Positions 1 through 64,000 of a stretch of DNA of 64,000 bases are shown here, one piece after another. Where the stretch lies: positions 7,705 through 71,704 of the forward strand of contig CACZAZ010000006.1 in the NCBI GenBank assembly GCA_902779285.1, read 5' to 3'. A model generated the notes under the pieces. It worked only from the letters and a program-made list of their open reading frames with translations, was not told the DNA's origin and searched no databases. Source of the DNA: an uncultured Ruminococcus sp. (lineage in GTDB: Bacteria; Bacillota; Clostridia; Oscillospirales; CAG-272). Made by a program: the position numbers and the translations under genes. How positions within the stretch are numbered: the first letter of the stretch is position 1; each line of letters begins with the position of its first letter.

Positions 1-1046
1 TGCGGGTGATGGACGTTATACCTTTCAATATGACCATGATGGACGAAAAAGCGTCCAGACTGGCGCCCGCGATCATCGGAGCGGACGAGGAACTCGGCGC
101 GGGCGAGGAACTCACGCCCCGGTTCTTCGACCTCGTGGAAACGGGCGGATGGACCTGGGACGTCCTCGGCAAACTCTGCGAGGCGGCGTGGGTCGATACC
201 GACGGCGACGGACAGGATTCGATCGACGACGTTCTCGGCATCATCGCCGACGGATACGGCGGGATCAACGCCGCCAGCTTCGTCTACTGTTGCGGCGAGC
301 CGCTGACCGAGTTATATACGATCGAGGACGAGTCGAGCCCCTATAACGGTCAACAATGGATCAAGTTCCGCAACGATTCGTCGGGGCTCAACCGGATCTA
401 CGACGCAGTGAAGAGCGTCTTCGAGGGCTCCGGCTCCCTGACGACGAGCCATCCCTTTGGCGGCAACTCGCCCGCGCAGCCGGGCGCCACGTACCACCAC
501 ACCAAGTTCGGCGCCGGCGAAATACTGTTCGGAGGCATCTGCACGCTCGGGGCGCTCGAGGACGAGGCGTTCCAGAATATGACCGACCTCTACTCGGTGG
601 TCCCCTGTCCGAAACTTGACGAAACGGGCTCGTATAACACGATCATCATCAACCAGGGCGACGTCGGCGTGATCAACGTCAACGCCAATCCCCGCAAGGC
701 GAGGGTCCTCTCGGCGTTCATCCAGTACTGCACCGAGAATTCCGGCGAGATCCGCGAACAGTTCCTGCAGATCGTGACCAAATACAAGACCACGACCTAC
801 AACCAGGGCACCGACCGGATGCTCGAGATCATCTACAACGGCGTCCTCTACGGGCGCGACAAGCAGGTCGACGACCTGAACAAAGACCCGCGCTGGCACC
901 GGATCATGATGTCGGAGAAATTCGTCGCGGGATCAGACGTCATCTCGCAGCGGTACGCCGCCGCCCTCTCCCAGAAGCAGGCGCTGCTCGATAGCGTTAT
1001 GAAGACCTGGTACACGCTACCGAAATCCGAACCCGCGGCAAACTGA
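1..1046 (+). CDS. SBP-like lipoprotein paralog, 5'-truncated by the window edge
   Basis: The frame is open from position 3 with no upstream stop. It is colinear with the C-terminal two thirds of the 1279-3006 and 23948-25657 products (VIPFNMTMMD, WVDTDGDGQDSIDDVLGI, YNQGTDRML, KTWYTLPK). Confidence 0.85.
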   Translation, partial: RVMDVIPFNMTMMDEKASRLAPAIIGADEELGAGEELTPRFFDLVETGGWTWDVLGKLCEAAWVDTDGDGQDSIDDVLGIIADGYGGINAASFVYCCGEPLTELYTIEDESSPYNGQQWIKFRNDSSGLNRIYDAVKSVFEGSGSLTTSHPFGGNSPAQPGATYHHTKFGAGEILFGGICTLGALEDEAFQNMTDLYSVVPCPKLDETGSYNTIIINQGDVGVINVNANPRKARVLSAFIQYCTENSGEIREQFLQIVTKYKTTTYNQGTDRMLEIIYNGVLYGRDKQVDDLNKDPRWHRIMMSEKFVAGSDVISQRYAAALSQKQALLDSVMKTWYTLPKSEPAAN

Positions 1047-1151
1047 CCCGATCCCCTCCCCGCTTTCCGGGGGTCGGCGGGCTCATTGCACAATGTTCGG
1101 ACCGAATTCTTGCTCAATTTACTCATTTGTAGTCAAAAACGGTCAAATCTA

Positions 1152-1180
1152 TTGCTTTTTTAAAATGCGTGCGGTAGAAT
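1152..1180 (+). promoter_or_regulatory. sigma-A type promoter for 1279-3006
   Basis: TTGCTT (1152-1157), exact 17-nt spacer, TAGAAT (1175-1180). Confidence 0.5.
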
Positions 1181-1278
1181 TATATCATTGGGAGAACTGT
1201 CGGCGGGAGCGTGCCGCAAGGTCAAACCGTTCCGCTCGCACCGAAAACGAACGTCCCGAATCAAAAAGGAGAAATCGT

Positions 1279-3006
1279 ATGAAAAAGAGAATCGTATCCC
1301 TGCTCCTGATCCTGTGTACCGTCTTCTCGATCCTCGCGCTCGCGTCTTGCGGTAAGGACGGCGATAAAGCGGAAACGACGGCGCAGGCGGCGCCCGGCGC
1401 GACCGAGACCGAAACGGAAGCAACGACCGTCGAGGTCACCACCGACAAGTGGGAAGAACTCGCGGAGAACGTCACGATGATCACGGAGCGCGACCGCAAA
1501 CTGAAGATCGCGATCGACATCAGCCGCAACGGTGTGAAAACGTCGAAAAACGACACGTACCTGAAGGGTCCCGACGAAGTCGTGGCAGACCTCACGCCCG
1601 AGATCGAAGTGATGGTCTACGAGCGGAACAAGGCGGCGAAAGACCTGTTCGGGCTGACGATCACGTACGAAACCTGGTCCGAATACTACGAGAAGCAGGC
1701 GCCGAAGATCGACACCCTGGTCAAGGGGAACGCCGAGGACGCCCCCGATCTGTTCGTCTGTCTGCTCTACGACCTGAACCTGGAACTTCTGAACGGATCG
1801 TTCAAGGATATCTGGTCGCTCCCCGGCTCGTTCTTCGATTTTTCGACCGAGGGCTGGCTGGAAGTGTGGATGGAGAATATGTCGCTCACCGGCGACCGCG
1901 CCTACGTCCTCGGCGGCGACTATTTCCTCGAACTTCTCCGCTCGGTGATGGTCGTCCCCTTCAATATGGATCTGATGGACGCGAACGCCTCCAAACTCGC
2001 TCCGATCATTCTGAAAGAGGGTGATTCGCTCGGTGCGGGCGAAGAACTCACGACCTACTTCTTCGACCTCGTGGACGAGGGTCGCTGGACCTTCGACGTG
2101 CTCGGCAAACTCTGCGAGGCGATCTGGGCCGACACCGACGGCGACGGGAACGACTCGATCGGCGATACGCTCGGCATCATCGCGGACGAGTACGGAGGAA
2201 AGACCGCGGTCGGTTTCATCTATTCCTGCGGCACTCCGCTGACCGAGCAGTACGTCGTCGAGGACGAGTTGAGCGCGTATAACGGCAAACAATGGATCAG
2301 ATACGCCGCCAGTTCCGAAGACGCGGGGCTGAACGACATCTTCGACGCGGTGTCGAAGGTGTTCAAGGGTAAAGGTTCCCTCTCGACCAGCGCCACCCAC
2401 TCCAGCAACACGCCCGAGGCGCCCGGTAAGGCGTATCACCTGACGAAGTTCGCCCAGAACGAAATTCTCTTCCTCGGCGCCGATCTGCTCGGCGACCTGG
2501 AGGACGACAAGATCAAGCAGATGACCTACCTGTATTCGGTGGTCCCCTGCCCCAAGATCGACGCCGACAAGGACACGGATTATAACACGATCATCGACAA
2601 CACCGGCGACGCGGGCGCCATCAACGTCAATACCAATCCCCGCAAGGCAAGAGCCCTCTCCGCGTACATCCAGTACTGCACCGAACATTCCGCCCATATC
2701 CGCGATGAGTTCCTGCAGATCGTGACCAAGTACAGGACCACGACCTACAACCAGGGCACCGACCGGATGCTCGACATCATCTACGAGGGCATCCTCTACG
2801 GGCGCGACAAGGCGGTCGACGATCTGTTCGGCGTGATCGATCGTACCAACCGCTGGCACGATCTGATGAAGCACGAGGATCACGAAGGCGACTCCGGTTA
2901 CATCTCGTCGAAGTACGAAGCGGTCGTCGCGTCCAAGCAGGCTCGGCTCGACAATATGCTGAAGACCTGGTACACGCTGCCGAAGGTCGAACCCACGGCG
3001 AACTGA
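1279..3006 (+). CDS. extracellular solute-binding-protein-like lipoprotein (large LplA-like family 1 type)
   Basis: ATG at 1279 is preceded by AAAGGAG. Signal peptide with lipobox LALASC. The T/A/E-rich linker and the WxFD...DTDGDGNDSIGD motif are typical of large sugar SBPs. The upstream part of the tracked ORF (1093-1278) has no RBS. Confidence 0.8.
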   Translation: MKKRIVSLLLILCTVFSILALASCGKDGDKAETTAQAAPGATETETEATTVEVTTDKWEELAENVTMITERDRKLKIAIDISRNGVKTSKNDTYLKGPDEVVADLTPEIEVMVYERNKAAKDLFGLTITYETWSEYYEKQAPKIDTLVKGNAEDAPDLFVCLLYDLNLELLNGSFKDIWSLPGSFFDFSTEGWLEVWMENMSLTGDRAYVLGGDYFLELLRSVMVVPFNMDLMDANASKLAPIILKEGDSLGAGEELTTYFFDLVDEGRWTFDVLGKLCEAIWADTDGDGNDSIGDTLGIIADEYGGKTAVGFIYSCGTPLTEQYVVEDELSAYNGKQWIRYAASSEDAGLNDIFDAVSKVFKGKGSLSTSATHSSNTPEAPGKAYHLTKFAQNEILFLGADLLGDLEDDKIKQMTYLYSVVPCPKIDADKDTDYNTIIDNTGDAGAINVNTNPRKARALSAYIQYCTEHSAHIRDEFLQIVTKYRTTTYNQGTDRMLDIIYEGILYGRDKAVDDLFGVIDRTNRWHDLMKHEDHEGDSGYISSKYEAVVASKQARLDNMLKTWYTLPKVEPTAN

Positions 3007-3017
3007 CCGACGTTTTC

Positions 3018-3049
3018 AAAAAAGCGCCCGCTCCGGCGGGCGCTTTTTT
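3018..3049 (+). terminator. rho-independent terminator (bidirectional shape)
   Basis: GCGCCCGC (3024-3031), loop TCCG, GCGGGCGC (3036-3043), then TTTTTT. An A-run lies upstream. Confidence 0.8.
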
Positions 3050-3085
3050 GAATGATATCCGCTCGCTTCAGGCGTCCTATATGCG

Positions 3086-3197
3086 CAATTCACGAACGGC
3101 GCAGCCGTTCAATTCACGCCGCGAAGCGGCAATTCACGCGGTGCGTCGCACCGCAATTCATGCCCGCAGGGCAATTCATTCTCTTTTCGTGAATTAA
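3086..3197. repeat. Array A: five copies of CAATTCA(C/T)(G/T), each separated by a different perfect mini-hairpin
   Basis: Words start at 3086, 3110, 3130, 3154 and 3172. The separators are AACGGC-gca-GCCGTT, CCGC-gaa-GCGG, CGGTGC-gtc-GCACCG and CCC-gca-GGG. An inverted word GTGAATT lies at 3189-3195. Confidence 0.9.
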
Positions 3198-3221
3198 CGG
3201 CGTCAGCCGGCACGCCGCCCC

Positions 3222-3250
3222 TTGACAGATCGGGAAAGATAAGGTATGAT
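3222..3250 (+). promoter_or_regulatory. sigma-A type promoter for 3318-5051
   Basis: TTGACA (3222-3227), 17-nt spacer, TATGAT (3245-3250). Confidence 0.6.
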
Positions 3251-3317
3251 AAATGCGACGGGTCATTCTCTCCGCTGCGCGGGGAGCGGACCACGAACGT
3301 AGGGTAGGAAAAACGGA

Positions 3318-5051
3318 ATGAAAAAGTATTTTCGAGGCGGAAGCATCGTCGTCGTCGGAAAATATCACGAGGAAGTGATCTACGACGTGCTCTCGAACGA
3401 TCTGCAAGTTACCTTTGACGGCAAGGGCGGGATCGCGGAGTGTACGTCGAGCACGCAAACGGGCGCGCACGCTCTGACGAGTACGGCGAGCGTTTATTCC
3501 GGCAAGAAAAAAATCGACGCGTTCTGCGAGAAGAGCGTCAAAATGATCGGGCGGACGCAGACGATCGTTCTGAAAACGGGCGACGTCAGGATCACGATCT
3601 ATCAGTTCGTTCCGGCAAAAGAGCGGGCGATCTTCTACGAGATCTCTGCGAACAAAGCGGGCGACTACGATTTCGTTCTAGATCTGGATCACAGGAGAAC
3701 GACCCGGTTCGACTTCGCCGCGAACGTCGAAAGCCGGTTCGTTCCCGAAAGCGCGTTGCTCTACGTTCACACGAATAAAAGAGCGCGGCTGGTTCTTTCC
3801 TGCGGTACCGACGCTGCCTACTGCCGCAGATTGCTGCCCCGTTTCGCCGAGTTCGAGGGGCAGGTCGAGGACGAGATCGCGAGTGTGAAGATCCCCGCGA
3901 CAGCGAGAAGCGAAAAGGACAAAGCCGTCTATACGTCAAGTTACCTTTGCGCGCTCGAGAACTATACGGAGATCGGGGACTACAAGTGCTTTTCCGAGAG
4001 CGTCGACCGAACCTATTTCCGCGACTCCTACTGGACGGTCCTGCCCATGTATAAGAGCCGTCCCGATCTCGTCCGGTGTCAGATTCTGACGCTCGCGCAC
4101 GGCGTCGAGGAGAACGGGGACTGTCCCGCCGCCGTGACGGTTGAATGGAACCCGTTTTTCCGCAATCAGTACGACAGCCCGAGTTTCTTCGTTTTGATGG
4201 TCTACGACTATATCAATCACACCGGCGACTTTTCGATCCTTGACGAAACGGTGAGGGGAAGAACGGTTTTCGATTGGTGCGCGTTGGCAGTCGACAAACT
4301 CGCCCTTTACGAGGACGAAACCCACCTGATCGTCAAAGCGGGGCCCCACAACAATCGCGACTGGGCGAACGAGGTCAACCGGACGGGCTACGTTACGTAC
4401 GTCGAACTCCTCTACGCCCGCGCCCTCGAGTGCCTCTCCCGCATTGCCGGAACGCGCGACGCCTCGCGCGCCCGCCGCTATCGCGCGATGTACGAACGGA
4501 CCAAAACCGCGATCAACGCCCTGCTCTGGGACGACGAAAAGGGATACTACGTCAACTACAGGGACGGCGATTTCGTCGAGGACAATCTTTCGGTCGACAC
4601 GATCCTCGCCGTCTTGTTCGGGATCGCGGATAAGGATAAGACCGAGCGGCTGCTCGACAACGTTTCGGCGATCCTCGAGAGCCGGAACAATAAGAGCCAA
4701 GGGGCGGGCGACTTCGGCGTGATGTGCGTTTATCCCTTCTACCGCGGATTGGGCAGGACTTTTCACAGAAATCTGCAGGACTACAAGTTCCACAACGGCG
4801 CCGTCTGGCCGTATTGGTCGGCGCTGGTCGCCTACGCGCAATTGATGCACGGACGGGATTATACTTACGCCCTGACTTCCTCTTTCGATTGGAGCGTCAA
4901 ACACGGGAGTTACACCCCGGTCGAATACTATTCGCCGCTTCATCCGTGCGGCGGGTGTCCGCAGGCGAGCGACGGCGACGTCGCGTGGGTTTACGATTGG
5001 AGGGACGGCGACTTTTTCAAGGAAAACGAAACCGTCTGGGGGACGAAATAA
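3318..5051 (+). CDS. six-hairpin (alpha/alpha)6 glycoside hydrolase, glycogen-debranching/GDE_C-like
   Basis: 577-aa ORF. Motifs FRDSYWT, YDSPSFFVLMVYDY, NRDWANEV and FHNGAVWPYW resemble amylo-alpha-1,6-glucosidase-type catalytic domains. It is a paralog of 8268-10013. Confidence 0.7.
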   Translation: MKKYFRGGSIVVVGKYHEEVIYDVLSNDLQVTFDGKGGIAECTSSTQTGAHALTSTASVYSGKKKIDAFCEKSVKMIGRTQTIVLKTGDVRITIYQFVPAKERAIFYEISANKAGDYDFVLDLDHRRTTRFDFAANVESRFVPESALLYVHTNKRARLVLSCGTDAAYCRRLLPRFAEFEGQVEDEIASVKIPATARSEKDKAVYTSSYLCALENYTEIGDYKCFSESVDRTYFRDSYWTVLPMYKSRPDLVRCQILTLAHGVEENGDCPAAVTVEWNPFFRNQYDSPSFFVLMVYDYINHTGDFSILDETVRGRTVFDWCALAVDKLALYEDETHLIVKAGPHNNRDWANEVNRTGYVTYVELLYARALECLSRIAGTRDASRARRYRAMYERTKTAINALLWDDEKGYYVNYRDGDFVEDNLSVDTILAVLFGIADKDKTERLLDNVSAILESRNNKSQGAGDFGVMCVYPFYRGLGRTFHRNLQDYKFHNGAVWPYWSALVAYAQLMHGRDYTYALTSSFDWSVKHGSYTPVEYYSPLHPCGGCPQASDGDVAWVYDWRDGDFFKENETVWGTK

Positions 5052-5072
5052 AAAGGAATTCCGAAACGGAAC

Positions 5073-5111
5073 GGAGACGAGAGCCGACGAGGCGAATCGT
5101 CTCCTTTTTTT
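5073..5111 (+). terminator. rho-independent terminator
   Basis: GGAGACGA (5073-5080) pairs with TCGTCTCC (5097-5104), followed by TTTTTTT. Confidence 0.8.
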
Positions 5112-5208
5112 ATCGGAACCGCTCCGAACCGGTCGGATCAACAGCCGGATCCGATCAATACCATTCTCGGGAAACCATCGGGAACGGCGTTGCGTCGGAT
5201 AGTTTATA

Positions 5209-5239
5209 TTGCACAATTATCAGAACGCAGATTGTGCAA
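5209..5239. promoter_or_regulatory. inverted repeat TTGCACAAT-N13-ATTGTGCAA, candidate operator
   Basis: Perfect 9-bp arms at 5209-5217 and 5231-5239, about 125 nt upstream of the 5363 lipoprotein gene. ATTGCACAAT also occurs at 1085-1094, upstream of the 1279 gene. Confidence 0.4.
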
Positions 5240-5362
5240 CACGACGATTTTTTCTTTGAAAACGCGCGCAGTATTGTTTTTTTGAAATTGCGGTGCTATA
5301 ATAAGGGCAAAGGGGGAGCCTTTCGCTTTTACCTTGACAAATAAAAAAAGGAGAAAAAACCC

Positions 5363-6640
5363 ATGAAGAAAACACTTGCACTGATTCTTGCGCTCGTTAT
5401 GGTCGCGTTTGCGTTCGCGTCCTGCGGAAAGAAGAATGCTGACGCGACCACCGCCGCCGGGACGACCGCCGCCGGGACTGCGGCAGCGCAAACGACCGCC
5501 GCCGAGACGACCGCCGCTCCGACCCAACCCACGTGCCAACACGTCCCCGAAGATATGTGGCGCGTTACCACTCCCGCGACCTGCTCCACCCCCGGCGTTG
5601 AGAAGCTGTACTGCAAAGAGTGCGGCGAGGAGCTTCAGGAACGTCCGATCGAGATCGATCCCAACGCGCACAAGGTCGACGAATGGACTGTGACCGAGGC
5701 TGCCAATATGCTTAACCCGACCGGCAGCCGCACCGGCGTGTGTACGCTCTGTCAAAACAACGTTGTCGAGGATATTCTCTGGGAGGGACCGACCATCAAG
5801 GCGTTCGACTCCATTTCGGAAAGGTACGGGATGGCTGAAGTGAAGCTTGAGGACGTTCGCGGCGACGACCACTTCTACCCGACCGAGGTGAATCCTGAGG
5901 GCAAAGATCTGTACGTCGAGTTCTCGATCCTCTGGAACGAGACGGTCCTGAACTTTGCCGGAGCCAACGATGGTGACACTAAAGACGATCCCTACATGGT
6001 CGGACGTTTTTACGACGGAAAACCGTTCTACTACCTCTCCCCCGTTCCCGGTATGGACTATAGCGACGCCAACTTCTCCGGCGCGTTCGAGTGGACGGGG
6101 AACTTCGCGACGACGATCTCCGACTCCGAAGTGACCACGCCGGCGACCATGTGCGGCGCGGCTCCGAACTACTCCGACTATCCGAACATCGCGGGTACCG
6201 ACGAGGCGAACCCCGAATACGGCTGGCACCGCTTCGGCATCCGGTATCATCTGGACCTGCTCGACGGCAAAACGGGTGCAGATCTGAAAGACTACGTCGG
6301 AATCGTCACCGCTTTCGTCGACGGCACCGCGATCTTTAAAATGTCGACCGGCAGCGACGGTATGCAGAACTGGGAATCCATGCTGTTCAAAGCCGAATCC
6401 GACGGTGAGGGCGGCATCGTTTACAGCGACGCCGGGGACATCGTCGTCCCGTTCATTATGAACAAGTCGAACACGAAGGCGGACACGGTCGCTTACCTCG
6501 CATTCGCCGACGTGTACGTAACCTGCGGCACGGACTTCGTGATGAAGGTCGAGAAGGTTGCTTCTCCCGAAGCCGATACGCTCGAAGTTGCCGAGGGCGT
6601 CGAGATCCCGGCTCCCGTCTACTTCAAACTCGCAGACTGA
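5363..6640 (+). CDS. lipoprotein of unknown function with two H..W..ATC..G..CxxC Cys-motif repeats
   Basis: RBS AAAGGAG. Signal peptide with lipobox FAFASC. T/A-rich linker, two Cys4-type motifs (CQHV...CSTPG...CKEC and HKVDEW...CTLC), then a domain of about 300 aa with no family I recognise. Confidence 0.8.
   Translation: MKKTLALILALVMVAFAFASCGKKNADATTAAGTTAAGTAAAQTTAAETTAAPTQPTCQHVPEDMWRVTTPATCSTPGVEKLYCKECGEELQERPIEIDPNAHKVDEWTVTEAANMLNPTGSRTGVCTLCQNNVVEDILWEGPTIKAFDSISERYGMAEVKLEDVRGDDHFYPTEVNPEGKDLYVEFSILWNETVLNFAGANDGDTKDDPYMVGRFYDGKPFYYLSPVPGMDYSDANFSGAFEWTGNFATTISDSEVTTPATMCGAAPNYSDYPNIAGTDEANPEYGWHRFGIRYHLDLLDGKTGADLKDYVGIVTAFVDGTAIFKMSTGSDGMQNWESMLFKAESDGEGGIVYSDAGDIVVPFIMNKSNTKADTVAYLAFADVYVTCGTDFVMKVEKVASPEADTLEVAEGVEIPAPVYFKLAD
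5447..5521 (+). repeat. 15-nt tandem repeat (5 units) encoding the T/A-rich lipoprotein linker
   Basis: The units are ACCACCGCCGCCGGG, ACGACCGCCGCCGGG, ACTGCGGCAGCGCAA, ACGACCGCCGCCGAG and ACGACCGCCGCTCCG. They lie in frame inside 5363-6640. Confidence 0.7.
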
Positions 6641-6800
6641 TCATTTCTTGTAAAACGACCGGGGCTGCGCCGGACGGCTCTCTCCTCCTTTCCGTCCCCG
6701 ACAGCCCCGGGATTTCCGTTACGGCGGGAGCGCAGATTTGCGCTTCCGCTTCGTTTTGCGAGTGATCGGGCAATCCTCCGCAAAAACCGTCGCTTGCGTA

Positions 6801-6829
6801 TTGCTTTTTCACAACAATTGGTTTATAAT
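6801..6829 (+). promoter_or_regulatory. sigma-A type promoter for 6896-8239
   Basis: TTGCTT (6801-6806), 17-nt spacer, TATAAT (6824-6829). Confidence 0.6.
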
Positions 6830-6895
6830 AAAAAAGACCGCAAGAACAGAGTTCGACCCGCCTCGCCCACGGGCGGGAAAAGAAAGGATCCAGCT

Positions 6896-8239
6896 ATGAA
6901 ACTCCATTTTGATTTTGCGAAAACGACGGGAAAGATCAAGCCGATGCACGCCGTCGGGCAGCCCCCCGCGGATATCTCGGACGACGGGATCGAACACTCG
7001 ATGTTTCACTATCTGACCGAGGCGAATATCCCCTATTGCCGTATGCACGACACCTGCGGGAATTACGGGGCGAACGTGTTCGTCGACGTTCCGAACCTCT
7101 TCCGCGATTTCGACGCCGACGAGAACGATCCCGCGTCCTACGATTTCGCCTTCACCGACGCGCTGTTTGAGAAGATGGTCGAGGCGAAGCTCGAGCCCTA
7201 TTTCCGGCTCGGCGTGACCATCGAGAACGCGCACATGATCAAATCCTACCGCATCTTCCCGCCGAAGGACCCCGAAAAGTGGGCGCGGATCGCTGAACAT
7301 ATCGTCCGCCACTACAACGAGGGGTGGGCTGACGGCTATCGCTACGGCATCACCTACTGGGAGGTCTGGAACGAGCCGGATAACGAGGAATCGATCGAAC
7401 GGAACAATATGTGGAAGGGTACGAAGGAGCAGTACTACGACCTCTACGCCGCTACCGCGAAACGCCTGAAAGCGTGCTTCGGAGACACGATCAAGGTCGG
7501 CGGCTACGCGAACACGGGACTCTACCTCGGCTATATGGAGCAGGACGAGAAGTACAAGGAACCGCACGAGGTCACACATTGGGAAGAGCGCGCGATCTAC
7601 CACACCGAATTCCTGCGCGGCTTCCTTCGCCGCGTCAAGCGCGATAACCTCCCGCTCGACTTCTTCTCGCACCACAGTTATCTGTCGGTCGAGCGCACCA
7701 AACAGGTGCAGGCGTACGCCGAAAAGATCCTCGCGGAGGAGGGCTTCCCCGATATCGAGATCCACCTCAACGAGTGGAACACCGACCGCACGCTCGAGAC
7801 CCGCGGAACGACGAGAGCGGCGGCGGACGTGACCGCGATGATGATCGCGATGCAGGCGACGAAAATGTCCCTGATGTGCTACTACGACGCGCGTTTCAGC
7901 ACCAGCGTTTACGCGGGATTTTTCAATCCCCTGACCGAAAAGCCCTTCTGCACCCTTTACGCATTCACGGCGTTCGGCAAGCTCTACGCCCTCGGGCAGG
8001 AGGTCGAAACGACCGGCTCCGGTAAGGACGGGCTCTACGCGCTGGCGGCGACCGACGGGAAAACGCGCGGCGTGCTGATCACGAATATCGGAGACGAGAA
8101 GACCGTCGAAACCGACCTCGGCAGCGGCTATACCGCCTATCGGATCGACGAGAAGCATTTTCTGACCAAGACCCGCGTCTCGACCAAATCGATCAAACTC
8201 AAAAAGTACGACACGCTCTACCTCGAGAAGAACGGCTGA
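6896..8239 (+). CDS. TIM-barrel glycoside hydrolase, clan GH-A (GH39-like)
   Basis: ATG at 6896 after GAAAGGA. YWEVWNEPDN (acid/base region) and HLNEWN (nucleophile region) are typical of clan GH-A. No signal peptide. Confidence 0.6.
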   Translation: MKLHFDFAKTTGKIKPMHAVGQPPADISDDGIEHSMFHYLTEANIPYCRMHDTCGNYGANVFVDVPNLFRDFDADENDPASYDFAFTDALFEKMVEAKLEPYFRLGVTIENAHMIKSYRIFPPKDPEKWARIAEHIVRHYNEGWADGYRYGITYWEVWNEPDNEESIERNNMWKGTKEQYYDLYAATAKRLKACFGDTIKVGGYANTGLYLGYMEQDEKYKEPHEVTHWEERAIYHTEFLRGFLRRVKRDNLPLDFFSHHSYLSVERTKQVQAYAEKILAEEGFPDIEIHLNEWNTDRTLETRGTTRAAADVTAMMIAMQATKMSLMCYYDARFSTSVYAGFFNPLTEKPFCTLYAFTAFGKLYALGQEVETTGSGKDGLYALAATDGKTRGVLITNIGDEKTVETDLGSGYTAYRIDEKHFLTKTRVSTKSIKLKKYDTLYLEKNG

Positions 8240-8267
8240 TACGGCTCCGGGAAAAGGGATCAACGGT

Positions 8268-10013
8268 ATGGAAACGAGTTTTCAAAACGGGGCGATCGTC
8301 GCCCGGGGCAAGTTCCACGAGGACGCGGTCTGGGACGTTTTCGCAAACGACCTGCGCGTCCGGTTCGACGGCAAGGGCGGGGTCACCGAATATTCGATCT
8401 GCAACCATCCGGGCAGTTACCTGCGGAGGAGTTTTCTCAACGTCTTCGTGAACGGGGTGAAACTCGACGCGTTCACGGATAAGACCGTCGTGATGATCGG
8501 ACGGACGCAGAGGATCTTGCTCGACGCTTTCGGCGGGACGGTCGAGGTTTATCAGTTCATTCCGAAGCGCGGCAACGCCCTGTGCTTCGAGATCACGGCG
8601 AAAAAAGCGGCGAAATACGACTTCGTCTTTGATTTCGGGCAGGCAGTAAAGCACTTTTCCTACGCCGCGGACGCCGAAAACGAGTATATCCCCGAGAACT
8701 CCTCGGTCTATCTGCACACCGGGCGGAGCGTGCGGTTCGTTTGCTCCTACGGCACGGACGAGGCAAACTGCAAAGAGATCCTCTCCCGCTTCTCCGCCCT
8801 GAAAAAAGAGGTCGAGGACGAGATCGGGAGCGTGATGATCCCCGCGACGGCGAAGACCGAAAAGGACAAGGCGCTCTACGTTTCGAGCGTTTTCTGCGCG
8901 CTCGAGAACTATAAGGAGATCGGGGACTACAAGGGCTTTTCCGCCGGGTGCAGCTACGTCAATCCCGTCCGCACCTATTTCCGCGACTCCTATTGGACGA
9001 TGCTCGCGATGTATAAGGACTATCCCCGCCTCGTTCGGAACGAGATCCTGACCCTGTGTCACGGGATCGAAGAGAACGGCGACTGTCCCTCCGCCGTGAC
9101 CTACGAACTGGAACTGCATTGGAGGAATCATTACGACAGTCCGAGCTTTTTCGTTCTGATGGTCTACGACTATATCAACCGGACGGGCGACTTCTCGATC
9201 CTCGACGAGACGGTGAACGGCAGAACGGTCTACGATTGGTGCTTGCTGGTCGTCGACAAACTCTCCGCGTACGAGGACGAGACCCACCTGATCGTCAAGG
9301 AGGGACCGTTCAACAAGCGCGACTGGGCGGACGAGGTCAACCGGATCGGCTACGTCACCTACCTCGAACTGCTCTACGCCCGCGCGCTGTTCTGCGTTTC
9401 ACGGATCGCGGGGAAACGGGACGAAAAACGCGCCGCGAAGTATTACGGGATGCACCTGCAGACGAAAGACGCGATCAACGCGCTTCTCTGGGACGACGAA
9501 AAAGGATACTATATCAATTATAAGAACGGCGACTTCGTCGAGGACAACCTTTCGGTCGATACGATCCTCGCGGTGCTCTTCGGGATCGCGGATAAGGATA
9601 AGACCGAGCGGCTGCTCGACAACGTTTCGGCTCTGCTTGAATCGAAAAACAACAAGATCCAGCGGGCGGGCGACTTCGGCGTAATGAGCGTCTTCCCCTT
9701 CTACAAAGGGGAGGATCGGTACCACAACAAATCGTCGCAGGACTACGAATACCACAACGGCGCCGTCTGGCCGTATCTTGCCGCCCTCGTTGCCTATGCC
9801 GAGGCGCAGAACGGGCGGGATTACGAATACGCCCTGACTTCCTCCTTCGATTGGAATATCCCGCGGGGGAACTACACCCCGATCGAGTACTATTCCCCGA
9901 TCCGTCCCGACGGCTCGCTCCTGCAGGCGTGGAGCAGCGACGCCGCCTGGGTCTACGATTGGCAGAGCGACGACTTTTTCAAGGAAAACCAAGCCGTTTG
10001 GAAAACCGAATGA
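8268..10013 (+). CDS. six-hairpin glycoside hydrolase, paralog of 3318-5051
   Basis: 581 aa, colinear with the 3318-5051 product over its full length (FRDSYWT, YDSPSFFVLMVYDYINRTGDFSILDETV, YHNGAVWPY). Confidence 0.7.
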   Translation: METSFQNGAIVARGKFHEDAVWDVFANDLRVRFDGKGGVTEYSICNHPGSYLRRSFLNVFVNGVKLDAFTDKTVVMIGRTQRILLDAFGGTVEVYQFIPKRGNALCFEITAKKAAKYDFVFDFGQAVKHFSYAADAENEYIPENSSVYLHTGRSVRFVCSYGTDEANCKEILSRFSALKKEVEDEIGSVMIPATAKTEKDKALYVSSVFCALENYKEIGDYKGFSAGCSYVNPVRTYFRDSYWTMLAMYKDYPRLVRNEILTLCHGIEENGDCPSAVTYELELHWRNHYDSPSFFVLMVYDYINRTGDFSILDETVNGRTVYDWCLLVVDKLSAYEDETHLIVKEGPFNKRDWADEVNRIGYVTYLELLYARALFCVSRIAGKRDEKRAAKYYGMHLQTKDAINALLWDDEKGYYINYKNGDFVEDNLSVDTILAVLFGIADKDKTERLLDNVSALLESKNNKIQRAGDFGVMSVFPFYKGEDRYHNKSSQDYEYHNGAVWPYLAALVAYAEAQNGRDYEYALTSSFDWNIPRGNYTPIEYYSPIRPDGSLLQAWSSDAAWVYDWQSDDFFKENQAVWKTE

Positions 10014-10025
10014 CCAAACGACCGA

Positions 10026-10056
10026 AACGGCGCTCCGCTTGACGGAGCGCCGTTTT
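10026..10056 (+). terminator. rho-independent terminator
   Basis: AACGGCGCTCCG, loop cttga, CGGAGCGCCGTT, then TT. Confidence 0.75.
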
Positions 10057-10116
10057 AATGGTGGGATAAGGGGAGCGCCGCCCCGTGAAAAAAGTGAAAA
10101 AAAACGGTTTAAGACC

Positions 10117-10145
10117 TTGTAAAAATCTTTCCTATGTTGTATAAT
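10117..10145 (+). promoter_or_regulatory. sigma-A type promoter for glyA
   Basis: TTGTAA (10117-10122), 17-nt spacer, TATAAT (10140-10145). Confidence 0.65.
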
Positions 10146-10188
10146 TATTTGGAATATGCCAAACGGAAACGAAAAGAGAGGTACCCCC

Positions 10189-11442
10189 ATGATTTCTGAA
10201 ATGCTGAATCGCCTGACCGAGTCCGATCCCGAGATCGGCGCCGCCATCAAAGCCGAGTTCGAACGCCAGAAAAACGGGATCGAGCTGATCGCGTCGGAGA
10301 ACTTCGTCTCCGAGCCCGTCCTGCTCGCCGCAGGCACCATCCTCACCAACAAGTACGCGGAGGGTTATCCCGCGCACCGGTACTACGGCGGATGCGAAAA
10401 GGTCGACGTCGTGGAGAACCTCGCGATCGAGCGGGCGAAAAAGCTCTTCGGATGCGATTTCGCGAACGTCCAGCCCCACAGCGGCTCGCAGGCGAATACC
10501 GCCGTTTACGTCGCGCTGCTGAACACCGGCGACACGGTCCTCGGTATGTCGCTCTCGGACGGCGGACACCTGACCCACGGAAGCCCGGTCAACCTCTCGG
10601 GCAAATACTATAACTTCGTTCCCTACGGCGTCGACAACGAGACCCACCGCATCGACTACGACAAGGTCGAAGCGCTGGCGAAGGAAAAACAGCCCAAACT
10701 GATCGTGGCGGGCGCGTCCGCCTATCCCCGCGTCATCGACTTCGAGCGGCTCGCCGCGATCGCGCACGGCGTCGGGGCGTACCTGATGGTCGATATGGCG
10801 CACATCGCGGGGCTTGTCGCCGCGGGGCTTCATCCCTCTCCCCTGCCCTACGCCGACGTCGTCACCACCACGACCCATAAGACCCTTCGCGGTCCGAGAG
10901 GCGGCTTGATCCTCACGAACAACGAGGAGATCGCGAAGAAGATCAACAAGGCGATCTTCCCGGGCATCCAGGGCGGTCCCCTGCTCCATATCATCGCGGC
11001 GAAAGCCGTCTGCTTCGGCGAGGCGCTGAAGCCCGCCTTCAAAGCGTATCAGAAACAGATCGTTCTGAACGCCAAGACCCTTGCCGATCAGTTCGTGAAA
11101 GAGGGCTTTGAACTTGTTTCGGGCGGCACCGACAACCACCTGATGCTGCTGGATCTCCGTCCCTTCCGGATCACCGGGCGCGAACTCGAGGTCCGGCTCG
11201 ACGAGGTGCATATCACCGTCAATAAGAACGCCATCCCGAACGACCCCGAGAAACCCACCGTCACGAGCGGCATCCGGGTCGGCACCCCCGCCGTCACCTC
11301 GCGCGGGATGAAGGAAGACGAGATGAAGAAGATCGGGCGTCTGATCGCCCTGACCGCCGCCGATTTCGAGAAGAACGCCGATACCGTCCGGGCGGAGGTC
11401 GCGGAACTTTGCCGCCGTTTCCCGCTCTATGAAAACCTCTGA
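10189..11442 (+). CDS. glyA: serine hydroxymethyltransferase
   Basis: [15 protein letters not shown] and the [19 protein letters not shown]-lysine motif. ATG at 10189 after AGAGAGG. Confidence 0.97.
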
Positions 11443-11908
11443 CGCCGCGGCTCTCGTCGCCCTTCTCAAACGAAAGGGGCTGACCGTTTCGACGGCGGAA
11501 TCCTGCACCGGGGGCCTCGTCGCCTCGTCGATCGTCGACGTACCGGGCGCGAGCGCCGTTTTTCCGGGCGGCGCCGTGACCTACGCCGCGTCGGTCAAGA
11601 CCGCTTTGCTCGGCGTGCCGGCGGATCTGATCGAGACGCGCGGCGTGGTCAGCCACGACGTCGCCGCCGCGATGGCGAAGGGAGCGCAAAAGCGCTTCGG
11701 CACCGACCTCGCCGTGTCCGTCACCGGGGTCGCGGGACCCGACGGAGGGACCCCCGAAACGCCGGTCGGCTGCGTCTATATCGGAGTAGCGATCAAAGAT
11801 AAGACCGTCACGTTCCGCGAGGATATCCCGGGCGACCGGGAAGAGGTCAGACGCGGCGCCGCCGAACGGGCGATCCGCCGTTGTCTTGCCGAACTGACAA
11901 ACGAATGA
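11429..11908 (+). CDS. pncC: CinA C-terminal domain / nicotinamide-nucleotide amidohydrolase PncC-like
   Basis: [25 protein letters not shown] and [12 protein letters not shown] motifs. Overlaps the glyA stop by 14 nt. Confidence 0.85.
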
Positions 11909-11951
11909 TTTTTCTCCCACGGGAGAAACGGAGAAAGGAAGCCGGACTGCT

Positions 11952-13016
11952 ATGAAAAAGTTCAGAAGAATCGGCGTACTGACGTCGGGGGGAGACGCCC
12001 CCGGCATGAACGCGGCGATCCGCGCCGTCACCCGCACCGCGATCGCGCACGGTGTCGAGGTCATGGGGATCTACCGCGGGTACAGCGGACTGATCGACGG
12101 GGATATCAAACAACTGGGTATCCGCGACGTCTCGAACTGTATCAACCACGGCGGCACCATGCTCTATTCCGACCGCTGCCCCGAGTTCAAGACCGAGGCG
12201 GGTATGGCGAAAGCCGTCGAGACCTGCCGCCGTCTTGAGATCGACGGGATCGTCGCCATCGGCGGCGACGGTACTTTCCGCGGCGCGACCGACCTGACCA
12301 ACCACGGGATCCCCTGCGTGGGTCTTCCCGGCACCATCGACAACGATATCACCTCGACCGATCTTTCGATCGGTTTCGATACCGCGATGAACACCGTGAT
12401 CGAGATGGTCGACCGCCTGCGCGACACCTGCGAATCCCACGCGCGCTGCAACGTCGTCGAGGTCATGGGCAGGGACGCAGGCGATATCGCCCTGCGTTCG
12501 GGCATCGCCTCGGGCGCGACCGCCGTCGCCATCCCCGAAATTCCGTTCGACGCCGACGGCACGATCGAGAAGATCAAGCGTTCCAAGGCGCTCGGCAAGC
12601 GGAACTTCATCATCATCGTCTCGGAGGGCTGCGGACACGATTTCGGTCCGAGTTTCACCGAGCGCGTCGAGCGTGAGACCGGGGTCGAATCGCGCTTCGC
12701 GAGATTGGCGCACGTCGTCCGCGGCGGCAACCCGAATCTTGCCGACCGTCTGCTCTCGTCCCTGATGGGCGTCTACGCCGTCGAGCAGCTGCTGGAAGGC
12801 AAATCGAACATCGTCATCTGCTCGCGCGCCGGAAAGATCGTTTCGACCGAGATCAACTACGCGCTGGTGCTCGACCGGATGTATAAGGACAAGCTGAAGC
12901 CGGGGGATCTCGATCCCTTCACGGCGGAACAGGTCGACGAGATGAAGCGCTTCTGCGAGAAGAAACGCGCCGATCTCGTTTCGCTCTACGAAAAGGTCGA
13001 CCTTCTCGGATTGTGA
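11952..13016 (+). CDS. pfkA: ATP-dependent 6-phosphofructokinase
   Basis: IGVLTSGGDAPGMNAAIRAV, GGDGT and PGTIDNDI motifs. Confidence 0.95.
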   Translation: MKKFRRIGVLTSGGDAPGMNAAIRAVTRTAIAHGVEVMGIYRGYSGLIDGDIKQLGIRDVSNCINHGGTMLYSDRCPEFKTEAGMAKAVETCRRLEIDGIVAIGGDGTFRGATDLTNHGIPCVGLPGTIDNDITSTDLSIGFDTAMNTVIEMVDRLRDTCESHARCNVVEVMGRDAGDIALRSGIASGATAVAIPEIPFDADGTIEKIKRSKALGKRNFIIIVSEGCGHDFGPSFTERVERETGVESRFARLAHVVRGGNPNLADRLLSSLMGVYAVEQLLEGKSNIVICSRAGKIVSTEINYALVLDRMYKDKLKPGDLDPFTAEQVDEMKRFCEKKRADLVSLYEKVDLLGL

Positions 13017-13444
13017 TGAAGACCGAGAATCCGGGACCGGAGTTTGAAAAGCTGCCGGAGACGACCGTCCCCGAGACGAAAGCGGCAGTCCACGCGCCGG
13101 TAGAGACCGTCCCCGAAACCGAAGAAGCGTCGAAGCCGTCTCGCGCGGAAAAGGCGTTCGGGATCCTTTCGGGCGTCTCCTTCGCGCTCGCCGTCGCCGC
13201 CTTTCTCGTGATGGTCTATATCTACACGGATAAGGACCTGACCGTCTCCCCCTACCTCACCGCTTCCCTGTCGCTCGCCTTCGGTTTCGGGATCGGCTTC
13301 GGGATGCTCTTCCGCACCTTCCAAAGAAAAGAGGAAAACGTCAGCTCGATCAACTACTTTTTCAAGATCGGCTTCTCTTTCCTGGTCCTGCTCACCGCCC
13401 TGCTCACCTTCCTCTTTTCCCTTCTTAAAATACGGCTTTCCTGA
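13013..13444 (+). CDS. hypothetical membrane protein (PET-rich N-terminus, 3 predicted TM helices)
   Basis: The ATG overlaps the pfkA stop (ATGA). Hydrophobic segments are visible. No family recognised. Confidence 0.6.
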   Translation: MMKTENPGPEFEKLPETTVPETKAAVHAPVETVPETEEASKPSRAEKAFGILSGVSFALAVAAFLVMVYIYTDKDLTVSPYLTASLSLAFGFGIGFGMLFRTFQRKEENVSSINYFFKIGFSFLVLLTALLTFLFSLLKIRLS

Positions 13445-13460
13445 TTTCACAAAAAAACGA

Positions 13461-13494
13461 AACGCCTCCCGCAAAGGGAGGCGTTTTGATTTTG
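13461..13494. terminator. bidirectional rho-independent terminator
   Basis: AACGCCTCCC, loop gcaaa, GGGAGGCGTT, then TTGATTTT. An A-run lies upstream. It sits between convergent genes. Confidence 0.8.
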
Positions 13495-13543
13495 GAAAAA
13501 GGGAATATTCGGAGTGGGACGGGCATAGGTTGTACCGTCCGCG

Positions 13544-13795
13544 TCAATCCTTCTTTTCACCGAGTTCCCGCAGACAAGCGGCGCAGACCGAACGACCGCG
13601 GAACGTGGTCAGATCCCCGCCGTTCTTGCCGCAGAAAACGCAGACGGAACCGGATTTCCGGATCACGATCGCGTCGTTCTCCGACGAGATATCCACGGGG
13701 TCTCCCTCCTCCAGATAAAGTGATTTCCGCATCTCTTTCGGAATGACGATCCGTCCGAGCGCGTCGATCCTTCTGACGATACCGATCGATTTCAT
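13544..13795 (-). CDS. abrB: AbrB-family transition-state regulator (clostridial type with C-terminal CxxC..CxxC)
   Basis: MKSIGIVRRIDALGRIVIPKEMRK SpoVT/AbrB swapped-hairpin N-terminus. GGAGGA lies 7 nt upstream of the ATG at 13795. C-terminal CVFCG...CAAC. Confidence 0.9.
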   Translation of the reverse strand: MKSIGIVRRIDALGRIVIPKEMRKSLYLEEGDPVDISSENDAIVIRKSGSVCVFCGKNGGDLTTFRGRSVCAACLRELGEKKD

Positions 13796-13862
13796 TGTCA
13801 ATTCCTCCATGTCATGTCAGTACGCAATTACGGTCGGGCAGCAACGCCCTTTACCATAGTTA

Positions 13863-13891
13863 AATATATCACAAATTGTCGAAAATGTCAA
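13863..13891 (-). promoter_or_regulatory. sigma-A type promoter of abrB
   Basis: On the minus strand: TTGACA (13891-13886), 17-nt spacer, TATATT (13868-13863). Confidence 0.6.
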
Positions 13892-13923
13892 GAAAAAAGA
13901 AAGATTTGTCGAAAAACGGCTGC
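13877..13923 (+). promoter_or_regulatory. two Spo0A boxes (TGTCGAA)
   Basis: Exact TGTCGAA at 13877-13883, inside the abrB promoter spacer, and at 13917-13923. A degenerate TGTCAAG lies at 13886-13892. Confidence 0.6.
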
Positions 13924-13964
13924 TTTGATGCCGATTCTTGCACGCTTCGGAGGGGGGTGATCGG

Positions 13965-14888
13965 ATGAGTCGCGAAAACCGCGATCCCGTCTCGGTCCTG
14001 TTCTCGTTCGTTTCCGGTTTTCTCCCCGACCGTCTGCTCCGGGAGATCGGACGGGTGCGGGACGCTTCGGTCGGCTTTGACGAGATGATCCGGGAGATCC
14101 GGCTCCACGCCGACCGTCCCGCTTTCCTTCTGATCGGCGGGCGGACGGCGGCGCTCCCGGTCGCGCTCACCGGGGAGGAACTCTTCGCGTTCGTCCGCGG
14201 GATCGCGGGCGGTTCGCTCTACGCCTACCTCGATTGCATCCGCGAGGGCTATCTCCCCCTCCCCGGCGGCTCGCGGGCGGGGATCGCGGGGGATTTCGTC
14301 ACCGAAAACGGAAGGATCGCCGGGATCCGGCGGATCGATTCGGTCGTGATCCGCGTCCCGCACGCCGTAAAAAACGCGGGGGAACTCGCGGAGCGGGTCT
14401 TCCGCCGGGAGGGCTGCCGCCGGGGGCTGTTGATCTTCGCGCCGCCCGGCTGCGGAAAAACCACCGTCCTGCGCGATCTCGGACGGCGGCTCGCGGGCGG
14501 ACCGCACCCCCTCCGGACCGCGATCGTCGACTGCCGGGGCGAACTGTCGGGCGATTGGTACGGCGCCGGCGCCTGCGTCGATCTTCTGACCGGCTGCGGG
14601 AAAGCCGAGGGGATCGCTCTCGCGACCCGCACCCTCTCCCCCGACGTGATCCTGATCGACGAGATCGGCGGAGCGGAGGAGGTCGCCGCCATCCGCGGGG
14701 TCGAGTCGGGCGGCGTTCCGATCGTCGCGACCGTCCACGGGTCTTCGCTCGAACGGCTCTTTGCCGATTCCCCGATCTCCCCCCTCCTCCGGGGAGGGAT
14801 CTTCGGGGGATTCGTCGGGATCCGGCGCGCCCCGGACGGCGGTTTTCTCCGCTACGAAGCGGAAAAACCGCGGGAAAAGGCGGGATAG
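13965..14888 (+). CDS. spoIIIAA: stage III sporulation protein AA (ATPase)
   Basis: Walker A APPGCGKTT. GGAGGGGGG precedes the ATG at 13965. First gene of an eight-gene spoIIIA-ordered operon. Confidence 0.9.
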   Translation: MSRENRDPVSVLFSFVSGFLPDRLLREIGRVRDASVGFDEMIREIRLHADRPAFLLIGGRTAALPVALTGEELFAFVRGIAGGSLYAYLDCIREGYLPLPGGSRAGIAGDFVTENGRIAGIRRIDSVVIRVPHAVKNAGELAERVFRREGCRRGLLIFAPPGCGKTTVLRDLGRRLAGGPHPLRTAIVDCRGELSGDWYGAGACVDLLTGCGKAEGIALATRTLSPDVILIDEIGGAEEVAAIRGVESGGVPIVATVHGSSLERLFADSPISPLLRGGIFGGFVGIRRAPDGGFLRYEAEKPREKAG

Positions 14889-14890
14889 CC

Positions 14891-15364
14891 GTGCGGTGGC
14901 TGATCTTTGCGCTCTATCTCGGCTGTCTCTTTCTTCTGCCGCTCGGGATCCGGCGGCGCGAAAACGAACGGACGGCGGCTGTCTCGGAGTTCCTTTCCCT
15001 TCTTTTGCGGATCCGGCGCGAGATCGCGTGCTTTTCCCGCCCCCTCTCCGACGTTTGCAGGACGGCGGATCTCCCAACTTTGCGCAGGGCGGGCTTCTTC
15101 GACGCGCTCGACCGGGGCAGCCCGCTCTCGGCGTTCCGGAGCGTTTCCCGGTCGCTCCCTCCCGACGCCGCCGCGCTGCTCGACGGGTTCTTTTCCGGGG
15201 CGGGCGCGCCGAAAAAGGACGAGGAACTCGCCGCCTGCGACCGCGTGATCGCGGAACTCGACGGGATCGTCGCCCGCGAAAAGAAGGACGGCGCCGCCCG
15301 CGTCAAACTGCGCTCCACGCTGACCGTAACAAGCGGGCTGCTGTTTCTTCTGCTGGTTATCTGA
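14891..15364 (+). CDS. spoIIIAB: stage III sporulation protein AB
   Basis: The last 157 codons of tracked ORF 14234-15364, starting at an in-frame GTG just after the spoIIIAA stop. TM helices at the N- and C-termini. Assignment also rests on operon position. Confidence 0.75.
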   Translation: MRWLIFALYLGCLFLLPLGIRRRENERTAAVSEFLSLLLRIRREIACFSRPLSDVCRTADLPTLRRAGFFDALDRGSPLSAFRSVSRSLPPDAAALLDGFFSGAGAPKKDEELAACDRVIAELDGIVAREKKDGAARVKLRSTLTVTSGLLFLLLVI

Positions 15365-15381
15365 CGAAAGGAGAAAAAACG

Positions 15382-15576
15382 ATGGACGTCTCCTTGATCT
15401 TAAAGATCGCCGGGGTGGGCTTTCTCGTCTCGGTCGCCTGCCAGATCCTCGGAAAAGCCGGGCGGGAGGAACAGTCGACCCTGCTCTCGATCGCCGGGAT
15501 CGTGATCGTTTTCCTGCTTCTCGTCCGCGAGATCGGAGAACTGTTCGACGCGGTGCGGGAGGTGTTCGGCATCTGA
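15382..15576 (+). CDS. spoIIIAC: stage III sporulation protein AC
   Basis: 64-aa two-TM protein, MDVSLILKIAGVGFLVSVACQILGKAGREEQ. RBS AAAGGAG. Confidence 0.85.
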   Translation: MDVSLILKIAGVGFLVSVACQILGKAGREEQSTLLSIAGIVIVFLLLVREIGELFDAVREVFGI

Positions 15577-15959
15577 TGCTGAAACTGGTCGGGATCGCCC
15601 TGCTGACTTCTCTTTCCGTTCTGATCCTGAAGGGTCAGAATGGAAAGATCGCGCCGCTCATCTCGCTCTCCGGGATCCTTCTTCTGCTCCTGTTCTTTCT
15701 CCGCCGCCTCGGGGGGGCGGTCGCGATTTTCTGCGATCTTGCCGCCGATTCCGCCCTCTCTCCGTATCTGGAAACGCTGCTCAAAGTGCTTTCCTGCGGA
15801 TACCTTACCGAGATCGGCTCGGGGATCTGCCGCGAACTCGGGGAGAACGGCGCCGCCTCCGCCCTCGCGTGCGTGGGGAGGGGCGAGATCCTTCTTCTCT
15901 CTCTTCCCGATTTTCTCGCGCTTACCAAACTCGCCCTCTCGCTTGCCGGCGGGGGATGA
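15576..15959 (+). CDS. spoIIIAD: stage III sporulation protein AD
   Basis: 127-aa polytopic membrane protein. Its ATG overlaps the spoIIIAC stop. Confidence 0.85.
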   Translation: MLKLVGIALLTSLSVLILKGQNGKIAPLISLSGILLLLLFFLRRLGGAVAIFCDLAADSALSPYLETLLKVLSCGYLTEIGSGICRELGENGAASALACVGRGEILLLSLPDFLALTKLALSLAGGG

Positions 15960-15977
15960 ACCGAAAGGAGACGCGCC

Positions 15978-17099
15978 GTGAAGCGGTACTGTCCGATCCT
16001 TTTCGCGCTGCTTCTCGTCTCCCTGTTCGCGCTCCCCGTCTCCGCCACCGGAAACGCCGAAGGAAACGACGCGGGGGCGGCTTCGTGGGGCGATTTCCTT
16101 TCGGGGGTGCCCGACGGAGTACGCGAAAACCTCCCGTCGGAGGGGAACGCGGAGGAACTTACAGAACTGGTCGGGGTCAAATCGCTTTTCGCCCTGCTCG
16201 CCGCGGGATTCTCGGACGGGTGGAGGACCGTTCTCCCCGGCTTTTTCTCGCTTCTCGCGCTGGTTTTGCTCGCGGCGTGCTACGAACTGTTCGCCAGGGG
16301 CGGGACGGGCGAGCAGACCCTTGTTTCGGGGGCGCTCTCGGTCACGGTCTCGCTCGCGGTCTTCCGGGTCGCGGAGGGGACGGTTGCGGGCGTGACCGAC
16401 TGCCTTTCGTCTCTTACCCGGGTCCTCGGCGCGTTTCTGCCCGTGATGACCGCCCTTTCGGTCTCGGGCGGCGGGGTCGCCTCGGCGGCGTCCGCCGCGA
16501 GCGGTACGGCGGCGGTGCTCTCGCTCGTCGGGTTGTTCTTCTGCCGCGTTCTCCCCGCCGTCGCGGGCTGCTGCTTCGGGCTGTCTCTCGTCGGGACGCT
16601 CGGGGGCGAGAATCTGAAACTCGACGGGATCTCGTCCAACCTCCGGGGCTTCTTTCTCTTCGCTTCGGGCGTTCTTTCCACCCTCTTTACCGGGTCGCTC
16701 GCCCTGCAGACCGGGCTCTCGGCGTCGTCGGACGGTATGGCGCTGAAGACCGCGAAGACCGCCCTCTCCGGGATGATCCCGATCGTCGGCGGGACGGTGT
16801 CGGGATCGCTCTCGACCGTTTCGGGCTCTCTTGCGCTTCTCAGGCGCTCGGTCGGGGTCGGCGCGGTCTACGCCCTGCTCCTTCTGCTTCTCCCGACTTT
16901 GCTCCGTCTGCTTCTCTTCCGTTTTTCTTTTTCGCTCTCGGCGGCGGTCGCGCGGGCGTTCTCGCTGTCGCATACCGAACGCCTGCTGGGAGAGTTCCGC
17001 GGGGTCTTCGATCTTCTGCTCGCCTCGCTTGCGATGGGGGCGTCGATCCTGTTCATTTCCGTCGGGATCCTCGTCCGGTGCGCGCCGTCCTTCTCATGA
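15978..17099 (+). CDS. spoIIIAE: stage III sporulation protein AE
   Basis: 373-aa protein with a signal peptide and multiple TM helices. GTG start. Assignment also rests on operon position. Confidence 0.85.
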   Translation: MKRYCPILFALLLVSLFALPVSATGNAEGNDAGAASWGDFLSGVPDGVRENLPSEGNAEELTELVGVKSLFALLAAGFSDGWRTVLPGFFSLLALVLLAACYELFARGGTGEQTLVSGALSVTVSLAVFRVAEGTVAGVTDCLSSLTRVLGAFLPVMTALSVSGGGVASAASAASGTAAVLSLVGLFFCRVLPAVAGCCFGLSLVGTLGGENLKLDGISSNLRGFFLFASGVLSTLFTGSLALQTGLSASSDGMALKTAKTALSGMIPIVGGTVSGSLSTVSGSLALLRRSVGVGAVYALLLLLLPTLLRLLLFRFSFSLSAAVARAFSLSHTERLLGEFRGVFDLLLASLAMGASILFISVGILVRCAPSFS

Positions 17100-17545
17100 A
17101 GATCCTTCCGACCGTCCTTCTCGTCGCGGCGGCGGCAAACGCCGCGTCCGCGCTCGCACCCCGGGGCAAAACGAGGCGCACCGTCCTGTTTGCCGTCGCG
17201 CTCTCGACCCTGCTCGCCCTGATCCTCCCGATCCTCTCGGCGTTAGATAACCTCCCCGCCCTGCCGGGACCGATCCCCGAAGACCGGAGCGAGACCGAGA
17301 ACGCAGACCCCGTACGCGCCGTCGAGCGTGCGGCGGCAAACGTCCTCTCCGACGAGATCGCCCGCCGTTTCGGAGTCGAGCCGCCCCGGGTCGACGTTAC
17401 CCTGCCGAAAACCGATGGAGACCCCGGTTCGATCCGCGTCGTTCTGGCGAACGGCGACGGGAGACTTGCCGATAAGATCGCCGCGTGGCTGAAATGCGAG
17501 AGCCGCGCCGTCGTGACCGTTTTGACCGCGGAGGAGACCGGATGA
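17096..17545 (+). CDS. spoIIIAF: stage III sporulation protein AF (short form)
   Basis: The last 149 codons of tracked ORF 15869-17545. ATGA overlap with spoIIIAE. Two N-terminal TM helices. Assigned mainly by position. Confidence 0.65.
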   Translation: MKILPTVLLVAAAANAASALAPRGKTRRTVLFAVALSTLLALILPILSALDNLPALPGPIPEDRSETENADPVRAVERAAANVLSDEIARRFGVEPPRVDVTLPKTDGDPGSIRVVLANGDGRLADKIAAWLKCESRAVVTVLTAEETG

Positions 17546-17988
17546 CCGAACGGGACGCCAAACAAAAAGAGAAAAAGAAGTTCCGGCTTTCGGAAAAGTT
17601 CGGGGGGCTCCCCGTGATCTTGCTCGCCGTCGCGGGGATCCTGCTTCTGTTTTCGGGGGGCGGACCGTTCGGCGGGGGGAGCAAAAAAGAAAGCGCCGAA
17701 AGCGACCCGACCGCCTACCGTCTCGCGCTCGAAAACGAGCTGGCGGCGCTCTGTTCCGAGGTCAGGGGGGTCGGGCGGGTCAGCGTGATGATCACCCTGA
17801 AAGAGGGCAAGCGGACCGATTATTCCGGGTCGAAGGTCTCGTCGGTCTCGCCCCCGTCGGTCCTCGGGGCTGCGATCGTCTGCGACGGCGGGGGGAACGC
17901 CGAAACGAGAGCCGAACTGACGCGTCTTGTCGCGGGGTTGCTCGGGATCGGGTCGAACCGGATCACGGTGGCGGAGCGGCGCCCGTAA
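17542..17988 (+). CDS. spoIIIAG: stage III sporulation protein AG
   Basis: ATGA overlap with spoIIIAF. One TM helix, then GVGRVSVMITLKEG...AAIVCDGGGNAETRAELTRLVAGLLGIGSNRITV, a ring-forming-domain-like sequence. Confidence 0.85.
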   Translation: MTERDAKQKEKKKFRLSEKFGGLPVILLAVAGILLLFSGGGPFGGGSKKESAESDPTAYRLALENELAALCSEVRGVGRVSVMITLKEGKRTDYSGSKVSSVSPPSVLGAAIVCDGGGNAETRAELTRLVAGLLGIGSNRITVAERRP

Positions 17989-18048
17989 CGCATACCGGGC
18001 GAAATTTGCGCATAGAATGAAACAAAAAAACTGATGGGGGGCAACACG

Positions 18049-18603
18049 ATGGCAAAACTTCACGGCGTCAAGCGGTTTTTCGGAAAGGTGGGAAAGCGGA
18101 ACTGGATCATCCTCTCGGCGGTGCTTCTGATCGGGGCGGCGGTCTACCTGAACTACCTGTGGTTCTACGATCCCGCCGACTCGATCGGGTACGGGGACAA
18201 CAACACGGTGGAGGCGGGGGCAAACGCGGGAGACGCGGCGGCGGCGGCGGGAGACGCGGACTACTTCACGGCGGCGGAACTCTCGCGCAAGCAGACCCGC
18301 GACGAGGCGATCGAGGTCCTGCAGTCGGTCGTGCGCGATACCGACGAGAGTTCGGCGGAACACGCCTCCGCGCTCTCGGGCATCTCGGAGATCGCCGTCA
18401 ATATGGAGCGCGAGGCGAACATCGAGAGTTTGGTCGAGGCGAAGGGGTTTTCTCCCTGCGTCGCGGTGGTGAACGGCGACCGCGCCAGCATCGTGGTCTC
18501 GCACGGGGAGGAACTGAACAGCGCGGATAACGCCCGGATCTGCACCATCGTCTACGAGCAGACCGGGATCCTGCCGCAAAACGTGACGATCATCCGCAAA
18601 TAA
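18049..18603 (+). CDS. spoIIIAH: stage III sporulation protein AH
   Basis: GGGGGG RBS 7 nt before the ATG at 18049 (the tracked ORF starts at 18034). One TM helix. C-terminal EANIESLVEAKGF...VAVVNGDRASIVV motif. Confidence 0.85.
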   Translation: MAKLHGVKRFFGKVGKRNWIILSAVLLIGAAVYLNYLWFYDPADSIGYGDNNTVEAGANAGDAAAAAGDADYFTAAELSRKQTRDEAIEVLQSVVRDTDESSAEHASALSGISEIAVNMEREANIESLVEAKGFSPCVAVVNGDRASIVVSHGEELNSADNARICTIVYEQTGILPQNVTIIRK

Positions 18604-18626
18604 AGCGAAAATCGCCCGCAAAACGA

Positions 18627-18655
18627 TTGACAGACGGCTCTCCTTCTGCTATAAT
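18627..18655 (+). promoter_or_regulatory. sigma-A consensus promoter for asd
   Basis: TTGACA (18627-18632), 17-nt spacer, TATAAT (18650-18655). Confidence 0.75.
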
Positions 18656-18691
18656 ACGATATAATGTTTTCTCTTTGAAGGAGTGTTCGCC

Positions 18692-19774
18692 ATGCAGAAA
18701 CTCAAAGCGGGCGTCGTCGGCGCGACCGGTATGGTGGGTCAGCGGTTCGTCACCCTGCTCGAAGATCACCCGTATTTTGAACTGACGGCTCTTGTCGCCA
18801 GCCCCCGTTCCGCGGGAAAGACCTATCGCGAGGCGGTGGGCGAGCGCTGGAAGATGAAGACCCCGATGCCGGACTCGGTCGCGGATATGACCGTCCTGTC
18901 GTCGGAGGATATCGAAACGATCGGCTCGCTTGTCGACTTCGTTTTCTGCGCCGTCGATATGAAAAAAGAGGAGATCAAAGCGCTTGAGGAACGCTACGCC
19001 CGCGCCGAGATCCCCGTGGTCTCGAACAACTCCGCCAACCGCTGGACGCCCGACGTCCCGATGGTGATCCCCGAGATCAACGACGCGCATCTTGCGGTGA
19101 TCGGATCGCAGAGAAAACGGCTCGGCACCAAGCGCGGCTTTATCGCCGTCAAGCCCAACTGCTCGATCCAGAGTTACGTCCCCGCCCTGACCCCGCTTCT
19201 TCCCTACGGTATCAAACGGGTGGTCGCCACGACCTACCAGGCGATCAGCGGCGCGGGCAAGACCTTCCGCGAGTGGCCGGAGATGATCGACAACGTCATC
19301 CCCTACATCGGCGGCGAGGAGGAGAAGAGCGAGCAGGAGCCCCTGCGCGTCTGGGGCCGCGTTGAAAACGGCGTGATCGTCAAAGCCGACGCCCCGCTCA
19401 TCACGACCCAATGCATCCGCGTCCCGGTCTCCGACGGACACACCGCCGCGGTCTTCGTCGATTTCGAGCGGAAACCGTCAAAAGAGGAGATCCTCGAGGC
19501 GTGGCGTAACTTCAAGGGCAAACCGCAGACCCTCGGGCTGCCGAGCGCGCCCGCGCAGTTCATCACCTATTTTGAAGAAGACAACCGCCCGCAGGCGGCG
19601 CTCGACCGCGATCTCTACCACGGGATGGGCGTCTCGGTCGGACGGCTGCGCGAAGATACCCTCTTCGACTACAAGTTCGTCGGGCTCTCGCACAACACCC
19701 TCCGCGGCGCCGCGGGCGGCGCGGTGCTGATCGCGGAACTGCTCTACCGCGAGGGTTATCTGACCGCGAAATAA
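18692..19774 (+). CDS. asd: aspartate-semialdehyde dehydrogenase
   Basis: KAGVVGATGMVGQRF NAD-binding motif, NCSIQ active-site Cys region, and full-length colinearity with Asd as I recall it. Confidence 0.93.
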   Translation: MQKLKAGVVGATGMVGQRFVTLLEDHPYFELTALVASPRSAGKTYREAVGERWKMKTPMPDSVADMTVLSSEDIETIGSLVDFVFCAVDMKKEEIKALEERYARAEIPVVSNNSANRWTPDVPMVIPEINDAHLAVIGSQRKRLGTKRGFIAVKPNCSIQSYVPALTPLLPYGIKRVVATTYQAISGAGKTFREWPEMIDNVIPYIGGEEEKSEQEPLRVWGRVENGVIVKADAPLITTQCIRVPVSDGHTAAVFVDFERKPSKEEILEAWRNFKGKPQTLGLPSAPAQFITYFEEDNRPQAALDRDLYHGMGVSVGRLREDTLFDYKFVGLSHNTLRGAAGGAVLIAELLYREGYLTAK

Positions 19775-19798
19775 TACGATCAAAGACGCCAAAAAAAC

Positions 19799-19834
19799 GA
19801 TCCTTCCCTCTCGCATAAGGGGGAAGGATCTTTT
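19799..19834. terminator. bidirectional rho-independent terminator
   Basis: GATCCTTCCC (19799-19808) pairs with GGGAAGGATC (19821-19830), then TTTT. An A-run lies upstream. It sits between convergent genes. Confidence 0.8.
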
Positions 19835-19849
19835 ATACTTTTTCGGCGG

Positions 19850-20806
19850 TCAACCGCGGGCGGCGTACGCGCCGGTCATCATCGCGGTCAGCCGCACCGC
19901 CTCGTCGATCCCGCAGCCGGGAAGGACGTTGCGGTCAATAAACTGTTCCAGCGGAGTTGGCTGCGACGGGACGCGCGGGATCTCGACGAACTTGCCGCTT
20001 TTGGGATCGGTCATGGTCAAAACCGTATCGTTCCAGATCAGAGTGCCTTCGGTCCCGCTGATCTCGAGTGACTTCAGAAATCCGGCGGTGACGAACCCGG
20101 TCTCGTTCGACGCGATGCACCCGTTCTTCCAGGTCATCACCGTCACGGCGTTGTCCTCGACGGGGTGCGCGGGATCGGGCTGTACTTCGGGATAGGCGCA
20201 GGTAAAGGTCGAGCGAAACGAATCGGGCGTCCCGAGCAGCGCCGCGATCAGGTACATCCCGTGCGCGCCGAGGTCCATCATCGCCCCGCCGCCGCATTCC
20301 GCCCTCGAGTAGAACGCCGGGGGCAGCCACCCGCCGCTCGATCCGCTGTGACAGTTCTTGAATCGGACCGACGTGACCCTGCCGAGTTTTCCCTCTTCGA
20401 CCAGCGTGAGCGCCGTCCGCATCCAGGAACGATAAAGATAGGGGAACGAGATGACGAACGAGATCCCCGCTTTCTTCACGGCGCGGGCGATCGTCTCCGC
20501 CTCTTCGTCGGTCGCGGCGAGCACCTTTTCGGTGAAGACGTCCTTCCCCGCCTCCGCGAGCTTGGTCAGCACCCGCAGATGGTCGGAGGTCGCCGTGCAA
20601 ACGATCACCCCGTCGGCGTCGGAGGCAAGCAGTTCTTCTTCCGACGCAAACGCGGGCAGCGAGCATTTTGCGGCGATCTTATCCCGTCTTTCGGGGTCCT
20701 CGTCCCATATGCCGACGACCGTCGCCCCCGCCTCTGCTGCGGCGGAAAGATACTTCTCGGCGTGGACGTGCCACGCGCCCCAAAGAGCAAGCTTTCGCTT
20801 TGCCAT
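19850..20806 (-). CDS. Gfo/Idh/MocA family oxidoreductase
   Basis: 318 aa. N-terminal Rossmann-type segment and the fold layout typical of the family. Abuts the upstream paralogous-family gene with a 1-nt gap. Confidence 0.8.
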   Translation of the reverse strand: MAKRKLALWGAWHVHAEKYLSAAAEAGATVVGIWDEDPERRDKIAAKCSLPAFASEEELLASDADGVIVCTATSDHLRVLTKLAEAGKDVFTEKVLAATDEEAETIARAVKKAGISFVISFPYLYRSWMRTALTLVEEGKLGRVTSVRFKNCHSGSSGGWLPPAFYSRAECGGGAMMDLGAHGMYLIAALLGTPDSFRSTFTCAYPEVQPDPAHPVEDNAVTVMTWKNGCIASNETGFVTAGFLKSLEISGTEGTLIWNDTVLTMTDPKSGKFVEIPRVPSQPTPLEQFIDRNVLPGCGIDEAVRLTAMMTGAYAARG

Positions 20807-20807
20807 C

Positions 20808-21893
20808 TCAATCGAACACGACCGGCTTTCCGGTCTTCGACGAAACGTAGATCGCCTCGAGGATCTCGGAGACCACCAGCGCCTGCTCGGGCAGAACGAC
20901 GGGATCCGTATCCTCGACGATCGCCTTGATCCAGTTTTTCGCCTCGGTTTCCGCCGGGGTGACCTTCGCCCCGTCGTAGAAGGCGACGCCGCCCGCGGAG
21001 ACGTCCACTTCCTCCTTCACCTGGCGGTCCAGCTCGACCCGGTTGATGACGAGGTTGTTGTTCTTGATCTGCAGCCCCGCGCGGCTCCCGCAGAGGACGC
21101 AGCTCCCCTCCTGCACCGGCTCGATCGTGTTGAGCGCCCAGGAGGTCTCGAGCAGGATGGTCGCGCCGTTCTTCATCACGATCATGGCGCACGCCGCCTC
21201 TTCGAGCGGAGTGGTGCTGACGCCGTTGTCGCCCCAGATGTTGCCCGCCTCGGGATGCTCGAGCTTTTTGTGGGTCTTGCCGAGCACCATCTTGGGCTCG
21301 TAGTTGTTCATCAGGTAGAGCGTCAGGTCGAGCGAATGGGTCGCGATGTCGATGATCGGACCGCCTCCCTGCTCTTCCTCGTTGAGGAAAACGCCCCAGT
21401 TCGGGGTCCCGCGGCGGCGGATCGCAAGGCAATTCGCGTAGTAGATCTCACCGAGCGCCCCCGTCTCAATGTACTGCTTGGCGTACCGGCTCTGCGGTTT
21501 CTGACGGTGCTGGTATCCGATGGTCAACTTCTTTCCCGTCTTTTTCGCCGCTTCGACCATCCGGCGGGCGTCGGCGGCGGTCTTCGCCATCGGCTTCTCG
21601 CACATGACGTGCTTGCCGGCGTAGAGCGCGTCGACCGTGATATCGGCGTGCTCGCGATTCGGGGTCAGGACGTGGACCACCTCGACGTCGGGATTCTTCA
21701 GCAGTTCGCGGTAATCGGTATAAACCTTCGCGTCGGGCTCGCCGTACTCCCGCGCCGCCTTCTCCGCCCGCTCGGGAATAAGGTCGCAGAACGCGATCAT
21801 TTTTACGTTCGGGATCTTTTTGAGCGCGGGCATGTGCTTGCCGTTCGCGATCCCTCCGCATCCGATAATACCGATCTTGACGATACGATCCAT
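20808..21893 (-). CDS. Gfo/Idh/MocA family oxidoreductase
   Basis: MDRIVKIGIIGCGGIANGKHMPAL and EKPMA motifs. The ATG at 21893 was chosen over the tracked start at 21983. Confidence 0.85.
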   Translation of the reverse strand: MDRIVKIGIIGCGGIANGKHMPALKKIPNVKMIAFCDLIPERAEKAAREYGEPDAKVYTDYRELLKNPDVEVVHVLTPNREHADITVDALYAGKHVMCEKPMAKTAADARRMVEAAKKTGKKLTIGYQHRQKPQSRYAKQYIETGALGEIYYANCLAIRRRGTPNWGVFLNEEEQGGGPIIDIATHSLDLTLYLMNNYEPKMVLGKTHKKLEHPEAGNIWGDNGVSTTPLEEAACAMIVMKNGATILLETSWALNTIEPVQEGSCVLCGSRAGLQIKNNNLVINRVELDRQVKEEVDVSAGGVAFYDGAKVTPAETEAKNWIKAIVEDTDPVVLPEQALVVSEILEAIYVSSKTGKPVVFD

Positions 21894-22003
21894 GGTATTT
21901 TCTCCTTTGACAAAATTATTTTCAAGAAAAGCATAGCATTTTTCAAGCGAATATGCTATCATTAATTTGTCGGAATGTATCAATTTTTTGTCATAGGTGA
22001 AAA

Positions 22004-22882
22004 ATGGAACGCTATTATACAGAAAAAGAAAACCGCGCCCTGAAGGGAGTGGGGATCGAAGTGTTCTACCAGACGAACGGTCCGCGCGTCGTTTCCGCGC
22101 GGGCGCATATCCATTCCTCGACCGAACTGCTCTGGATCGAGCGGGGGACCTATCGGATCTCCCTCGACGGGCGCGCCTACGACGCGAAGGCGGGGGATCT
22201 GGTCCTGCTCCGTCCCTTCACCATCCACCACGCGACGACGGGCGACGAGCCCGAGAACGCCTACCACGTCATCAAGATCCGCTCCTCGTTTCTGCAGGAG
22301 TTCTCGACCGGCGAGGCGTTCGGGGAGTCGCTTGCCGAGCTGACCCTGTGCCGCGACGACTCGAAAGTGGTCTGGACGGCGCGGGAGGTCGAGGAAGCGG
22401 GGTTGCTCCCGGCGCTGACCGATTTCGTCGCGGAGGAGACGCCCCGTCCCTTCCGGGAAATGGGGCTACGGATCGGGGCGGGACGGCTGCTGCTCCTGCT
22501 GCTCCGGGACCTGTCCGCCCGGCGCCCCGCGGGGGAACTGCCGACGACGCCTCCCGGATCCATCCTGAAGATCTACTCCGCCCTGCTTTTGATCAACCGC
22601 CGGTACGTCGAGGATCTGACCGAGGAATCCTGCGCCGCGGAGATCGGCTTCAGCCGCTGCTATTTTTCGCGGCTGTTCCGGCGGGTCGTCGGGGTGGGTT
22701 TCAAACAGTACCTGACCGGCACCCGCCTGCGCAGAGCGGAAAAAGAACTGCTCACCACCGACCGCCCCGTCGGTGAGATCGCGGCTGCGGTCGGGTTCAA
22801 CAGCGTCGCCTACTTCATCTCCTGCTTCCGCGAAAAGAACAAAGTCTCCCCGACCGCCTACCGCCGCGCCGCCCGCGCATAA
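22004..22882 (+). CDS. AraC family transcriptional regulator (cupin + HTH)
   Basis: C-terminal AAEIGFSRCYFSRLFRR...GFNSVAYFISCFREK dual-HTH signature. Divergent from the oxidoreductase pair. Confidence 0.9.
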   Translation: MERYYTEKENRALKGVGIEVFYQTNGPRVVSARAHIHSSTELLWIERGTYRISLDGRAYDAKAGDLVLLRPFTIHHATTGDEPENAYHVIKIRSSFLQEFSTGEAFGESLAELTLCRDDSKVVWTAREVEEAGLLPALTDFVAEETPRPFREMGLRIGAGRLLLLLLRDLSARRPAGELPTTPPGSILKIYSALLLINRRYVEDLTEESCAAEIGFSRCYFSRLFRRVVGVGFKQYLTGTRLRRAEKELLTTDRPVGEIAAAVGFNSVAYFISCFREKNKVSPTAYRRAARA

Positions 22883-22911
22883 CGGGAGAGTTCCCCTGCA
22901 AACCGAAACCG

Positions 22912-22942
22912 ACCCCCGCCGGATTCTCCGCGGGGGTTTTTT
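22912..22942 (+). terminator. rho-independent terminator
   Basis: ACCCCCGC (22912-22919) pairs with GCGGGGGT (22930-22937), then TTTTT. Confidence 0.8.
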
Positions 22943-23116
22943 GTTGATCCGGCTCCGTTTTTTGTATATTTTCGTGCAAATCGGAGCGTTCTGCAAAATT
23001 TCTTTGTACTTTTTTACGAAATCCTCTTCCCTTTTTCTTCGGTTTATGGTATCATATAATTGAACCGGGAAACCGGTTGCCTCCCGGTTCAAAGAATCGA
23101 AAGGATGGAACAAGGG

Positions 23117-23644
23117 ATGAAAATCGTTTGCAGCGGAAGACAAATGAGCGTGCGAGACGATCTCCGGGAACTGGCGAGCAAGAAACTGTCGGCTCTGAAC
23201 AAGTACTTCTCGGACGACGTGACGGCGAACGTGACCTTCAAGGTCCGGCGCGACACCGAGATCATCGAGGTCACGATCGGTATGGGGAATACGCTCTTCC
23301 GCTCCGAAGAGGGCGCGGACACGTTCCGCACCGCCCTCGATAAAGCCGTCGACACCCTGGAAAGACAGATCAGAAGGAACAAGACCCGCCTGCAAAAGCG
23401 GATCCGCGAAGGGGCGTTTGCAGAGCCCGCCGACTTCCCCGAGGGACCCGACTACGAGGAGGAGCCCGAGTTCTCGATCCGCACCAAGACCTACCCCGTC
23501 CGCCCGATGTCGGTCGAGGAGGCGATCCTGCAGATGAACCTGCTCGAACACCAGTTCTTCGTCTTCGTCGACGACGTGGATCAGGAGACCCGCGTGGTTT
23601 ACAGAAGAAAGGACGGCGGATACGGGCTGATCATACCCGAATAA
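23117..23644 (+). CDS. hpf: ribosome hibernation promoting factor, long form
   Basis: N-terminal sigma-54-modulation/YfiA-like domain and C-terminal dimerisation domain (VRPMSVEEAILQMNLLEHQFFVFV...VVYRRKDGGYGLI). Confidence 0.9.
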   Translation: MKIVCSGRQMSVRDDLRELASKKLSALNKYFSDDVTANVTFKVRRDTEIIEVTIGMGNTLFRSEEGADTFRTALDKAVDTLERQIRRNKTRLQKRIREGAFAEPADFPEGPDYEEEPEFSIRTKTYPVRPMSVEEAILQMNLLEHQFFVFVDDVDQETRVVYRRKDGGYGLIIPE

Positions 23645-23947
23645 CGGCGAGATCCGTTCTCTATGCGAGACCGGGGAGAATCGGGAGAGATCCCGTCTCC
23701 CCGGTCTCTCTTTTTCAAAAGGACGGAAGCCCGTCGTCGGGCGGTATCGCTCTTTTTTCCCCGTGACAAAAAATTGATATATTCAGACAAAAAAATGATA
23801 GCAAAAAAATGTGGAAAATGGTATCATTTTATTGTAGATATTTATTTAAAAGAGACAAATCGCGCGGGTCGGACGGAGACGCCTTCGTTTCCCCCCGAAC
23901 GGAAAAAAGGGCAAAGAGACCGGCGAAAAAAAGAAAGGGTCAAACGT

Positions 23948-25657
23948 ATGAAGAAACTCATCAGCGTTCTTTTGCTTCTCGCGATGCTCGCGATCTCCCT
24001 CGCCTCCTGCGGCAAAAAGGAGACGGTGACGACGACGGCGTCGGGAACCGATTCCGCGACCACCGCGCCCGACACCACCGTCGAGGAAACGACGGCGGAA
24101 GCGACCACCGACGAAAAGTGGGAAACCATCGCGTCCAGGATCTCGATCATCCAGGAGAAAGACCGTACGCTCCGGATCGAACTCAGTAAACACAGCGACG
24201 CCGAAAAGACCTCGAAGAACGACAAGTACGTGGTCGGTCCCGACGAAATCGTTCCCGGCACGACTCCGGTCATCGAGCAGATGGTTTACGAGCGCAACAA
24301 GGCGGCGTTCGATCTGCTCCGGGTCAAGATCGAAGAATACCTCTACTGGGACTACGATTGGAGCAAGCAGGCGGAGAAGATCAAGACGGTGGTCCAGGGC
24401 AACGCGAACGACGCGCCCGATCTGTTCGTCAACATGATCTCCGACCTCAATATGGCGACCCTCAACGGCGTGTTCAAGGATACCTGGTCGATCCCGAACG
24501 CCTACTTCGATTTTGAGGCGCAGGGCTGGATGACCGATTACATGAACAGTCTGTCGCTGACCGGCGACCGCAGCTACATCCTCGCCGGCGACTATTTCCT
24601 CGACGTTCTGCGCGCAATGGGCGTGATCCCCGTCAATATTACGATGATGGACAAGAACGCCGCGAAACTCGCGCCCGCGATCATAGGAGAGAACGAGACG
24701 ATCGGGGCAGGCGAGGAACTCTCGGCGCGCTTCTTCGACTTCGTCGAGGAGGGCAAGTGGACCTGGGACGTCCTCGGCAAACTCTGCGAGGCGATCTGGG
24801 TGGACGAGAACGGAGACGGACAGGACTCGATCACCGACGTTCTCGGTATCGTGACCGACAACTTCGGCGGGCTGGCGCACGAAATGTACATCTTCTCCGC
24901 GTCCGAGGACGACCTCTTTGAGGTGAGAACGATCGAGGACGAGAGCAGCAATTACAACGGTAAGGATTGGATCTACTACTCGCAGGATTCGACCGCGCTC
25001 GGCAGGATCTTCGACGCCGTCGCTGCCGTCCACACCGGCAAGGGATCCGTGATCACCACCGGCAACTTTCAGGCGAACACCGCCGAAAAACCCGGCGCCG
25101 CCTACCACCGGATGAAGTTTGCGGAGGGCTCGATGCTCACCGCCGGCACCGTCGTTCTCGGCGCGCTCGAGGACGAATCGTTCCAGCAGATGGAGGATAT
25201 CTTCACGGTCGTTCCGCTCCCCAAGATCAGCGTAGATAAGCACTACAACACGTGCATCCACACCATCGGCGACGCGGGTGCGATCAACGTCAACGTCAAC
25301 CCCCGTAAAGCAAGGGTCCTTTCTGCGTTCCTGCAGTACAACTGCGAGCATTCCGCCGAGATCCGCCGCGAGTTCCTCGAGATCGTGATGAAGTACAAGA
25401 CCACGGTCTACAACCAGGGCACCGACCGGATGCTCGACATCATCTACAACAGCGTCATCACCGGGCGCGACAAGATGATCGAGGATTGCATCGGCGGCAA
25501 CAACCGCTTCGCCATCATTATGCGGAGCGGCAACTGCGAAGTGACGTCGAGCGACCTCGCCAGCCAGTATCAGGCAGTCGTCACCTCAAAGCAGACGGCG
25601 CTGGACGGCATCATCCGCACCTGGTACACGCTGCCGAAGGTGGAGCCCGCCGAATAA
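23948..25657 (+). CDS. SBP-like lipoprotein, third paralog
   Basis: ATG at 23948. Signal peptide with lipobox SLASC. Colinear with the 1279-3006 product (WVDENGDGQDSITDVLGI, YNQGTDRML, RTWYTLPK). Confidence 0.8.
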   Translation: MKKLISVLLLLAMLAISLASCGKKETVTTTASGTDSATTAPDTTVEETTAEATTDEKWETIASRISIIQEKDRTLRIELSKHSDAEKTSKNDKYVVGPDEIVPGTTPVIEQMVYERNKAAFDLLRVKIEEYLYWDYDWSKQAEKIKTVVQGNANDAPDLFVNMISDLNMATLNGVFKDTWSIPNAYFDFEAQGWMTDYMNSLSLTGDRSYILAGDYFLDVLRAMGVIPVNITMMDKNAAKLAPAIIGENETIGAGEELSARFFDFVEEGKWTWDVLGKLCEAIWVDENGDGQDSITDVLGIVTDNFGGLAHEMYIFSASEDDLFEVRTIEDESSNYNGKDWIYYSQDSTALGRIFDAVAAVHTGKGSVITTGNFQANTAEKPGAAYHRMKFAEGSMLTAGTVVLGALEDESFQQMEDIFTVVPLPKISVDKHYNTCIHTIGDAGAINVNVNPRKARVLSAFLQYNCEHSAEIRREFLEIVMKYKTTVYNQGTDRMLDIIYNSVITGRDKMIEDCIGGNNRFAIIMRSGNCEVTSSDLASQYQAVVTSKQTALDGIIRTWYTLPKVEPAE

Positions 25658-25709
25658 AGGGTTTTGCAAACCGAAAAAACGGCGGGGGTAACCCCGCCGA
25701 AGGAGAATC

Positions 25710-27029
25710 ATGCAACTGTTTCACTCTGAAAAATGCGCCTGCGGAAAGATCCACGACGCCGGATTCGACCGAATGAACGTCGGATCCGGCGCCGTCAATA
25801 CGGTCGCCCGCGAAGTGATCCGCCTCGGCGGGACGCGGGTGTATCTTCTGTGTGACGAGAACACGGTAAAGGTCGGGGGCGAGCGGGTCGCAAAATTGCT
25901 TGCCGCCGCCGGGATCCCGGTCAAGTCCTGCGTGCTCCCCGCCTCCGTCGAGCCCGACGAAGCGGGCGTCCTCGCGGCGAAGGGACGTTTTGATCCCGCC
26001 TGCGACCTTGTCCTCGCGGTGGGCTCCGGGGTCGTGAACGATATCGGCAAGTGCGTGGCGTTCGACGCGGGCGTACCCTACGTCGTCGTCGCGACCGCCC
26101 CCTCGATGGACGGCTACGCGTCAAATTCGGCGGCGATGGTCGTCGGCGGGCTCAAGGTCTCGCTTCCCCGCCGATGCGCCTCCGTCTTGATCGGAGACAC
26201 CGATCTGCTCGCGTCCGCCCCCGACGAGATGCTGATCGCGGGGCTCGGGGATATGATCGCCAAATACGTCAGCATCGCGGAATGGCGGATCTCGCATATC
26301 GTCACCGGCGAATACTACTGCGAACGGGTCGCCGCGGCAGTCCGCGAGGCGCTCGCGACGTGCGTGAAAAACGCGAAGGGTCTGCTCTCCCGCGATCCCG
26401 CCGCGATCGAGGCGGTGTTCGAGGGGCTGGTGCTTTCGGGCGCCGCGATGAACTACGCGGGTCTGTCCCGTCCGGCGTCGGGCATGGAACACTACTTCTC
26501 TCACATCTGGGATATGCGAGGGCTCGCCTTCGGGACCCCGGTCGCGCTCCACGGCATCCAATGCGCCGTCGGAACGCTCTATGCCGCCTCGGTCTACGAC
26601 GCGCTGCTCAAAGTCAATCCCGATAAGGACAAGGCGCTCCGGGCGGTCAGGGCGTTTGACCGCGACGAGTACTTCAGAGAACTCCGCGCCTTCGTCGGTC
26701 CCGGGGCGGACGCGATGATCGAGGCGGAAAACCGCGACGGCAAATACGACCCCGCAAAGCACGAAGCGCGGCTGTCGGTCATCCTCGACCGTTGGAACGA
26801 GATCCAAACGATCATCCGCGAGGAGATCCCCCGGGCGAAGGAGATCCGTTCCCTGCTCGCCTCCATCGGCGCTCCGACCACCCCCGAGGGGATCGGGCAA
26901 AAGCGTTCGGAGTTGCCCCTGACCTTCGCCGCGACCCGCGACGTCCGCGACAAGTACGTCCTCTCGCGCTTGATCTGGGATCTCGGGCTCACCGATCTTG
27001 CCAACGCCCGCCTGCTCCGCGAGAACTGA
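25710..27029 (+). CDS. sn-glycerol-1-phosphate dehydrogenase-like (AraM/EgsA family, iron-ADH fold)
   Basis: GSGVVNDIGKCVAF, ATAPSMDGYAS and MEHYFSHIWD motifs match my recollection of the G1PDH family. 439 aa. Confidence 0.6.
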   Translation: MQLFHSEKCACGKIHDAGFDRMNVGSGAVNTVAREVIRLGGTRVYLLCDENTVKVGGERVAKLLAAAGIPVKSCVLPASVEPDEAGVLAAKGRFDPACDLVLAVGSGVVNDIGKCVAFDAGVPYVVVATAPSMDGYASNSAAMVVGGLKVSLPRRCASVLIGDTDLLASAPDEMLIAGLGDMIAKYVSIAEWRISHIVTGEYYCERVAAAVREALATCVKNAKGLLSRDPAAIEAVFEGLVLSGAAMNYAGLSRPASGMEHYFSHIWDMRGLAFGTPVALHGIQCAVGTLYAASVYDALLKVNPDKDKALRAVRAFDRDEYFRELRAFVGPGADAMIEAENRDGKYDPAKHEARLSVILDRWNEIQTIIREEIPRAKEIRSLLASIGAPTTPEGIGQKRSELPLTFAATRDVRDKYVLSRLIWDLGLTDLANARLLREN

Positions 27030-27034
27030 AAACA

Positions 27035-27064
27035 CGCCGCCTGCCGGATAACCGGCAGGCGGCG
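27035..27064 (+). terminator. terminator-like hairpin after 25710-27029
   Basis: CGCCGCCTGCCGG, loop ataa, CCGGCAGGCGGCG. Perfect 13-bp stem with only a weak T tract (it runs into Array B). Confidence 0.6.
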
Positions 27065-27182
27065 CTTCACTTTTGCCGAAGGCAAAAACATCACGATCGC
27101 CGGCGCTCCGTTTCGGAGTACCGGCGATCACTTCACTTTGCGCCGTGGCGCAAAACTTCACTTTGTTCGCGCCCGCGCGGAC
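27065..27182. repeat. Array B: four copies of C(T/A)TCAC, each followed by a different hairpin
   Basis: Words at 27065, 27089 (CATCAC), 27131 and 27156. Hairpins: TTTTGCC-gaa-GGCAAAA; GATCGCCGG[...CTCCG-ttt-CGGAG...]CCGGCGATC; TTTGCGC-cgtg-GCGCAAA; GTTCGCG-cccg-CGCGGAC. Confidence 0.85.
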
Positions 27183-27184
27183 GA

Positions 27185-28585
27185 TCAGTATTCCGCGGAG
27201 CCGACGGTGCGGGGATAGGGGATGACGTCGCGGATGTTCGAGACGCCCGTGAGGTACATGATGATCCGCTCGAAGCCGAGTCCGTAGCCGGCGTGACGCG
27301 CGCCCCCGAAGCGGCGGAGATTCAGGTACCACGAGTAGTCCTCCTCGCGCATCCCGAGTTCTTTGATCCGTTTGATCAGAAGGTCGTACCGCTCCTCGCG
27401 CTGCGACCCGCCGATGATCTCCCCGACGCCGGGGACCAGCAGATCCATCGCCGCAACCGTCTTGCCGTCGTCGTTCTGCCGCATATAGAACGCCTTGATA
27501 TCCTTCGGATAATCGGTGACGAAGATCGGCGCGCCGAACACCTTCTCGGTCAGATACCGTTCGTGCTCGGTCTGCAGATCCATCCCCCACGAGACGGGAT
27601 ACTTGAAGGGTTCCCCGCTCTTTTGCAGGATCTCGATCGCCTCGGTGTACTTGACCTCGCGGCAGTCGGATCCAACGAGGGTGTTCAGCCGCTCGGAAAG
27701 CCCCTTGTCCACGAAGTTGTTGAAGAACTCGATCTCGGCGGGACAGGTCGTGAGGACGTGCCGGATGATGTGCCGGATCATATCCCAGGCGAGTTTCATA
27801 CAGTCGGAGAGGTCCGCGAACGCGATCTCCGGCTCGATCATCCAGAACTCCGCCGCGTGGCGGGCGGTGTTCGAGTTCTCGGCGCGGAAGGTCGGACCGA
27901 AGGTGTAGATGTTCCCGAACGCCATCGCGTAGGTCTCGCCCTCGAGCTGTCCGGACACGGTCAGGTTCGCGCTCTTGCCGAAGAAGTCCTGCGAATAATC
28001 CACCTTGCCGTCCTCGGTTTTCGGCGGATCCTCGAGATCCAGCGTGGTGACGCGGAACATCTCGCCCGCGCCCTCGCAGTCGGACGCCGTGATCAGGGGC
28101 GTATGCACGTAGACGAAGCCGCGGTCGTGGAAGAAACTGTGGATGGCGTACGCCGCCTCGCTCCGCACGCGGAAGACGGCGGAGAACAGATTGGTGCGCG
28201 GCCGCAGATACGCGATCTCGCGCAGGTATTCGACGGTGTGCCGCTTTTTCTGCAGCGGATAATCGGGGGTCGACGTCCCCTCAATTTCGACCTTGTCCGC
28301 CTTGATCTCAAAGGGCTGTTTCGCCCCCGGGGTCAGTTCGAGTTTCCCCGTGACGATCAGCGCCGCCCCGACGTTCTGGGACGCGATCTCGTCGTAGTTG
28401 GCGATCTTCTCGCGCTCGAAGACGACCTGCACCGTCTTAAAGCAGCTCCCGTCGTAGAGATCGATAAAGCCGAACGCGCGGCTGTCGCGGATCGAGCGCG
28501 CCCAGCCCCCGACCGTGACGGTCTTCCCTCCGAGGGAAGAGGATTCGTCGTACAGCCGCCGGACGGCGGTCAGTTGTTCTTTCAT
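27185..28585 (-). CDS. asnS: asparagine--tRNA ligase
   Basis: 466 aa. OB-fold N-terminus ([21 protein letters not shown]) and class II motifs ([35 protein letters not shown]). Confidence 0.96.
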
Positions 28586-28715
28586 ACTTCCGTTCCTTTC
28601 GGACGTTTTCCCGTATTTACAGGTTATTATAGCATACCCGCGCCGGGATTTCCACCCTTTCGTTCCCTTTTTTTCTTTTTTCTTTCCGTTTTTTCATCTT
28701 TTTCCCAAAAATCAC

Positions 28716-28751
28716 TTGACGCGTGACTTTTTCTGTGCTATAATAGTCACG
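28716..28751 (+). promoter_or_regulatory. sigma-A consensus promoter bracketed by a 7-bp inverted repeat
   Basis: TTGACG (28716-28721), 17-nt spacer, TATAAT (28739-28744). CGTGACT (28722-28728) and AGTCACG (28745-28751) flank the spacer and the -10 element. Confidence 0.7.
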
Positions 28752-28784
28752 CAATAAGTTACATCAGGAGGAAAAAACCGCAAA

Positions 28785-29108
28785 ATGAACGACTTGGAAC
28801 GAAGGATCCCCGCGGGGATCGAACATCTGATCGCGGCGATCTGCGAGGACTACCCGAGGAGAAAGCGCGAGATCGAATCGGGCGAGGGCGATCCCCTGAC
28901 GCTCGCCGAGTACCGCCGGCTGAACGATCTTGTCGACGACGCGCTCGAGGAGAGCTGCGAGCCCGAGATCCGGGAGGAGATGCGGCGGGATCTCGCGCTG
29001 CGGCGCGGGGCGCACTACACCCAGATCTGGCAGATCGGGGAGGGGACCTACAAGAACCGGAAGCGGACCTGCAAGCTCGCGATCGCGCGTCGGCTCCGGC
29101 TGCTCTGA
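28785..29108 (+). CDS. hypothetical small protein (107 aa, acidic core, basic C-terminal helix)
   Basis: RBS AGGAGGA. Strong promoter. The C-terminus YTQIWQIGEGTYKNRKRTCKLAIARRL looks HTH/sigma-region-4-like. No family recognised with confidence. Confidence 0.65.
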   Translation: MNDLERRIPAGIEHLIAAICEDYPRRKREIESGEGDPLTLAEYRRLNDLVDDALEESCEPEIREEMRRDLALRRGAHYTQIWQIGEGTYKNRKRTCKLAIARRLRLL

Positions 29109-29109
29109 A

Positions 29110-29592
29110 TCAGGTCTCGGGGATCACCCCGGTAACGAACCCCATCGGGTCGGCGGACGAGAGATCGGCGGCGATGATCCGCCCGCGGTAGACGATCAGA
29201 TTGGCGTAGACCGTCCCGGCGTCCCCGGGGTAGTTCAGGACCTCGTAGGTGTAGCGCGTCACCTTCTTTTTCCGGTAGCGCGAGAGGTCGAGCCCCTGCG
29301 CCTTCTGGATCTCGTTGTACCCCTGCATCACCCGGTCGAAATTCTCGGGCAGGGTGAAGGTCGCCTCGTCGACGGCTTCCCGCTTGACGTTCCACCCCTG
29401 TTTTTCGAGAAAGTCGATCCGCCCCGCGTCGGTGTCCGCCCCGGTATAGGAGACCGAGGTCCCCGACGCGGCGGCGACGAGGCGGCCGTCCGAGAGGATC
29501 AGAGTGCCGAAAAGGAGAACGGCGCAAAGCAGAGCCGCCCCGATGAAGCGAAGGGTCGACGCGCGGACCGAGCAGATGAACATGGAAAACAC
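29110..29592 (-). CDS. N-terminally anchored hypothetical protein (DUF4830-like by recollection)
   Basis: One TM/signal-anchor, then a domain of about 120 aa (IDFLEKQGW...YEVLNYPGD...ANLIVYRGRIIAADL). The start is GTG 29592 or ATG 29583. Confidence 0.7.
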   Translation of the reverse strand: MFSMFICSVRASTLRFIGAALLCAVLLFGTLILSDGRLVAAASGTSVSYTGADTDAGRIDFLEKQGWNVKREAVDEATFTLPENFDRVMQGYNEIQKAQGLDLSRYRKKKVTRYTYEVLNYPGDAGTVYANLIVYRGRIIAADLSSADPMGFVTGVIPET

Positions 29593-29626
29593 CCCCTGTC
29601 AAGATGGTACAATCTATGACAGGGGG
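29592..29626 (-). promoter_or_regulatory. perfect 10-bp inverted repeat (hairpin) overlapping the RBS/start of 29110-29592
   Basis: CCCCCTGTCA (29592-29601) and TGACAGGGGG (29617-29626) with a 15-nt loop. On the minus strand it is followed by TGTTTTCC-ATG. Confidence 0.6.
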
Positions 29627-29676
29627 CGCAGGATTATGCCCGCTCCGTTCGGCTTGCCGTCAAACGGCGGGTATGT

Positions 29677-29775
29677 TCAGCGGTTGTTGCAGCAGCAGCA
29701 ACAGATGACGACGGCGGCAAGGATCCAGATCCAGGCGTTATCGTCGTCGAGGATACGGCAAAGACAGTTGCCCAT
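29677..29775 (-). CDS. unannotated 32-codon Cys-rich membrane peptide MGNCLCRILDDDNAWIWILAAVVICCCCCNNR
   Basis: Hand-translated from the minus strand. ATG at 29775 preceded by GGAAGGGA with 8-nt spacing. TGA at 29679-29677. Below the ORF-track length cutoff. Confidence 0.6.
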   Translation of the reverse strand: MGNCLCRILDDDNAWIWILAAVVICCCCCNNR

Positions 29776-29856
29776 TGTGTTCGTCCCTTCCTTTTCTATT
29801 TCAGAGGGGGATCCCCCTGCATTAACAGGATATGCGAAGGGACGGGGACGGGTGCA

Positions 29857-30804
29857 TTACTGCCCGATGCCCATTGACTCCATCAGCCGCTTGTTGAACT
29901 CCTCGGCGGTATTGTAGCCGAGTTTCTTCTGGCGGTTGTTCATGGCGGCGATCTCGATGATGATGGCGAGGTTGCGCCCGGGGTGGACCGGGATCACGAT
30001 GGACGGGACGCGGATGCCGAGGATGTCGGTGAACTGCTCTTCCAGCCCGAGGCGGTCGTACATCTTTCCCTGCTCCCAGGGCTCGAGGTTGATGATGAGG
30101 TCGATCTTCTCGGTCTCCTTGACCGCGCCCATACCGAAGAGGCGGCAGACGTCGACGATCCCGATGCCGCGCAGCTCGATGTAGTGGCGGATGATCTCGG
30201 GCGAACTGCCGACCAGAGTTTTCGCGGAGACCCGCCGGATATCGACCGCGTCGTCCGCAATCAGCCGGTGTCCGCGCTTGACGAGTTCGATCGCGGTCTC
30301 GGATTTCCCGATGCCGCTGTCCCCGAGCAGAAGGATACCTTCGCCGTAGACCTCGACCAGCACGCCGTGGCGGGTCAGACGCGGGGCGAGTTCGGTCGAG
30401 AGCAGAGCGATCAGAGCCGCCATCAGAGGGGAGGTCAGATCGGCGCTCCGGAGGATCGGCACGCGGTACTTTTCGGCAAACTTACGGGCGTCCTCCCCGA
30501 TCGAGAGCGACGAGGTATAGATGACGCCGACGGGCCGCGACGCGTAGAACGCCTCGAGCCGTTTGGCGCGTTCCTCGGGAGAGAGCGTCGCGAGATACAG
30601 GTGCTCCACCTTCCCGATGATCTGGAGCCGCGACGCCTCGTAATGGTCGTAGAACCCGGCGAACTGAAGACCCGGGCGGTTGATGCCCGCGTTCGAGATC
30701 ATAATGTTCTCGGGCAGGTCGGGCAGGTAGACCGTCTCGAACGCGCGGTCGCTGATGATCTTCGAGAGCGGGACCGAATAGACCGCTTCTTCCTTTTTAG
30801 CCAT
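29857..30804 (-). CDS. hprK: HPr kinase/phosphorylase
   Basis: LLLGDSGIGKSETAIELVKRGHRLIADD P-loop and the C-terminal signature. Confidence 0.96.
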   Translation of the reverse strand: MAKKEEAVYSVPLSKIISDRAFETVYLPDLPENIMISNAGINRPGLQFAGFYDHYEASRLQIIGKVEHLYLATLSPEERAKRLEAFYASRPVGVIYTSSLSIGEDARKFAEKYRVPILRSADLTSPLMAALIALLSTELAPRLTRHGVLVEVYGEGILLLGDSGIGKSETAIELVKRGHRLIADDAVDIRRVSAKTLVGSSPEIIRHYIELRGIGIVDVCRLFGMGAVKETEKIDLIINLEPWEQGKMYDRLGLEEQFTDILGIRVPSIVIPVHPGRNLAIIIEIAAMNNRQKKLGYNTAEEFNKRLMESMGIGQ

Positions 30805-30899
30805 GGCGTTTCCCTTTCTCTTTGGGATTTGTTTCTTTTTCTATTGTAGCACAGACCCGAAAAGAATGCAAGAGACCGGGGACAAGTCCCCGCCGGTTT

Positions 30900-31598
30900 T
30901 CACTCCGCGATCGTGATCTCGATATCCCCGGTGCCGGACGAGGCGTCGAAGTCGCCGCCCGCGCGCGTTTTCGGCACGTCTACGTCGCCCGTACGCGACT
31001 TGGCGAAGAAGACCTTTTCCGAAAGGATCGTCCCCTCGACGTCTCCCGTGTCGGTCTTGATCTTATAGCTCGCGGCGTCGCACCGGTAAAGCTTGACGTC
31101 CCCGGTATCGGTCTCGATCTTCGCGTCGCCTGTCCCGACGACGTTCTTCAAGATCACGTCGCCCGTATCGGTCTCGACCGTGAGCGCGGCGCACGATACG
31201 TCGGTCAGTTTCACTTTTCCCGTGTCGGTCTCGACCGAAAGATCTGCGCAACGCGCGACGTCGAGGATCACCTTGCCGGTATTGGTCCGGATCCCGACGT
31301 TGCCCGCCGTCAGAGGCGTCGCCGTCACGTCCCCGGTATCGGTCTTGATCCGAACGGAGGTCGCGAAGGTTCCGCCGAGTTCCACGTCGCCCGTATCGGT
31401 CTCGACGTCGAGTTTCAGAAACGAGTACGTCCCGTGGAAAACGACGTCCCCCGTGTCGGTCTCAAGTTTGAGGGCTTCGTATTCACCCGCGGGAAGGTAG
31501 ATCTTCACCTTCGGGCTCTTGGAGAACACCCGGATCTTTTCGTACCACTTCCGCTGATCGACCGCCGAAACGGTCAGTTTCCCGTCGGAGAGCGACAC
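30900..31598 (-). CDS. DUF4097-type beta-helix repeat protein (coding-looking frame continues upstream to 31733 without a start codon)
   Basis: About 10 repeats of T(D/N)TG(D/K)V spaced about 20 aa apart. The tracked start is GTG 31598. See the findings for the start-less upstream extension. Confidence 0.8.
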   Translation of the reverse strand: MSLSDGKLTVSAVDQRKWYEKIRVFSKSPKVKIYLPAGEYEALKLETDTGDVVFHGTYSFLKLDVETDTGDVELGGTFATSVRIKTDTGDVTATPLTAGNVGIRTNTGKVILDVARCADLSVETDTGKVKLTDVSCAALTVETDTGDVILKNVVGTGDAKIETDTGDVKLYRCDAASYKIKTDTGDVEGTILSEKVFFAKSRTGDVDVPKTRAGGDFDASSGTGDIEITIAE

Positions 31599-31733
31599 TT
31601 CGTGCGGCTGCTTTTCGGTCTCGCAGCACTCGACGCGTAAAACCCCGTCCTCGGCGGGATAGAAATCAACGTCGGAGGTGCGGACCGAGATCCCGACCGA
31701 CGAGAGCGCGCCCTCGGGCGTGTAGGTCTTGGT

Positions 31734-32324
31734 TTAGTCATTGTTTTTCTCCTTCCGCCTGAAAAGACCTGCGATCATTCGGCATACCGCCGAGATCCCG
31801 CGCCAAAGCGCCTTCGTCGCCGCAATCGCTCCGAAGAGCAAAAGGATCGCGAGCCCGCCCGATACGAGAGCCCCGCCCAGCGTGAAGAACGCCGCCGCCG
31901 CCTGACCCGTCGCGAGCAAAACGAAGAACGTGCCGACCCCGCCGACCGCCCCCGCCGCAAACGATATCTCGACCGCCCAGAGCGTCACGAAGAGCGAGAA
32001 GAGCAGCGACGCGACGGTGATAAAGAACGTGAGCAGGATCGGGAACCAGATCGGGAATCCGAGCAACAGCAAGAGGATCACGCCGACCCGTCCGCCGCCG
32101 CTCTTTCGCGGGGGTTCCTCTGCGACGGCGGGGCGCTCCGCAAGGATCTGCGAGACCGTCCCCTCGACCGTTCCCACGCTCGCGACGGCGTCGGGCTCGG
32201 GCATCCCCTCCTCGATCCTGTCGTCGATCATCTCGGCGTAGAAGTTCACTCTCTCCTCGCGCTCCTTCCGCGGCAGTTTCGACAACCCCCGCGAGAGCGC
32301 GGAAAGAAACTCTTTTTTTGTCAT
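31734..32324 (-). CDS. DUF1700-like membrane protein (PadR-associated)
   Basis: MTKKEFLSALSRGLSKLPRKEREERVNFYAEMIDDRIEEG N-terminus, then TM helices. ATGA overlap with padR. Confidence 0.8.
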   Translation of the reverse strand: MTKKEFLSALSRGLSKLPRKEREERVNFYAEMIDDRIEEGMPEPDAVASVGTVEGTVSQILAERPAVAEEPPRKSGGGRVGVILLLLLGFPIWFPILLTFFITVASLLFSLFVTLWAVEISFAAGAVGGVGTFFVLLATGQAAAAFFTLGGALVSGGLAILLLFGAIAATKALWRGISAVCRMIAGLFRRKEKNND

Positions 32325-32638
32325 TGTTTGTTTCCCTCCCTGACAACGAAACGGTAAACCGTCATGATCTCTTTCCATTCCTCTTGAAACTCCGCGAGCC
32401 GTACCCGCCCCCGGTCGGTGATCCTATAATACTTTCGGAGCCGCCCGTCGTGTTCGGCGGTCCTGACCGTCAGCATCCCCGCCCCTTCCAGGCGTTTCAG
32501 AATGGTGTAGAGGGTGGATTCCGACATTTCGAGATAGGGTTTCATCTCTTTGATGATCCGATAGCCGTAGGATTCTCCGTCCCGGATCGCGGCAAGCACG
32601 CACACGTCGAGCAATCCGCGTTTCAGCTGATTATCCAT
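32321..32638 (-). CDS. PadR family transcriptional regulator
   Basis: LDVCVLAAIRDGESYGYRIIKEM...STLYTILKRLEGAGML...RKYYRITDRG winged-HTH signature. Confidence 0.93.
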   Translation of the reverse strand: MDNQLKRGLLDVCVLAAIRDGESYGYRIIKEMKPYLEMSESTLYTILKRLEGAGMLTVRTAEHDGRLRKYYRITDRGRVRLAEFQEEWKEIMTVYRFVVREGNKQ

Positions 32639-32662
32639 ACCATACCTCCCCTCGTGGAATAC

Positions 32663-32691
32663 ATCATATCACGAAGTATTGCGTTTGTCAA
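32663..32691 (-). promoter_or_regulatory. sigma-A consensus promoter of the padR operon
   Basis: On the minus strand: TTGACA (32691-32686), 17-nt spacer, TATGAT (32668-32663). Confidence 0.7.
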
Positions 32692-32742
32692 GAAAAAAAC
32701 GAATATTTTTTTGAAAACCCGCCGCGGGCTTCCCGTGCGTTC

Positions 32743-32771
32743 TTGCATTCTTTTCTTTTTTATGATATACT
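32743..32771 (+). promoter_or_regulatory. sigma-A type promoter for 32802-33731
   Basis: TTGCAT (32743-32748), 17-nt spacer, TATACT (32766-32771). Confidence 0.65.
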
Positions 32772-32801
32772 GAAAACACAACCGACCGGGAGGATCGAAA
32801 A

Positions 32802-33731
32802 ATGGGACTGATCGCACGGAAATACCGTGAACAACTGCTCTGCCGCTACGATAAGGACGGCTACACGCCGTATCTTTCGGCGTCCGACTTTCCGGGGCTC
32901 ACCGTTGAGGAGGGCTCCTTCGTCAACACCGCCGGGGTCTCGGTCGCGTACTTCCTGTACCGCTATGAAAACTGCGATCCCGAAAAGCTGGTCGTCTTCT
33001 GCCACGGGCTGGGGGTGGGACACACGGCGTATCTTGCCGAGATCGAGTATTTGTGCCGAAACGGGCTGCGGGTCCTGACGCTCGACTACACCGGCTGCGA
33101 CAGGTCCGGAGGCGACGGTATGCTCTCGGTCAACCGCCCGACGCGGGACGTGATCGAACTGCTCGACTGCCTGAAACCCGCGGAGGAACTCTCGGTCGTC
33201 GGTCACTCGCTCGGCGGCTACACGGCGCTGAACGTGATCCGCGTACTCGATAAGATCCGGCGGGGCGTGATCATCTCGGGCTTCCTCTATTCCAGACAGA
33301 TGCTCGGGCATTTCATCAAGAATCGGCTGATCCACTATCTCGTCGAGCGGGTCGAACGAAAGAACGATCCCGAATTCGCGCGCGCCGACAACGCCGAATA
33401 CCTGAAAAAGACGACCGACCGTCTGCTCTTCATCGCGTCGACGGACGATCCGACGGTCCCGTACTCGATCGGCGCGGGGCTGGCGCAGACGCTCGGCAAC
33501 GACCGGCTGGAGTTCCTCGTCGAGCAGAACAAGAAGCACAACCCGACCTACACCGCCGAGGCGCTCGCCTTTATGCAGGAATCTTTCGGGACCTTCAACC
33601 GGCTCGTCGCGGAAGGCAAACTGCAAACGCTCGAAGAAAAGCAGGCGTTTTTCGCCGACAAACCCGCGTCGAAGATGACCGCACAGGACGACGCCGTGAT
33701 GGGCGAGGTCGTGCGGTTTATCAAGGAATAA
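32802..33731 (+). CDS. alpha/beta hydrolase
   Basis: VVFCHGLGVGHTAY and the nucleophile elbow VVGHSLGG. Confidence 0.8.
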   Translation: MGLIARKYREQLLCRYDKDGYTPYLSASDFPGLTVEEGSFVNTAGVSVAYFLYRYENCDPEKLVVFCHGLGVGHTAYLAEIEYLCRNGLRVLTLDYTGCDRSGGDGMLSVNRPTRDVIELLDCLKPAEELSVVGHSLGGYTALNVIRVLDKIRRGVIISGFLYSRQMLGHFIKNRLIHYLVERVERKNDPEFARADNAEYLKKTTDRLLFIASTDDPTVPYSIGAGLAQTLGNDRLEFLVEQNKKHNPTYTAEALAFMQESFGTFNRLVAEGKLQTLEEKQAFFADKPASKMTAQDDAVMGEVVRFIKE

Positions 33732-33775
33732 TCCCCGAACCCCGAAAACCCCTCTTTTCTGCCCTCAAACAAATA

Positions 33776-33808
33776 TCGCCCCCGGCAAGCCGGGGGCGAC
33801 GTTTTTTT
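33776..33808 (+). terminator. rho-independent terminator
   Basis: TCGCCCCCGG, loop caag, CCGGGGGCGA, then CGTTTTTTT. Confidence 0.85.
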
Positions 33809-33810
33809 GA

Positions 33811-34266
33811 TCACCGGAACCGATAGATCAGATTGAGACTGTCCGGCGCGTCCTCGTCGACGTATCCCGTATCGACGAAGCCGACCTTTTCGTAGACGCG
33901 GAGCGCAGGAGCGTCCTCGCGCTTGACGCAGACCTCGACGCAGTCGTACTTGCGCTCGCGCCCGAGTTCGGCAAGGATCAGGCGCAGGGCTTCGGTGCCG
34001 TATCCCTTTCCCTGTTCGGGCAGGTCGATCATGAACTGCTGCAGATCGTAGCAGGCAGGCTCCTCGTCGAGATCTTTGACGAGGGCGACGCCGACGAGTT
34101 TTCCGTCGCAGTCGATCCCGTAAACGCGGGGGCGGCAGTCGCGGTAAACGTACCCTCTCGCAAGGATACCGAGCGGACTGTCCAGGTAGGTTTTCTGCTC
34201 TTCGTCAAGCGTCAGGCGCCTGACGGCGAACTGGTTTTCTTCGGTGATTTCCACCAATTTGATCAT
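33811..34266 (-). CDS. GNAT family N-acetyltransferase
   Basis: ATG at 34266 (MIKLVEITEENQF). QGKGYGTEALRLIL acetyl-CoA-binding motif. The tracked ORF extends 50 codons further upstream without an RBS. Confidence 0.8.
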   Translation of the reverse strand: MIKLVEITEENQFAVRRLTLDEEQKTYLDSPLGILARGYVYRDCRPRVYGIDCDGKLVGVALVKDLDEEPACYDLQQFMIDLPEQGKGYGTEALRLILAELGRERKYDCVEVCVKREDAPALRVYEKVGFVDTGYVDEDAPDSLNLIYRFR

Positions 34267-34421
34267 TTGATGATCCTCCTTCGTTTTTTGGAGGGTCAGA
34301 GTTCGTGCGCCCTCCGTACACGGTTCAATTTCATAAAGACCACATCCTTTCGGTTTCGTCCGCCGGGCGTGGGCGGCAAGAACAGTATAACATATCGGCG
34401 CCGGTTTTGCAAGCAAAAAAA

Positions 34422-34449
34422 GCGTCGGCGGGGGATCTCCCGCCGACGC
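34422..34449 (-). terminator. rho-independent terminator of the M3 peptidase gene
   Basis: GCGTCGGCGGG pairs with CCCGCCGACGC (11-bp stem). The T-run on the minus strand is the A-run at 34414-34420. Confidence 0.8.
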
Positions 34450-34461
34450 CCGCGCGATCGG

Positions 34462-36162
34462 TCACTTGTCGAGTTTCGCTTTCAGCACATCGCTCTGTTC
34501 TTCGACGAACGCGGCGATCCCTTTCACGGTTTCGGGATCGAGCGGATTCGGGAGCCCCGCGCGTTCGAGCGTCTCGAAATAGCCGTACTTCCCGCCCATT
34601 CCGCAGAGCGCGAGGTAGTCGCCCCAGGCGTCGCCGCCCGCGACCTGCTTGCGATAGAGGGCGAAGGCGTCGAGCTGCGCCATCGCGTAGTCGATATAGT
34701 AGAAGGGATAGAGGAAGATATGCTGTTTCTGCATCCAGAAGCCGCCGCCCTCAAGGAAGGCGTTGCCGTCGTAGTTGCGCCAGGGCATATACTTCCGTTC
34801 GATCTCGCGCCAGAACGTCCGGCGTTCGGCGGCGGTCGCGGCGGGGTTCTCGAACACCCGGTGCTGGAACTCGTCGACCGAGACGAGGTAAGGGACGGTT
34901 TTCAGGGCGTCGGTAAAGTGGGCGTAGCGATAGCGGTCCGCCATCTCGCCGCAGAACAGTTCCATCCACGGATAGGCGAAGAACTCCATCGTCATCGAGT
35001 GGATCTCGTTGATCTCGCTGGTCGATCCGGTCTGCTGCACGAGCGGCAGACGGCGCGAAGCGTAATAGCCCTCGAAGGCGTGTCCCGCCTCGTGAGTCAG
35101 CACGCCGATATCTTCCGACGTCCCGTTGAAATTGGAGAAAATGAAGGGCGCCTTGTAGTCGGCAAGGAGGGTCATATACCCGCCGAGGTGCTTGTTCTCG
35201 CGCGTGACGAGGTCGAGCAGTTCGTGTTCGGTCATAAAGTTGAAGAACTCGCCGGTCTCGGGGGACATTTCCCCGTACATCCGACGCGCCTTCTCGGTCA
35301 GTTCCTCCGGCGTTCCGATCGGTTTCGCGTTGCCGTCGGCAAAGCAGAGCGCCTCGTCGTACCATTCGAGCCGCTCGAGCCCGAGCCGCTCCGCCTGCTC
35401 GCGGTAGAGTTTGTCGCAGAGGGGGGTGATATAGGTCCGCACCGCCTCGCGGAAGGCGGCGACCCGCGCGGCGTCGTAGTCGTAACGCCCTCTCTCCGGG
35501 TAGATATAGCCGATATAACTCGCAAACCCCAGCCGTTTCGCGATCTTGCAGCGGAGTTTCACCAGTTTGTCGTACTGCTCGTCCAGTTTGTCCGAGATTC
35601 CCTCGTAGAGTTTCGCCCACTCTTCAAAAGCCGCCTTCCGCTCGGCGCGGTCGGTCGACTGCATATGCCGGAGCAGACCGTAGAAATTGCACTTCTCGCC
35701 CATGAACTCGACCGAACAGGTCGCCGCCGTCTTCGAGTACGCCGTTTTGAGCGTCTCCTCGCGGATCGAGGGCAGAATGATCGACGGCTTCACGAGTTTC
35801 ATCTGAACCTCGAAATCCTTGAAAAGATGCTCGCCGTACTTTTCCTCGAACGAGGGGCGGAAGGGGCTTGCCAAAACCGCCTTCATCGCTTTTTTCATCG
35901 TCAGCATCAGTTTCGCGCTCTCGCGGTTGAAAAACTTGATTTCCCCGTCGTAGAACTCGTCCTTCATATTCATCGTGTTGCGGACGCTGGCGATCGTATA
36001 CTGCGTTTCAAACCCTTCGACGAGTTTTTCAAAGCCGCGAAACGCCGCGTCGGCGGCGTCAAAATCCTTTGCCGCCTTCAGGTTGCCGATCTCTTTCGCA
36101 AGACTCTTTTTCAGCGCCGGAACGTCGGGTCTCTGATACGGAAGATCCTTGAACTTTTCCAT
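34462..36162 (-). CDS. M3 family oligoendopeptidase (PepF-like)
   Basis: HEAGHAFE zinc motif. About 566 aa. ATG at 36162 is preceded by GGAGG at 8 nt (the tracked start at 36177 is also possible). Confidence 0.88.
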   Translation of the reverse strand: MEKFKDLPYQRPDVPALKKSLAKEIGNLKAAKDFDAADAAFRGFEKLVEGFETQYTIASVRNTMNMKDEFYDGEIKFFNRESAKLMLTMKKAMKAVLASPFRPSFEEKYGEHLFKDFEVQMKLVKPSIILPSIREETLKTAYSKTAATCSVEFMGEKCNFYGLLRHMQSTDRAERKAAFEEWAKLYEGISDKLDEQYDKLVKLRCKIAKRLGFASYIGYIYPERGRYDYDAARVAAFREAVRTYITPLCDKLYREQAERLGLERLEWYDEALCFADGNAKPIGTPEELTEKARRMYGEMSPETGEFFNFMTEHELLDLVTRENKHLGGYMTLLADYKAPFIFSNFNGTSEDIGVLTHEAGHAFEGYYASRRLPLVQQTGSTSEINEIHSMTMEFFAYPWMELFCGEMADRYRYAHFTDALKTVPYLVSVDEFQHRVFENPAATAAERRTFWREIERKYMPWRNYDGNAFLEGGGFWMQKQHIFLYPFYYIDYAMAQLDAFALYRKQVAGGDAWGDYLALCGMGGKYGYFETLERAGLPNPLDPETVKGIAAFVEEQSDVLKAKLDK

Positions 36163-36193
36163 TGTCTCTGCCTCCATCGTTCGTTTTTCCTTT

Positions 36194-36222
36194 ATTATAT
36201 CACATCAAGCGGAGATTGCCAA
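36194..36222 (-). promoter_or_regulatory. sigma-A type promoter of the M3 peptidase gene
   Basis: On the minus strand: TTGGCA (36222-36217), 17-nt spacer, TATAAT (36199-36194). Confidence 0.65.
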
Positions 36223-36262
36223 CCCCCCGACGAAAAAAGCGTCGGCGGGGAACGAAGCGCGA

Positions 36263-36378
36263 GTTATGAGACCCCCGTCGGGGTCGTTATGGTTTTGCCT
36301 TCCGTTTTTCGGACGGCAAAAGTTATGAGTTTGGCTTACGCCAAACGTTATGAATTCGGCTGTCGCCGAATGTTATAT
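36263..36378 (+). repeat. Array C: five copies of GTTATG(A/G)(G/A), each separated by a different hairpin
   Basis: Words at 36263, 36286, 36322, 36347 and 36372 (degenerate GTTATAT). Hairpins: ACCCC-cgtc-GGGGT; TTTTGCCTTCCG-ttttt-CGGACGGCAAAA; TTTGGC-ttac-GCCAAA; TTCGGC-tgtc-GCCGAA. Confidence 0.9.
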
Positions 36379-36416
36379 ATTCGATACTGCAAACTAATTA
36401 TGGTTAAAAACAAAAA

Positions 36417-36442
36417 GGCGGCGGGGAGAAATCCCCGCCGCC
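36417..36442 (-). terminator. rho-independent terminator of the four-helix-bundle gene
   Basis: GGCGGCGGGGA, loop gaaa, TCCCCGCCGCC. The T-run on the minus strand is the A-rich run at 36405-36416. Confidence 0.8.
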
Positions 36443-36457
36443 TTGACGATTAAAGGT

Positions 36458-36814
36458 TTACAAGGTGTTCGTTTTAAGAGTTTTTACCGACGATACCAAC
36501 ATTCTGCGCAGCTCGATACAACTCTTTTGAAACTCGTCAAAGACCTCTTCTTTGATGCAATCGGTTTCTTTCAACAATTCGAGCCAATACTCGCTCTCAT
36601 TGCATTCTTTCAGCGCAATTTCAAGCTTTGAAACAAAGTCTTTCGTTCCCTGCGCATATTGCGCTTCGTGAAGGTTTGCGCCAACAGAGGTACCGGCGCG
36701 AAGCAACTGATTGAGCAGGACGGATTCGACCCGTTCCTCTTTAAGTTTTCGACAAAGAAAGACAATGCTTTTGGCAAAGTCTTTGGATTTGACTCGCAAA
36801 ACGCTATCGTTCAT
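36458..36814 (-). CDS. four-helix-bundle protein (23S rRNA intervening-sequence protein / Avd-like family)
   Basis: Family-typical motifs LLRAGTSVGANLHEAQYAQGTKDFVSKLEIALKECNESEYWLELL. Visibly lower GC than all neighbouring genes. Confidence 0.85.
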   Translation of the reverse strand: MNDSVLRVKSKDFAKSIVFLCRKLKEERVESVLLNQLLRAGTSVGANLHEAQYAQGTKDFVSKLEIALKECNESEYWLELLKETDCIKEEVFDEFQKSCIELRRMLVSSVKTLKTNTL

Positions 36815-36838
36815 TGTCCCCTCAAAACCAAGTTTTCA

Positions 36839-36984
36839 GTTATGAGTCCTGCTTGCGCCGAACGTTATGATATGATCGCCGGTTACTTCCAACGTGCCGT
36901 CAGGCACTCATAACTGCGCGCAGCGCATCATAACTCTAAACTCGCCGTCAGGCGATCATAACTGCAAAACGCGCTGCGTTTTGC
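36839..36984. repeat. Array D: GTTATGA x2 on plus, then TCATAAC x3 (the inverted word) alternating with different hairpins
   Basis: GTTATGA at 36839 and 36864. TCATAAC at 36908, 36928 and 36956. Hairpins: GTGCC-gtca-GGCAC; TGCGC-gca-GCGCA; TCGCC-gtca-GGCGA; GCAAAACGC-gct-GCGTTTTGC, which abuts the guaA stop. Confidence 0.9.
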
Positions 36985-37965
36985 TTACTCCCACTCGATC
37001 GTGGCGACGGGTTTCGGGGACAGGTCGTACAGGACGCGGTTGACGCCCTTGACCTCCGCGAGGATCCGGTCGACGATGTGCTTGAGTAGCGGATAGGGGA
37101 TCTCCTCGATCGTGGCGCTGGTGGCGTCGACCGAGTTCACCGCACGGATGATGACCGGCCAAGCCCAGGTGCGCTTGTTGTCCACGATACCGGTGGAGCG
37201 GTAGTCGGGAACGGTGGTGAAGTACTGCCACACCTTGCCGGCGAGCCCGTTCTTCTCGAACTCCTCGCGGAGGATGGCGTCGGATTCGCGCACCGCTTCG
37301 AGACGGTCGCGGGTGATGGCGCCGGTGCAGCGCACGCCGAGTCCGGGACCCGGGAACGGCTGACGGTTGACCATCCCGTCGGGAAGACCGAGTTCACGGC
37401 CGACGCAGCGGACCTCGTCCTTGTAGAGGAACTTGACCGGCTCGACCAACTCGAACTGCAGATCGTCGGGAAGACCGCCGACGTTGTGGTGCGCCTTCAC
37501 GCCGACGCTCTCGAGGATGTCGGGGTAGATGGTGCCTTGTCCCAGAAACTTGATCCCCTCCTGCTTTCTCGCCTCTTCCTCGAAGACGCGGATGAACTCG
37601 GCGCCGATGATCTTGCGCTTCTGTTCGGGATCGCTGACGCCCGCCAGCTTATCGAGGAAGCGGTCGACGGCGTCGACGTAGACGAGGTTGGCGTTCAGCT
37701 GATCGCGGAAAACGCGGATCACCTGTTCGGGCTCTCCCTTGCGGAGCAGACCGTGGTTGACGTGGACGCAGACCAGGTTCTTGCCGATCGCACGGATCAG
37801 AAGCGCGGCGCAGACCGAAGAATCGACGCCGCCCGACAGAGCGAGCAGGCACTTGCCGTCCCCGATCTGTTTTTTGAGCGCGGCGACCTGTTCGTCAATG
37901 AACGCTTTGGCGAGTTCGGGGGTGTTGATCCGTTTCATGCTTTCGGGGCGGACGTTGTTTTGCAT
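36985..37965 (-). CDS. guaA: GMP synthase ATP-pyrophosphatase unit only (no glutamine amidotransferase domain)
   Basis: The ATG at 37965 has a GGAGGA RBS. SGGVDSSV PP-loop and C-terminal dimerisation domain ending IEWE. 326 aa. The 220 upstream codons of the tracked ORF are antisense to 38158-38721 and do not resemble a GATase. Confidence 0.88.
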   Translation of the reverse strand: MQNNVRPESMKRINTPELAKAFIDEQVAALKKQIGDGKCLLALSGGVDSSVCAALLIRAIGKNLVCVHVNHGLLRKGEPEQVIRVFRDQLNANLVYVDAVDRFLDKLAGVSDPEQKRKIIGAEFIRVFEEEARKQEGIKFLGQGTIYPDILESVGVKAHHNVGGLPDDLQFELVEPVKFLYKDEVRCVGRELGLPDGMVNRQPFPGPGLGVRCTGAITRDRLEAVRESDAILREEFEKNGLAGKVWQYFTTVPDYRSTGIVDNKRTWAWPVIIRAVNSVDATSATIEEIPYPLLKHIVDRILAEVKGVNRVLYDLSPKPVATIEWE

Positions 37966-38079
37966 TGGTTTGATCCTCCGGTATTTTTTTGATCTCGGGG
38001 CGGAACGGGACGCCGACGGAACCCGAGCGGTTTCCGCCGCATATCCTTGTTTCGGGAGCCCCGGAAAAAATATGAACTT

Positions 38080-38108
38080 ATTATACATTAAATCATAGTC
38101 AAATGCAA
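38080..38108 (-). promoter_or_regulatory. sigma-A consensus promoter of guaA, followed by a leader of about 105 nt
   Basis: On the minus strand: TTGCAT (38108-38103), 17-nt spacer, TATAAT (38085-38080). Confidence 0.7.
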
Positions 38109-38157
38109 GGGGTTGCGCCGAGATTTTACAAAGTTTTTCGACAGGAGGAAGGAACAG

Positions 38158-38721
38158 ATGTTCGTTGTCCGTCCCTACCGCCGGGAGCACGCGGTAAGAT
38201 ACGCCGAGCGCTGGGCGAAGATGCGGAATCCGGTCTTTTACGATTTTACCGGGATCGGGGGAAACTGCACCAATTTCGTGTCGCAGGCGCTCTACGCGGG
38301 GTCCTGCCAAATGAACTTCACGCCGGTCTTCGGCTGGTACTACGTCACCCAGAACGAGCGGACCGCGTCGTGGACGGGGGTGGATTTTTTCTACCGGTTC
38401 CTGACCGAAAACCGGGGGCTCGGTCCCTTCGGGGAGGAGGTCGGGGAGAATCGGCTTGAACCCGGGGACGTTCTGCAGATCGGGCGGGACGGCGAGGGGT
38501 ACTTCCACTCGATGCTCTTCGTCGGACGCGATCAGGACGGCACGCCCCTGGTCGCGGCGCAGTCGCTCGACGTCTACGGCAAGCGGCTCGACGAATACGA
38601 CTACGATTTCGTCCGGTTCCTCCACGTCTCGGGCGTGCGGGGGATCGCGGAGGGCGGGGACGGCTGCTTCGACTCGGTTTACAACGGGATCTCGATCCAG
38701 CCCTCGCCCGACGTCACATAG
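38158..38721 (+). CDS. putative amidase-domain protein (Amidase_6/CHAP-like Cys peptidase fold)
   Basis: The ATG at 38158 has an AGGAGGAAGG RBS. GGNCTNFVSQALYAG catalytic-Cys motif and a downstream YFHSMLFVG His motif. Confidence 0.7.
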   Translation: MFVVRPYRREHAVRYAERWAKMRNPVFYDFTGIGGNCTNFVSQALYAGSCQMNFTPVFGWYYVTQNERTASWTGVDFFYRFLTENRGLGPFGEEVGENRLEPGDVLQIGRDGEGYFHSMLFVGRDQDGTPLVAAQSLDVYGKRLDEYDYDFVRFLHVSGVRGIAEGGDGCFDSVYNGISIQPSPDVT

Positions 38722-40630
38722 TCAGTTCGTAAAGGGCGAGCAACTCCTCCTCGAGCGCGGCTTTCTTCTCCTCGATCTCGCTCGCCCGGACGTAGTCTTG
38801 AGCGGCGGTCGTGTAGAGTTCGGTTTCAAGGTCGGCAAGTTCTTTTTCGATCTCGGGGATCCGCTTCTCCGCCCTCTCTTTTTTCTTCGCCTGCGATCTC
38901 GCTTCGGCGGCGGCGCGGCGGTTGGCTTCGAAGATCTCTTTCTGCCGGCTGACCGGAGCGGGGGTCGGGTCGGTCCCGGCGTCCTCCTTCCCCGCTTCGC
39001 GCAGCCGCAGATATTCCTTATACGCCGATTCCGCGTCCGCGACCGGGTATTCGGAGATCCCGCCGGCGGCGGCGCGGTCGATCTCGACGATCCGGGTGGC
39101 GACCCGGTCGATAAAGTAGCGGTCGTGCGACACGGCGATCACCGTCCCGTCAAACGCCGCCACAGCGGTTTCGAGCGCCTCGCGGGACCCGATATCGAGG
39201 TGGTTGGTCGGCTCGTCGAGGATCAGGAGCCCGACCGGTTTCAGCATCAGTTTGGCGAGCGTGAGCCGCGCCCGTTCGCCCCCCGAGAGATTCGCGACCG
39301 ATTTGAACACGTCCTCCCCCGAAAAAAGGAAGAGCGCGAGGGTGGAACGGATCTCGCCGTCGGTCTTTTGGGGATAGGCGGCGCGCAGTTCGTCAAAGAC
39401 GGTGTTGGTATCCGTGAGGTCGCGGTTCTCCTGGTCGTAGAAGCCGTAGGTGACCCTCTCCCCGAAGGTGATCCTGCCGCTTTTCGGGACAAGACCCCCC
39501 CGGATCAGTTTTAAAAGCGTGGACTTCCCGCATCCGTTGTCCCCGAGGATCAGCACCCGCTCCCCGCGCTTGACCGAAAAGGAGAGGTTCGTGAGCAGGG
39601 GCGTGCCGGTATAGGAAAAGGACAAGCCCTTGACCGAAAGAACGTCGTTTGCGATCCCGCCGTCGGACGAGAACGCCATCCGGACGTCCCGCCCCGCCTT
39701 CGGAGCGCGTTCGATCTTCTCCATCCGTTCGAGCTGTTTTTCCTTGGCGCGGATGGTGACGAAGTTGTGCTCCTGTCCGCACCGCCTCTGAAAGTCGATG
39801 TTGGCGCGGATCCGGGCGATCTCCTTCTGCTGTTCGCGGTAGCGGTGTTCGAGCGACTCGGCGTCCTTTGCCTGCTGCTCCTTCGCCTGCGTGTAGCCCC
39901 CGTGGTAGAGGGTCGCGCGGCGGTGGTCGACCAGCAGCGTTCTCGTCGTGGTGCGGTCGAGAAAATAGCGGTCGTGGGAGATCACCATCACCGTTTTCGG
40001 ATAATTCGACAGGAACTCCTCGAGCCAGGTCAGGGCAGAGATATCAAGGTGGTTGGTCGGCTCGTCGAGCAGAAGCACGTCGGGCTCCTGCGCGAGCAGG
40101 CGGGCGAGCGCGATCCGGGTGTGCTGTCCCCCGGAGAGGGTCGGCACCTTCGCCGCGATCTGCTCCTCCGAAAACCCGAGCCGCAAAAGCGTGCTGCGGC
40201 AGCGGGCGCGGTACTCCAGACCGCCCTCGGACGCGTATTTCCCGTGCAGGCGTTCGAGCCGCGCGCCCGCCGAAACAGCCGCCGCGGGATCGAGTTTTCC
40301 GATCTCGGATTCGATCTGCGCGATCTCGTTCTCCATCTCGATCAGGTGCGGGAATCCGGCGATCATATAGTCGAGGACCGTCACCTCCCCGAGCGGGGAA
40401 AGATCGGTGTTCTGGGCGAGCATCCCGATCGTTCTGCCGCGCAGCAGCGTGACGCTCCCCCGGTCGGGGACGTATTCCCCGGTGAGTATACGGAAAAGAG
40501 AGGTCTTACCGGCGCCGTTGACGCCGATGACCCCCACGTGTTCACCTTCGTTGATCCCGAACGTGACGTTCTCTAAAATCGGCGTCGCGCCGAAGGAGAG
40601 CGTCAGTCCCGAAACGCTGAGTACCGTCAT
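38714..40630 (-). CDS. ABC-F family ATPase (two ABC domains, C-terminal coiled coil)
   Basis: Walker A GVNGAGKTS and GDNGCGKST. Signatures LSGGQHTR and LSGGERAR. No TM domain. Lys/Glu-rich tail. The ATG at 40630 overlaps the rluD stop (ATGA). Confidence 0.9.
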   Translation of the reverse strand: MTVLSVSGLTLSFGATPILENVTFGINEGEHVGVIGVNGAGKTSLFRILTGEYVPDRGSVTLLRGRTIGMLAQNTDLSPLGEVTVLDYMIAGFPHLIEMENEIAQIESEIGKLDPAAAVSAGARLERLHGKYASEGGLEYRARCRSTLLRLGFSEEQIAAKVPTLSGGQHTRIALARLLAQEPDVLLLDEPTNHLDISALTWLEEFLSNYPKTVMVISHDRYFLDRTTTRTLLVDHRRATLYHGGYTQAKEQQAKDAESLEHRYREQQKEIARIRANIDFQRRCGQEHNFVTIRAKEKQLERMEKIERAPKAGRDVRMAFSSDGGIANDVLSVKGLSFSYTGTPLLTNLSFSVKRGERVLILGDNGCGKSTLLKLIRGGLVPKSGRITFGERVTYGFYDQENRDLTDTNTVFDELRAAYPQKTDGEIRSTLALFLFSGEDVFKSVANLSGGERARLTLAKLMLKPVGLLILDEPTNHLDIGSREALETAVAAFDGTVIAVSHDRYFIDRVATRIVEIDRAAAGGISEYPVADAESAYKEYLRLREAGKEDAGTDPTPAPVSRQKEIFEANRRAAAEARSQAKKKERAEKRIPEIEKELADLETELYTTAAQDYVRASEIEEKKAALEEELLALYELTM

Positions 40631-41601
40631 AGTATCCCCCCGCCGTCGGTCTCCCCGCCCCTCTCCCGGCGAAGGACGCCGAGAAGCGCCTCGAAATCTG
40701 GCGGGAGCGGGCAGGTAAAGGTCATCTCCTCCCCCGTCCGGGGGTGGGTAAAAGTCAGACGGGCGGCGTGCAGACATTGCCCGTCGAGCAGTTTTTCGTG
40801 TTTGCGCTCGAACGCGGTCCTGCCGCCGCCGTAGACGGTATCTCCGAGCAGCGGATGCCCGATCGACGACAGATGCACGCGGATCTGGTGCGTCCGCCCG
40901 GTCTCGAGCCGCAAAACCAGATAGGTCACGTCCCCGAAGCGTTCCTTGACGGTATAGTGCGTGACGGCGGGACGCGACGTATGCCCGTCCCGGATCACCG
41001 CCATCTTTTTGCGGTCAACGGGATTCCGCCCGATGGGAAGATCGATCGTCCCCGTATCGTTTGCAAAGCCGCCCTGCACCAGCGCGTGGTATTCGCGGGT
41101 GATGCGGTGTCCCTCCAGTTGCGCCGCCAGTTTGCGGTGGGTCTCGTCGTTTTTCGCCGCGACGAGCAGCCCGCTGGTCTGCTTGTCGATCCGGTGGACG
41201 ATCCCGGGACGGAGCGCCCCGTTGATGCCCGACAATTCGCCCCGGCAATGGTAGAGCAGGGCGTTCACAAGCGTCCCCGACGGGTTGCCCGGCGCGGGGT
41301 GGACCACCATCCCCGACGGTTTGTTGATCACGATCAGGTCGCGATCTTCGTAGACGATATCGAGGGGGATATCCTCGGGCAGAGCGTCGACGGGCTCGGG
41401 ATCGGGCAGGGTGATCTCGATCAGATCCCCCGGCGCCAGCCGGTCGTTTTTGTCGGCGGGTCTCCCGTTCAGGGTGACGTTTCCCTCCGCGATCAGTTTC
41501 GCCGCGGCGGAACGGGAGATCGCGGGGAGTCCTTCGTCCCCCCGCGCAAGATACGCGTCCAGCCGCATCCCCGAAGCGCCGTCCTCCGCGCGGCGGATCA
41601 T
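40627..41601 (-). CDS. rluD: RluA-family 23S rRNA pseudouridine synthase (RluD-like)
   Basis: S4 domain plus HRLDKQTSGLLVAAK and the RTHQIRVH catalytic region. Confidence 0.9.
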   Translation of the reverse strand: MIRRAEDGASGMRLDAYLARGDEGLPAISRSAAAKLIAEGNVTLNGRPADKNDRLAPGDLIEITLPDPEPVDALPEDIPLDIVYEDRDLIVINKPSGMVVHPAPGNPSGTLVNALLYHCRGELSGINGALRPGIVHRIDKQTSGLLVAAKNDETHRKLAAQLEGHRITREYHALVQGGFANDTGTIDLPIGRNPVDRKKMAVIRDGHTSRPAVTHYTVKERFGDVTYLVLRLETGRTHQIRVHLSSIGHPLLGDTVYGGGRTAFERKHEKLLDGQCLHAARLTFTHPRTGEEMTFTCPLPPDFEALLGVLRRERGGETDGGGIL

Positions 41602-42116
41602 TTTTCGTCCTCCCCGCCGTCGACTTCCCCGGTCTGCTTCGCTTTTTTCTTTTCACGCACCGTGTCGACGATCAGCCAGACGATCAGCAGCCCCGATCCG
41701 ATCACGACGAGGCAATCCGCCACGTTGAAGACCGGGAACTCGAAAAGATAGAACTCGATGAAATCGACGACTGCCCCCCGGAAGGTGCGGTCGATCATAT
41801 TCCCGATCCCGCCCGACAGGATGAGCGAGAGCGATACGCAGAGCAGGATCGGCGGATCGCGCCGGATCAGGTAGACCGCGATGGCGGCGATCGCCAGGAC
41901 CGAGAAGACCATGAACACCCAGCGGTGGTTTGCGAGCATCCCCCAGGCGGCGCCGGGATTCTCCACGTAGGAAAAGCGGAGGATCCCCCGGATGAGCGGG
42001 ACCGGATCCTCCCCTTTCAATCGGGAAACGGCGATCAGTTTCGTGAAATAATCGGCAAGGACGCCGAGTACGACGGCGCCGAGCGAAAGCAGGCGCTTGG
42101 ACCATTTTGACTTCAT
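41598..42116 (-). CDS. lspA: lipoprotein signal peptidase II
   Basis: ATG at 42116. NPGAAWG, GGIGNMIDR and FNVAD motifs. Confidence 0.92.
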   Translation of the reverse strand: MKSKWSKRLLSLGAVVLGVLADYFTKLIAVSRLKGEDPVPLIRGILRFSYVENPGAAWGMLANHRWVFMVFSVLAIAAIAVYLIRRDPPILLCVSLSLILSGGIGNMIDRTFRGAVVDFIEFYLFEFPVFNVADCLVVIGSGLLIVWLIVDTVREKKKAKQTGEVDGGEDEK

Positions 42117-42147
42117 ACGGCGCCAAACCCCCTCTCTGTTTTGTCTT

Positions 42148-42423
42148 TTAAGTAACCGCCGGCAAAAGTCCGCCGACGAGCGCAAGCACAACGTAGGTCA
42201 GAAGGAACGGGATGTCGAGCGGGAGCGTATCCAGCGACTCGAAGCGGGAGAGCATCACCCGGAACGGCATGATGACCGGCTCGGTCACGGCGTAGCAGAA
42301 CGACAGAAGAACGCTCTCGGGATCTCCGAAAAACGAGAGGATCGCCCGCAGCAGCATACAAAGTTCGATCGCCCCGAGCGCGACGAGCACCGTCCGGGCG
42401 AACAGGATCGCGACGGTATGCAT
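42148..42423 (-). CDS. YggT family membrane protein
   Basis: 91 aa, starting at ATG 42423, 1 nt after the sepF stop. LRAILSFF...EPVIMPFR motif. Conserved position after sepF. Confidence 0.8.
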   Translation of the reverse strand: MHTVAILFARTVLVALGAIELCMLLRAILSFFGDPESVLLSFCYAVTEPVIMPFRVMLSRFESLDTLPLDIPFLLTYVVLALVGGLLPAVT

Positions 42424-42424
42424 C

Positions 42425-42850
42425 TTACGAAAGCTCCGGATCCTCCGGCGCGGTCTCCTCTCCGGTCTCGGAAACGTCGACCGATTTGGGGGACACGATA
42501 AAGGTGGACGCCGCCACTCTGCGGATATTCCCGCCGATGCAGTAGGCGACCCCGCTGACAAAGTCCATGACCCGGCGGCTGACCTCCCGATCGGTCTTCT
42601 CCAGATTGAGAAAAACCGTCCGACCGGAGATCAGGTGATCCGCGATCTCCGACACGTCTCCGAAGACGGTCGGATAGATCACCTTGAGTTCCATATTGTT
42701 CCCGCCCAGATTGAGGGTGGTCCCGGGCGCCTTTTCGGGGATATCGACCGCCGACGGCTGAGACGTCTGCACCGGGGTCACGGCGGGCGCGTCGTAGTAT
42801 CCCGCGTATCCGTCCTTCGGATCGTTTTTCGCTTTTCTGAAGAAGCTCAT
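42425..42850 (-). CDS. sepF: cell division protein SepF
   Basis: C-terminal domain VIYPTVFGDVSEIADHLISGRTVFLNLEKTDREVSRRVMDFVSGVAY. Confidence 0.92.
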   Translation of the reverse strand: MSFFRKAKNDPKDGYAGYYDAPAVTPVQTSQPSAVDIPEKAPGTTLNLGGNNMELKVIYPTVFGDVSEIADHLISGRTVFLNLEKTDREVSRRVMDFVSGVAYCIGGNIRRVAASTFIVSPKSVDVSETGEETAPEDPELS

Positions 42851-42887
42851 GGCTCGTCCTTCCTTTATCGGTTTTTCGTTTCGGCTG

Positions 42888-43616
42888 TCAGTCGCGCCGG
42901 AACAGCGCCCGTCCCACCCGGACCATCGTGGCGCCCTCCCGGACGGCGGGCAGATAACTGTCGCTCATCCCCATCGAGAGGATCGGAGAATCGGTTTCAA
43001 AGAGCCCCCCGGCGGCAAACCGGTCGAACAGTTCCCGCGTCAGGGCGAAATAGGGGCGGCAGGCGTCCGGCTCCGGCGAGACCGGTCCCATGGTCATCAG
43101 CCCGCACAGGCGCACGCCGGGGACGGTCCGCGCAAACTCCGCGAGCTTGTCGGCGTCTTCGGGCAGCGCGCCGCCCTTGTCGGGTTCTCGCCCGCTGTTG
43201 ATCTCGATCAAAATATCCTGCCGCACGCCCCGCGCCTCCGCGATCCGTCCGATCTCTTTGATCAGTTTCTCGCTGTCCGCCGACTGGATCAGGGCGACCT
43301 TGCCGACCACGTACTTGACCTTGTTCAGCTGCAGGGAGCCGATCAGGTGCCATTCGGGATCGGGAAGACCCGCCTCGGAAAGCAGAGCGCAGCGCTCCTT
43401 CCACGCCTGCACCCGGTTCTCCGCCGCCGCGCCGGGGTACGCCCGCATCAGGGCGAGGAACTCGTCGGGCGAGGCGCTTTTGGTCACGGGGATCAGACGG
43501 GGCGTCGGCAGACCCGCCTCCTTCGCGGTCCCCGCAAGCGCGGCGAGCAGCGTTTTTACGTTGCGTTCGATATACGAAAATGTCTCCCCTTCGGGGGCGT
43601 TTGCAAGCTGTGACAT
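42888..43616 (-). CDS. yggS: YggS/YlmE family pyridoxal-phosphate homeostasis protein
   Basis: LIPVTKSASP (PLP Lys), WHLIGSLQLNKVKYV, LSMGMSDSY. Confidence 0.92.
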   Translation of the reverse strand: MSQLANAPEGETFSYIERNVKTLLAALAGTAKEAGLPTPRLIPVTKSASPDEFLALMRAYPGAAAENRVQAWKERCALLSEAGLPDPEWHLIGSLQLNKVKYVVGKVALIQSADSEKLIKEIGRIAEARGVRQDILIEINSGREPDKGGALPEDADKLAEFARTVPGVRLCGLMTMGPVSPEPDACRPYFALTRELFDRFAAGGLFETDSPILSMGMSDSYLPAVREGATMVRVGRALFRRD

Positions 43617-43667
43617 GGTATTCCTTCTTCCGGTCTCCCGTCGTGCGTAGATACGTTTCTCTACAAC

Positions 43668-43696
43668 ATTATAGCAAAGGTCGGATTTGATTGCAA
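43668..43696 (-). promoter_or_regulatory. sigma-A consensus promoter of the yggS-sepF operon
   Basis: On the minus strand: TTGCAA (43696-43691), 17-nt spacer, TATAAT (43673-43668). Confidence 0.7.
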
Positions 43697-43780
43697 GTTT
43701 TTTTCGAAAAAAGGGGCGGGAAGTCTCCGTCAGACTTCGACGGGAAATCCCGCCCGTTATGATTGTTCACAACTTTTCGC

Positions 43781-43809
43781 TTGACTTTTCACGCGGCGTC
43801 ATCTATACT
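43781..43809 (+). promoter_or_regulatory. sigma-A type promoter for 43889-45466
   Basis: TTGACT (43781-43786), 17-nt spacer, TATACT (43804-43809). Confidence 0.65.
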
Positions 43810-43888
43810 TATACTGTCTTTACTCTTTGTCACTCCACTCCTGCGGGCGCGCCCGGCGGGAGAATCCGAACGAAAAGAGACCGAAAAA

Positions 43889-45466
43889 ATGAACGTATGG
43901 AAACGTCTTCTTGCCGCCGCCCTGCTTCTTTCGGTTGCGGCGTCCCTCCTTGTCTCCTGCGGCAAGGACAAGAATAAGACCGAAGAGACCACGGCGGTTT
44001 CGACCGACGGGGACGCCACGGGCGATTTCGATCTGGTCTCGACGGCGGATCCGACCTTCGACTATTACCGCGCCGATCTGTCCGCTTACCTGACGCTCGC
44101 CGAGTCGGACTTCGACGGCGTCCGGGTCGCGCTCGATCTGGGCGAGAACGACGTGGACGATTATCTGAACGATTTTCTCCTGCCGTCCTACCGCACCCCG
44201 AATATGACGACCGATCAAGCCGTGAAGGACGGGGACAAGATCTACCTCTGGTACACCGGCTACGTCGACGACTTCCCCTTCGACGGCGGGAACAACCGGG
44301 ACGACGACGAGCCCCACGCGCTGAAGATCGGGGAGAGTGATCTGCCCTTCCCGGGGTTTGACGCCGCCTTGATCGGAAACGTCCCCGCGGATACCTCAAG
44401 CGAGTCGCCGCTGACCGTCAACGTCACCATCCCCGCCGACTATGAGGACGAACGGATCGCCGGAAAAGAAGCCCGCTTCAAAGTGGTGATCGAGGGGATC
44501 GTCGACGGAGACGGCACGGTGACCGACCGGGCTGTGCTGGACGGCGACACGGTCAAGATCCGGTACGTCGGGTACGTCGACGATTACGCCTTCTCCGGCG
44601 GGAGCAATATGGCGGAAGAGGACCCCTACGAACTGGTGATCGGGTCCGGCAGTTTCGTCGGCACGTTTGAAGAGCAGTTGATCGGCGTGATCCCGCAGGA
44701 TACCTCGAAAGATAACCTTCACACCATCACCGTCGCCTTCCCCGCCGAATACCGCAACACCGACCTCGCGGGCAAAGAGACCCGCTTCGACGTCGCGATC
44801 GCCGGGGTCTTCGACGGCACCTACACGATCCCCGAACTGACCGAGGACTTCATCAAAAACAAACTTCAGTTCGAGACGGAGGAAACCGACGTGATCGCCG
44901 CCTACCGCGCCGACGTCCTGAAGCAGATGCGCGAAAGCGCGGTCGCGGACCTCGAATCGCACAAGATCACCCGTACGCTGAAGACCCTGCGCGACTCGGT
45001 CGCCTTCGGTGAAACGCTCCCCGCGGGCGAAACGGAACTGTACGAGGGGCGCTGGCTGGAGATGATCGATTATTACTACGAGTATTACAACTATATGGCG
45101 GCGATCTACTACGGCTCCTCGTATTTCGAGGACCTGGACGACGCCGGACGCTGGTTCTTCGGTCTGGGGGCGGACGCCGACTGGAGAGCGTTTATGCACG
45201 AACAGGCGGAGGATATGGTGAAGGACAACCTGATCCTGAACTCGGTCGCGCGCCTTTACGGGGTCGTGATCTCGGAGGAGGACGCCAAGGAGTGGGTAAG
45301 AGAACAGGCGGAAAGCAACGAGGTCGACGCCGCGGCTGTCCTCGATCACTTCTCGCTCGAGGAGGTCTATTCGTCCTGCGCCGTGGAGAAAGCGCGCCGG
45401 ATCCTGCTCTCCCTCGCCGTGTACGAATACGGCGAACTCCCGATCGAAAACGTCACGGCAAACTGA
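43889..45466 (+). CDS. lipoprotein with two trigger-factor-type FKBP PPIase modules plus a trigger-factor C-terminal-like domain
   Basis: ATG at 43889. Lipobox LLVSC. Two copies of the TF PPIase signature (DGDKIYLWYTGYVDDFPFDGG...VNVTIPADYEDERIAGKEARFKVVIEGI and DGDTVKIRYVGYVDDYAFSGG...ITVAFPAEYRNTDLAGKETRFDVAIAGV). Confidence 0.8.
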   Translation: MNVWKRLLAAALLLSVAASLLVSCGKDKNKTEETTAVSTDGDATGDFDLVSTADPTFDYYRADLSAYLTLAESDFDGVRVALDLGENDVDDYLNDFLLPSYRTPNMTTDQAVKDGDKIYLWYTGYVDDFPFDGGNNRDDDEPHALKIGESDLPFPGFDAALIGNVPADTSSESPLTVNVTIPADYEDERIAGKEARFKVVIEGIVDGDGTVTDRAVLDGDTVKIRYVGYVDDYAFSGGSNMAEEDPYELVIGSGSFVGTFEEQLIGVIPQDTSKDNLHTITVAFPAEYRNTDLAGKETRFDVAIAGVFDGTYTIPELTEDFIKNKLQFETEETDVIAAYRADVLKQMRESAVADLESHKITRTLKTLRDSVAFGETLPAGETELYEGRWLEMIDYYYEYYNYMAAIYYGSSYFEDLDDAGRWFFGLGADADWRAFMHEQAEDMVKDNLILNSVARLYGVVISEEDAKEWVREQAESNEVDAAAVLDHFSLEEVYSSCAVEKARRILLSLAVYEYGELPIENVTAN

Positions 45467-45494
45467 TCAAAACCGACAGAAGGAGATCCTCATA

Positions 45495-46712
45495 ATGAAA
45501 CGAATCGTTGCCCTCGTCCTGCTTCTCGCTCTTTCCCTCTCCGTATTTGCGGCGTGCGGGAAAAAGAAAAAGGCGAATTTCGACCTTGAATCCACGGCGG
45601 ACGCCGCGTTCGACTACTATCACGCCGATCTCTCGGCGTACCTCTCGATCAGCCGGGAGGACTACGCGGATCTCACCGTCGCGCTCGACGTCACCGACGC
45701 GGAGGTCGACGAATATCTGAACGACCATCTGCTCCCGTCCTACCGCACCCCGAACCTGACGACCGATCAAGCCGTGAAGGACGGGGACACCGTCTATATC
45801 CGCTACACGGGCTATATCGACGGGGTCGCGTTCGAGGGCGGCAGCAACGCCGACGCCGACCGCGCCTCCGCTCTTAAGATCGGCTCGGGCTCTTTCATCG
45901 ACACCTTCGAGACCCAGCTGATCGGCGTGATCCCGAACCAAACTTCGTGGGAGAGCCCGAAGGTCGTCAACGTCACCTTCCCCGCGGATTACAAGAACGC
46001 CGACCTCGCCGGCAAAGCGGCGAAGTTCGACGTCGTGATCGAGGGGATCTTCGACGGCACCTACACCGTCCCCGAACTGACCCCCGAATTCGCCCGCAAC
46101 ATCAACAACTTCACCCCGGAAACCGACGATCCCGTGTCCGAGTTCAAACTCGCTCTGAAAGATTGGATGCGCGAAGGCAAAGCCGCGTCTCTCGAATCGC
46201 GCAAGTTCAGCTGCCTGATGGACAAACTGCTTGCGACGGTCAGTTTCACGGGCAAGTTCCCCGAGGGGGAGATCAAGCGGCTCGAGAATATCATGAACGA
46301 TACCGTAATGGGCTACTATCAGCAGGCGAACTTCTATTACTATATGCAGTACGGGATCGTCTACTACGACTCGGCGGATTCCGCCGCCCGCGACTACTAC
46401 AGTCTCCGCTTCGACGCCGATTGGGAGACCTACCAGACCGTCGCCTCCGCGAAGGTCGTGAAACAGATGCTGGTCCTGAACGCGATCGCGCAGATCGAGG
46501 GGATCACGGTCTCGGAGGACGAGGTCAAGGATTGGGTCATAGCGGAGGTCGAATCGCAGAACGGATCCAAGCAGGACAAAGACGCCACCCCGGAGAGCGT
46601 CCTCGCGGAGCATTCGCTTGAGGAGATCTACGCGGAGGTCGCGGCGAAAAAGGCGCGGGATTATTTGATGGATAAGGTCACCTTCGACGCGACCGGGCTG
46701 CCGGCAGACTGA
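45495..46712 (+). CDS. lipoprotein with one trigger-factor-type FKBP PPIase module plus a trigger-factor C-terminal-like domain
   Basis: Lipobox VFAAC. DGDTVYIRYTGYIDGVAFEGG...VNVTFPADYKNADLAGKAAKFDVVIEGI closely resembles the E. coli trigger factor PPIase segment as I recall it. Paralog of 43889-45466. Confidence 0.8.
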   Translation: MKRIVALVLLLALSLSVFAACGKKKKANFDLESTADAAFDYYHADLSAYLSISREDYADLTVALDVTDAEVDEYLNDHLLPSYRTPNLTTDQAVKDGDTVYIRYTGYIDGVAFEGGSNADADRASALKIGSGSFIDTFETQLIGVIPNQTSWESPKVVNVTFPADYKNADLAGKAAKFDVVIEGIFDGTYTVPELTPEFARNINNFTPETDDPVSEFKLALKDWMREGKAASLESRKFSCLMDKLLATVSFTGKFPEGEIKRLENIMNDTVMGYYQQANFYYYMQYGIVYYDSADSAARDYYSLRFDADWETYQTVASAKVVKQMLVLNAIAQIEGITVSEDEVKDWVIAEVESQNGSKQDKDATPESVLAEHSLEEIYAEVAAKKARDYLMDKVTFDATGLPAD

Positions 46713-46740
46713 CAAGGGACGTTCAGAAAGAGAGAATACT

Positions 46741-48117
46741 ATGGCAGACAAAATGTGGGCGGGACGCTTCACGGGCGAACTCGACGCCGCCGCCGACGAT
46801 TTCAACTCGTCGCTTTCCGTGGACAGCCGGATGTACGAAGCCGATATCCGCGGCTCGATGGCGCACGCCGCCATGCTCGGACAGCAGGGGATCATTTCGC
46901 GCGAAGACGCGGCTTCCCTGATCGACGGGCTGGGCGAGATCCTTGCCGACCTGAAAGAGGGGCGGCTCGATTTCTCGGCGGGCGGCGAGGACGTGCATAT
47001 GTTCGTCGAGGCGGAACTCACCAAACGGCTCGGAGACGTCGGACGGCGGCTGCACACCGCGCGGAGCCGGAACGATCAGGTCGCGCTCGACGTGCGGCTG
47101 CATCTGCGCTCCCGGGGGATGGAGATCCTCGATCAGTTGAAGACCCTGCTCTCGACGCTTGCCGATCTCGCGGAGGAACACGCCGATACCGTGATGCCGG
47201 GTTATACCCATCTGCAAAGGGCGCAGCCCGTCACCTACGGGCATTATCTGATGGCGTACGCCATGATGTTCCAGCGGGATATGGAGCGCTTTATCGACGC
47301 CATGACCCGGATGAACGTCTCTCCGCTCGGGTCCTGCGCGCTCGCCGGGACCACCTACCCGACCGATCGGGGGGCGGTCGCCAAAAAACTCGGTATGGAC
47401 GGCGTGACCGCCAACAGTCTGGACGGCGTTTCCGACCGCGATTTCGCGATCGAACTCGCCTCCGCGAGTGCGATCTCGATGATGCATCTCTCCCGGTTTT
47501 CGGAGGAGGTCGTTCTGTTCTCGTCGTGGGAATTCAAGTTCCTGGAACTCGACGACGCGTACAGCACCGGCTCCAGCATTATGCCGCAGAAGAAGAATCC
47601 CGATATGGCGGAACTTATCCGCGGCAAGACCGGGCGGGCGTACGGCGACCTGATCGCGCTGCTGACGATCATGAAGGGGCTGCCGCTCGCGTACAACAAG
47701 GATATGCAGGAGGATAAAGAGGCGATCTTCGACGCTTTGGACACCCTCTCGAAGTGCCTCTCGATCTTCCCGCCGATGCTGAAAACGGCGAAGGTACGGA
47801 AGGACAATATGCGCGCCGCCGCCGCCAAGGGATTCATCAACGCGACCGACTGCGCCGATTATCTCACGGCGAAGGGTATGGCGTTCCGCACGGCGTACAA
47901 GATCACGGGGCAGCTGGTCGCCCGGTGCATTGCGGACGGCTGCGAACTCGAGACGCTGCCGCTGAACGTCTACCGCGAGTATTCCGACCTCTTCGACGAG
48001 GGGATCTACGACGCGATCGACCTCGACCGCTGCGTGACCCGCCGCACCAGCGAGGGCGGCACCTCGCCGGAATCGGTCAAGAAGCAGGTCAAACTGATCC
48101 GCGACTTTATTTTGTGA
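46741..48117 (+). CDS. argH: argininosuccinate lyase
   Basis: MWAGRF start, TARSRNDQV, GYTHLQRAQP, and the SSIMPQKKNPD signature. Confidence 0.96.
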   Translation: MADKMWAGRFTGELDAAADDFNSSLSVDSRMYEADIRGSMAHAAMLGQQGIISREDAASLIDGLGEILADLKEGRLDFSAGGEDVHMFVEAELTKRLGDVGRRLHTARSRNDQVALDVRLHLRSRGMEILDQLKTLLSTLADLAEEHADTVMPGYTHLQRAQPVTYGHYLMAYAMMFQRDMERFIDAMTRMNVSPLGSCALAGTTYPTDRGAVAKKLGMDGVTANSLDGVSDRDFAIELASASAISMMHLSRFSEEVVLFSSWEFKFLELDDAYSTGSSIMPQKKNPDMAELIRGKTGRAYGDLIALLTIMKGLPLAYNKDMQEDKEAIFDALDTLSKCLSIFPPMLKTAKVRKDNMRAAAAKGFINATDCADYLTAKGMAFRTAYKITGQLVARCIADGCELETLPLNVYREYSDLFDEGIYDAIDLDRCVTRRTSEGGTSPESVKKQVKLIRDFIL

Positions 48118-48139
48118 CGATTCTTTTCTCCCGAATAAC

Positions 48140-48176
48140 CTTCGGACGACGGATATTCCGTCGTCCGAAGTTTTTT
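48140..48176 (+). terminator. rho-independent terminator
   Basis: CTTCGGACGACGG, loop atatt, CCGTCGTCCGAAG, then TTTTTT. Confidence 0.9.
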
Positions 48177-48211
48177 GTTGAGATAAAGAGGACCCGCGCG
48201 CGATACGTCGT

Positions 48212-48745
48212 TTATTCGTTTCCGGATCGCTGTTTCAGTTCGTTTTTCCACTCTTCTTCGAGTTTTCGCGGGACTTTTGCCGTCGGGTATCCTGTGTCGC
48301 GATCAAGACCGAAACGGTTTCCGTCGTAGAGGAAGAACAGGTACTTCGCTTCCTCAAGCGAGATGCGATCCGGTTTCTTTTCGCTTCTTGCGAAGGCGAC
48401 GAACGACGGCTTTGCGTTTTTGATTTCCCCTTCGGTTTCGGATTCGAAGTAACCCGTCGTGCTGATGCGGAGCCGATCCTTTCCGACCATCCGATACTCG
48501 GTGACGAGAAGGTTTTCGGGAACGCGGGCTTCCCGCTCGGCGTACCGCCGCCACACGACGCACTCCGCCGTTTCAATTTCGATTTTTCGATCCGTGATCT
48601 CGATCCTGCCGGGATGCCGAACGATACACTCTTTTTCCCCCGCAAACAGAAACCGGACCTCGTCGTCCGCGATCGTCACGCGGGTCGGCGCAAGGACGCC
48701 ACCCACCTCTTCGCTGTAACAGTACGCTGCAAGAAAATCAAACAT
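48212..48745 (-). CDS. hypothetical cytoplasmic protein (177 aa)
   Basis: GAGGA RBS. No TM helix. No family recognised. No convincing terminator or promoter separates it from the XRE-S24 gene upstream. Confidence 0.65.
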   Translation of the reverse strand: MFDFLAAYCYSEEVGGVLAPTRVTIADDEVRFLFAGEKECIVRHPGRIEITDRKIEIETAECVVWRRYAEREARVPENLLVTEYRMVGKDRLRISTTGYFESETEGEIKNAKPSFVAFARSEKKPDRISLEEAKYLFFLYDGNRFGLDRDTGYPTAKVPRKLEEEWKNELKQRSGNE

Positions 48746-48830
48746 CTTTTTTCCTCAAAAAAGCAACCCACGGGTGCGCGGTACGCGCGGATTACGTGCC
48801 GCCCTGCGAGCTGATTCGAAACGGGTATAA

Positions 48831-49454
48831 TCAGTGTAATCTACTCTGGAACGCAACCGCCTTGCCGAGTATCTGTATGCGATCGAGTTCCGCCCCGATA
48901 TAGACCAGCGGCTCGTACCGGGGGTTTTCGGGCGTGAGGATCAATTTTTGCTTGTCGGGGTAATAGTAGACCCGCTTCAGGGTCGCTTCCCCCTCGACCA
49001 CGACCGCGGCGATCTCGCCGTTGTCGACCGACTCCTGCTTCTTCACCAGCACCAGATCCCCGTCGTTGATCCGTGCGCCGATCATACTGTCCCCGCAGGC
49101 GCGAAGGCAGAAATCGACGTCCAGTTTCTCGTCGACCGCAAGATAGGTGCCGTATTCCTCCTCGGCGTAGATGGGCGTGCCGCAGGCGATCTTCCCGAGC
49201 ATCGGGACCCGCCGCACCCGGATCGGGAACAGTTTGCCCTCCGCGTCCGGGCTCTCCTCCCACCCGACCAGCGCCGCCGGGGTCGTGCCGAGCGCCGCCG
49301 CCAGCCGTTCGATCTTCTCCTGCGGGATGTTCGCGATCTGCCCGCTCTCGTAGCGCTGGATGGTCTGCTTGCTCGTGCCGACCGCCGCCGCCACGTCCTC
49401 CAGCGTCATTTTCAGCGCTTTGCGCCGCGTTTTCACGTTTTGTCCGAGTCCCAT
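48831..49454 (-). CDS. XRE-type HTH fused to an S24 LexA-like peptidase domain (CI-like repressor)
   Basis: ATG at 49454. HTH MTLEDVAAAVGTSKQTIQRYESG. S24 motifs ACGDSMIGARINDGD (Ser) and ATLKRVYY (Lys). Confidence 0.88.
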   Translation of the reverse strand: MGLGQNVKTRRKALKMTLEDVAAAVGTSKQTIQRYESGQIANIPQEKIERLAAALGTTPAALVGWEESPDAEGKLFPIRVRRVPMLGKIACGTPIYAEEEYGTYLAVDEKLDVDFCLRACGDSMIGARINDGDLVLVKKQESVDNGEIAAVVVEGEATLKRVYYYPDKQKLILTPENPRYEPLVYIGAELDRIQILGKAVAFQSRLH

Positions 49455-49492
49455 TTTGTCTTTCCGCCCCCTTTTCGTTCTCTTTCCTCTCC

Positions 49493-49521
49493 ATTCTACC
49501 ACAAAAGCACGCGATATGCAA
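49493..49521 (-). promoter_or_regulatory. sigma-A type promoter of the XRE-S24 gene
   Basis: On the minus strand: TTGCAT (49521-49516), 17-nt spacer, TAGAAT (49498-49493). Confidence 0.65.
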
Positions 49522-49667
49522 CCCCTTTTTCGAAAAAAGTCACTCGTTACGCAACTTTTTGTAAAAGGAAAACCCGCCGGGCGGGATCCCGGCGGGAAAA
49601 GCGAGGAGTACGGGCGTTCGTTCCGACCGTCCGGCGGGGACGGCAGGGTCGCCCGAAGGGTAAACTG

Positions 49668-50936
49668 TCAGAGCAGCCGTTCGATCGCCGCGAGCCGCGC
49701 CGCGACGGTCAAAATCGAAGCCGCGGTCGCAAGGTCCCCGATCGTGCAACAGGTCGGCGCGAGCCGGAGGTTGCGGTCGCGGGGGTCCTTTCCGTAGGGG
49801 AAGGTCGCGCCCGCCGGGGTCAGGGTCACGCCCGCGTCCTTGGCGAGTTCGTAGGTGCGCTTGGCGCAGTTGTCGGAAAGATCAAGACTGACGAAATAGC
49901 CGCCCTTCGGATGGGTCCACTCCGCGATGCCGAGCCCGCCGAGGTCGCGCTCGAGCGTTTCATCGAGGACGCGGAACTTCCCTTTGAGCAGGGCTTTGTG
50001 GCGCTTCATCTGTTCTTTCACGCCGTCGGTATCTTTTAAGAACTTCAGATGGCGGAGTTGATTCAGTTTGTCGTAGCCGATGGTCTCGACGGCAAGATAC
50101 TTCTTCGCCAGTTCGAGATTCGCCGGGCTCGCCGCCATCATCGAAACGCCGGCGCCGGGGAACGTGATCTTCGACGTGGAGGTAAAGCAGATAAACCGAT
50201 TCTCGGCGCCGTATTCTTTGGCGAGGTCGAAGATATTCGGAAGTTCGTCGCCCGTATCGCAGAGATCGTGGACGGCGTAGGCGTTGTCCCACATCACGGT
50301 AAAGTCGGGCGCCCCGGTCTTCATCGCGGCAAGACGGCGGCAGGTGGTTTCCGAGTAGGTGATCCCGGTGGGGTTTGCGTATTTCGGCACGCACCACATC
50401 CCCTTGACCGCGGGATCCTTCACCAGTTCTTCGACCCGGTCCATATCGGGTCCTTCGGGGGTCATATCGACGGGGATCAGTTTGAAGCCCATCTTCTCGG
50501 TCACGGCGAAATGGCGGTCGTAACCCGGCGCGGGGCAGAGCCACTTGCGGTCGGACTCGCTCCCCCACGGGGCGGGCGAATCGGCAAGACCGAACAGCAT
50601 CCCGCGCGCGATCGTCCCGTACATCAGGGCAAGACTCGAGTTCCCGCCGATGACGATCTGATCCGCCGGGATCCCGAGCAGATCACCGAAGAAACGGCGC
50701 ATGGAGGGCAGCCCCCAGGGACAGCCGTAGTTCCGGCAGTCAAAGCCGTCGACGACGCAATCCGACGCGTCAAGGGGCGCGTTCAGAAGATCCATCGAAA
50801 GATCGAGCTGATCCGCCGCCGGTTTCCCGCGCGAAAGATCGAGTTTCAGACCCCGGCTCCTGTACGCTTCGTATTCCCCGGACAGACGCTCGCGCTCCTT
50901 CAGCAATTCGTCGCGGTCCATTTCGCTGTAACGCAT
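49668..50936 (-). CDS. class I/II-fold PLP-dependent aminotransferase (aspartate-aminotransferase-like, ~420-aa type)
   Basis: 422 aa. LDLSRGKPAADQLDL start region and STSKITFPGAGV PLP-lysine region. Confidence 0.8.
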   Translation of the reverse strand: MRYSEMDRDELLKERERLSGEYEAYRSRGLKLDLSRGKPAADQLDLSMDLLNAPLDASDCVVDGFDCRNYGCPWGLPSMRRFFGDLLGIPADQIVIGGNSSLALMYGTIARGMLFGLADSPAPWGSESDRKWLCPAPGYDRHFAVTEKMGFKLIPVDMTPEGPDMDRVEELVKDPAVKGMWCVPKYANPTGITYSETTCRRLAAMKTGAPDFTVMWDNAYAVHDLCDTGDELPNIFDLAKEYGAENRFICFTSTSKITFPGAGVSMMAASPANLELAKKYLAVETIGYDKLNQLRHLKFLKDTDGVKEQMKRHKALLKGKFRVLDETLERDLGGLGIAEWTHPKGGYFVSLDLSDNCAKRTYELAKDAGVTLTPAGATFPYGKDPRDRNLRLAPTCCTIGDLATAASILTVAARLAAIERLL

Positions 50937-51002
50937 GCCAAACTCCTCTGTTTTGCATTTTTCATCCCACCAACTTGCAGAATGAACGGTTAGACTTTCT
51001 GT

Positions 51003-51031
51003 ATTATACTATCTTTTGCAAGTTTTTGCAA
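51003..51031 (-). promoter_or_regulatory. sigma-A consensus promoter of the aminotransferase gene
   Basis: On the minus strand: TTGCAA (51031-51026, palindromic), 17-nt spacer, TATAAT (51008-51003). Confidence 0.65.
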
Positions 51032-51163
51032 CCGTTTTTGCAAAAATAAACGAAAACGGCGGCGTTTTTCTCCGTTTTGCGAAAAAAAGCGGCGTTCACG
51101 CCCCCCGTTTCGGTCAATTCGCCCTGTTTTCCCCGCGCGGAGAAGAAAAAATGCGCCCCCGTC

Positions 51164-51192
51164 TTGCAAAACCGGGGACTCCGTGCTATAAT
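51164..51192 (+). promoter_or_regulatory. sigma-A consensus promoter of lexA
   Basis: TTGCAA (51164-51169), 17-nt spacer, TATAAT (51187-51192). Confidence 0.7.
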
Positions 51193-51227
51193 GAAAATGA
51201 AAAATCCTTCACGATAGGAGGTATCGG

Positions 51228-51842
51228 ATGCGGACTTTGAGCGTTGAAACGATGGAGCGCGTGATCGGGTTTATCGACCGCTACCACGAAAAGAACGGCT
51301 ACACCCCGACCATCGCGGAGATCGCCGGGGGGCTCTCGCTCGCCGTCGGAACGATCCACAAATACCTGCACCGGATGGCGGAGAACGGGACGATCGAACT
51401 CGACGGGCGGCACGTCGTCACGCCGAATATCGCCCGCCGCCGGGAACTCTCGGCGCCCGTCGCGGGCGAGATCGCCTGCGGCGCGCCGGTCTGGGTCGAG
51501 GAGACGAGGGGCGAGTCGCTCCCCCTCCCCGCCGGCTTCTCCGATCCGGCCGAATACTTCTGGCTCCGCGCAAGCGGAAAATCGATGGTGAAACGCGGGA
51601 TCGACGACGGGGATTACGTTCTGATCCGCAGGCAACCGACCGCCGAGCCCGGGGAGACCGTCGCCGCCCTGATCGAAAACGAGGCGACCTTAAAGATCTT
51701 TCTGCCCGATCCCAAGCGCCGAAAAATCGTGCTTCGCGCGGCAAACGACGACAAAACGGCGTATCCCGACCAGATCTACGACGCGATCCTGATCCGCGGC
51801 GTCGCGGTCTACGTCTTAAAACCCCTACGAAAAACGCCTTGA
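51228..51842 (+). CDS. lexA: LexA repressor
   Basis: Winged-helix LexA N-domain (GYTPTIAEIAGGLSLAVGTIHKYLHRMAENG). VAGEIACGAPV cleavage region. S24 motifs ASGKSMVKRGIDDGD and ATLKIF. GGAGG RBS. Confidence 0.9.
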   Translation: MRTLSVETMERVIGFIDRYHEKNGYTPTIAEIAGGLSLAVGTIHKYLHRMAENGTIELDGRHVVTPNIARRRELSAPVAGEIACGAPVWVEETRGESLPLPAGFSDPAEYFWLRASGKSMVKRGIDDGDYVLIRRQPTAEPGETVAALIENEATLKIFLPDPKRRKIVLRAANDDKTAYPDQIYDAILIRGVAVYVLKPLRKTP

Positions 51843-51905
51843 AAAAACCACCCCCTCCGCCGGGATCGCGGAGGGGGTTTCGGTTATATGGAGGAAAGAA
51901 CGCCT

Positions 51906-52544
51906 CTACAAAACGATACAGTCGAACCGCACCGCGCTGCCGTCAAGCGAATACGACGGCTTCACTCCGGCAAGGCAGGGACCCTTCGCCGGGCGCTTGA
52001 TCACGATCCGCTTGGGTTTTGCGGCGAACGCCGCGTCGAGCAGTTCGCGCTCGTTCTCGCAGGGGCGCTCGAGTTGGTGGATCAGTTGAAACTTCTTTTT
52101 GACCAGCGCCGTTTTTCTGCGTTCGGGGAACATGGGATCGAGCAGAACGACGTCGGGCGGCGGGTCGAGCGTCGGGAGGGCTGCGACGCTGTCCCCCTCG
52201 ATCACCGTCATCCGCTCCGCGATCTCCGACGTTGCGGGGTCGCGCTTCGCCCTCTCCCACGCGTCGCGGAGCAGGGCGGCGATCACGGGATCCTTTTCAT
52301 AGAGCAGAACGCGGCAGCCGGCGGCGGCGAGCAGGAACGAATCCTCCCCGAGCCCCGCGGTCGCGTCGACCACCAGCGGTCGTTCGACGCCTTTCAGTTT
52401 CACGGCGCGCACCAGATGCTCGCCCGAAAGATTCCCGCGCCGGATCCGGGGCAGAAGCCGGGAGAAGTCGCCGCAAACGGTATTTTTGCCGTCGGAGAGC
52501 GCGAGCCCCTCGGCGGTCCCGATCAGTTTCGCCGTCTGTTCCAT
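51906..52544 (-). CDS. class I SAM-dependent methyltransferase, RsmJ (16S rRNA m2G1516)-like
   Basis: VVDATAGLGEDSFLLAAAGCRVLLYEKDPVIAALLRDAWERA matches the RsmJ/YhiQ signature. Confidence 0.8.
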   Translation of the reverse strand: MEQTAKLIGTAEGLALSDGKNTVCGDFSRLLPRIRRGNLSGEHLVRAVKLKGVERPLVVDATAGLGEDSFLLAAAGCRVLLYEKDPVIAALLRDAWERAKRDPATSEIAERMTVIEGDSVAALPTLDPPPDVVLLDPMFPERRKTALVKKKFQLIHQLERPCENERELLDAAFAAKPKRIVIKRPAKGPCLAGVKPSYSLDGSAVRFDCIVL

Positions 52545-52675
52545 CTCCCGTCGCCCCTTTCGTTTTTCTTCCCTTTTATTATAGCACGGCGCCGCCCGCT
52601 TTGCAACCCGCGTTTTCCCGTATAATCCCCCGCTCCGCCGGGAATACTGCGAAGAAAACGAAGGAGGAAAACGAA

Positions 52676-53110
52676 ATGATCGAAAAAGATACCGTCCGCC
52701 TGCTCCGCGAGTGCGACGCCGGGATCAGGATGGGGGTGGACTCCATCAACGAGGTGCTCGACAAGGTGAAAGGGGACGCGCTCCGCGACGTGCTGACCCG
52801 TTGCCGTGAGGAGCACGAATCGCTCGGGGACGAGGTCCGGAGTCTGCTCGACGAGTACCGCGACGAGGGGAAAAAGCCGAATCCGATGGCAAGATCCATG
52901 TCGTGGATCAAAACCAACGTCGAGATCGCGATGGACCGCTCCGACGAGACCATCGCAAGTCTTATGACCGACGGCTGCAATATGGGGGTCAAGTCGCTCT
53001 CGCGCTACCTCAACCAATACGCCGCGGCGGACGAACGGTCGAAGTCGATCGCGAAGCGCCTGATCTCCCTTGAATCCGACGCCGCGATCTCTCTCCGCTC
53101 CAACCTTTAA
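52676..53110 (+). CDS. hypothetical helical cytoplasmic protein (144 aa)
   Basis: The ATG at 52676 has an AAGGAGGAAAA RBS. Predicted all-helical. Family not confidently recognised. The upstream part of tracked ORF 52232-53110 is antisense to 51906-52544. Confidence 0.7.
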   Translation: MIEKDTVRLLRECDAGIRMGVDSINEVLDKVKGDALRDVLTRCREEHESLGDEVRSLLDEYRDEGKKPNPMARSMSWIKTNVEIAMDRSDETIASLMTDGCNMGVKSLSRYLNQYAAADERSKSIAKRLISLESDAAISLRSNL

Positions 53111-53150
53111 AAAAACCCCCGGCGCTTTTCGCGCCGGGGGTTTTTAAAAA
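53108..53150. terminator. bidirectional rho-independent terminator
   Basis: A-run, CCCCCGGCGC, loop ttttc, GCGCCGGGGG, then TTTTT. It sits between convergent genes. Confidence 0.9.
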
Positions 53151-53154
53151 GGGA

Positions 53155-53382
53155 TCAATTATCATCGTCATGTTCGGGAGCGTCGTCCGATTCGATCTCC
53201 GCGGGGGCTTCGCCCTCGGGGATGTCGTCGGTCTCGTCCTCGTTTTCCTCCGTGGTATCGGCGGTCTCGTCCTCCGGCTCCGCGTTCTTCACGGGGCTCT
53301 TCCGGAACAGGACGTAGAGGATGATCCCCACCCCGACGACGAGCAGCAGGATCGAACCGACGATCTGTAATACCTCAGGCAT
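53155..53382 (-). CDS. small membrane-anchored protein with a highly acidic tail (75 aa)
   Basis: One N-terminal TM helix (IVGSILLLVVGVGIILYVLF), then a D/E/T-rich tail. GGAGAA RBS and an upstream TTGATT-17-TATACT promoter. Confidence 0.65.
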   Translation of the reverse strand: MPEVLQIVGSILLLVVGVGIILYVLFRKSPVKNAEPEDETADTTEENEDETDDIPEGEAPAEIESDDAPEHDDDN

Positions 53383-53565
53383 ATCGTTCTCCTTCCCGGG
53401 CTGTCGCCCGACGGTCTTTTCGTTCTCTTTTCAAAGTATAGCATACCGTTTGAAAAAAATCAAGCCGTCGGAGCCGACCGCCCCGTTTTTTCGCGTTTTC
53501 TGCCCGCTTTGACCCCGTTTCGGCGTCGGTTTTGCCGCCCGTGCAATATTTTTTTATAAAAACAC

Positions 53566-53594
53566 TTGCATTTCTTATTTGTCTGTGTTATAAT
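53566..53594 (+). promoter_or_regulatory. sigma-A consensus promoter of rpmB
   Basis: TTGCAT (53566-53571), 17-nt spacer, TATAAT (53589-53594). Confidence 0.7.
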
Positions 53595-53675
53595 AGGCTT
53601 CGCCGATTTATGGTTTTTTGAAAAAATGATCAGATAGATGCGTCCGATCGTTCGTGTTTTATGGAGGTGAACATC

Positions 53676-53861
53676 ATGGCTCAGTGTGAATATTGCGATA
53701 AGAAGATCACGTTCGGGAACGCCGTTTCCCACTCGAATCGCAAGACCGGCAGAACCTGGAAGGCGAATATCCGCAAGGTTCGGGCGATCGTCAACGGTAC
53801 CCACAAGACCGTTTACGTTTGCTCCCGTTGCCTTCGTTCCGGCAAAGTCACCCGTGCGTGA
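53676..53861 (+). CDS. rpmB: 50S ribosomal protein L28
   Basis: MAQCEYCDKKITFGNAVSHSNRKTGRTWKANIRKVRA matches the L28 signature. GGAGG RBS. Confidence 0.95.
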   Translation: MAQCEYCDKKITFGNAVSHSNRKTGRTWKANIRKVRAIVNGTHKTVYVCSRCLRSGKVTRA

Positions 53862-53876
53862 TTTCCCGTCGGTCGT

Positions 53877-53906
53877 ATAAGGGGCTCCTTCATTGGAGCC
53901 CCTTAT
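53877..53906. terminator. hairpin terminator between convergent genes
   Basis: ATAAGGGGCTCC, loop ttcatt, GGAGCCCCTTAT. Perfect 12-bp stem with a weak U tract. Confidence 0.65.
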
Positions 53907-53909
53907 TAG

Positions 53910-54977
53910 TTATCCTGAGTTTTCCCTTTTGATCCTGCGGCTCGCGAAAGCGGACAAAAACAATCCGACCGCCGCCCCCGCCGCCCCTGCGAGTTTGAAC
54001 CCGGCGTAGACCGCGAAGAACGCGAGCAGCGGATGGATCCCCAGCCCCCGCCCGATCAGCCGCGGCGCAAGGATCTGCCGCACGGTAAAGATCAGAAGCG
54101 AAAGAAACAGGATACACGCGCCGAACGCCGCCCGTCCCGAAACGACCGCGAAGATCCCCCACGGGACGAGGATCCCGCCCGCGCCGAGCACCGGCAGAAG
54201 GTCGAAGAGCGCGATACAGAGAGCCCGCAGCAGGGCGTAGGGGACGCCGAGCAGCAGAAGCCCCGAAAACAGGATCAGAAAGGTCAGACAGAACAGGATC
54301 CCGTAGGCGTAAAAGACCGTTCCCGCCCCACGAAAGAGCCCCCGCCCGAGCGACCCGACCCGTTTTTGCCACGCGGGAGGCAAGATCCCTTCCGAGAGCC
54401 GGGGCAGCCCGTCGGGATCGGACGCGAACCACACCGCGGCGATAACCGACACGAACAGGGCGAAGAGGATCGACGGGACAGTCGACAGGATCGAGCCGAG
54501 CAAACGCGAAAAGGACGAAACGAGCGTCGAAAAGCCGTTTCTCACCATCCCCGCAAGATCCGAGCCCGAGAGCATAGGTCCGCCCGCCCCGCCCGGCACG
54601 CGCGAGAGAAAGAACGACGAAAACGACTCGATCGCGGAGGCGATCCGCGACGGGAGCCCCGGGTCCGATAAGATCCCGGAAAGGATCTCGCCGCACTCGA
54701 CGATCAGCCGCCGGACGAGAAGAAAGATCCCGAATCCGAGCGAAAAGAAGAGCAGCAGCGTGAGCAACACCGCCCACACCCGAAGCGGGACCCGCGTCTT
54801 CCGGGCAAGGAAACGCGCCGGCGAGAGGGTCAGGCGGGCGACGAGGAACGCGAACAAAAACGGCAGCACGGCGGACAGAACTCTGCCCCCGAAAAAGCGC
54901 AGGAACAATAGTCCGAAAAGAGCCGACAGCGCGGCAGCCGCCGGTCTGCCCCACCGTTTGATGATCCCGTCCGGCAT
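53910..54977 (-). CDS. AI-2E family transporter (YtvI-like sporulation integral membrane protein)
   Basis: 355-aa polytopic protein. The C-terminal GLGIHPLLAFFAVYAGFKLAG segment is typical of the family. Confidence 0.75.
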   Translation of the reverse strand: MPDGIIKRWGRPAAAALSALFGLLFLRFFGGRVLSAVLPFLFAFLVARLTLSPARFLARKTRVPLRVWAVLLTLLLFFSLGFGIFLLVRRLIVECGEILSGILSDPGLPSRIASAIESFSSFFLSRVPGGAGGPMLSGSDLAGMVRNGFSTLVSSFSRLLGSILSTVPSILFALFVSVIAAVWFASDPDGLPRLSEGILPPAWQKRVGSLGRGLFRGAGTVFYAYGILFCLTFLILFSGLLLLGVPYALLRALCIALFDLLPVLGAGGILVPWGIFAVVSGRAAFGACILFLSLLIFTVRQILAPRLIGRGLGIHPLLAFFAVYAGFKLAGAAGAAVGLFLSAFASRRIKRENSG

Positions 54978-55068
54978 CGCGTTTCCCCTTTCCCCGTATT
55001 ACTTTCAGTATATCCCGCAGCCGCCCGCTGTATGACGGGGGGCGGAGCGAAAGAAAAGAGGTATCACA

Positions 55069-55542
55069 ATGGTCACGATCACAATGGAAAACGGCAAGCA
55101 GATCAGGATCGAGCTTCTCCCCGAATACGCGCCGAAGACCGTCGCGAATTTCGAGAAACTCGTGAAAGAGGGCTTCTACGACGGGCTGACCTTCCACCGG
55201 ATCATCCCCGGCTTTATGGTCCAGGGCGGCGATCCGTCGGGCAACGGCACGGGCGGATCGAAAGAGAAGATCAAGGGCGAGTTCGCGCAGAACGGATTTC
55301 CGCAGAACACGCTGAAGCATAAGCGCGGCGTGATCTCGATGGCGCGCGCCTACGACCCGAACTCCGCGTCGTCCCAGTTCTTCATCATGCACGCCGACGC
55401 CCCGCATCTCGACGGCGCCTACGCCGCGTTCGGACGGGTGGTCGAGGGGATGGAGACGGTGGACGAGATCGCCGCGACCCCGACCGGATTCCGCGACGAG
55501 CCCCGCGTCCGCGTGGGGATCAAGTCGATCACGATCGAGTGA
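55069..55542 (+). CDS. ppiB: cyclophilin-type peptidyl-prolyl isomerase
   Basis: FHRIIPGFMVQGGDP, SMARAYDPNSASSQFFI. Confidence 0.95.
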   Translation: MVTITMENGKQIRIELLPEYAPKTVANFEKLVKEGFYDGLTFHRIIPGFMVQGGDPSGNGTGGSKEKIKGEFAQNGFPQNTLKHKRGVISMARAYDPNSASSQFFIMHADAPHLDGAYAAFGRVVEGMETVDEIAATPTGFRDEPRVRVGIKSITIE

Positions 55543-55543
55543 T

Positions 55544-56668
55544 ATGTCCGACCGAAACCGCAGAAACGCCGATCCTCCCCCCGCGCGTCTTGCGAAACTG
55601 CCGGACCTTGTCGTCTCGTGGTACCGCGAGAACAGACGGCGGCTCCCCTGGCGCGAGGAGGTCAGCCCCTACCGGACGCTGCTCTCCGAGATCATGCTCC
55701 AGCAGACGCGGGTCGAGGCGGTCAAGCCCTATTTCGAGCGGTTTCTCGCGGCGTTTCCCGACGTTTCTTCGCTTGCGGATGCCGACGACGAACTGCTCTG
55801 CAAAAGGTGGGAGGGTCTCGGTTATTACAGCCGTGCGCGCAACCTCAAAAAGTGCGCGCACGAGATCGTCGACCGCTTCGGCGGCGTGATCCCGTCGACC
55901 GTACCCGAACTGCTCTCGCTCCCCGGGATCGGTCCCTATACCGCCGGGGCGATCGCCGCCTTCGCCTACGGAAGACCGGTCGCCGCCGTCGACGGGAACG
56001 TACTGCGGGTGACGGCGAGGATCACGGCGGAGACGGGCGACGTTCTCTCCCCCGCAGTCAAAAACAAACTGACCGCGCTGGTATCGTCCCTCGTTCCCGC
56101 CGACGCCGCGAGCGACTTCGGGCAGGGGCTGATCGAACTCGGGGCTCTGATCTGCCTCCCGAACCGCCCGCCGAAGTGCGAACTCTGCCCCGTCAGCACC
56201 CTCTGCCGGGGGTATTCCGAGGGGATCGCGGAGCGTCTTCCGGTACGGATCAAAAAGACCGAACGCAAACTCGACAGGCGCACCGTTTTGGTGATCCGCT
56301 CGGGGACGCGCACGCTGCTTCGCAAACGCCCCGCCCGCGGACTTCTCGCGGGACTGTGGGAGTTCCCGAACTATTCCGGGGGGTTTACCGAAAAAGAGGC
56401 GCTCGACGCGGTGAAAGCCCTCGGGTTCGAGCCGCTTCGCATCCGTCCCCTCGACCCTGCAAAACACCTGTTCACCCATATCGAGTGGCAGATGACGGGC
56501 TACCTCGTTTTGGTCGCGGAGCCCGACTTCCCGCTCCCCGAGGGGTGCGTGATGCCCGAGACCGACGACCTGCTCTCCCGCTACGCGATCCCCTCCGCGT
56601 TCTCCGCCTACGTCCGCTGTCTCTTTGCCCCGATCCCCCAAATCAATCAAAAGGAGAAACGAAAATGA
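55544..56668 (+). CDS. mutY: A/G-specific adenine DNA glycosylase
   Basis: HhH-GPD (LPGIGPYTAGAIAAFAYG), a 4Fe-4S Cys cluster (C..C..C..C near LICLPNRPPKCELCPV) and a NUDIX-like C-domain. Confidence 0.93.
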   Translation: MSDRNRRNADPPPARLAKLPDLVVSWYRENRRRLPWREEVSPYRTLLSEIMLQQTRVEAVKPYFERFLAAFPDVSSLADADDELLCKRWEGLGYYSRARNLKKCAHEIVDRFGGVIPSTVPELLSLPGIGPYTAGAIAAFAYGRPVAAVDGNVLRVTARITAETGDVLSPAVKNKLTALVSSLVPADAASDFGQGLIELGALICLPNRPPKCELCPVSTLCRGYSEGIAERLPVRIKKTERKLDRRTVLVIRSGTRTLLRKRPARGLLAGLWEFPNYSGGFTEKEALDAVKALGFEPLRIRPLDPAKHLFTHIEWQMTGYLVLVAEPDFPLPEGCVMPETDDLLSRYAIPSAFSAYVRCLFAPIPQINQKEKRK

Positions 56669-57495
56669 AAAGACCTCTCTTTATGCGCTTTCCCGGCGGG
56701 CTCGACCGCGCCCTGACCTTCTCTTACGACGACGGCGTATCGCCAGACAAACGGCTCGTCGCGATCTTCAAAAAAAACGGGCTGAAGGCGACCTTCAATA
56801 TCAACTCCGACCTGTTTTCGCCCGACGACCCGGATCTCCCGCGCAACGGCACGCGGCTCTCTGCGAAAGAGGCGGTCGAGACCTACGAGGGAATGGAGGT
56901 CGCCGTTCACGGCGCGATCCATCCTTTCTGGAATCAGCTTCCCGACGCGGCGGCGACCTACGATATCCTCCGCGACCGTCTGAATCTCGAAAAGACCTTT
57001 CACCGCATCATCCGCGGCTCCGCCGCCCCCTACGGCGTGACGGGCGAGAAATGCAGAAACGCCCTGAAAGCCGCCGGTATCGTCTACTGCCGCACGACGG
57101 TCTCGACCGAAAAGTTTTCGATGCCGAAGGATTGGCTGGAACTCCCCGCGACCTGTCATCACGGCAACCCGCGGCTCTTTGAACTCGGCAAGAGTTTTCT
57201 CGGAATGGAGAACCCGCGCGCCCCGCAGCTCTTCTACGTCTGGGGTCACAGTTACGAGTTCGACGACGCGAACAACTGGGACGTGATCGAGAAGTTCTGC
57301 GACCTGATGGGCGGTCACTCCGACAAGATCTGGTACGCGACGAACGGCGAGATCTACGACTATACCGAGGCGTACGGCCGCCTGGTCTGGAGCGTCGACC
57401 TCGACCGCGTCTATAATCCGACCTTCACCGAACTCTGGTTTTCCTACGGGAATCAGACCTACCGCATTATGCCCGGCGAGACGATCACTTTCTGA
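56665..57495 (+). CDS. polysaccharide deacetylase (NodB-like) family protein
   Basis: The ATG at 56665 overlaps the mutY stop. LTFSYDDG motif. RBS AAAGGAG. The last 276 codons of tracked ORF 55618-57495. Confidence 0.8.
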   Translation: MKRPLFMRFPGGLDRALTFSYDDGVSPDKRLVAIFKKNGLKATFNINSDLFSPDDPDLPRNGTRLSAKEAVETYEGMEVAVHGAIHPFWNQLPDAAATYDILRDRLNLEKTFHRIIRGSAAPYGVTGEKCRNALKAAGIVYCRTTVSTEKFSMPKDWLELPATCHHGNPRLFELGKSFLGMENPRAPQLFYVWGHSYEFDDANNWDVIEKFCDLMGGHSDKIWYATNGEIYDYTEAYGRLVWSVDLDRVYNPTFTELWFSYGNQTYRIMPGETITF

Positions 57496-57509
57496 TCTCT
57501 CTCCGATAC

Positions 57510-57541
57510 AACGCTCCCCCGGCGATCGCCGGGGGAGCGTT
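57510..57541. terminator. hairpin terminator between convergent genes
   Basis: AACGCTCCCCCGGCG, loop at, CGCCGGGGGAGCGTT (15-bp stem), then GTTGTT. Confidence 0.75.
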
Positions 57542-57554
57542 GTTGTTATCGGGG

Positions 57555-58124
57555 TCAGCGGAAAAGGACGATCCCCGCGACGCCCGAAAGCAGGATCAGG
57601 AAGATAGGTGAAACGCTCTTGCCCCGCACGCGGCGGTACAGCCAAGCGACGAGGATCAAAAAGCCGAACAGGAGGACCGAGGGGAGCGAGAACGCGACCG
57701 CGTCCCCGATCCGTCCGACGCCGAGAAACAGCGACAGGAACATCACGACCGCGGCGGAAAGGATCAGGGCGACGACCGCGGGACGCACCCCGGAGAGGAT
57801 CGCGCGGGACCCTTTGTATGTCAGGAGTTTGCCGAGCGCCGCGACCAAAAGGATCGTGACGATAAAGGCGGGCAGGATCACGCCGAGCGTCGCGAGCAGC
57901 GCGCCGAGGATCCCCGCCTGCGACGACCCGACGAAGGTCGCCATATTGACGGCGACGGGTCCCGGGGTGGATTCCGAGACCGCGATGAAATCGAGCAGTT
58001 CCGCGTCGGTGAGCCATCCGTTCGAAAGACACTCGTCGCGCATCAGGGGGATCATCGCGTACCCGCCGCCGAAGGCGACCGCGCCGATCTTGAGGAAGGT
58101 CAGAAACAGATGAAGGCAGGTCAC
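57555..58124 (-). CDS. chrA: chromate transporter family protein (short-chain CHR, C-type half)
   Basis: FGGGYAMIPLM and ESTPGPVAVN motifs. Overlaps the upstream half-gene by 4 nt. Confidence 0.88.
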   Translation of the reverse strand: MTCLHLFLTFLKIGAVAFGGGYAMIPLMRDECLSNGWLTDAELLDFIAVSESTPGPVAVNMATFVGSSQAGILGALLATLGVILPAFIVTILLVAALGKLLTYKGSRAILSGVRPAVVALILSAAVVMFLSLFLGVGRIGDAVAFSLPSVLLFGFLILVAWLYRRVRGKSVSPIFLILLSGVAGIVLFR

Positions 58125-58747
58125 GGCGTCCCCTCCTCTCCGGCGTCCGCCCGGTCCTCCGTATTCCCGTCGTCCCCGCCGCTCCCGTTATCGCGGTGCA
58201 GGAGGGCGAAGAGATAAGCGCCGAGCCCGAGCGCCGCGCCGATCAGGATAAACCAGACCGACGAGAAACGGATCGCAAAGAGCGAGAGGGCGACCGCCGC
58301 CGCCGTGACCGAAACGAACACGGCGACAGAAAACGGCGTTTTCGACAGTTTTTTGAACAAACGCAGAGCGGCGGAAAAGATCAGAAACACGACCGCGACC
58401 TGGATCCCCTTGAACGCCGAAGCGACCCATCCGATCGAAAGGAAGCGGGAAAAGAAAAGCGAGATCAGATAGATGATCAGAAACGACGGGGTCACGACCC
58501 CGACCGTCCCGAAGATCGCCCCGGGGATCCCCTTGACGCGGTAGCCGATATAGGTCGCCCCGTTGATCGCGATGGGGCCCGGCGTCGATTCCGCGATCGC
58601 GACCATATCGAGAAACTCCTCCGTCCCGATCCATTTCCGTTTGGAAACGAACTCGTTTTCGAGCAGGGAGATCATGGCGTATCCCCCGCCGAACGTGAAG
58701 AGCCCGATCTTCATCATGGTAAACATCAAGAGGAACAGTTTTTTCAT
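58121..58747 (-). CDS. chrA: chromate transporter family protein (short-chain CHR, N-type half)
   Basis: FGGGYAMISLL and ESTPGPIAING motifs. Paired with 57555-58124. Confidence 0.88.
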   Translation of the reverse strand: MKKLFLLMFTMMKIGLFTFGGGYAMISLLENEFVSKRKWIGTEEFLDMVAIAESTPGPIAINGATYIGYRVKGIPGAIFGTVGVVTPSFLIIYLISLFFSRFLSIGWVASAFKGIQVAVVFLIFSAALRLFKKLSKTPFSVAVFVSVTAAAVALSLFAIRFSSVWFILIGAALGLGAYLFALLHRDNGSGGDDGNTEDRADAGEEGTP

Positions 58748-58834
58748 CCGTCACACTTTCTTTCGGATAACGTTTCGGGTCAAAATACGGGAAAACCCCA
58801 TAAGCGGCAGCCGGATCGCGGCGCCCCGCGGGGA

Positions 58835-59443
58835 TCAGTCCTCCGGGCGGAAGCCGTACCGCCAGAGCGTCGCGCGGATCTTTTCGTCCTCCAACCCGCG
58901 GGCGCGGCAGCGTTTGATAAGCGCCTTTTTCACCTCGGCAAAGTCGATCTCCCCCGCGTCGGCGGCGTTTGTCACGGCGGCTTCCGCGTCGGACTTGGAA
59001 TACCCCTTGGCGATCAGCGCCGAGACGATCTTCTTTTCGCCCCACAGATTTCGCTTCGCGTACCCGACGGCGAGCCGCCGCGCCGTCTCCGCTTCGCGGA
59101 TATAGCCGAGTTCGACCATCCGTCGGACGGCGTCCGCCGCGATCTCTCGGGAGATCCCTTTCCGCACCAGTTTGTCGCGGAGCGTGCGGGCGTTGTTGTC
59201 GCCGTATTCGAGGATGCGGAGCGCGTGACGGCAGGCGAGCCGGTATTCCGACGCGTAGGTCAATTCCGACACCGCCGCGTCCGGCAGCGGGTCTCCGACC
59301 CCGGGCTTGCCGAGCCGTTCGTAAAGCGGCGCAGGGACGGAAAGTGTGACCTCTCCGCCCCCGTCAAGGGCGACCGTAAGAGACGTCGCGTCCTTCCCCG
59401 CGCGTTTGACGGCGGTGACGACGCCCGATCCCGGCTCCCTCAT
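58835..59443 (-). CDS. recX: recombination regulator RecX
   Basis: Three-repeat helical RecX pattern (RALRILEYGDNNARTLRDKLVRKGIS...). Immediately downstream of recA. Confidence 0.88.
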   Translation of the reverse strand: MREPGSGVVTAVKRAGKDATSLTVALDGGGEVTLSVPAPLYERLGKPGVGDPLPDAAVSELTYASEYRLACRHALRILEYGDNNARTLRDKLVRKGISREIAADAVRRMVELGYIREAETARRLAVGYAKRNLWGEKKIVSALIAKGYSKSDAEAAVTNAADAGEIDFAEVKKALIKRCRARGLEDEKIRATLWRYGFRPED

Positions 59444-59445
59444 CT

Positions 59446-60549
59446 TCAGTTGTTCTCGTCCGCCACTTCAAAGTCGCGGAGATCGAACTCCTCCTCGCCC
59501 GCGTCGAACTCCTCCTCGGGATCCGACTTCGCGGCGGCGGCGCGGACGGCGTCCTGCACCCGTTTCAAAACCTCGGGCTCGCTCTCGAGATAGATCCGGG
59601 CGTTGTCCTTTCCCTGTCCGATCCGCTGTCCCTCGAACGAGAACCACGAACCGCTCTTCTCGATGATGCCGTACCCGACCGCGAGATCCAGCGCCTCGCT
59701 GCCCTTCGAGATCCCCTTGCCGTAGAGGATGTCGAACTCCGCGATCTTGAACGGGGGCGCGACCTTGTTCTTCACGACCTTGCACTTCACGCGGTTGCCG
59801 TAGACGTCGGCGCCGTTTTTGAGCGACTCGGTCTTCCGGATATCGATGCGGACCGACGCGTAGTATTTCAGCGCCTTACCGCCGGTCGTGACCTCGGGAT
59901 TCCCGTACATCACGCCGACCTTCTCGCGCAGCTGGTTGATGAAGATGACGATGCAGTTGGACTTGGCGATAGCGCCCGAGAGTTTCCGCATCGCCTGGCT
60001 CATCAGCCGCGCCTGCACGCCGACGTGGGACGCGCCCATCTCGCCGTCGATCTCCTGCTTCGGCACCAGCGCCGCGACCGAGTCGATAACGATAATGTCG
60101 ATCGCGCCGGAATTGACCAGCGCCTCCGCGATCTCGAGCGCCTGCTCTCCGCAGTCGGGCTGGGAGATCAGGAGGTTATTGGTATCGACGCCGAGGTGCT
60201 TGGCGTACACGGGATCCAGAGCGTGCTCCGCGTCGATGAACGCCGCCTCGCCGCCCGCCTTCTGCACCTCCGCCACGACGTGGAGGGCAACGGTGGTCTT
60301 ACCCGAACTCTCGGGACCGTAGATCTCGGTGATCCGTCCCTTCGGGATCCCGCCGACGCCGAGCGCAAGGTCGAGCGACAGGCTCCCGGTCGAGACCGCC
60401 TCGACGTTCAGATTGCTGACCTCGCCCAGCCGCATGATCGAGCCCTTCCCGCAGTCGCGTTCGATCCGGGAAATGACGGTCTCGAGCGCCGCCTTTCTGT
60501 CGCCCGCCGCGGCAGGCTCGTTTTTCACGTTCGTTTTCTTCGCAGCCAT
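59446..60549 (-). CDS. recA: recombinase RecA
   Basis: GPESSGKTT Walker [22 protein letters not shown]-terminal acidic tail. Confidence 0.98.
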
Positions 60550-60620
60550 TGTGTTCGTCTCCTTCGTCTTTTTGTTTTACGCCTACAGTATAGCGCAGGT
60601 AAGGTGCAATAAAACGGATA

Positions 60621-61898
60621 TTAAAGGTCGATCTTCACGGCGCCCCGCGGACGGATCGAGAGCCGCATCACGCTGCCCGCGCCGAAGACCGAATCGAGGA
60701 CCTCGGTGTAGCCCTCGGAGAGTTCTCTCTTCACGAACGCCTGGATGGTCCCGGCAAAACCGCCGCCGTGGACCCGGAAGGCGCAGCCCTTGCCCGAAAG
60801 CAGCCCGTCGGTCAGGGCGAGCGCGAGCGAAAGCCCCTGCTCCGAAACGTTCAGATTGGTATAGACGTTCTGCAGATACATAAAACTCGATCTGCCCGAC
60901 TCGTTCACCCCGTCGAGAAACGCGGCGAGGTCGCCCCGTTTCAGCGCGTCCGCCTGTTTTGCCACCCGTCCGTTCTCGCGGACGAAGTGGAATGCGCGGA
61001 GAAGCGCACGATCCCCGACGGTGCGCCGGAGGACGGGGGCGTTCTCGATCAGTTCGCTTTCGGTGATCCCGCGCAGGACCTTTTGCCCGAAGTAGGCGGC
61101 GACCGCTTTCATTTCGGCGGGGATCGACGCGTAGTCGGCGTTCAGGTCGGCGTGGTTGCCGCCGGTGTTGACGATCATCAGATCGTAGCCCGCGTCGGAG
61201 AGCGAGAAGGGGATGGGCTCGATCACGGGGGCTTTCGGATCCTTGAAGTCGATGAAGACGAAACCGCCGACGGCGCACGCCGTCTGATCCATCAGCCCGC
61301 TCGGTTTCCCGAACCAGACGTTCTCGGAATACTGCGCGATCTTTGCGATCTCGGCGTTGTCGCACTTGCCCTCTCCGTAAAGGTGGTTCAGGATATTCCC
61401 CACCATCACTTCAAACGCCGCGGAGGACGAGATCCCCGACCCCTTCAGTACTTCGGTCACGGTATAGGCGACGAACCCCCCGACCGGCAGTCCCTTTTTC
61501 CGGAACCCGTCGACCATCCCGGCGATCAGAGCCCCGCTCGTGAAGTCGGGCTGCGACGCGGGATCGACGGTCTCGGAGAGTTTGATGCGATCCTCGGGAT
61601 ATCCCTCGCTGATCAGCCGTATCTCTTGGTCGTCGGTTTTCGCGGCGACGGCGATAATGTCGCGGTCGATCGCCCCGGCAAGCACGCAGCCGTGGTTGTG
61701 GTCGGTGTGGTTGCCCGAGATCTCGCTCCGTCCGGGGACCGAGAACAAAACGACGTCCTCCCTCTCCCCGAAGAGTTCGGTAAAGCGTTCAATCGCCCCG
61801 ATATAGCGGGCGGTCTCGGCGGGGATATCGCGGTACAGGTCTTGATGCAGCCGGAGCGCGCCTCCCTCAAGTTTTCGGATCAGTTCTTTTGCGTTCAT
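60621..61898 (-). CDS. galK: galactokinase (GHMP kinase)
   Basis: ATG at 61898. PGRSEISGNHTDHNHG galactokinase signature and GSGISSSAA GHMP motif. Confidence 0.9.
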   Translation of the reverse strand: MNAKELIRKLEGGALRLHQDLYRDIPAETARYIGAIERFTELFGEREDVVLFSVPGRSEISGNHTDHNHGCVLAGAIDRDIIAVAAKTDDQEIRLISEGYPEDRIKLSETVDPASQPDFTSGALIAGMVDGFRKKGLPVGGFVAYTVTEVLKGSGISSSAAFEVMVGNILNHLYGEGKCDNAEIAKIAQYSENVWFGKPSGLMDQTACAVGGFVFIDFKDPKAPVIEPIPFSLSDAGYDLMIVNTGGNHADLNADYASIPAEMKAVAAYFGQKVLRGITESELIENAPVLRRTVGDRALLRAFHFVRENGRVAKQADALKRGDLAAFLDGVNESGRSSFMYLQNVYTNLNVSEQGLSLALALTDGLLSGKGCAFRVHGGGFAGTIQAFVKRELSEGYTEVLDSVFGAGSVMRLSIRPRGAVKIDL

Positions 61899-61927
61899 TG
61901 ATTCTATTGTCCTCCGACAAATCAGTT

Positions 61928-62887
61928 TTACTTGTTGAGATACGCCGACACCGCGTTTCCCGCGCGTTCGGCAAGGTCGGGCGCTCCCCCGTCGAGCCAG
62001 ACGATCCCCGCTTGCGCGCGGAACCAGGTCAACTGGCGTTTGGCGTAGCGCCGGGTGGCGAGTTTGATCTCCTCCGCCGCCTGCTCCGCGCTCGATTCGC
62101 CCGAGAAGCAGGGCAGGAACTGTCGGTACCCGATCGCCTGTCCCGCCGTCGTTCCGGGGGCGAGATACCCCTTTTCCCAAAGGGTCTTCGCCTCGGTGAA
62201 AAGCCCCTCTTTCATCATTTCGTCTACCCGCAGATCGATCCGGCGGTAGAGTTCCCCGCGCTCGGGAAAATCCAGCCCCAGCGTAAGACAGTCGAAGCGG
62301 GGCGGGCAGTTCCGGCTCTCTTGGTCAAAGACGCTTTTGGGTTTCCCGGTCAGGCGGTAGATCTCGAGCGCACGGACCACGCGGCGCAGATTGTTTCGGT
62401 GCGTGGCGGCGGCGGATACGGGATCGACCGCGGCGAGTTCTTCGTAGAGTTTTACGCGTCCCTCCTCGGTCTTTCCCCGCTCGGTGAGTTCCGCGCGGAG
62501 AACGGGATCGGACGGGGGCGCCTCTCCGTGTCTTCCGGTCAGGGCGGCGGTCAGATACAGCCCCGTCCCGCCGCAGAAAACCGGCAGTTTCCCGCGGGAT
62601 AAAATATCCGACGCGACCCTTGCCGCCTCGTCTCCGTAATCGGCGGCGGAGTACGGCTCGTCGGGGTCGAGAACGTCGATCATGTGGTGCGGGACCCGGC
62701 GTCTCTCCTCGGGGGTGGGCTTGGCGGTGCCGATATCCATCCCGCGGTAGATCTGCATCGAGTCGCAGGAGACGATCTCCCCCCCGAACTTCTCCGCCAG
62801 GCGAAGCGCGAGCGCGCTCTTGCCCGACGCGGTCGGTCCGACCACCGCGAGGACGGAATTCTTCACGGGATCAGCCCCTCCGTCCAC
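61928..62887 (-). CDS. miaA: tRNA dimethylallyltransferase
   Basis: VVGPTASGKSALAL P-loop, SCDSMQIYRGMDIGTAKPT, PHHMIDV. Confidence 0.93.
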   Translation of the reverse strand: MDGGADPVKNSVLAVVGPTASGKSALALRLAEKFGGEIVSCDSMQIYRGMDIGTAKPTPEERRRVPHHMIDVLDPDEPYSAADYGDEAARVASDILSRGKLPVFCGGTGLYLTAALTGRHGEAPPSDPVLRAELTERGKTEEGRVKLYEELAAVDPVSAAATHRNNLRRVVRALEIYRLTGKPKSVFDQESRNCPPRFDCLTLGLDFPERGELYRRIDLRVDEMMKEGLFTEAKTLWEKGYLAPGTTAGQAIGYRQFLPCFSGESSAEQAAEEIKLATRRYAKRQLTWFRAQAGIVWLDGGAPDLAERAGNAVSAYLNK

Positions 62888-63795
62888 GCAAAGAGATCGC
62901 GGAAGAACTCGTCGCGCCCGACCTCGTTGTGCAGTTCGTGACGGAAACCGGGATAGAGACGGAAGGTCAATTTCTCACAGCCCGCGTCCTCCAGCATCCG
63001 ATTGACTTTTTTCACGCCCTTGCCCCAGCCGCCGACGGGATCCATATCCCCCGACGCGAGCAGGATGGGCAGATCCTTCGGCAGTTTCTTCGCCCAACTC
63101 TTTTTGCTGATCTCACCGATCATGGCGAAGAGTTCGCGGAATCCTCCGGCGGAGAACTTGAAATTGCTGGCGGGATCGTCCGCAAACTTATCGAGTTCCT
63201 TTTGGTCGCTCGTGATCCACGCCTTTTCCGGCACGCCCTTCTCGTAACGCGAATTGTACGAGCCGAAGGCGAGTTTCGAGAGTACCTTGCCCGGGTGATC
63301 GGGTCCGAGCAATCCGACCGAGAGAGCGGCGATCGTCTTGGCGACCGGGAGCGCGGGATTCGGGCCCGCCGTCCCGAGGATCACCAGCCCGTCGAGTTCG
63401 TCGCCCCAGCGGGACGCGTAGAGGCGGGCGAGGAAAGAGCCCATACTGTGTCCGATCAGAATGAAGGGCAGCTCGGGATTCTCGCTCTTGGCGATCCCGG
63501 TCACGGTATGGAGGTCCTGCAAAACGAACTCCCGCGACCCCTTCTTGCCGAAGACGCCGTACTCCTCCGGCTTGGCGGTCCTGCCGTGCCCGAGGTGGTC
63601 GTTCGCGTAGACGGAGATCCCCTGGTCGTTCATGCGCGAGATCAGGTCGGTATAATGTCCGACGTGTTCGATCATTCCGTGGGAGATCTGGACGACGGCG
63701 CGCGGGTTGGCAACGGGAAAACGGTAGCCCGCGACGGTGTGCAGTCCGTCGGATGAGGGGAACGAAAACAGGTTGGCTTCGGTGATCTCGATCAT
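62863..63795 (-). CDS. alpha/beta hydrolase (lysophospholipase/monoacylglycerol-lipase-like)
   Basis: ISHGMIEH and nucleophile elbow LIGHSMGS. 310 aa. Confidence 0.82.
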   Translation of the reverse strand: MIEITEANLFSFPSSDGLHTVAGYRFPVANPRAVVQISHGMIEHVGHYTDLISRMNDQGISVYANDHLGHGRTAKPEEYGVFGKKGSREFVLQDLHTVTGIAKSENPELPFILIGHSMGSFLARLYASRWGDELDGLVILGTAGPNPALPVAKTIAALSVGLLGPDHPGKVLSKLAFGSYNSRYEKGVPEKAWITSDQKELDKFADDPASNFKFSAGGFRELFAMIGEISKKSWAKKLPKDLPILLASGDMDPVGGWGKGVKKVNRMLEDAGCEKLTFRLYPGFRHELHNEVGRDEFFRDLFAWTEGLIP

Positions 63796-63842
63796 TTTCT
63801 CGTTTCCTTTCTGTATCGGGATTCCCCTTTCGGGGGAGGGGA

Positions 63843-64000
63843 TCAGATCGCGGGACCGGACTTGATGAATTCCTCGGTCTCCTCACGCGTCGGGATGGAG
63901 CGCGACGCGCCGCACTTGGTCACGGTCAGAGCGCCGACGGCGCAGGCGAAACGGATCGACGATTCGATATTCCCGGTTTCACAGTAGCGGACCGCGAGCG
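63843..64000 (-). CDS. PfkB-family carbohydrate kinase, C-terminal fragment (the gene continues beyond the window)
   Basis: Hand-translated minus strand ends ...SIRFACAVGALTVTKCGASRSIPTREETEEFIKSGPAI-stop (TGA at 63845-63843). This matches the PfkB C-terminal signature. Confidence 0.6.
   Translation of the reverse strand, partial: LAVRYCETGNIESSIRFACAVGALTVTKCGASRSIPTREETEEFIKSGPAI

Follow-up and report, generated by a model that had tools for sequence, protein, structure and literature searches.

A linker-hairpin array with Gut-1-like syntax in an uncultured Ruminococcus sp. and related arrays in gut Clostridia

Array A, at positions 3086-3180 of the 64,000-nucleotide stretch of DNA analysed here (the window), consists of five plus-strand copies of the word C-AATTCAY-G/T alternating with four perfect hairpins, and is a real, non-random feature. 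The explanation that we favour, and to which we give about an even chance, is that it belongs, as a one-armed copy, to a family of structural repeats that turns over rapidly, resembles REP/BIME, is closely related to the Gut-1 motif and, we infer, acts on single strands. Since its description in 2010, the Gut-1 motif has remained an orphan: all of its examples came from human-gut metagenome reads, and no function has been proposed for it. The present comparisons place this motif class in identifiable genomes, those of Candidatus Scatosoma and related Clostridia MAGs, where it appears to be an abundant, hypervariable REP-like repeat rather than one conserved RNA gene.

Array A and its sister arrays

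The words of array A start at 3086, 3110, 3130, 3154 and 3172 (spacings of 24, 20, 24 and 18 nt); the first three read CAATTCACG, the fourth CAATTCATG and the fifth CAATTCATT. Between them lie the hairpins GAACGGC-gca-GCCGTTC (3094-3110), GCCGC-gaa-GCGGC (3118-3130), GCGGTGC-gtc-GCACCGC (3138-3154) and TGCCC-gca-GGGCA (3161-3173), with stems of 7, 5, 7 and 5 bp when the terminal G of each word and the initial C of the next are counted in. The words, the inverted copy that closes the array and the four perfect palindromes with 3-nt loops thus read as given in the preliminary description. Its view of the 9-nt word as a single-stranded linker stands as far as the conservation of the linker is concerned, but the ends of the word pair in the stems, so that the true single-stranded linker is the 7-mer AATTCAC, and a G...C pair closes every hairpin.

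The inverted word, TTCGTGAATT (3186-3195, plus strand), is 100% complementary to AATTCACGAA at 3087-3096 and is able to pair with any direct copy in array A; the predicted minimum-energy folds show it closing a multi-hairpin loop. Directly 3' of it is an additional small plus-strand hairpin, CGGC-gtca-GCCG (3198-3209), which is identical in the closely related strain L130. Read on the minus strand, array A comprises three copies of GUGAAUU and two of AUGAAUU with the four hairpins. The z-scores of its predicted RNA folds are -4.1 on the plus strand and -2.7 on the minus strand, with the hairpins recovered on both, and neither RNA nor DNA folding energies of the array tell the strands apart.

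A chance origin of array A can be rejected. The pattern CAATTCAYG has four matches in the window, all within array A, against 0.59 expected. Arrays, defined as a 7-mer in three or more copies spaced 14-45 nt apart with hairpins in two or more of the spacers, were detected at two loci in the window but in only 2 of 200 dinucleotide shuffles of it (mean, 0.01).

Four arrays are found within ~71 kb of the contig, in agreement with the earlier observation that the word-hairpin architecture recurs in the window. Array C (27035-27161, plus strand) is located between convergent genes and opens with a terminator hairpin (27035-27064), followed by the words GCTTCAC (27064), ACATCAC (27088) and ACTTCAC (27130 and 27155), with hairpins at 27071-27087, 27095-27129 and 27137-27154; on the minus strand, where the word reads GUGAAGU, it sits between an asnS-like stop codon and the terminator. 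Array D (positions 2439-2567 of locus L001, 4.1 kb upstream of the window) also uses ACTTCAC, which is one base from the AATTCAC of array A, and AAYTTCAC is common to arrays A, C and D. In the GUGAAnU orientation, each of these three arrays is followed by a terminator-like hairpin and a U-run. The arrays at 36260-36985 (array B) are the only ones on the contig with a different word, GTTATGA/TCATAAC. The proposal that each locus has its own word is therefore borne out for array B but not for arrays C and D, which share a word nearly identical to that of array A; nor is the word private to this genome, the CGTGAATTG linker being used in many others. The TTTTGCAA repeats at 51014-51043, with no hairpins between the copies, were set aside as lying outside the family.

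Relation to Gut-1 and unit syntax across genomes

The architecture of array A is that of the Gut-1 RNA motif (RF01706), which consists of three variable hairpins between conserved GUGAAAU linkers. The minus strand of array A (3181-3106) matches all 77 positions of the RF01706 model with 29.0 bits (E-value of 4e-4 in a 171-nt search and 0.15 in the whole window), and array D matches the full 77-position model with 31.4 bits, both scores falling below the gathering cut-off of 50 bits. At the gathering level, no Rfam family matched in the window or in 20 related GTGAATT loci. Below it, Gut-1 is the only family that matches array D and, for array A, the only one besides a match driven by the neighbouring terminator: the Thr_leader match (34 bits, 3015-3092), as well as other weak Rfam matches, was caused by the terminator hairpin and was discarded.

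The likeness extends to details. Array A contains more than the three short hairpins, split by single-stranded RUGAnAU linkers, that typify Gut-1, and both show short variable hairpins alternating with a 7-nt linker and UUC/UGC-type loops on the linker strand. The Gut-1 seed alignment displays the same linker-hairpin syntax, with word variants (GUGAAAU or GUGAUAU) that depend on the locus, inverted second arms and a GUUGCGG centre, and a linker varying by locus, inverted second arms and a gut-metagenome source are again features of the arrays described here. The two differ in the word, which is GUGAAUU or GUGAAGU here, and in the make-up of array A, a single arm of four hairpins without a centre; in addition, the loop statistics given below point to the strand opposite to the one that Rfam annotates as structured. 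By the standard set in the preliminary description, a match to an already described family, the architecture loses much of its novelty because the Gut-1 syntax had been described before, with the qualification that arrays A and D score below the Rfam cut-off. To our knowledge, Gut-1 itself has no known function.

In pattern scans, gut and rumen Clostridia MAGs yielded hundreds of units that obey the syntax of array A. For statistics, we parsed 91 arrays in 73 loci (GTGAATT arrays with hairpins from Clostridia MAGs and gut metagenome contigs), leaving out matches in non-Clostridia contigs that were pure tandem (GTGAATT)n or longer-period repeats without hairpin arrays; because the loci were picked by a pattern search for one word, the family-wide statistics are biased towards GTGAATT. 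The full form of the element is [GTGAATT G-hairpin-C]n, an AT-rich centre and [G-hairpin-C AATTCAC]n, a bipartite form in which GTTRYGG...CCRYAAC marks the AT-rich centre between the two inverted arms; it is present in L018, L044, L057, L062, L078, L081, L115 and L158. At array A, this bipartite form is absent, there being one arm and a single inverted word with no centre. One-armed arrays are common elsewhere (for example, in L019 and L032), and for 79 of the 91 arrays no complementary partner lies within 150 nt.

Contrary to the earlier statement, the hairpins are not unrelated. The unit is a word followed by a G...C-bounded hairpin with a C-G closing pair and a TNC or TNNC loop on the GTGAAnT strand, and hairpin types recur between arrays. 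The closing pair is C-G in 147 of 183 distinct hairpins. On the GTGAAnT strand, TNC accounts for 46 of 98 triloops against 4 for GNA, and TNNC for 36 of 70 tetraloops against 2 for GNNA, compared with ~9% TNC and ~8% GNA among background hairpins in the same loci. Array A fits this syntax: each of its hairpins runs from G to C and has a C-G closing pair, and three of the four minus-strand loops (TGC, TTC, TGC) are of the TNC type, the fourth being GAC.

Read on the AATTCAC strand, the loops become C-GNA-G or C-GNNA-G, with a strong strand bias. Such sequences form extraordinarily stable DNA mini-hairpins; d(GCGAAAGC) has a Tm of 76.5 C whereas its RNA counterpart melts at 39 C (PMC13037366; PMC3201870). 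Stem mismatches, as a marker of the transcribed strand, show no bias (19 G-T/T-G against 13 A-C/C-A), so that the strand is called from the loops by themselves; GC skew, as a marker of the leading strand, is weak (about -0.02). The loop signature suggests DNA mini-hairpins, although GNRA-type loops are favourable in RNA as well. The unit syntax is strict, and its DNA mini-hairpin loop signature is on the strand opposite to that of Rfam; should the single-strand DNA reading hold, Gut-1 may be misfiled as RNA, and a new type of repeat dynamics would come within reach of testing.

Crude ORF calls put 24 arrays between convergent genes and only 3 between divergent genes, with 7 sense and 5 antisense arrays in co-directional gaps; the arrays favour gene 3' ends, especially convergent gaps and the neighbourhoods of terminators. 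Their composition changes readily: in L032, units are duplicated inside an array; L166 and L177 have hairpin types in common, with gains and losses of units; and two L018 copies differ mainly in the loops. As judged from these comparisons, the family is a multi-copy, fast-evolving intergenic repeat of uncultured gut Clostridia (Candidatus Scatosoma and related MAGs).

The Rfam classification suggests another reading, in which array A is a trans-acting sRNA or UTR element: a minus-strand GUGAAUU transcript would be ended by the bidirectional terminator, and its linkers would hold an RNA-binding protein, titrating or recruiting it in the manner of CsrB/RsmZ-type sponges, or serve as RNase processing sites. 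The full-length model match on the minus strand is consistent with such an RNA, as are the terminator-like hairpin and U-run that follow arrays A, C and D, and protein sponges classically present repeated single-stranded words between hairpins. Weinberg et al. (2010, Genome Biol 11:R31; PMC2864571) listed 18 covarying positions for Gut-1 and placed it among the likely non-coding RNAs. This apparent covariation, however, is a product of aligning different, non-orthologous hairpins, and any perfect palindromes would give the same signal. Furthermore, no promoter-like site is predicted on the minus strand upstream of array A, orientation in co-directional gaps is unbiased (7 against 5), full elements hold both orientations, and array A is kept at its locus only at the strain level. 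The loop signature also points to the opposite strand, on which the GNA/GNNA loops are stable, whereas we know of no stability of UNC loops. We consider an sRNA or UTR element possible but unlikely.

The array A locus and action on single strands

Array A lies in a sugar-utilisation cluster, between a terminator and the promoter of a glycosidase gene, and both flanks proposed for it are confirmed. The terminator (3015-3052) is intrinsic and perfectly bidirectional, its 17-nt perfect arms and 4-nt loop being bordered by an A-run and, on the opposite side, a T-run; the upstream plus-strand gene ends there, and a minus-strand transcript of array A would stop there as well. The sigma-70-type promoter (3222-3250, plus strand; TTGACA, 17 nt, TATGAT) is outside the repeat.

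The locus of strain L130 has 98% DNA identity (98% protein identity for the glycosidase) and differs in array A by one 11-nt indel that makes or removes one perfect hairpin and leaves the set of words unchanged. In the extra L130 hairpin, the loop is CCC and thus outside the GNA pattern, and the counterpart of the inverted word TTCGTGAATT reads GTGAATTG and is conserved. In the more distant orthologous loci L131-L135 (82% and 69% protein identity), the promoter is kept and the array is absent. The comparison of orthologous loci called for earlier thus yields variation in unit number, by one hairpin, within a pair of nearly identical strains, but no array at the more distant orthologous promoters.

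Conservation of the promoter without the array implies that array A is not a regulator of the glycosidase gene. A duplex-DNA operator array, in which the five direct repeats would bind a transcription factor, for example, an AraC-type activator, for the glycosidase promoter 30-140 bp downstream, would accord with the position of the repeats just upstream of a strong -35/-10 pair in a sugar-utilisation cluster. The orthologous promoters without an array largely refute it, and the preponderance of convergent over divergent settings, the spacing of 18-24 bp, which is out of helical phase, and the perfect palindromic spacers with a strand-specific loop motif, which duplex sites do not need, all tell against it, leaving this explanation highly improbable.

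The unit is strand-asymmetric: its 7-nt linker, AAnTTCAC (GTGAAnT on the complementary strand), precedes a short perfect hairpin that has a GNA/GNNA loop on the AAnTTCAC strand. In the favoured reading, that of a REP/BIME-like structural repeat, arrays would expand, shrink and reshuffle via slippage or unequal recombination between identical linkers. The element would be active when a strand is single, that is, in DNA during replication or transcription and also in read-through RNA, when it may fold into a row of very stable mini-hairpins exposing the repeated linker. It would behave like REP/BIME, as a structural repeat that is tolerated in termination zones and possibly recognised by a protein. 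There it could halt 3' exonucleases or read-through, and a single-strand-specific enzyme could copy it. As for turnover, strains are seen to differ by whole hairpins, units have been duplicated inside arrays, and more distant orthologous promoters lack the array. A role of array A as a multi-hairpin RNA 3' end or insulator is plausible. A footprint of random cut-and-hairpin-repair, also considered earlier, is unlikely because the hairpins obey a syntax and their types recur between arrays. Variation between strains makes the arrays potential typing markers, and they probably cause trouble in the assembly of gut MAGs.

Similarity to REP/BIME/REPIN elements (Proteobacteria, RAYT) lies in the abundance of the arrays, their extragenic location at gene 3' ends and in convergent gaps, hairpin formation, clustering in alternating orientation and variability between strains. 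In REP, however, the palindrome is conserved and the linkers are variable, whereas in the array A family the linker and the loop and closing-pair syntax are conserved and the stems vary. Array A has no unit of the REP/BIME type, a conserved imperfect palindrome of ~35 nt with a GTAG-type tag: its hairpins differ from one another and lack the tag. The family is extragenic, multi-copy and located at 3' ends and in convergent gaps, as REP/BIME elements are. The resemblance is therefore one of behaviour, and the claim that array A does not follow REP/BIME or CRISPR logic is upheld by the syntax, with its conserved linker and variable hairpins.

Both REP with RAYT and IS608 use a hairpin with an adjacent short single-stranded word. 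By analogy, the unit of array A could be a minimal mobile unit of an HUH (IS200/IS605- or RAYT-like) enzyme that, as single-stranded DNA, is cut at the word on both sides of a hairpin and reinserted beside another word, with unit-by-unit growth of the array. The DNA mini-hairpin loops, the fixed polarity of word then hairpin, the identical hairpin types in different arrays and genomes, and the n+1 words around n hairpins in array A would all be expected from such a process. Conversely, no RAYT, HUH or transposase gene was found in the ~37 kb of contig with called genes and Pfam labels, and none was noticed beside any array; the sole strain polymorphism seen is a hairpin indel with the words unchanged; the shared hairpins of L166 are colinear, which fits whole-array duplication followed by indels; and the variable hairpins would demand purely structure-based recognition. 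We regard this mode of spread as distinctly unlikely.

PF05635 cassettes and other short-repeat systems

Array B shows the same word-hairpin syntax as the inverted arms of a cassette around a PF05635 gene (23S_rRNA_IVP; four-helix-bundle, 118 aa, E = 3e-26), which is AT-rich, is encoded on the minus strand at 36458-36814 and is embedded between arrays B1 and B2. Array B1 (36260-36385, plus strand), the 3'-side arm, has five GTTATGA/GTTATG copies, repeated with a period of 25, with hairpins between them; array B2 (36830-36985, plus strand), the 5'-side arm, inverted relative to B1, has two copies of GTTATGA followed by three of TCATAAC, also with hairpins between them, and ends at a terminator-like hairpin downstream of guaA. 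Synteny downstream of guaA is not conserved in relatives at 85-97% identity, which precludes an orthologous comparison for array B. A partial match of array B1 to FuFi-1, at 25.5 bits where the cut-off is 59.6, was too weak to be retained.

Inverted short repeats, mostly tandem, flank all 10 inspected PF05635 genes; one of these genes carries (GTGAATT)7, GTGAATT heptamer arrays border such a gene in L025, and a PF05635 gene of a Bacteroidota MAG is flanked by GTTATGA. In other phyla, the cassette arms are mostly pure tandem heptamers without hairpins. Full elements have centres starting with GTTRYGG, a sequence similar to the cassette heptamer GTTATGA. The Gut-1 class is thereby linked to the inverted short-repeat arms, mostly tandem heptamers, of PF05635 "intervening sequence" genes in several phyla.

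IVS elements with a PF05635 ORF have terminal inverted repeats that are cut by RNase III (PMC4990558). Array A could then be a degenerate, ORF-less relative of PF05635/IVS-like cassettes, in which direct and inverted words would pair in RNA to give an interrupted stem cut by RNase III, so that flanking transcripts are separated or destabilised. The inverted arms of array B, the flanks of the other PF05635 genes, including the (GTGAATT)7 array, the closure of the predicted array A folds by the inverted word and the resemblance of GTTRYGG to GTTATGA are compatible with such a descent. Array A, however, is essentially one-armed, with five direct words against one inverted, and encloses no PF05635 ORF; 79 of 91 arrays lack a nearby complementary partner; and the arm words of some elements are non-complementary, as in L078, where ATATCGA faces GTGAATT. 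Helices of 7-9 bp interrupted by hairpins are, moreover, poor substrates of RNase III. Overall, we find a derivation of array A from such cassettes improbable.

A broader and speculative possibility, which we rate as unlikely, is that the word-hairpin arrays, Gut-1 included, and the heptamer arms of PF05635 cassettes belong to one cross-phylum system that operates on single-stranded DNA. In it, the C-GNA-G mini-hairpins would ward off SSB and exonucleases, and a dedicated protein, maybe an Avd-like PF05635 protein or an HUH-type enzyme, would recognise or cleave the heptamer linker. If so, the mode of repeat propagation would be distinct from those of REP/RAYT, MITEs and CRISPR. 

Other candidate systems can be set apart. 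Array A shares interspaced direct repeats with variable spacers with CRISPR, but shows no CRISPR-type features: its repeats are 7-9 nt against more than 23 nt (about 23-50), and its spacers are 9-19-nt palindromes common to several arrays, not foreign protospacers, which in CRISPR are unique and about 26-72 nt long. Integron attC sites were rejected as well; the words are direct repeats outside the stem, and AATTCAC and TCATAAC do not fit the RYYYAAC of the core RYYYAAC...GTTRRRY. A further comparison is with the tandem heptamer repeats, namely, the intergenic TAACTGA repeats of Beggiatoaceae, Cyanobacteria and Bacteroidetes, with Beggiatoa copies just upstream of start codons (PMC4679880), and the paired heptamer sites of Geobacter metallireducens (PMC2700814). 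These are head-to-tail repeats without hairpin spacers, but, as in array A, they consist of an intergenic 7-nt word in direct orientation, sometimes with pairs on opposite strands, and TAACTGA is one base from the TAACTCA register of array B.

Array A and its relation to Gut-1

On re-reading, the sequence at 3086-3195 (array A) was as the preliminary description had it, a conserved word alternating with four mini-hairpins; this anatomy is correct and the array is real, and the terminator (3015-3052, perfectly bidirectional) and the promoter (3222-3250) on its two sides were likewise borne out. The repeat finder detected five copies of a GCAATTCACGC-like word, spaced by 24, 20, 24 and 18 nt, with four perfect inverted repeats located between them, and the 10-nt inverted copy at 3186-3195 (TTCGTGAATT) is complementary over its full length to the first word. 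The terminal G of each word always pairs with the initial C of the next, so that the unpaired linker is the 7-mer AATTCAC and all hairpins open with G and close with C. The stems measure 7, 5, 7 and 5 bp, and each loop has 3 nt (GCA, GAA, GTC and GCA on the plus strand). The pattern is well past chance expectation: CAATTCAYG occurs 4 times in the window, always inside array A, versus 0.59 expected, and loci with at least 3 identical 7-mers and at least 2 hairpin spacers number 2 in the window, whereas only 2 of 200 dinucleotide shuffles contain such arrays. The “SBP-like” gene upstream has no Pfam match, and its solute-binding label is only putative. Around array A (window 1-17000 and L001, on the same contig), there are five paralogous genes of ~575 aa each, including no fewer than three GH94-like/MGH1-like glycosidases, and a GH39-like gene. 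The ORF at 5363-6640 contains a repeat of 15-nt period (5446-5517; GACGACCGCCGCCGA, 4.8 copies); the protein is of low complexity here and gives a weak Pfam “New_glue” match.

Rfam searches at the gathering level returned no matches across the whole window. In E-value mode, the only family matching array A, besides a terminator artefact, was Gut-1 (RF01706), in which GUGAAAU linkers separate three variable hairpins; it matches the minus strand over all 77 model positions, at 29.0 bits versus a cut-off of 50. Array D (word ACTTCAC; L001 2439-2567, on the same contig 4.1 kb upstream of the window) matched Gut-1 independently, at 31.4 bits, and none of 20 related loci with hairpin arrays reached the cut-off. 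On the matching strand, the linker in arrays A, C and D is GUGAAUU or GUGAAGU. The Gut-1 seed alignment (PMC2864571, supplement), 43 sequences exclusively from human-gut metagenomes, includes linkers that vary by locus (GUGAAAU, GUGAUAU), inverted words and hairpins that form a second arm, and the GUUGCGG-type junction; on function, Weinberg et al. 2010 (PMC2864571) say “likely non-coding RNA” and nothing further. The architecture has thus been described already, and array A, with its below-threshold match, is a Gut-1 relative with no formal membership. It is a variant within a motif class already seen, a real finding that adds no new category; what it newly offers as testable leads is the polarity of the loops, a behaviour like that of REP elements, and the link to PF05635.

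Array C (27064-27161; words ACTTCAC and ACATCAC) is flanked by convergent genes, and arrays B1 and B2 (36260-36985; words GTTATGA and TCATAAC) lie on either side of a small minus-strand gene. The word AAYTTCAC is common to arrays A, C and D, so that the proposal of a private word for each locus is right only in part. Extrapolation from four arrays in ~71 kb of contig suggests, to an order of magnitude, a hundred copies per genome. At 51014-51175, there are three tandem copies of TTTTGCAA (51014, 51024, 51036), with extra TTTTGCG and TTGCAAAA copies upstream of a promoter-like stretch containing TATAAT; because no hairpins are present between these words, they look like an operator or direct-repeat site of another kind.

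Distribution, unit syntax and loop polarity

We scanned 185,579 species genomes for three GTGAATT words with gaps of 9-17 nt, and metagenome contigs with a stricter pattern. Many of the matches listed are plain tandem repeats, but true hairpin arrays occur in MAGs of gut and rumen Clostridia, including Candidatus Scatosoma, Clostridiales SIG403 and SIG406, and Clostridia RGIG4006 and RGIG4180. A complete element consists of [GTGAATT G-hairpin-C] x3-6, an AT-rich centre bounded by GTTRYGG...CCRYAAC, and [G-hairpin-C AATTCAC] x3-5. The arm words are not always complementary (second arm ATTTCAC in L043, ACTTCAC in L162, ATATCGA in L078). One-armed arrays of the array A type are also common among the matches listed; one of these, in L032, has ten units between two co-directional genes. 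Several full elements are adjoined by a gtcattctgagcgaagcgaagaatc-like motif (L018 ~2120-2190 and ~6960-6990; L078 ~3380-3425; L096), a hairpin with the GCGAAGC mini-hairpin inside its loop, and in some arrays (L081, L044, L062) TGAGCGAAGCGAA itself is the “spacer” between words. Pure tandems of GTGAATT or GTGAATTN, free of hairpins, occur widely in Bacteroidota and in other phyla (matches L010-L129), with ~38 copies in one Bacillota MAG (L047); several have a short centre followed by inverted (AATTCAC)n (L040, L126, L038, L045, L061, L107).

The preliminary description called the hairpins unrelated; instead, they follow a common syntax. Among the matches listed, 91 arrays at 73 loci yielded 252 units, with 183 distinct hairpins. 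In ~94% of units (252/267 in one parse), the spacer has G as its first base and C as its last, and 147 of the 183 hairpins close their loop with a C-G pair. Read on the GTGAAnT strand, 46/98 triloops are TNC and only 4/98 GNA, and 36/70 tetraloops are TNNC and only 2/70 GNNA (again among the matches listed); in background hairpins of the same loci, the frequencies are ~9% for TNC and ~8% for GNA. The AAnTTCAC strand accordingly carries C-GNA-G and C-GNNA-G loops, the hallmark of a DNA mini-hairpin known for its exceptional stability. For d(GCGAAAGC), the Tm is 76.5 C versus 39 C for the RNA version, and such mini-hairpins resist SSB and exonucleases and are found at single-strand DNA initiation sites (PMC13037366; PMC3201870). 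Array A conforms to this signature on the plus strand, and the hairpins are thus not arbitrary.

The unit is polar, the structured strand apparently being opposite to the one modelled in Rfam for Gut-1. The relevant species would be DNA rather than RNA, although GNRA loops suit RNA too; stem mismatch types show no strand bias (19 versus 13). A minus-strand sRNA or protein sponge, as implied by Rfam, is unlikely, given that the loops point to the opposite strand and that a minus-strand promoter is missing. In the favoured reading, the acting form would be a single-stranded nucleic acid, in which a row of very stable mini-hairpins exposes the repeated 7-nt word.

Genomic placement and turnover

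By crude ORF calls among the matches listed, 24 arrays lie between convergent genes versus 3 between divergent ones, and orientation in co-directional gaps is unbiased (7 versus 5). Arrays thus prefer termination zones and shun promoter-only regions, a preference shared by REP elements. In L130, an orthologous locus found in a different sample, the glycosidase protein and the aligned intergenic DNA are each 98% identical, and array A is conserved, the sole structural difference being an 11-nt indel before the first word that makes or removes the perfect hairpin GCGATC-ccc-GATCGC. In orthologues at 82% and 69% identity, the TTGACA/TATAAT promoter is retained behind a different upstream gene, and the array is absent. 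An array of transcription-factor sites is largely refuted by these orthologous promoters together with the convergent-gene bias.

Blocks of units are duplicated within the L032 array, different arrays in L166 and L177 have hairpin types in common, in colinear order with gains and losses, and the two copies in L018 differ chiefly in their loops. Such arrays could change through slippage or unequal recombination, with the identical linkers as partners. Unit-by-unit mobility via an HUH enzyme, an idea of the preliminary description, is compatible with the DNA-type loops and with the hairpins common to different arrays; we nevertheless consider it quite improbable, as no such enzyme was found among the genes called over ~37 kb of the contig and the single polymorphism seen is a hairpin indel that leaves the number of words unchanged. 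Beyond what is directly observed of the arrays, namely, their syntax, distribution, location and turnover, they may behave like REP/BIME, as a tolerated structural repeat near transcript ends that is possibly recognized by a protein.

PF05635 cassettes

The gene between arrays B1 and B2 (36458-36814, minus strand, just downstream of guaA) encodes a PF05635 “23S rRNA intervening sequence protein” (23S_rRNA_IVP, four-helix-bundle, Avd-like) and is AT-rich in a host genome of 60% GC. Its arms consist of inverted GTTATGA/TCATAAC words with hairpins between them, and 36260-36985 is an IVS-like cassette located outside rRNA. IVS elements with a PF05635 ORF are regarded as selfish and have terminal inverted repeats that RNase III cleaves (PMC4990558). 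There is only a slim chance that the arrays generally are ORF-less cassettes of this kind cleaved by RNase III, because most lack a complementary partner.

All 10 PF05635 genes inspected, from six phyla (Clostridia, Bacteroidota, Fibrobacterota, Spirochaetota, Cyanobacteriota, Chloroflexota), are flanked by inverted short repeats, mostly tandem 7-8-mers such as (GTTATGA)4...(TCATAAC)5, (GTGAATT)7, (TTAGTGA)16 and (CTGGTCA)14. The inspected loci include L032 1-540, a Muribaculaceae MAG with pure tandem GTTATGA (L116 3540-3975), a Chitinispirillaceae MAG with (GTGAATT)7 (L025 4250-5000), and six plasmid genes from five phyla (L256-L261), all six with inverted, mostly tandem, flanks; the Nostoc gene has a single 40-nt inverted repeat in place of tandem words. 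Several of these genes are embedded in operons, for instance in the space between hsdS and hsdR. Tandem heptamer repeats with no assigned function have been reported in Beggiatoaceae, Cyanobacteria and Bacteroidetes (PMC4679880) and in Geobacter (PMC2700814). These similarities are suggestive of the clostridial hairpin arrays being a hairpin-interspersed version of a far wider class of heptamer-array elements.

A weak match to FuFi-1 (RF02986; 36294-36447, plus strand, 25.5 bits versus a cut-off of 59.6) extends over array B1 plus the PF05635 gene terminator; the hairpins and the terminator probably account for it. Downstream of guaA in a relative, L004 (GuaA 86% identical), 4620-4810 contains ~4 copies of a 47-nt tandem repeat (agagaatgagagcaggcccggcaaggaaagcgtcaatatc...) and an inverted pair GCATAAC...GTTATGC around a terminator; at the same position, L002 and L005 have two copies of TTGATAAC or TTGACAAC. 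The guaA 3' end looks like an insertion hot spot.

Follow-up and report, generated by a model that had tools for sequence, protein, structure and literature searches.

A word-hairpin array between the convergent 3' ends of asnS and a G1PDH-like gene in an uncultured Ruminococcus sp., and its possible relation to the repeats that flank PF05635 genes

Why should the spacer between two convergent genes hold five consecutive stem-loops, and why should most of these be preceded by nearly the same six nucleotides? This question is raised by a 64-kb stretch of DNA from an uncultured Ruminococcus sp. (the window, i.e. the whole stretch that was analysed). The spacer lies between the convergent 3' ends of a sn-glycerol-1-phosphate dehydrogenase-like gene (G1PDH-like; Fe-ADH_2; 25710-27029, + strand) and of asnS, encoding asparagine--tRNA ligase (27185-28585, - strand, stop codon at 27185-27187). 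It consists of an array of short words and hairpins, array B (27035-27184).

A first-pass annotation of the window had described a 13-bp hairpin, four words and a series of stem-loops running up to the asnS stop codon. This layout was confirmed by the sequence and by a repeat search, which recovered all inverted-repeat arms. The hairpin at 27035-27064, terminator-like on both strands, has a perfect 13-bp stem (CGCCGCCTGCCGG-ataa-CCGGCAGGCGGCG). On the + strand it is followed by word 1 (CTTCAC, 27065-27070), hairpin 1 (27071-27087; TTTTGCC-gaa-GGCAAAA, a C-GAA-G triloop), word 2 (CATCAC, 27089-27094), hairpin 2 (27095-27129; GATCGCCGG-cg-CTCCG-ttt-CGGAG-ta-CCGGCGATC, with one G.U pair on the + strand), word 3 (CTTCAC, 27131-27136), hairpin 3 (27137-27154; TTTGCGCC-gt-GGCGCAAA, or TTTGCGC-cgtg-GCGCAAA) and word 4 (CTTCAC, 27156-27161). 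The last element, hairpin 4 (27162-27184), is imperfect (ttt-GTTCGCG-cccg-CGCGGAC), has U.G pairs on the + strand only and abuts the asnS stop codon. Each word lies at the 5' foot of a different stem-loop, and units 1, 3 and 4 have a longer string in common, (A/G)CTTCACTTT(T/G). Hairpin 2 had been read as a hairpin nested within a hairpin; the inverted-repeat arms are real, but they belong to a single long hairpin, whose arms of 16 nt are interrupted by a small internal loop. The coding of a small peptide by the array was considered and rejected, as the unit periods (24, 20, 24 and 18 nt) are not all multiples of three.

The array was identical over the region in an independent Logan assembly (L083) and in an ENA scaffold (L081); the agreement with the independent assembly shows that it is not an assembly artefact. 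With 46 copies of CWTCAC on the + strand of the whole window, 0.07 are expected in a span of 97 nt, versus 4 observed. The probability of at least four copies is approximately 1e-6 per span and 1e-3 window-wide, and none of 200 shuffles had four copies of CWTCAC in any span. Folded as RNA, the + strand reached -87.5 kcal/mol (z -8.3 against dinucleotide shuffles); by the same comparison the + strand as DNA had a z of -7.6 and the - strand as RNA, which folds less cleanly, a z of -6.3. Nearest-neighbour energies, whether for RNA or DNA, did not distinguish the two strands. Whether as RNA or as single-stranded DNA, the + strand has a minimum-energy fold that consists of five separate hairpins and leaves all four words unpaired.

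The hairpin at 27035-27064 scored as an intrinsic terminator on both strands, with the better T-tract on the - strand (the direction of asnS), and hairpin 3 passed a lenient terminator scan. Hairpins 1, 2 and 4 failed the lenient scan, which looks for a U/T-tract after the hairpin. Since only one or two of the five hairpins are terminator-like, the spacer holds more structure than termination needs, as had been claimed at the outset. The first-pass annotation had also named assignment to a known repeat family as an outcome that would count against its reading, and no Rfam family claims the block: with Rfam 15 there was no match in the whole window at gathering thresholds, and at E<=10 the array B region gave only sub-threshold generic hairpin matches. 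A literature search did not find word-hairpin arrays of this design described.

Relatives were chosen as a graded series of homologs of the G1PDH-like protein, and the contigs around these homologs were compared. Array B was also found next to asnS in L084, L209 and L212, in which the identity of the G1PDH protein is 85-92%, and an alignment of the array was made from these three and the window (four lineages). Among its columns, 6 of 104 were variable in the stems, 3 of 24 in the words, 4 of 15 in the linkers and 10 of 18 in the loops. For third codon positions in the same four lineages, the variable ones were 95 of 467 (asnS) and 179 of 440 (G1PDH-like gene), or 20-41%. The stems vary 3-7 times less than synonymous sites and, on this comparison, are under purifying selection, and the loops change at least as fast as silent sites. 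The word, originally presented as the constant part of the design, turned out not to be its best-conserved part; with 3 of 24 variable columns against 20-41% of synonymous sites, the words are only moderately conserved and not demonstrably more constrained than the latter. Word 1 is TTTCAC in L084, and word 2 is CGTCAC in L084 and CATCAT in L209; words 3 and 4, and hairpin 2, are invariant in the four lineages.

The manner of change is also informative. In the stem of the terminator-like hairpin two compensatory pair changes were found among the four lineages, and its loop differs in each of them (ATAA, TTTT, TTGT and GTAATC). Loops of array B are replaced en bloc, as in hairpin 3, where CGTG in the window stands against TCCT in the three other lineages. 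The array contains three G.U pairs and no A.C mismatch on the + strand, which shows that folding takes place on the strand that carries CTTCAC. Inside the array, copies of the word are identical while their stems are unrelated, whereas a comparison of relatives shows the stems to be conserved better than the words; arrays are therefore not simple tandem duplications that diverged afterwards. Either each unit was assembled beside a word that was already there, or selection keeps the words and favours stems that differ.

In other relatives (L087, L088, L211 and L474-L476) the block from the asnS stop codon to the far terminator is a different array, composed of CAATTCAY words and hairpins and of opposite polarity. 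It is made up of ATGAATTG/GTGAATTG words (CAATTCAY on the asnS strand) that alternate with three small hairpins, together with an asnS-proximal terminator. Both alleles have four words and three inner hairpins. The break between them falls exactly at the asnS stop codon, and asnS is 99.2-99.3% identical at the nucleotide level between the window and L084, which both carry array B, and L087, which carries the other allele. The distribution of the two alleles does not follow G1PDH identity. Unrelated sequence without words in related strains had been put forward as the sign of a chance arrangement. Unrelated sequence of similar length was indeed found, but it is itself a word-hairpin array, which argues against chance and for a family of exchangeable modules.

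The word of the second allele, CAATTCAY, is also the word of array A in the window (3086-3196, + strand). Array A lies between a terminator and a promoter and contains CAATTCAC three times and CAATTCAT twice, with four different G...C hairpins, followed by one inverted word. The design of constant word and variable palindrome that was said to be shared by arrays A and B is real, and it is matched by two further arrays, which brings the window to four (A, B, C and D). Array C (36263-36378, - strand) has five copies of TCATAAC (five of GTTATGA on the + strand) and four different hairpins, and lies downstream of a PF05635 gene and its terminator. Array D (36836-36980), between the guaA stop codon and the start of the same PF05635 gene, has on the gene strand three copies of AGTTATGA and then two of TCATAAC, with hairpins; on the + strand it reads as two copies of AGTTATGA and then three of TCATAACT. 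The words are largely confined to these arrays: six of the eight copies of AATTCAY in the 64 kb are inside array A, and eight of the ten copies of GTTATGA are likewise inside arrays. A common core (TTCAC) had been noticed for the words of arrays A and B; TCAY is the core shared by the words of all arrays (CAATTCAY, C(T/A)TCAY and TCATAAC), and all of these are oriented in the same way with respect to their hairpins. No relationship is seen among stems, whether of one array or of different arrays, the shared features being the word and the G...C ends alone.

Metagenomes were searched for sets of three CAATTCAY words spaced as far apart as a hairpin would require; this yielded at least 120 loci, about 20 of which show the array design, and CAATTCAY-hairpin arrays were found in five viral contigs. 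Among 69 distinct spacers between CAATTCAY words, 57 are perfect hairpins from end to end, running from the G after one word to the C that opens the next. Their stems are 3-7 bp long, the closing pair is C-G in 48 of the 57, and most loops are GNA triloops or GNNA tetraloops. On the word strand, 38 of 74 loops belong to the G..A type, versus 1 of 74 for the complementary type. The commonest array has four words and three hairpins. Blocks are often paired in opposite orientation (convergent or divergent), each half showing the loop bias on its own word strand. Units with TCATAAC have the same polarity as those with CAATTCAY, and a search of viral contigs for three copies of TCATAAC gave 120 matches, none with hairpin spacers. 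Of 204 flanks of intergenic hairpins, 9 gave a unit of TCAY and a hairpin when single units were looked for, and almost all of the 9 belong to arrays. Apart from GAA, the loops of array B are not of the G..A type, which makes it an atypical member.

One viral contig (L379, 5 kb), which encodes a terminase and a portal protein, carries a double array in each of three intergenic spacers; the three are paralogous and have the same order of units, and one copy is inverted. About 85 nt are nearly identical between the copies and only the triloops are completely different (gaaatc-GCA/CTT/TCT-gattt and aagc-ACA/TCC/TGC-gctt). None of 79 relatives of its terminase (<=69% identity) had such arrays, and many of them have overlapping gene junctions at the places where L379 has arrays. 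No match to the element of L379 was found in a cultured phage.

The gene bracketed by arrays C and D (36458-36814, - strand) encodes a four helix bundle protein of 118 aa (PF05635/TIGR02436; 23S rRNA IVS protein, Avd-like) and has an atypical codon usage. The Avd protein of diversity-generating retroelements is considered a homolog of the PF05635 family (PMC10053308). One search retrieved more than 8000 close relatives of the protein; none were found in viral contigs. On the gene strand the locus consists of guaA, three AGTTATGA-hairpin units, two TCATAAC units, a ribosome-binding site, the PF05635 gene, a terminator and five TCATAAC-hairpin units. The order of guaA and the PF05635 gene is kept in two other species, in which the spacers hold five to eight GTTATGA/TCATAAC words. 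These words persist at a GuaA identity of only 66-75%, with species-specific hairpins and with the rest of the spacer changed, and one unit shared between spacers differs only in its loop. The PF05635-adjacent arrays of the window, L213 and L223 are orthologous and count as a single observation.

Words of the type of array B were found beside a PF05635 gene in an unrelated Clostridia MAG (L013, positions 170-345), where ATGAAG with a hairpin and then CTTCAT/CATCAT with a hairpin lie directly upstream of a PF05635 homolog that appears truncated by a stop in frame. In addition, plasmid-borne PF05635 genes from unrelated taxa were inspected (Nostoc, Planktothrix, Gloeocapsa, Euhalothece, Bernardetia, Treponema, Chlorohelix and Monoglobus). 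All eight have repeats of a word of about 7 nt directly at the start and stop codons. The upstream and downstream words are clearly inverted in at least six of the eight, the arrangement in Treponema and Planktothrix being more complex, and several of these genes are small cassettes inside defence operons. PF05635 homologs in two metagenome contigs (L192 and L201) also adjoin word repeats. Word arrays were present beside every PF05635 gene examined, in at least nine lineages from several phyla, with clearly inverted copies around most of them; they are regular companions of this gene family. The hairpins between the words are GC-rich and belong to the arrays of gut Clostridia. Array B shows the repeated word expected of this proposed class of arrays (6-8 nt, three or more copies at short intervals on one strand). 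Arrays C and D adjoin the PF05635 gene and face each other across it as inverted partners. Array B has no inverted partner array and no adjoining PF05635 gene, the nearest one (36458-36814) being 9 kb away.

Based on the anatomy, the stem conservation, the allele replacement, the distribution of the family and the association with PF05635, we propose that array B belongs, as an orphan module, to a dispersed family of REP/BIME-like repeats that is tied to PF05635 cassettes, and that it is likely to serve as a stem-loop stack at the 3' end of asnS; we regard this explanation as evenly poised between right and wrong. The module would comprise four words and three or four hairpins, and the family would inhabit uncultured gut Clostridia and at least one of their phages. 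Its unit would be a short A/T-rich word with a TCAY core (CTTCAY/CATCAY, CAATTCAY or TCATAAC) followed at once by a GC-rich stem-loop of which the sequence is free and the pairing is kept. Units would be strand-specific, the hairpins folding locally on the word strand and the words staying single-stranded. Word arrays would form the cognate flank of PF05635 (Avd-like) gene cassettes, and the gene-less arrays A and B would stand to these cassettes as dispersed REPs stand to the REPs that flank a RAYT gene. Modules would be gained, lost and swapped as blocks at the DNA level, as the two unrelated array alleles of the asnS 3' spacer suggest. The number of arrays in the genome is an extrapolation from the 64 kb surveyed.

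For asnS itself, array B comes after the stop codon and before the one hairpin that offers this gene a good U-tract, which makes it a likely stem-loop stack in the asnS 3' UTR and in the spacer between the convergent genes. Such a stack would hold up 3' exonucleases and insulate transcription, and may in this way affect the asnS mRNA. Judging from adjacency only, the words may be a protein recognition element, for which the PF05635 protein is the obvious candidate. The modules are presumed to be mobile. No transposase or other mobilising enzyme was found among the proteins scanned, and a four-helix bundle of 118 aa is not an obvious catalyst. The strand-specific loop bias in both orientations of the blocks and the wholesale replacement of loops point to hairpins that form in single-stranded DNA; transcription must also run through those arrays that immediately precede a ribosome-binding site within an operon.

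A wider formulation is conceivable, although we advance it tentatively and think it less probable than the explanation above. PF05635/TIGR02436 genes and their arrays of words of about 7 nt may together constitute a widespread, undescribed element, with hairpins that extrude in vivo and a protein that recognises the single-stranded words, array B being one orphan array. The element would be a small cassette bracketed by inverted word arrays, with intergenic sites as well as sites inside defence operons, behind guaA and within rRNA helices. It would shed or seed orphan arrays, and in gut Clostridia its words would be separated by orthogonal GC-rich hairpins with loops that are replaced wholesale.

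Several other explanations were weighed against that of an orphan PF05635-associated module. The strand-specific loop bias (38 of 74 versus 1 of 74) would be expected of REP-type single-stranded DNA elements mobilised by an HUH/Y1 transposase (RAYT or IS200/IS605-like) that recognises a hairpin and the adjacent TCAY, in which case the association with PF05635 would be incidental. C-GNA-G triloops form very stable mini-hairpins in single-stranded DNA. Blocks in both orientations, each biased on its own word strand, fit the same idea, as do the extragenic, post-terminator position of the arrays, the evidence of gain in a phage and of allele replacement at asnS, and the wholesale loop replacement, which is expected of hairpins extruding in DNA. 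However, no Y1/HUH gene was seen among the proteins tested, RAYTs and TnpA recognise specific hairpins whereas the stems here are not conserved between units, and PF05635 genes are word-flanked in all of the at least nine lineages examined; we consider this explanation unlikely. A functional RNA is another candidate, either as a protein sponge or regulatory 3' UTR that displays the words, or with the words as endonuclease sites between protective hairpins that yield stabilised ends. Words that stay unpaired between stable hairpins, G.U pairs on one strand only, purifying selection on the stems and the arrays of the phage and of PF05635 leaders, which lie in operon spacers directly 5' of ribosome-binding sites and must be transcribed, would all suit an RNA. 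Yet little transcription is expected of arrays A and C, which follow terminators and precede promoters, and the halves of double arrays carry their favourable loops on different strands, which one transcript cannot both use. Moreover, the asnS mRNA would read array B in antisense (GUGAAG), whereas the G.U evidence favours the + strand. This explanation seems rather unlikely to us.

Array B might also be a purely local terminator or insulator stack, its repeated word being a by-product of tandem duplication of a unit of word and terminator. Its position between convergent 3' ends, the 13-bp hairpin that is terminator-like both ways, the terminator scan passed by hairpin 3, the (A/G)CTTCACTTT(T/G) string of units 1, 3 and 4 and the drift of the words among relatives are as such an origin would have it. 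However, three or four of the five hairpins are without a U-tract, and identical words with unrelated stems inside the array, combined with stems that are better conserved than words between relatives, are the opposite of what duplication and divergence predict. Unrelated loci, other taxa and a phage also have the design, with related words, and another array of the same design takes the place of array B in strains with 99% identical asnS, which makes a purely local origin improbable. By far the least credible possibility is that the arrays are neutral debris of replication slippage and palindrome instability in dispensable spacers, with neither function nor mobility. Loops that change en bloc and 'safe' intergenic positions agree with debris, but stems that vary 3-7 times less than synonymous sites, words that persist in orthologous spacers at 66-75% GuaA identity while the rest of the spacer has changed, and the strong strand bias of the loop type do not.

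Three suggestions on how units might arise were also considered. An origin of the words as target-site duplications is attractive, n hairpins coming with n+1 words, but was not adopted, as many taxa have the same words and no duplication is seen at nested or interrupted hairpins. As the stems do not form nested prefixes of a single terminus, a transposon-excision footprint was rejected, and so was loop inversion by template switching, since alternative loops are not reverse complements of each other.

If the explanation as an orphan PF05635-associated module is correct, the word arrays would be the first concrete nucleic-acid partner for PF05635, which is among the most abundant uncharacterised small protein families. 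Gut Clostridia and their phages, for which no REP-like repeat system has been described, would thereby gain one, and the arrays would account for puzzling hairpin-rich spacers of 100-250 nt and for the breaks in metagenome assemblies at such places. The design itself is unusual, in that a constant single-stranded word is combined with a stem that is free yet maintained and with a hypervariable loop.

Among known systems, the closest analogues are REP/BIME of E. coli and Pseudomonas and SMAG of Stenotrophomonas. These too are short extragenic palindromes with a short conserved head motif, arranged in tandem and inverted clusters after stop codons and between convergent genes, and in the REP/RAYT system a small gene is likewise flanked by its own repeats in inverted orientation. 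Roles reported for REPs are those of mRNA 3' stabilisers and insulators. As in REP/BIME, where the extragenic imperfect palindromes measure about 20-40 nt, the palindromes described here form tandem or inverted clusters. REPs are dispersed over the genome in high copy number; of the present arrays, four occur in the 64 kb of this genome that were surveyed and three in a 5-kb phage contig. They lack a conserved palindrome consensus: a REP palindrome is conserved within its family and has the head motif GTAG, whereas here only a word of 6-8 nt is shared and every stem is different. The gene flanked by REPs encodes a Y1 transposase (RAYT); no Y1_Tnp was found among the proteins scanned, and the only array-flanked gene is that of the PF05635 four-helix bundle. 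The arrays are a variation on the theme of dispersed intergenic palindromes, with a plausible link to an abundant uncharacterised protein family.

The intervening sequences (IVSs) of 23S rRNA share the protein family and are sporadically present cassettes, with an ORF enclosed by mutually inverted sequences that are able to form a long stem. However, classical IVSs lie inside rRNA helices and are excised by RNase III, whereas the present cassettes lie between protein-coding genes, they are flanked by 7-nt words in arrays, to which hairpins are added in Clostridia, and there are orphan arrays such as B without an ORF or partner. Integron attC sites also have palindromes conserved in structure rather than sequence, and 7-nt core words (RYYYAAC/GTTRRRY, cf. 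TCATAAC/GTTATGA). It is in the folded single-stranded form that attC sites are recognised, and they have small cassettes without promoters between them. However, attC sites measure 57-141 nt, with core words inverted around the palindrome and with extrahelical bases, whereas the present hairpins are 11-35 nt and the words are direct repeats on either side of each hairpin; no intI was seen, the neighbours of the arrays are housekeeping genes and most arrays enclose no cassette.

The regular alternation of constant and variable elements recalls CRISPR, but the logic is inverted: the constant part is an unstructured 6-8 nt and the variable part a palindrome, in 3-5 units of 17-43 nt, whereas CRISPRs have repeats of 23-50 nt, non-palindromic spacers of similar length and cas genes. 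No cas gene was seen near any array. A ToxI-like RNA of a type III toxin-antitoxin system, in which a unit of about 36 nt is repeated identically in tandem ahead of the gene for an endoRNase toxin, was excluded for array B, as its units differ in sequence and length and its neighbours are asnS and the G1PDH-like gene. Finally, the cyanobacterial STRR heptamers and the STAR elements of S. aureus are likewise short intergenic words, of unknown function. In STRR and STAR the words are contiguous or have conserved spacers, whereas successive words of array B are separated by GC-rich hairpins, each of them different. If the proposed link is correct, it would suggest a purpose for heptamer repeats beside PF05635 genes, such as the STRR-like runs of cyanobacteria. 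Heptamer runs of the STRR kind flank the PF05635 genes of Nostoc, Planktothrix, Gloeocapsa and Euhalothece.

The asnS gene next to array B (window 27185-28585) shares 99.3% nucleotide identity with that of L084, a relative that also carries array B, whereas the adjacent G1PDH-like gene (window 25710-27029) is only 91.4% identical. This difference indicates that the asnS/G1PDH-like region is a mosaic, produced by a recent recombination with a breakpoint within or near array B (window 27035-27184). In two relatives, L087 and L209, one terminator hairpin of about 30 nt was found twice, behind G1PDH and behind a sigma-70-like gene (L087:8815-8850 and 11860-11895; L209:3995-4030 and 7040-7075). The two copies enclose an insert with Fic and sigma-like genes, which is absent from the window and from the relatives L212, L088 and L474.

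Relatives have another type of repeat behind the G1PDH stop codon (L084:11325-11410; L088:1655-1710), in which the word ACAGGACTT occurs 3–4 times with a period of 21–22 nt and spacers that are not palindromic. The final copy in L088 and L212 continues into ...GGACTCATAAC, linking this repeat with the TCATAAC word.

Hairpin loops were compared between array B and its counterparts in L084, L209 and L212, among the paralogous copies on the phage contig L379, and among L087, L088 and L474, which carry a CAATTCAY array at the locus. Both between close relatives and between paralogs, loops were exchanged en bloc, 3–4 nt at once, with stems and words unchanged. The alternative loops in these three comparisons were not reverse complements of each other.

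The minus strand of metagenome contig L205 (about 894–2300) contains long CAATTCAY arrays of 14–15 units with a period of 36 nt. Their spacers (27–28 nt) are unique and non-palindromic and have an internal ...tagggcgcg... motif in common; these arrays use the same word but are of another type. Two contigs that also bear CAATTCAY arrays show the word-hairpin design, a short constant word with a variable stem-loop, with other words, namely ATATCGA / ATTTCGA and (A)ATTTAG (L089:889-968, L094:1830-1929).

Downstream of guaA, on the minus strand, the window contains a PF05635/TIGR02436 four-helix-bundle (Avd-like) gene (36458-36814), bracketed by TCATAAC/GTTATGA word-hairpin arrays at 36263-36378 and 36836-36980. 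Its codon-usage score, 9.3, is far lower than those of its neighbours (40–300). In L214, L215 and L217 (about 1060–1500), guaA and the PF05635 gene are separated by an integrative element carrying Rep_OBD and HTH_17 genes, and the junction carries a second copy of the guaA 3' end and of the entire word-hairpin array of about 200 nt. On plasmids of Monoglobus, Treponema, Nostoc, Bernardetia, Euhalothece, Chlorohelix, Planktothrix and Gloeocapsa (L557-L564), PF05635 genes form small cassettes between defence-operon genes, at hsdS|hsdR, drmD|pglX, helicase|methylase and DUF1156|Swt1-HEPN junctions. Arrays of words of about 7 nt lie at the start and stop codons of each of these genes, the two sides being mutually inverted in most cases.

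Two large paralogs in the window, of 637 and 664 aa (1093-3006 and 23663-25657; about 52% identical), precede Array A and the G1PDH gene, respectively. No Pfam domain was found in either; one has a weak match to the PG1828 lipoprotein. At 43698-43772, a run of three hairpins followed by GTTATGATTGTTCAC, a fusion of two words of the word-hairpin family, lies just upstream of the promoter-like site of an FKBP/trigger-factor-like gene (43763-45466). Upstream of a lexA-like gene (51228-51842), the palindromes TTTTGCAA and TTGCAAAAA overlap at 51016-51102, where small hairpins are also present. Their design differs from that of the word-hairpin arrays, and the site is possibly an operator region.

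Follow-up and report, generated by a model that had tools for sequence, protein, structure and literature searches.

Between guaA and the gene for an M3 peptidase, a short gene of low G/C content is bracketed by two arrays of repeated words and hairpins, here called C (left) and D (right). What are these arrays, and what ties them to the gene? The window analysed here is the whole stretch of 64,000 nt in which the locus lies. From its sequence, the original prediction had read the arrays as the flanks of an insertion, built from a word specific to the locus and from idiosyncratic palindromes. Our comparison with related genomes shows that arrays D and C together with the 118-codon gene form one conserved two-part cassette: a structured element of about 200 nt, in which a 7-nt word occurs in a forward and an inverted block with small conserved or covarying hairpins between the words, and a PF05635 four-helix-bundle protein with the fold of Avd and of the proteins of 23S rRNA intervening sequences.

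Repeat words and hairpins between guaA and the M3-peptidase gene

Counting both strands of the 64-kb window, we found GTTATGA at 10 sites against 2.35 expected (the largest count in shuffled sequences was 7). Eight of the ten lie within 36263-36962 and are separated by near-perfect mini-hairpins (Table 1), so that the predicted arrays of words and hairpins are real. All word sites first listed there are exact apart from two variants, one with a single mismatch at 36286 (GTTATGG) and one with two mismatches at 36372 (GTTATAT). Read on the minus strand, i.e. in the sense of the gene, the order is guaA stop codon, hairpin, three forward words, centre, two inverted words, ORF, terminator and five inverted words. 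The last hairpin of array D (hp0) indeed abuts the guaA stop codon and forms the left edge of the element in this sense; a hairpin of variable sequence precedes the first word at the same position in all inspected guaA-linked and tRNA-linked relatives.

Table 1. Coordinates of the element, the gene and their immediate context in the window
Feature	Position	Strand	Remark
GTTATGA words	36263, 36322, 36347, 36839, 36864	plus	
GTTATGA words, inverted (TCATAAC)	36908, 36928, 36956		
Hairpin hp0 (GCAAAACGC-AGC-GCGTTTTGC)	36964-36984	minus	Abuts guaA stop codon (36985-36987)
Forward (F) block and centre, Gut-1-type part	36864-36962	minus	
F-block words	36956-62, 36928-34, 36908-14; degenerate word 36935-41	minus	
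Inter-word hairpins, array D	36894-36907, 36915-36927, 36942-36955		
Centre GTTGGAAGTAACCGGCGATCATA	36871-93	minus	
First inverted word	36864-70	minus	
Inverted (R) block upstream of ORF	36839-36870	minus	Short, decayed; TCATAAC twice (gene sense), with an imperfect hairpin between
Decayed, imperfect hairpin	36846-36863		Word spacer in R block of array D
118-codon four-helix-bundle ORF (PF05635 / TIGR02436)	36458-36814	minus	
Intrinsic terminator of the four-helix-bundle gene	36415-36444	minus	Strong; 13-bp stem, then T run
Array C, second R block	36263-36378	minus	Past the terminator; five words, four hairpins
Inter-word hairpins, array C	36270-36285, 36293-36321, 36329-36346, 36354-36371		
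Palindrome	36223-36249	minus	Context, outside the element
M3-peptidase promoter TTGGCA-17-TATAAT	36222-36194	minus	Context, outside the element

As stated initially, the arrays enclose a terminator and the gene. They do not form a simple pair facing each other like composite terminal inverted repeats, as had been proposed, for array D itself already contains both word orientations; array C repeats the inverted block and preserves it better. Its words read ATATAAC, TCATAAC, TCATAAC, CCATAAC and TCATAAC in the gene sense, and it shares homology with the R blocks of relatives; L090 and L095 have the hairpin gtttggcgtaagccaaac in common with it. Downstream copies of the array as direct repeats are also present in relatives. 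Only 24 nt, which include a ribosome-binding site, separate the R block of array D from the start codon; relatives have two to four words in this position, compared to two in the window.

The four-helix-bundle gene and its neighbours

The 118-aa protein belongs to PF05635 / TIGR02436, both by profile scores above the curated cut-offs (PF05635: E = 3e-26, 92.1 bits, cut-off 33.8; TIGR02436: E = 2e-30, 105 bits, cut-off 24) and by its four-helix fold (AlphaFold model, pLDDT 94). PDB entry 2RLD matches it with E = 1.7e-28, and the model reaches TM-scores of 0.88 to 2RLD (five chains), 0.78 to Avd (4DWL) and 0.76 to Avd in the ribonucleoprotein of a diversity-generating retroelement (DGR; 8UBE). 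The suggested relation to DGR Avd thus holds structurally. The two closest solved homologues have five chains each as deposited. With PADLOC, no defence-system match was obtained for the protein.

The lower G/C content of the gene, judged only by eye before, is borne out by computation: 0.437 for the ORF versus 0.588 for the M3-peptidase gene, 0.611 for guaA and 0.606 for the whole window. Low G/C content is, however, a trait of the whole gene family (60 of 61 loci) and therefore not in itself evidence of a recent arrival. A Pfam scan of 13 ORFs of the window gave no match to a reverse transcriptase, transposase or integrase, and a promoter scan of the window found no promoter-like site between guaA and the ORF. 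We also considered a promoter within the centre (TATAAT / TATCAT) and rejected it: by eye there is no acceptable -35 box at a workable spacing, and the scan reports none. The palindrome next to the M3-peptidase promoter has a left arm and a T run that match the terminator of guaA in the sister species.

Association of the arrays with the gene family

The arrays are tied to the four-helix-bundle gene, a link whose examination the original prediction had recommended. In 46 of 68 relatives (68%), the 300 nt preceding the ORF contain four or more non-tandem copies of a single 7-mer, compared to 105 of 5709 control windows (1.8%), an enrichment of about 37-fold. All top 7-mers upstream of the relatives belong to one word family, and the layout F...F, centre, R...R, ORF recurs. 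The words are spaced 16 to 25 bp apart. There are three protein clades, each with a word of its own (GTTATGA, GTKATAT and RTGAAAT); the word tracks the protein clade and not the locus. Neither the supposed locus specificity of the word nor the idiosyncrasy of the palindromes survives this comparison, as the same word and homologous hairpins (e.g. gtttggcgtaagccaaac and tcgccNNNggcga) recur upstream of orthologues and paralogues in many species. A search for protein residues that tell the word classes apart yielded few discriminating columns, mainly in helix 4, which are confounded with phylogeny, and was abandoned.

Eight arrays were found independently of the gene (arrays A and B of the window, L051, L052, L067, L070, L192 and L225), and none of them has an adjoining PF05635 gene. 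When viral contigs were scanned for a pattern of three spaced words, the matches were almost exclusively coding tandem repeats; the only two real arrays among the matches were L192 and L225, neither adjoining a PF05635 gene.

Such solo arrays, together with the intergenic position of the arrays after gene ends and the fact that some hairpin-plus-word units pass a loose terminator scan, could be taken to mean that the arrays are generic intergenic hairpin repeats (e.g. tandem weak terminators, insulators or mRNA stabilisers) to which the gene is close only incidentally, or else footprints of repeated insertion and excision. We regard this as very improbable. The enrichment upstream of the gene and the specificity of the word for the protein clade speak against it, the hairpins are homologous between species, and a terminator array would consist of GC-rich stems followed by U tracts, whereas here the hairpins are followed by GUUAUGA-type words; only the stem downstream of the ORF clearly qualifies as an intrinsic terminator. 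The generic reading is already largely refuted by the enrichment, the conserved order of blocks and centre, the long-range helix and the score of the covariance model R1, the latter two described below. The same holds for the idea of scars left by a mobile or processing mechanism: words and hairpins together constitute a conserved element, about 200 nt long, whose order is fixed, whose stems covary and which has a conserved long-range helix; part of this element is already catalogued as the Rfam motif Gut-1. Accretion of hairpins by target-site duplication or a CRISPR-like process was likewise rejected, given that species and clades have conserved hairpins in corresponding places of the array.

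Structure and covariation of the array

The stems of the array hairpins are about 94% paired, with many compensatory changes in hairpins 3 and 4. In a count of 878 stem pairs, 836 were Watson-Crick. The long-range helix is 95% paired and compensated at three pairs, among them one that is specific to the first word, where GTTTTAT faces AATAAAA; in clade 3, both helix arms change together (AAATCC pairs with GGATTT). Fold z-scores amount to -8.8 for the array of L169 and -4.1 for that of the window. In the predicted minimum-energy fold, forward words pair with inverted words. The pairs W3:R1 and W4:R1 are 98.5% and 96.9% paired, respectively, in arrays whose words are too similar for a rung-by-rung test to have power, and in heterogeneous arrays word-to-word pairing is not kept rung by rung. 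A model of inverted binding sites accounts equally well for the complementarity of the words.

A different reading would be a double-stranded operator array, in which a DNA-binding regulator, be it the four-helix-bundle protein or some other protein, binds the iterated heptamers and controls an adjacent promoter. Iterated heptads serve the omega repressor of inc18 plasmids as operators, and ATATCAC plus T resembles what we take to be the omega heptad consensus, WATCACW. Words in both direct and inverted orientation would suit such sites, as would the last word abutting a strong -35 box in classes 2 and 3 and in array A of the window. We nevertheless consider an operator array improbable: covarying palindromes between the words favour intrastrand pairing over recognition of a duplex, the spacing of the words varies, and class 1 has no promoter adjoining the array.

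Most of the loops are triloops of the type C(GNA)G, as is typical of stable mini-hairpins in DNA. Inferring the strand from G.U versus A.C mismatches (17 versus 6, pooled) gave a weak asymmetry, the stems being too perfect to decide.

A Gut-1 RNA motif with a variant word in the forward block

The Gut-1 RNA motif (Rfam RF01706; Weinberg et al. 2010, PMC2864571) has in common with the window array at least three small hairpins separated by a conserved 7-nt word, GUGAAAU or GUGAUAU in Gut-1; the window copy differs in having the word GUUAUGA and in lacking hairpin 2. The published motif covers the forward block only, and its description (PMC2864571) mentions neither the inverted block and the centre nor the long-range helix and the PF05635 gene downstream. 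With the Rfam Gut-1 model, no match was obtained in the window at 36100-37100 even at E <= 10, and the forward block thus lacks the score (gathering threshold 50 bits) that formally assigns a sequence to RF01706.

That threshold is, by contrast, reached by ten relatives (L144, L431, L167, L180, L420, L178, L159, L141, L151 and L225). Nine of these ten matches sit in an array adjoining a PF05635 gene; eight are the F block on the gene strand, directly upstream, and one (L151) lies on the opposite strand. Arrays of both class 2 and class 3 upstream of PF05635 genes exceed the threshold.

In the window, the part shown in Table 1 has the Gut-1 architecture, namely three words, one degenerate word and three hairpins. 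We further built a covariance model, R1, from 28 F blocks of other loci, including Gut-1-positive ones and no window sequence. It matches the F block of the window over its full length with 71.3 bits (E about 1e-13) and scores 72.7 bits on L144 and 28.8 bits on L431, so that homology to accepted Gut-1 members is established by a model independent of the window. The forward block is hence a word variant of Gut-1. Array C matches R1 weakly on the plus strand (15 bits), and a further match at 53587-53710, over the promoter and start of rpmB, was discarded as a false positive.

L420, which runs into a PF05635 gene, differs from the Gut-1 seed sequence BAAZ01025322 of Weinberg et al. by one mismatch in the stretch compared; from this similarity, the two appear to be the same locus. 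A literature search found no paper in the library covered that links Gut-1 or heptamer repeats to PF05635, and the link between gene and motif appears to be previously unreported. Since 2010 Gut-1 has been an orphan structured-RNA candidate with neither organism nor gene context nor function; this RNA motif without a known partner now gains a candidate partner gene. PF05635, in turn, is a very large family (data from gut and rumen by themselves contain close relatives in the thousands) and was so far known only as the ORF of 23S intervening sequences and as the Avd fold of DGRs. Tying the two together gives each a testable partner.

Exchange of the cassette between genomes

Comparing the M3-peptidase/guaA junction in related genomes, as had been proposed for the suspected insertion, we find a variable slot. 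The closest (sister) species, L010, carries neither arrays nor cassette and holds a different, two-gene insert there. L006 has a cassette about 100% identical to that of the window next to a guaA gene that is only about 78% identical, and in L116 and L117 the unit of array plus ORF is 97% identical within unrelated flanks. The cassette thus occupies a variable slot at the guaA 3' end and is exchanged between genomes as a unit. Class 1 cassettes follow the guaA 3' end in 17 of 23 loci and class 2 cassettes follow tRNA genes in 9 of 25 loci; further layouts are F-R-ORF-F-R (L095), R-ORF-F (L102) and F-ORF-R (L122). In clades 2 and 3, the array lies between an upstream terminator and the gene's own strong promoter and would there be outside the mRNA of the gene.

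From these data one may suppose a DNA element for recombination or attachment that follows a logic similar to that of integron attC sites or REP/RAYT elements: the arrays would fold in single-stranded DNA as sites for a recombinase or transposase encoded elsewhere, array plus ORF would be a mobile cassette with the protein as cargo or accessory, and solo arrays would be empty or relic sites. The sharp cassette boundaries, from first word to stop codon, in unrelated flanks fit this, as do layouts resembling circular permutations (L095, L102, L122) and solo arrays of the same family (R1 scores of 79 bits for L192, 40 for L070 and 28 for L052). The guaA 3' end and tRNA genes are classic integration sites, and both the triloops and the position of class 2 and 3 arrays outside the mRNA are as expected for DNA. 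However, neither the cassettes nor their immediate neighbours showed an integrase or transposase, the arrays lack the hallmarks of attC, the linkage to guaA across species is also compatible with vertical descent, and the asymmetry of F and R blocks with their fixed orientation to the ORF better fits a directional transcript. On balance we hold a DNA attachment element to be unlikely. If the cassette is mobile without a recombinase of its own, this would be a new mode of gene spread.

Comparison with known systems

Integron cassettes share with the window cassette a small promoterless ORF (class 1) next to a folded repeat element, varied contexts and layouts like circular permutations. An attC site is a single imperfect palindrome with inverted core sites (RYYYAAC...GTTRRRY) and extrahelical bases, located downstream of the ORF with an integrase nearby; here, the words within each block repeat directly, the hairpins are perfect without extrahelical bases, the element lies upstream of the ORF, and no integron integrase was seen in the loci. 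REP/REPIN sequences and their RAYT genes show a similar asymmetry, in that most sampled genes (46 of 68 by the strict count) have repeats and gene-independent repeat copies stand alone. The flanked gene is, however, a PF05635 gene and not an HUH transposase, and it is the short word that stays constant whereas the palindromes vary within the array. With DGRs, the cassette shares the four-helix-bundle fold of Avd (4DWL and 8UBE, TM-score 0.76-0.78) at a sequence identity of only 14%, but neither a reverse transcriptase nor a pair of template and variable repeats adjoins the gene; in the cassette loci for which a gene table is available, no reverse-transcriptase gene was called at all.

The parallel drawn earlier with 23S rRNA intervening sequences proves apt. 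They encode the same protein family, distant PF05635 members have their ORF bracketed by inverted repeats able to form a long stem, and the window gene, too, is a low-G/C 'intervening' gene inserted between host genes. An intervening sequence proper lies inside a helix of the 23S rRNA gene and is excised, whereas the window gene lies between guaA and the M3-peptidase gene, with no rRNA match in 36100-37100. It differs further in that both blocks are mostly upstream of the ORF and the words are interleaved with mini-hairpins.

A proposed pairing of a structured element with an Avd-like protein

We favour, at slightly less than even confidence, the pairing of a structured nucleic-acid element with a pentameric, Avd-like protein in a design related to 23S rRNA intervening sequences. 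In the RT-Avd-RNA ribonucleoprotein, Avd serves as a pentameric scaffold in contact with structured RNA. The element would act as a single strand, most likely as RNA; because no promoter was detected between guaA and the ORF, an array of the window class would lie in the guaA read-through transcript. Its hairpins would fold locally and present the words, and the long-range helix, formed by the first word and the left arm of hairpin 1 with the centre, would close the forward block. Forward and inverted words could pair into a branched stem like those bounding 23S rRNA intervening sequences. The oligomeric protein might then read the repeated units, element and protein together making a ribonucleoprotein or an autoregulatory or processing module that may let the gene reside inside or beside host transcription units.

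Some observations run counter to parts of this proposal. For the RNA form, these are the arrays of clades 2 and 3 preceding the gene's own promoter and the C(GNA)G loops, which suit DNA mini-hairpins; for the pairing with the protein, it is the missing PF05635 neighbour at all eight gene-independent arrays. A further point is the failure of the Rfam Gut-1 model on the F block of the window.

Among the PF05635 genes examined from cyanobacteria, Bacteroidota, Chloroflexota and Spirochaetota, most stand between inverted blocks of heptamers or between long inverted repeats. The inverted tandem heptamers of these distant members suggest a shared principle behind rRNA intervening sequences and small 'intervening' operon genes. 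In its widest form, PF05635 proteins and inverted blocks of clade-specific heptamers would be a two-component cassette of protein and structured RNA or single-stranded DNA that is widespread across bacterial phyla, the pentamer reading the heptamers and Gut-1 representing the nucleic-acid partner in Clostridia. ORF-bearing 23S rRNA intervening sequences would rest on this principle as well, as would PF05635 genes wedged into operons for restriction, CRISPR or efflux and at least a part of the tandem heptamers of cyanobacteria. The cassette would be self-propagating or defence-linked and would move in a recombinase-free or trans-acting way. We think this possible but doubtful.

The tandem heptamers at cyanobacterial PF05635 genes, unlike the window arrays, have no hairpins between the words. 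They flank such genes of Nostoc, Euhalothece and Planktothrix plasmids (ACTGGTC, CCCCAAT, AATTCGT), and we presume them to be akin to the short tandemly repeated heptanucleotides known as STRR.

Arrays C and D and the enclosed gene

The 64-kb window has ten sites of the word GTTATGA (2.35 expected), eight of them within 36263-36962, where consecutive words are separated by short near-perfect palindromes. The sequence of these arrays is as described in the original prediction, whose positions for the M3 promoter and for the hairpin directly next to the guaA stop codon are also confirmed; among its word sites the exact ones are correct, and 36286 and 36372 carry only the variants GTTATGG and GTTATAT. 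The low G/C content of the enclosed ORF, judged by eye at the time, was borne out by calculation (43.7%; the M3 peptidase gene has 58.8%, guaA 61.1% and the window as a whole 60.6%). In gene sense, the guaA stop is followed by a hairpin, three forward words and their hairpins, the centre GTTGGAAGTAACCGGCGATCATA, two inverted words, the ORF, the terminator and five inverted words. Both word orientations are therefore already present inside array D, and array C is an additional inverted block. The arrays bracket the gene as predicted but do not make a simple pair of terminal inverted repeats.

The guaA gene beside the cassette (array plus ORF) is called as 326 aa with the ATP-pyrophosphatase and C-terminal domains only; its glutamine amidotransferase half must be encoded separately.

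Features of the window and of related loci
Feature	Location	Strand	Remarks
Array A	window 3071-3190		intergenic; words AATTCAC/T
Gene downstream of array A	window 3318-5051		
Gene convergent with asnS	window 25710-27029		
Array B	window 27065-27160		intergenic; words ACTTCAC/ACATCAC
asnS	window 27185-28585		
Palindrome	window 36223-36249		upstream of M3 promoter
Array C	window 36263-36378		
Terminator	window 36415-36444		strong; between arrays C and D
118-codon ORF	window 36458-36814	minus	PF05635 E = 3e-26; TIGR02436 E = 2e-30
Array D	window 36839-36984		
guaA	window 36985-37965; L001 (window locus) 1850-2830		
Spacer with gene pair	L010 5142-5990		
Gabija-like pair	L098 1-2300		
guaA remnant	L116 380-430		
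Duplicated array	L165 1256-1760		

Association of arrays with the gene across relatives

A metagenome scan with the four-helix-bundle protein returned 80 loci (62-100% identity), 68 of them with sufficient upstream sequence for counting arrays, defined as four or more non-tandem copies of a single 7-mer in the 300 nt before the ORF. Such arrays precede the gene in 46 of the 68 loci, compared with 105 of 5709 control windows, and all of them are built on GTTATGA, GTGATAT/GTTATAT or a close variant. Members of a third, more distant protein clade (~40% identical) invariably have arrays of this design too, with the words RTGAAAT/ATTTCAY. The commonest layout is two to four forward units, centre, two to four inverted units and ORF; with F and R for forward and inverted blocks, R-ORF-F, F-ORF-R and F-R-ORF-F-R are also seen. 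Since the G/C content of the ORF is below that of its flanks in 60 of 61 loci (medians 0.39 and 0.50), low G/C content is a trait of the family. Of the 23 class 1 loci (GTTATGA), 17 have the gene after guaA; of the 25 class 2 loci (GTKATAT), 9 have it after a tRNA gene of the same orientation. Class 2 and 3 cassettes often begin right after the terminator of such a tRNA gene (tRNA Arg, Gln, Asn, Met, Leu or Gly, e.g. in L161, L167, L169, L172, L174, L420, L435 and L440, among others), class 1 cassettes never.

Relation to Gut-1

Part of the element is already known, as Gut-1 (RF01706). The Rfam model scores 52.8 bits (threshold 50) on the forward block of one relative, L144, and 44.4 bits on its inverted block on the other strand; nine further relatives exceed the threshold, and the window copy gives no match to this model. 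The Gut-1 consensus has three hairpins with GUGAAAU between them, and the paper of 2010 states no more than that the motif occurs in human-gut metagenomes and names no gene context (PMC2864571). One Gut-1 seed sequence closely matches L420 (one mismatch in the compared stretch), and L420 continues into a PF05635 gene. Our own covariance model R1, derived from an alignment (A1) of 28 forward blocks, all taken from other loci, scores 71.3 bits (E about 1e-13) on the copy in array D and 15 bits on array C. The locus belongs to the Gut-1 family as a word variant and has a hitherto unrecognised candidate partner gene; its mechanism we infer. In L165 the whole array (F block, centre, R block) is tandemly duplicated upstream of one four-helix-bundle gene, the two copies scoring 108 and 95 bits with R1.

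Structure of the element and its possible mode of action

Watson-Crick pairs make up 836 of the 878 pairs in the hairpin stems. In A1 the sequences of hairpins 1 and 2 do not vary; covariation, with as many as five pair types, is seen in hairpins 3 and 4. The first word and the left arm of hairpin 1 pair with the centre in a long-range helix of ten base pairs; it is 95% paired with three compensated positions, the GTTTTAT/AATAAAA compensation is specific to the first word, and in clade 3 both partners have changed together (AAATCC with GGATTT). In predicted folds the forward words are paired with inverted ones and the hairpins branch off (z-score -8.8 in L169, -4.1 in the array of the window); the comparison of pairings does not distinguish which words are partners. 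On the gene-sense strand, most loops in the inverted block are C(GNA)G or GNRA; the forward block has the complementary loops.

We infer that the element acts single-stranded, probably as RNA, a role favoured by its fixed orientation, the asymmetry of its blocks and the covariation. The window scan found no promoter-like site between guaA and the ORF, and the first hairpin after guaA has no U tract, so that transcription of guaA should run on through array D. In clades 2 and 3 a terminator precedes the array and a strong promoter follows it, an order that argues for a separate transcript or a role at the DNA level. The G.U asymmetry is too weak to assign a strand or to tell RNA from DNA.

The protein and its distant relatives

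The AlphaFold model of the 118-aa protein (pLDDT 94) has four helices. Its best structural match is 2RLD (TM-score 0.88), which has five chains, followed by 2GSC (0.80-0.83), Avd (4DWL, 0.78) and Avd in the DGR ribonucleoprotein (8UBE, 0.76). These matches are a precedent for a pentameric scaffold of the same fold contacting structured RNA. No RT was found among the genes neighbouring the four-helix-bundle gene, and PADLOC gave no match for the protein.

The trait is not confined to Clostridia. Most of the distant PF05635 genes examined (L421-L430, plasmids of Nostoc, Euhalothece, Planktothrix, Pseudanabaena, Bernardetia, Chondrinema, Chlorohelix, Treponema and Monoglobus) are bracketed by inverted tandem-heptamer blocks or long perfect inverted repeats, which strengthens the proposed likeness to intervening sequences. 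Examples are (AATTCGT)4 upstream and (ACGAATT)4 downstream in one Nostoc, a 40-nt perfect inverted repeat in another, and ACCAGT-type heptamers upstream with (ACTGGTC)12 downstream in Euhalothece. In Planktothrix, Pseudanabaena, Bernardetia, Chondrinema, Chlorohelix and Treponema the gene is likewise flanked by heptamer repeats, clearly opposed in most of the six and partially so in Pseudanabaena and Treponema. Several of these genes are intra-operonic (RND adaptor/permease, hsdS/hsdR, helicase/methylase, before cas1). The literature places the family within rRNA genes and between cmr genes and assigns it no function.

The variable guaA-M3 slot and exchange of the cassette

The exact protein recurs only within the species, and there only at this locus. 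Its orthologues of 83-84% identity sit after guaA in other species without the M3 gene, with the same words, recognisably the same hairpins and, downstream of the ORF, a direct repeat of the array, whole or in part. Because orthologues retain words and hairpins and the F/R layout recurs, we reject the earlier reading of the arrays as insertion scars. The idea of a cassette held: L116 and L117 share a unit of ~500 bp, 97% identical, that begins with the first word and ends ~10 nt short of the stop codon, within unrelated flanks. Similarly, L006 matches the window at ~100% identity over a stretch that begins ~50 nt ahead of the guaA stop and extends to the end of the ORF; the rest of guaA is only ~78% identical. 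No recombinase was found inside the cassettes at loci with gene tables.

In the closest species, L010 (M3 93% and guaA 91% identical), a pair of 84-aa and 147-aa genes without arrays replaces the four-helix-bundle cassette and the guaA terminator and promoter region are still recognisable. The guaA-M3 slot is a hot spot for small accessory genes. L098 has a Gabija-like pair (OLD-TOPRIM/AAA_15 and UvrD helicase) upstream of the cassette, at the place of guaA in related loci; guaA itself is outside the stretch examined. Beside the first hairpin, L098 retains 13 nt of the guaA 3' end (gagtgggagtaa), and the same remnant is present in L116; these remnants suggest that islands have integrated at the guaA 3' end.

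The 84-aa ORF of L010 has a PPHIHA motif and is DUF4160-like by eye. The left arm and T run of the window palindrome CCCCGCCGACG-cttttt-CGTCGGGGGG have their counterpart in the L010 guaA terminator (its right arm and tail), as if half of an old terminator had re-paired with a new inverted copy.

Solo arrays with the same grammar

Arrays A and B have no four-helix-bundle gene among their neighbours in the window. Array A has five words with four different GNA-loop hairpins between them, then one inverted TGAATT, and lies directly upstream of the TTGACA-17-TATGAT promoter of the next gene; it scores 20 bits with R1 (E 0.05). Array B, with three hairpins of 17-35 nt, lies between two convergent genes and gives no R1 match. 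A scan with the M3 peptidase (one genome per species, 80 loci returned) places the window among uncultured rumen Clostridia, and a mechanical array search of those 80 loci yielded four further arrays, all solo (L051, L052, L067 and L070). R1 also detects solo arrays in L192, L070, L052 and L225.
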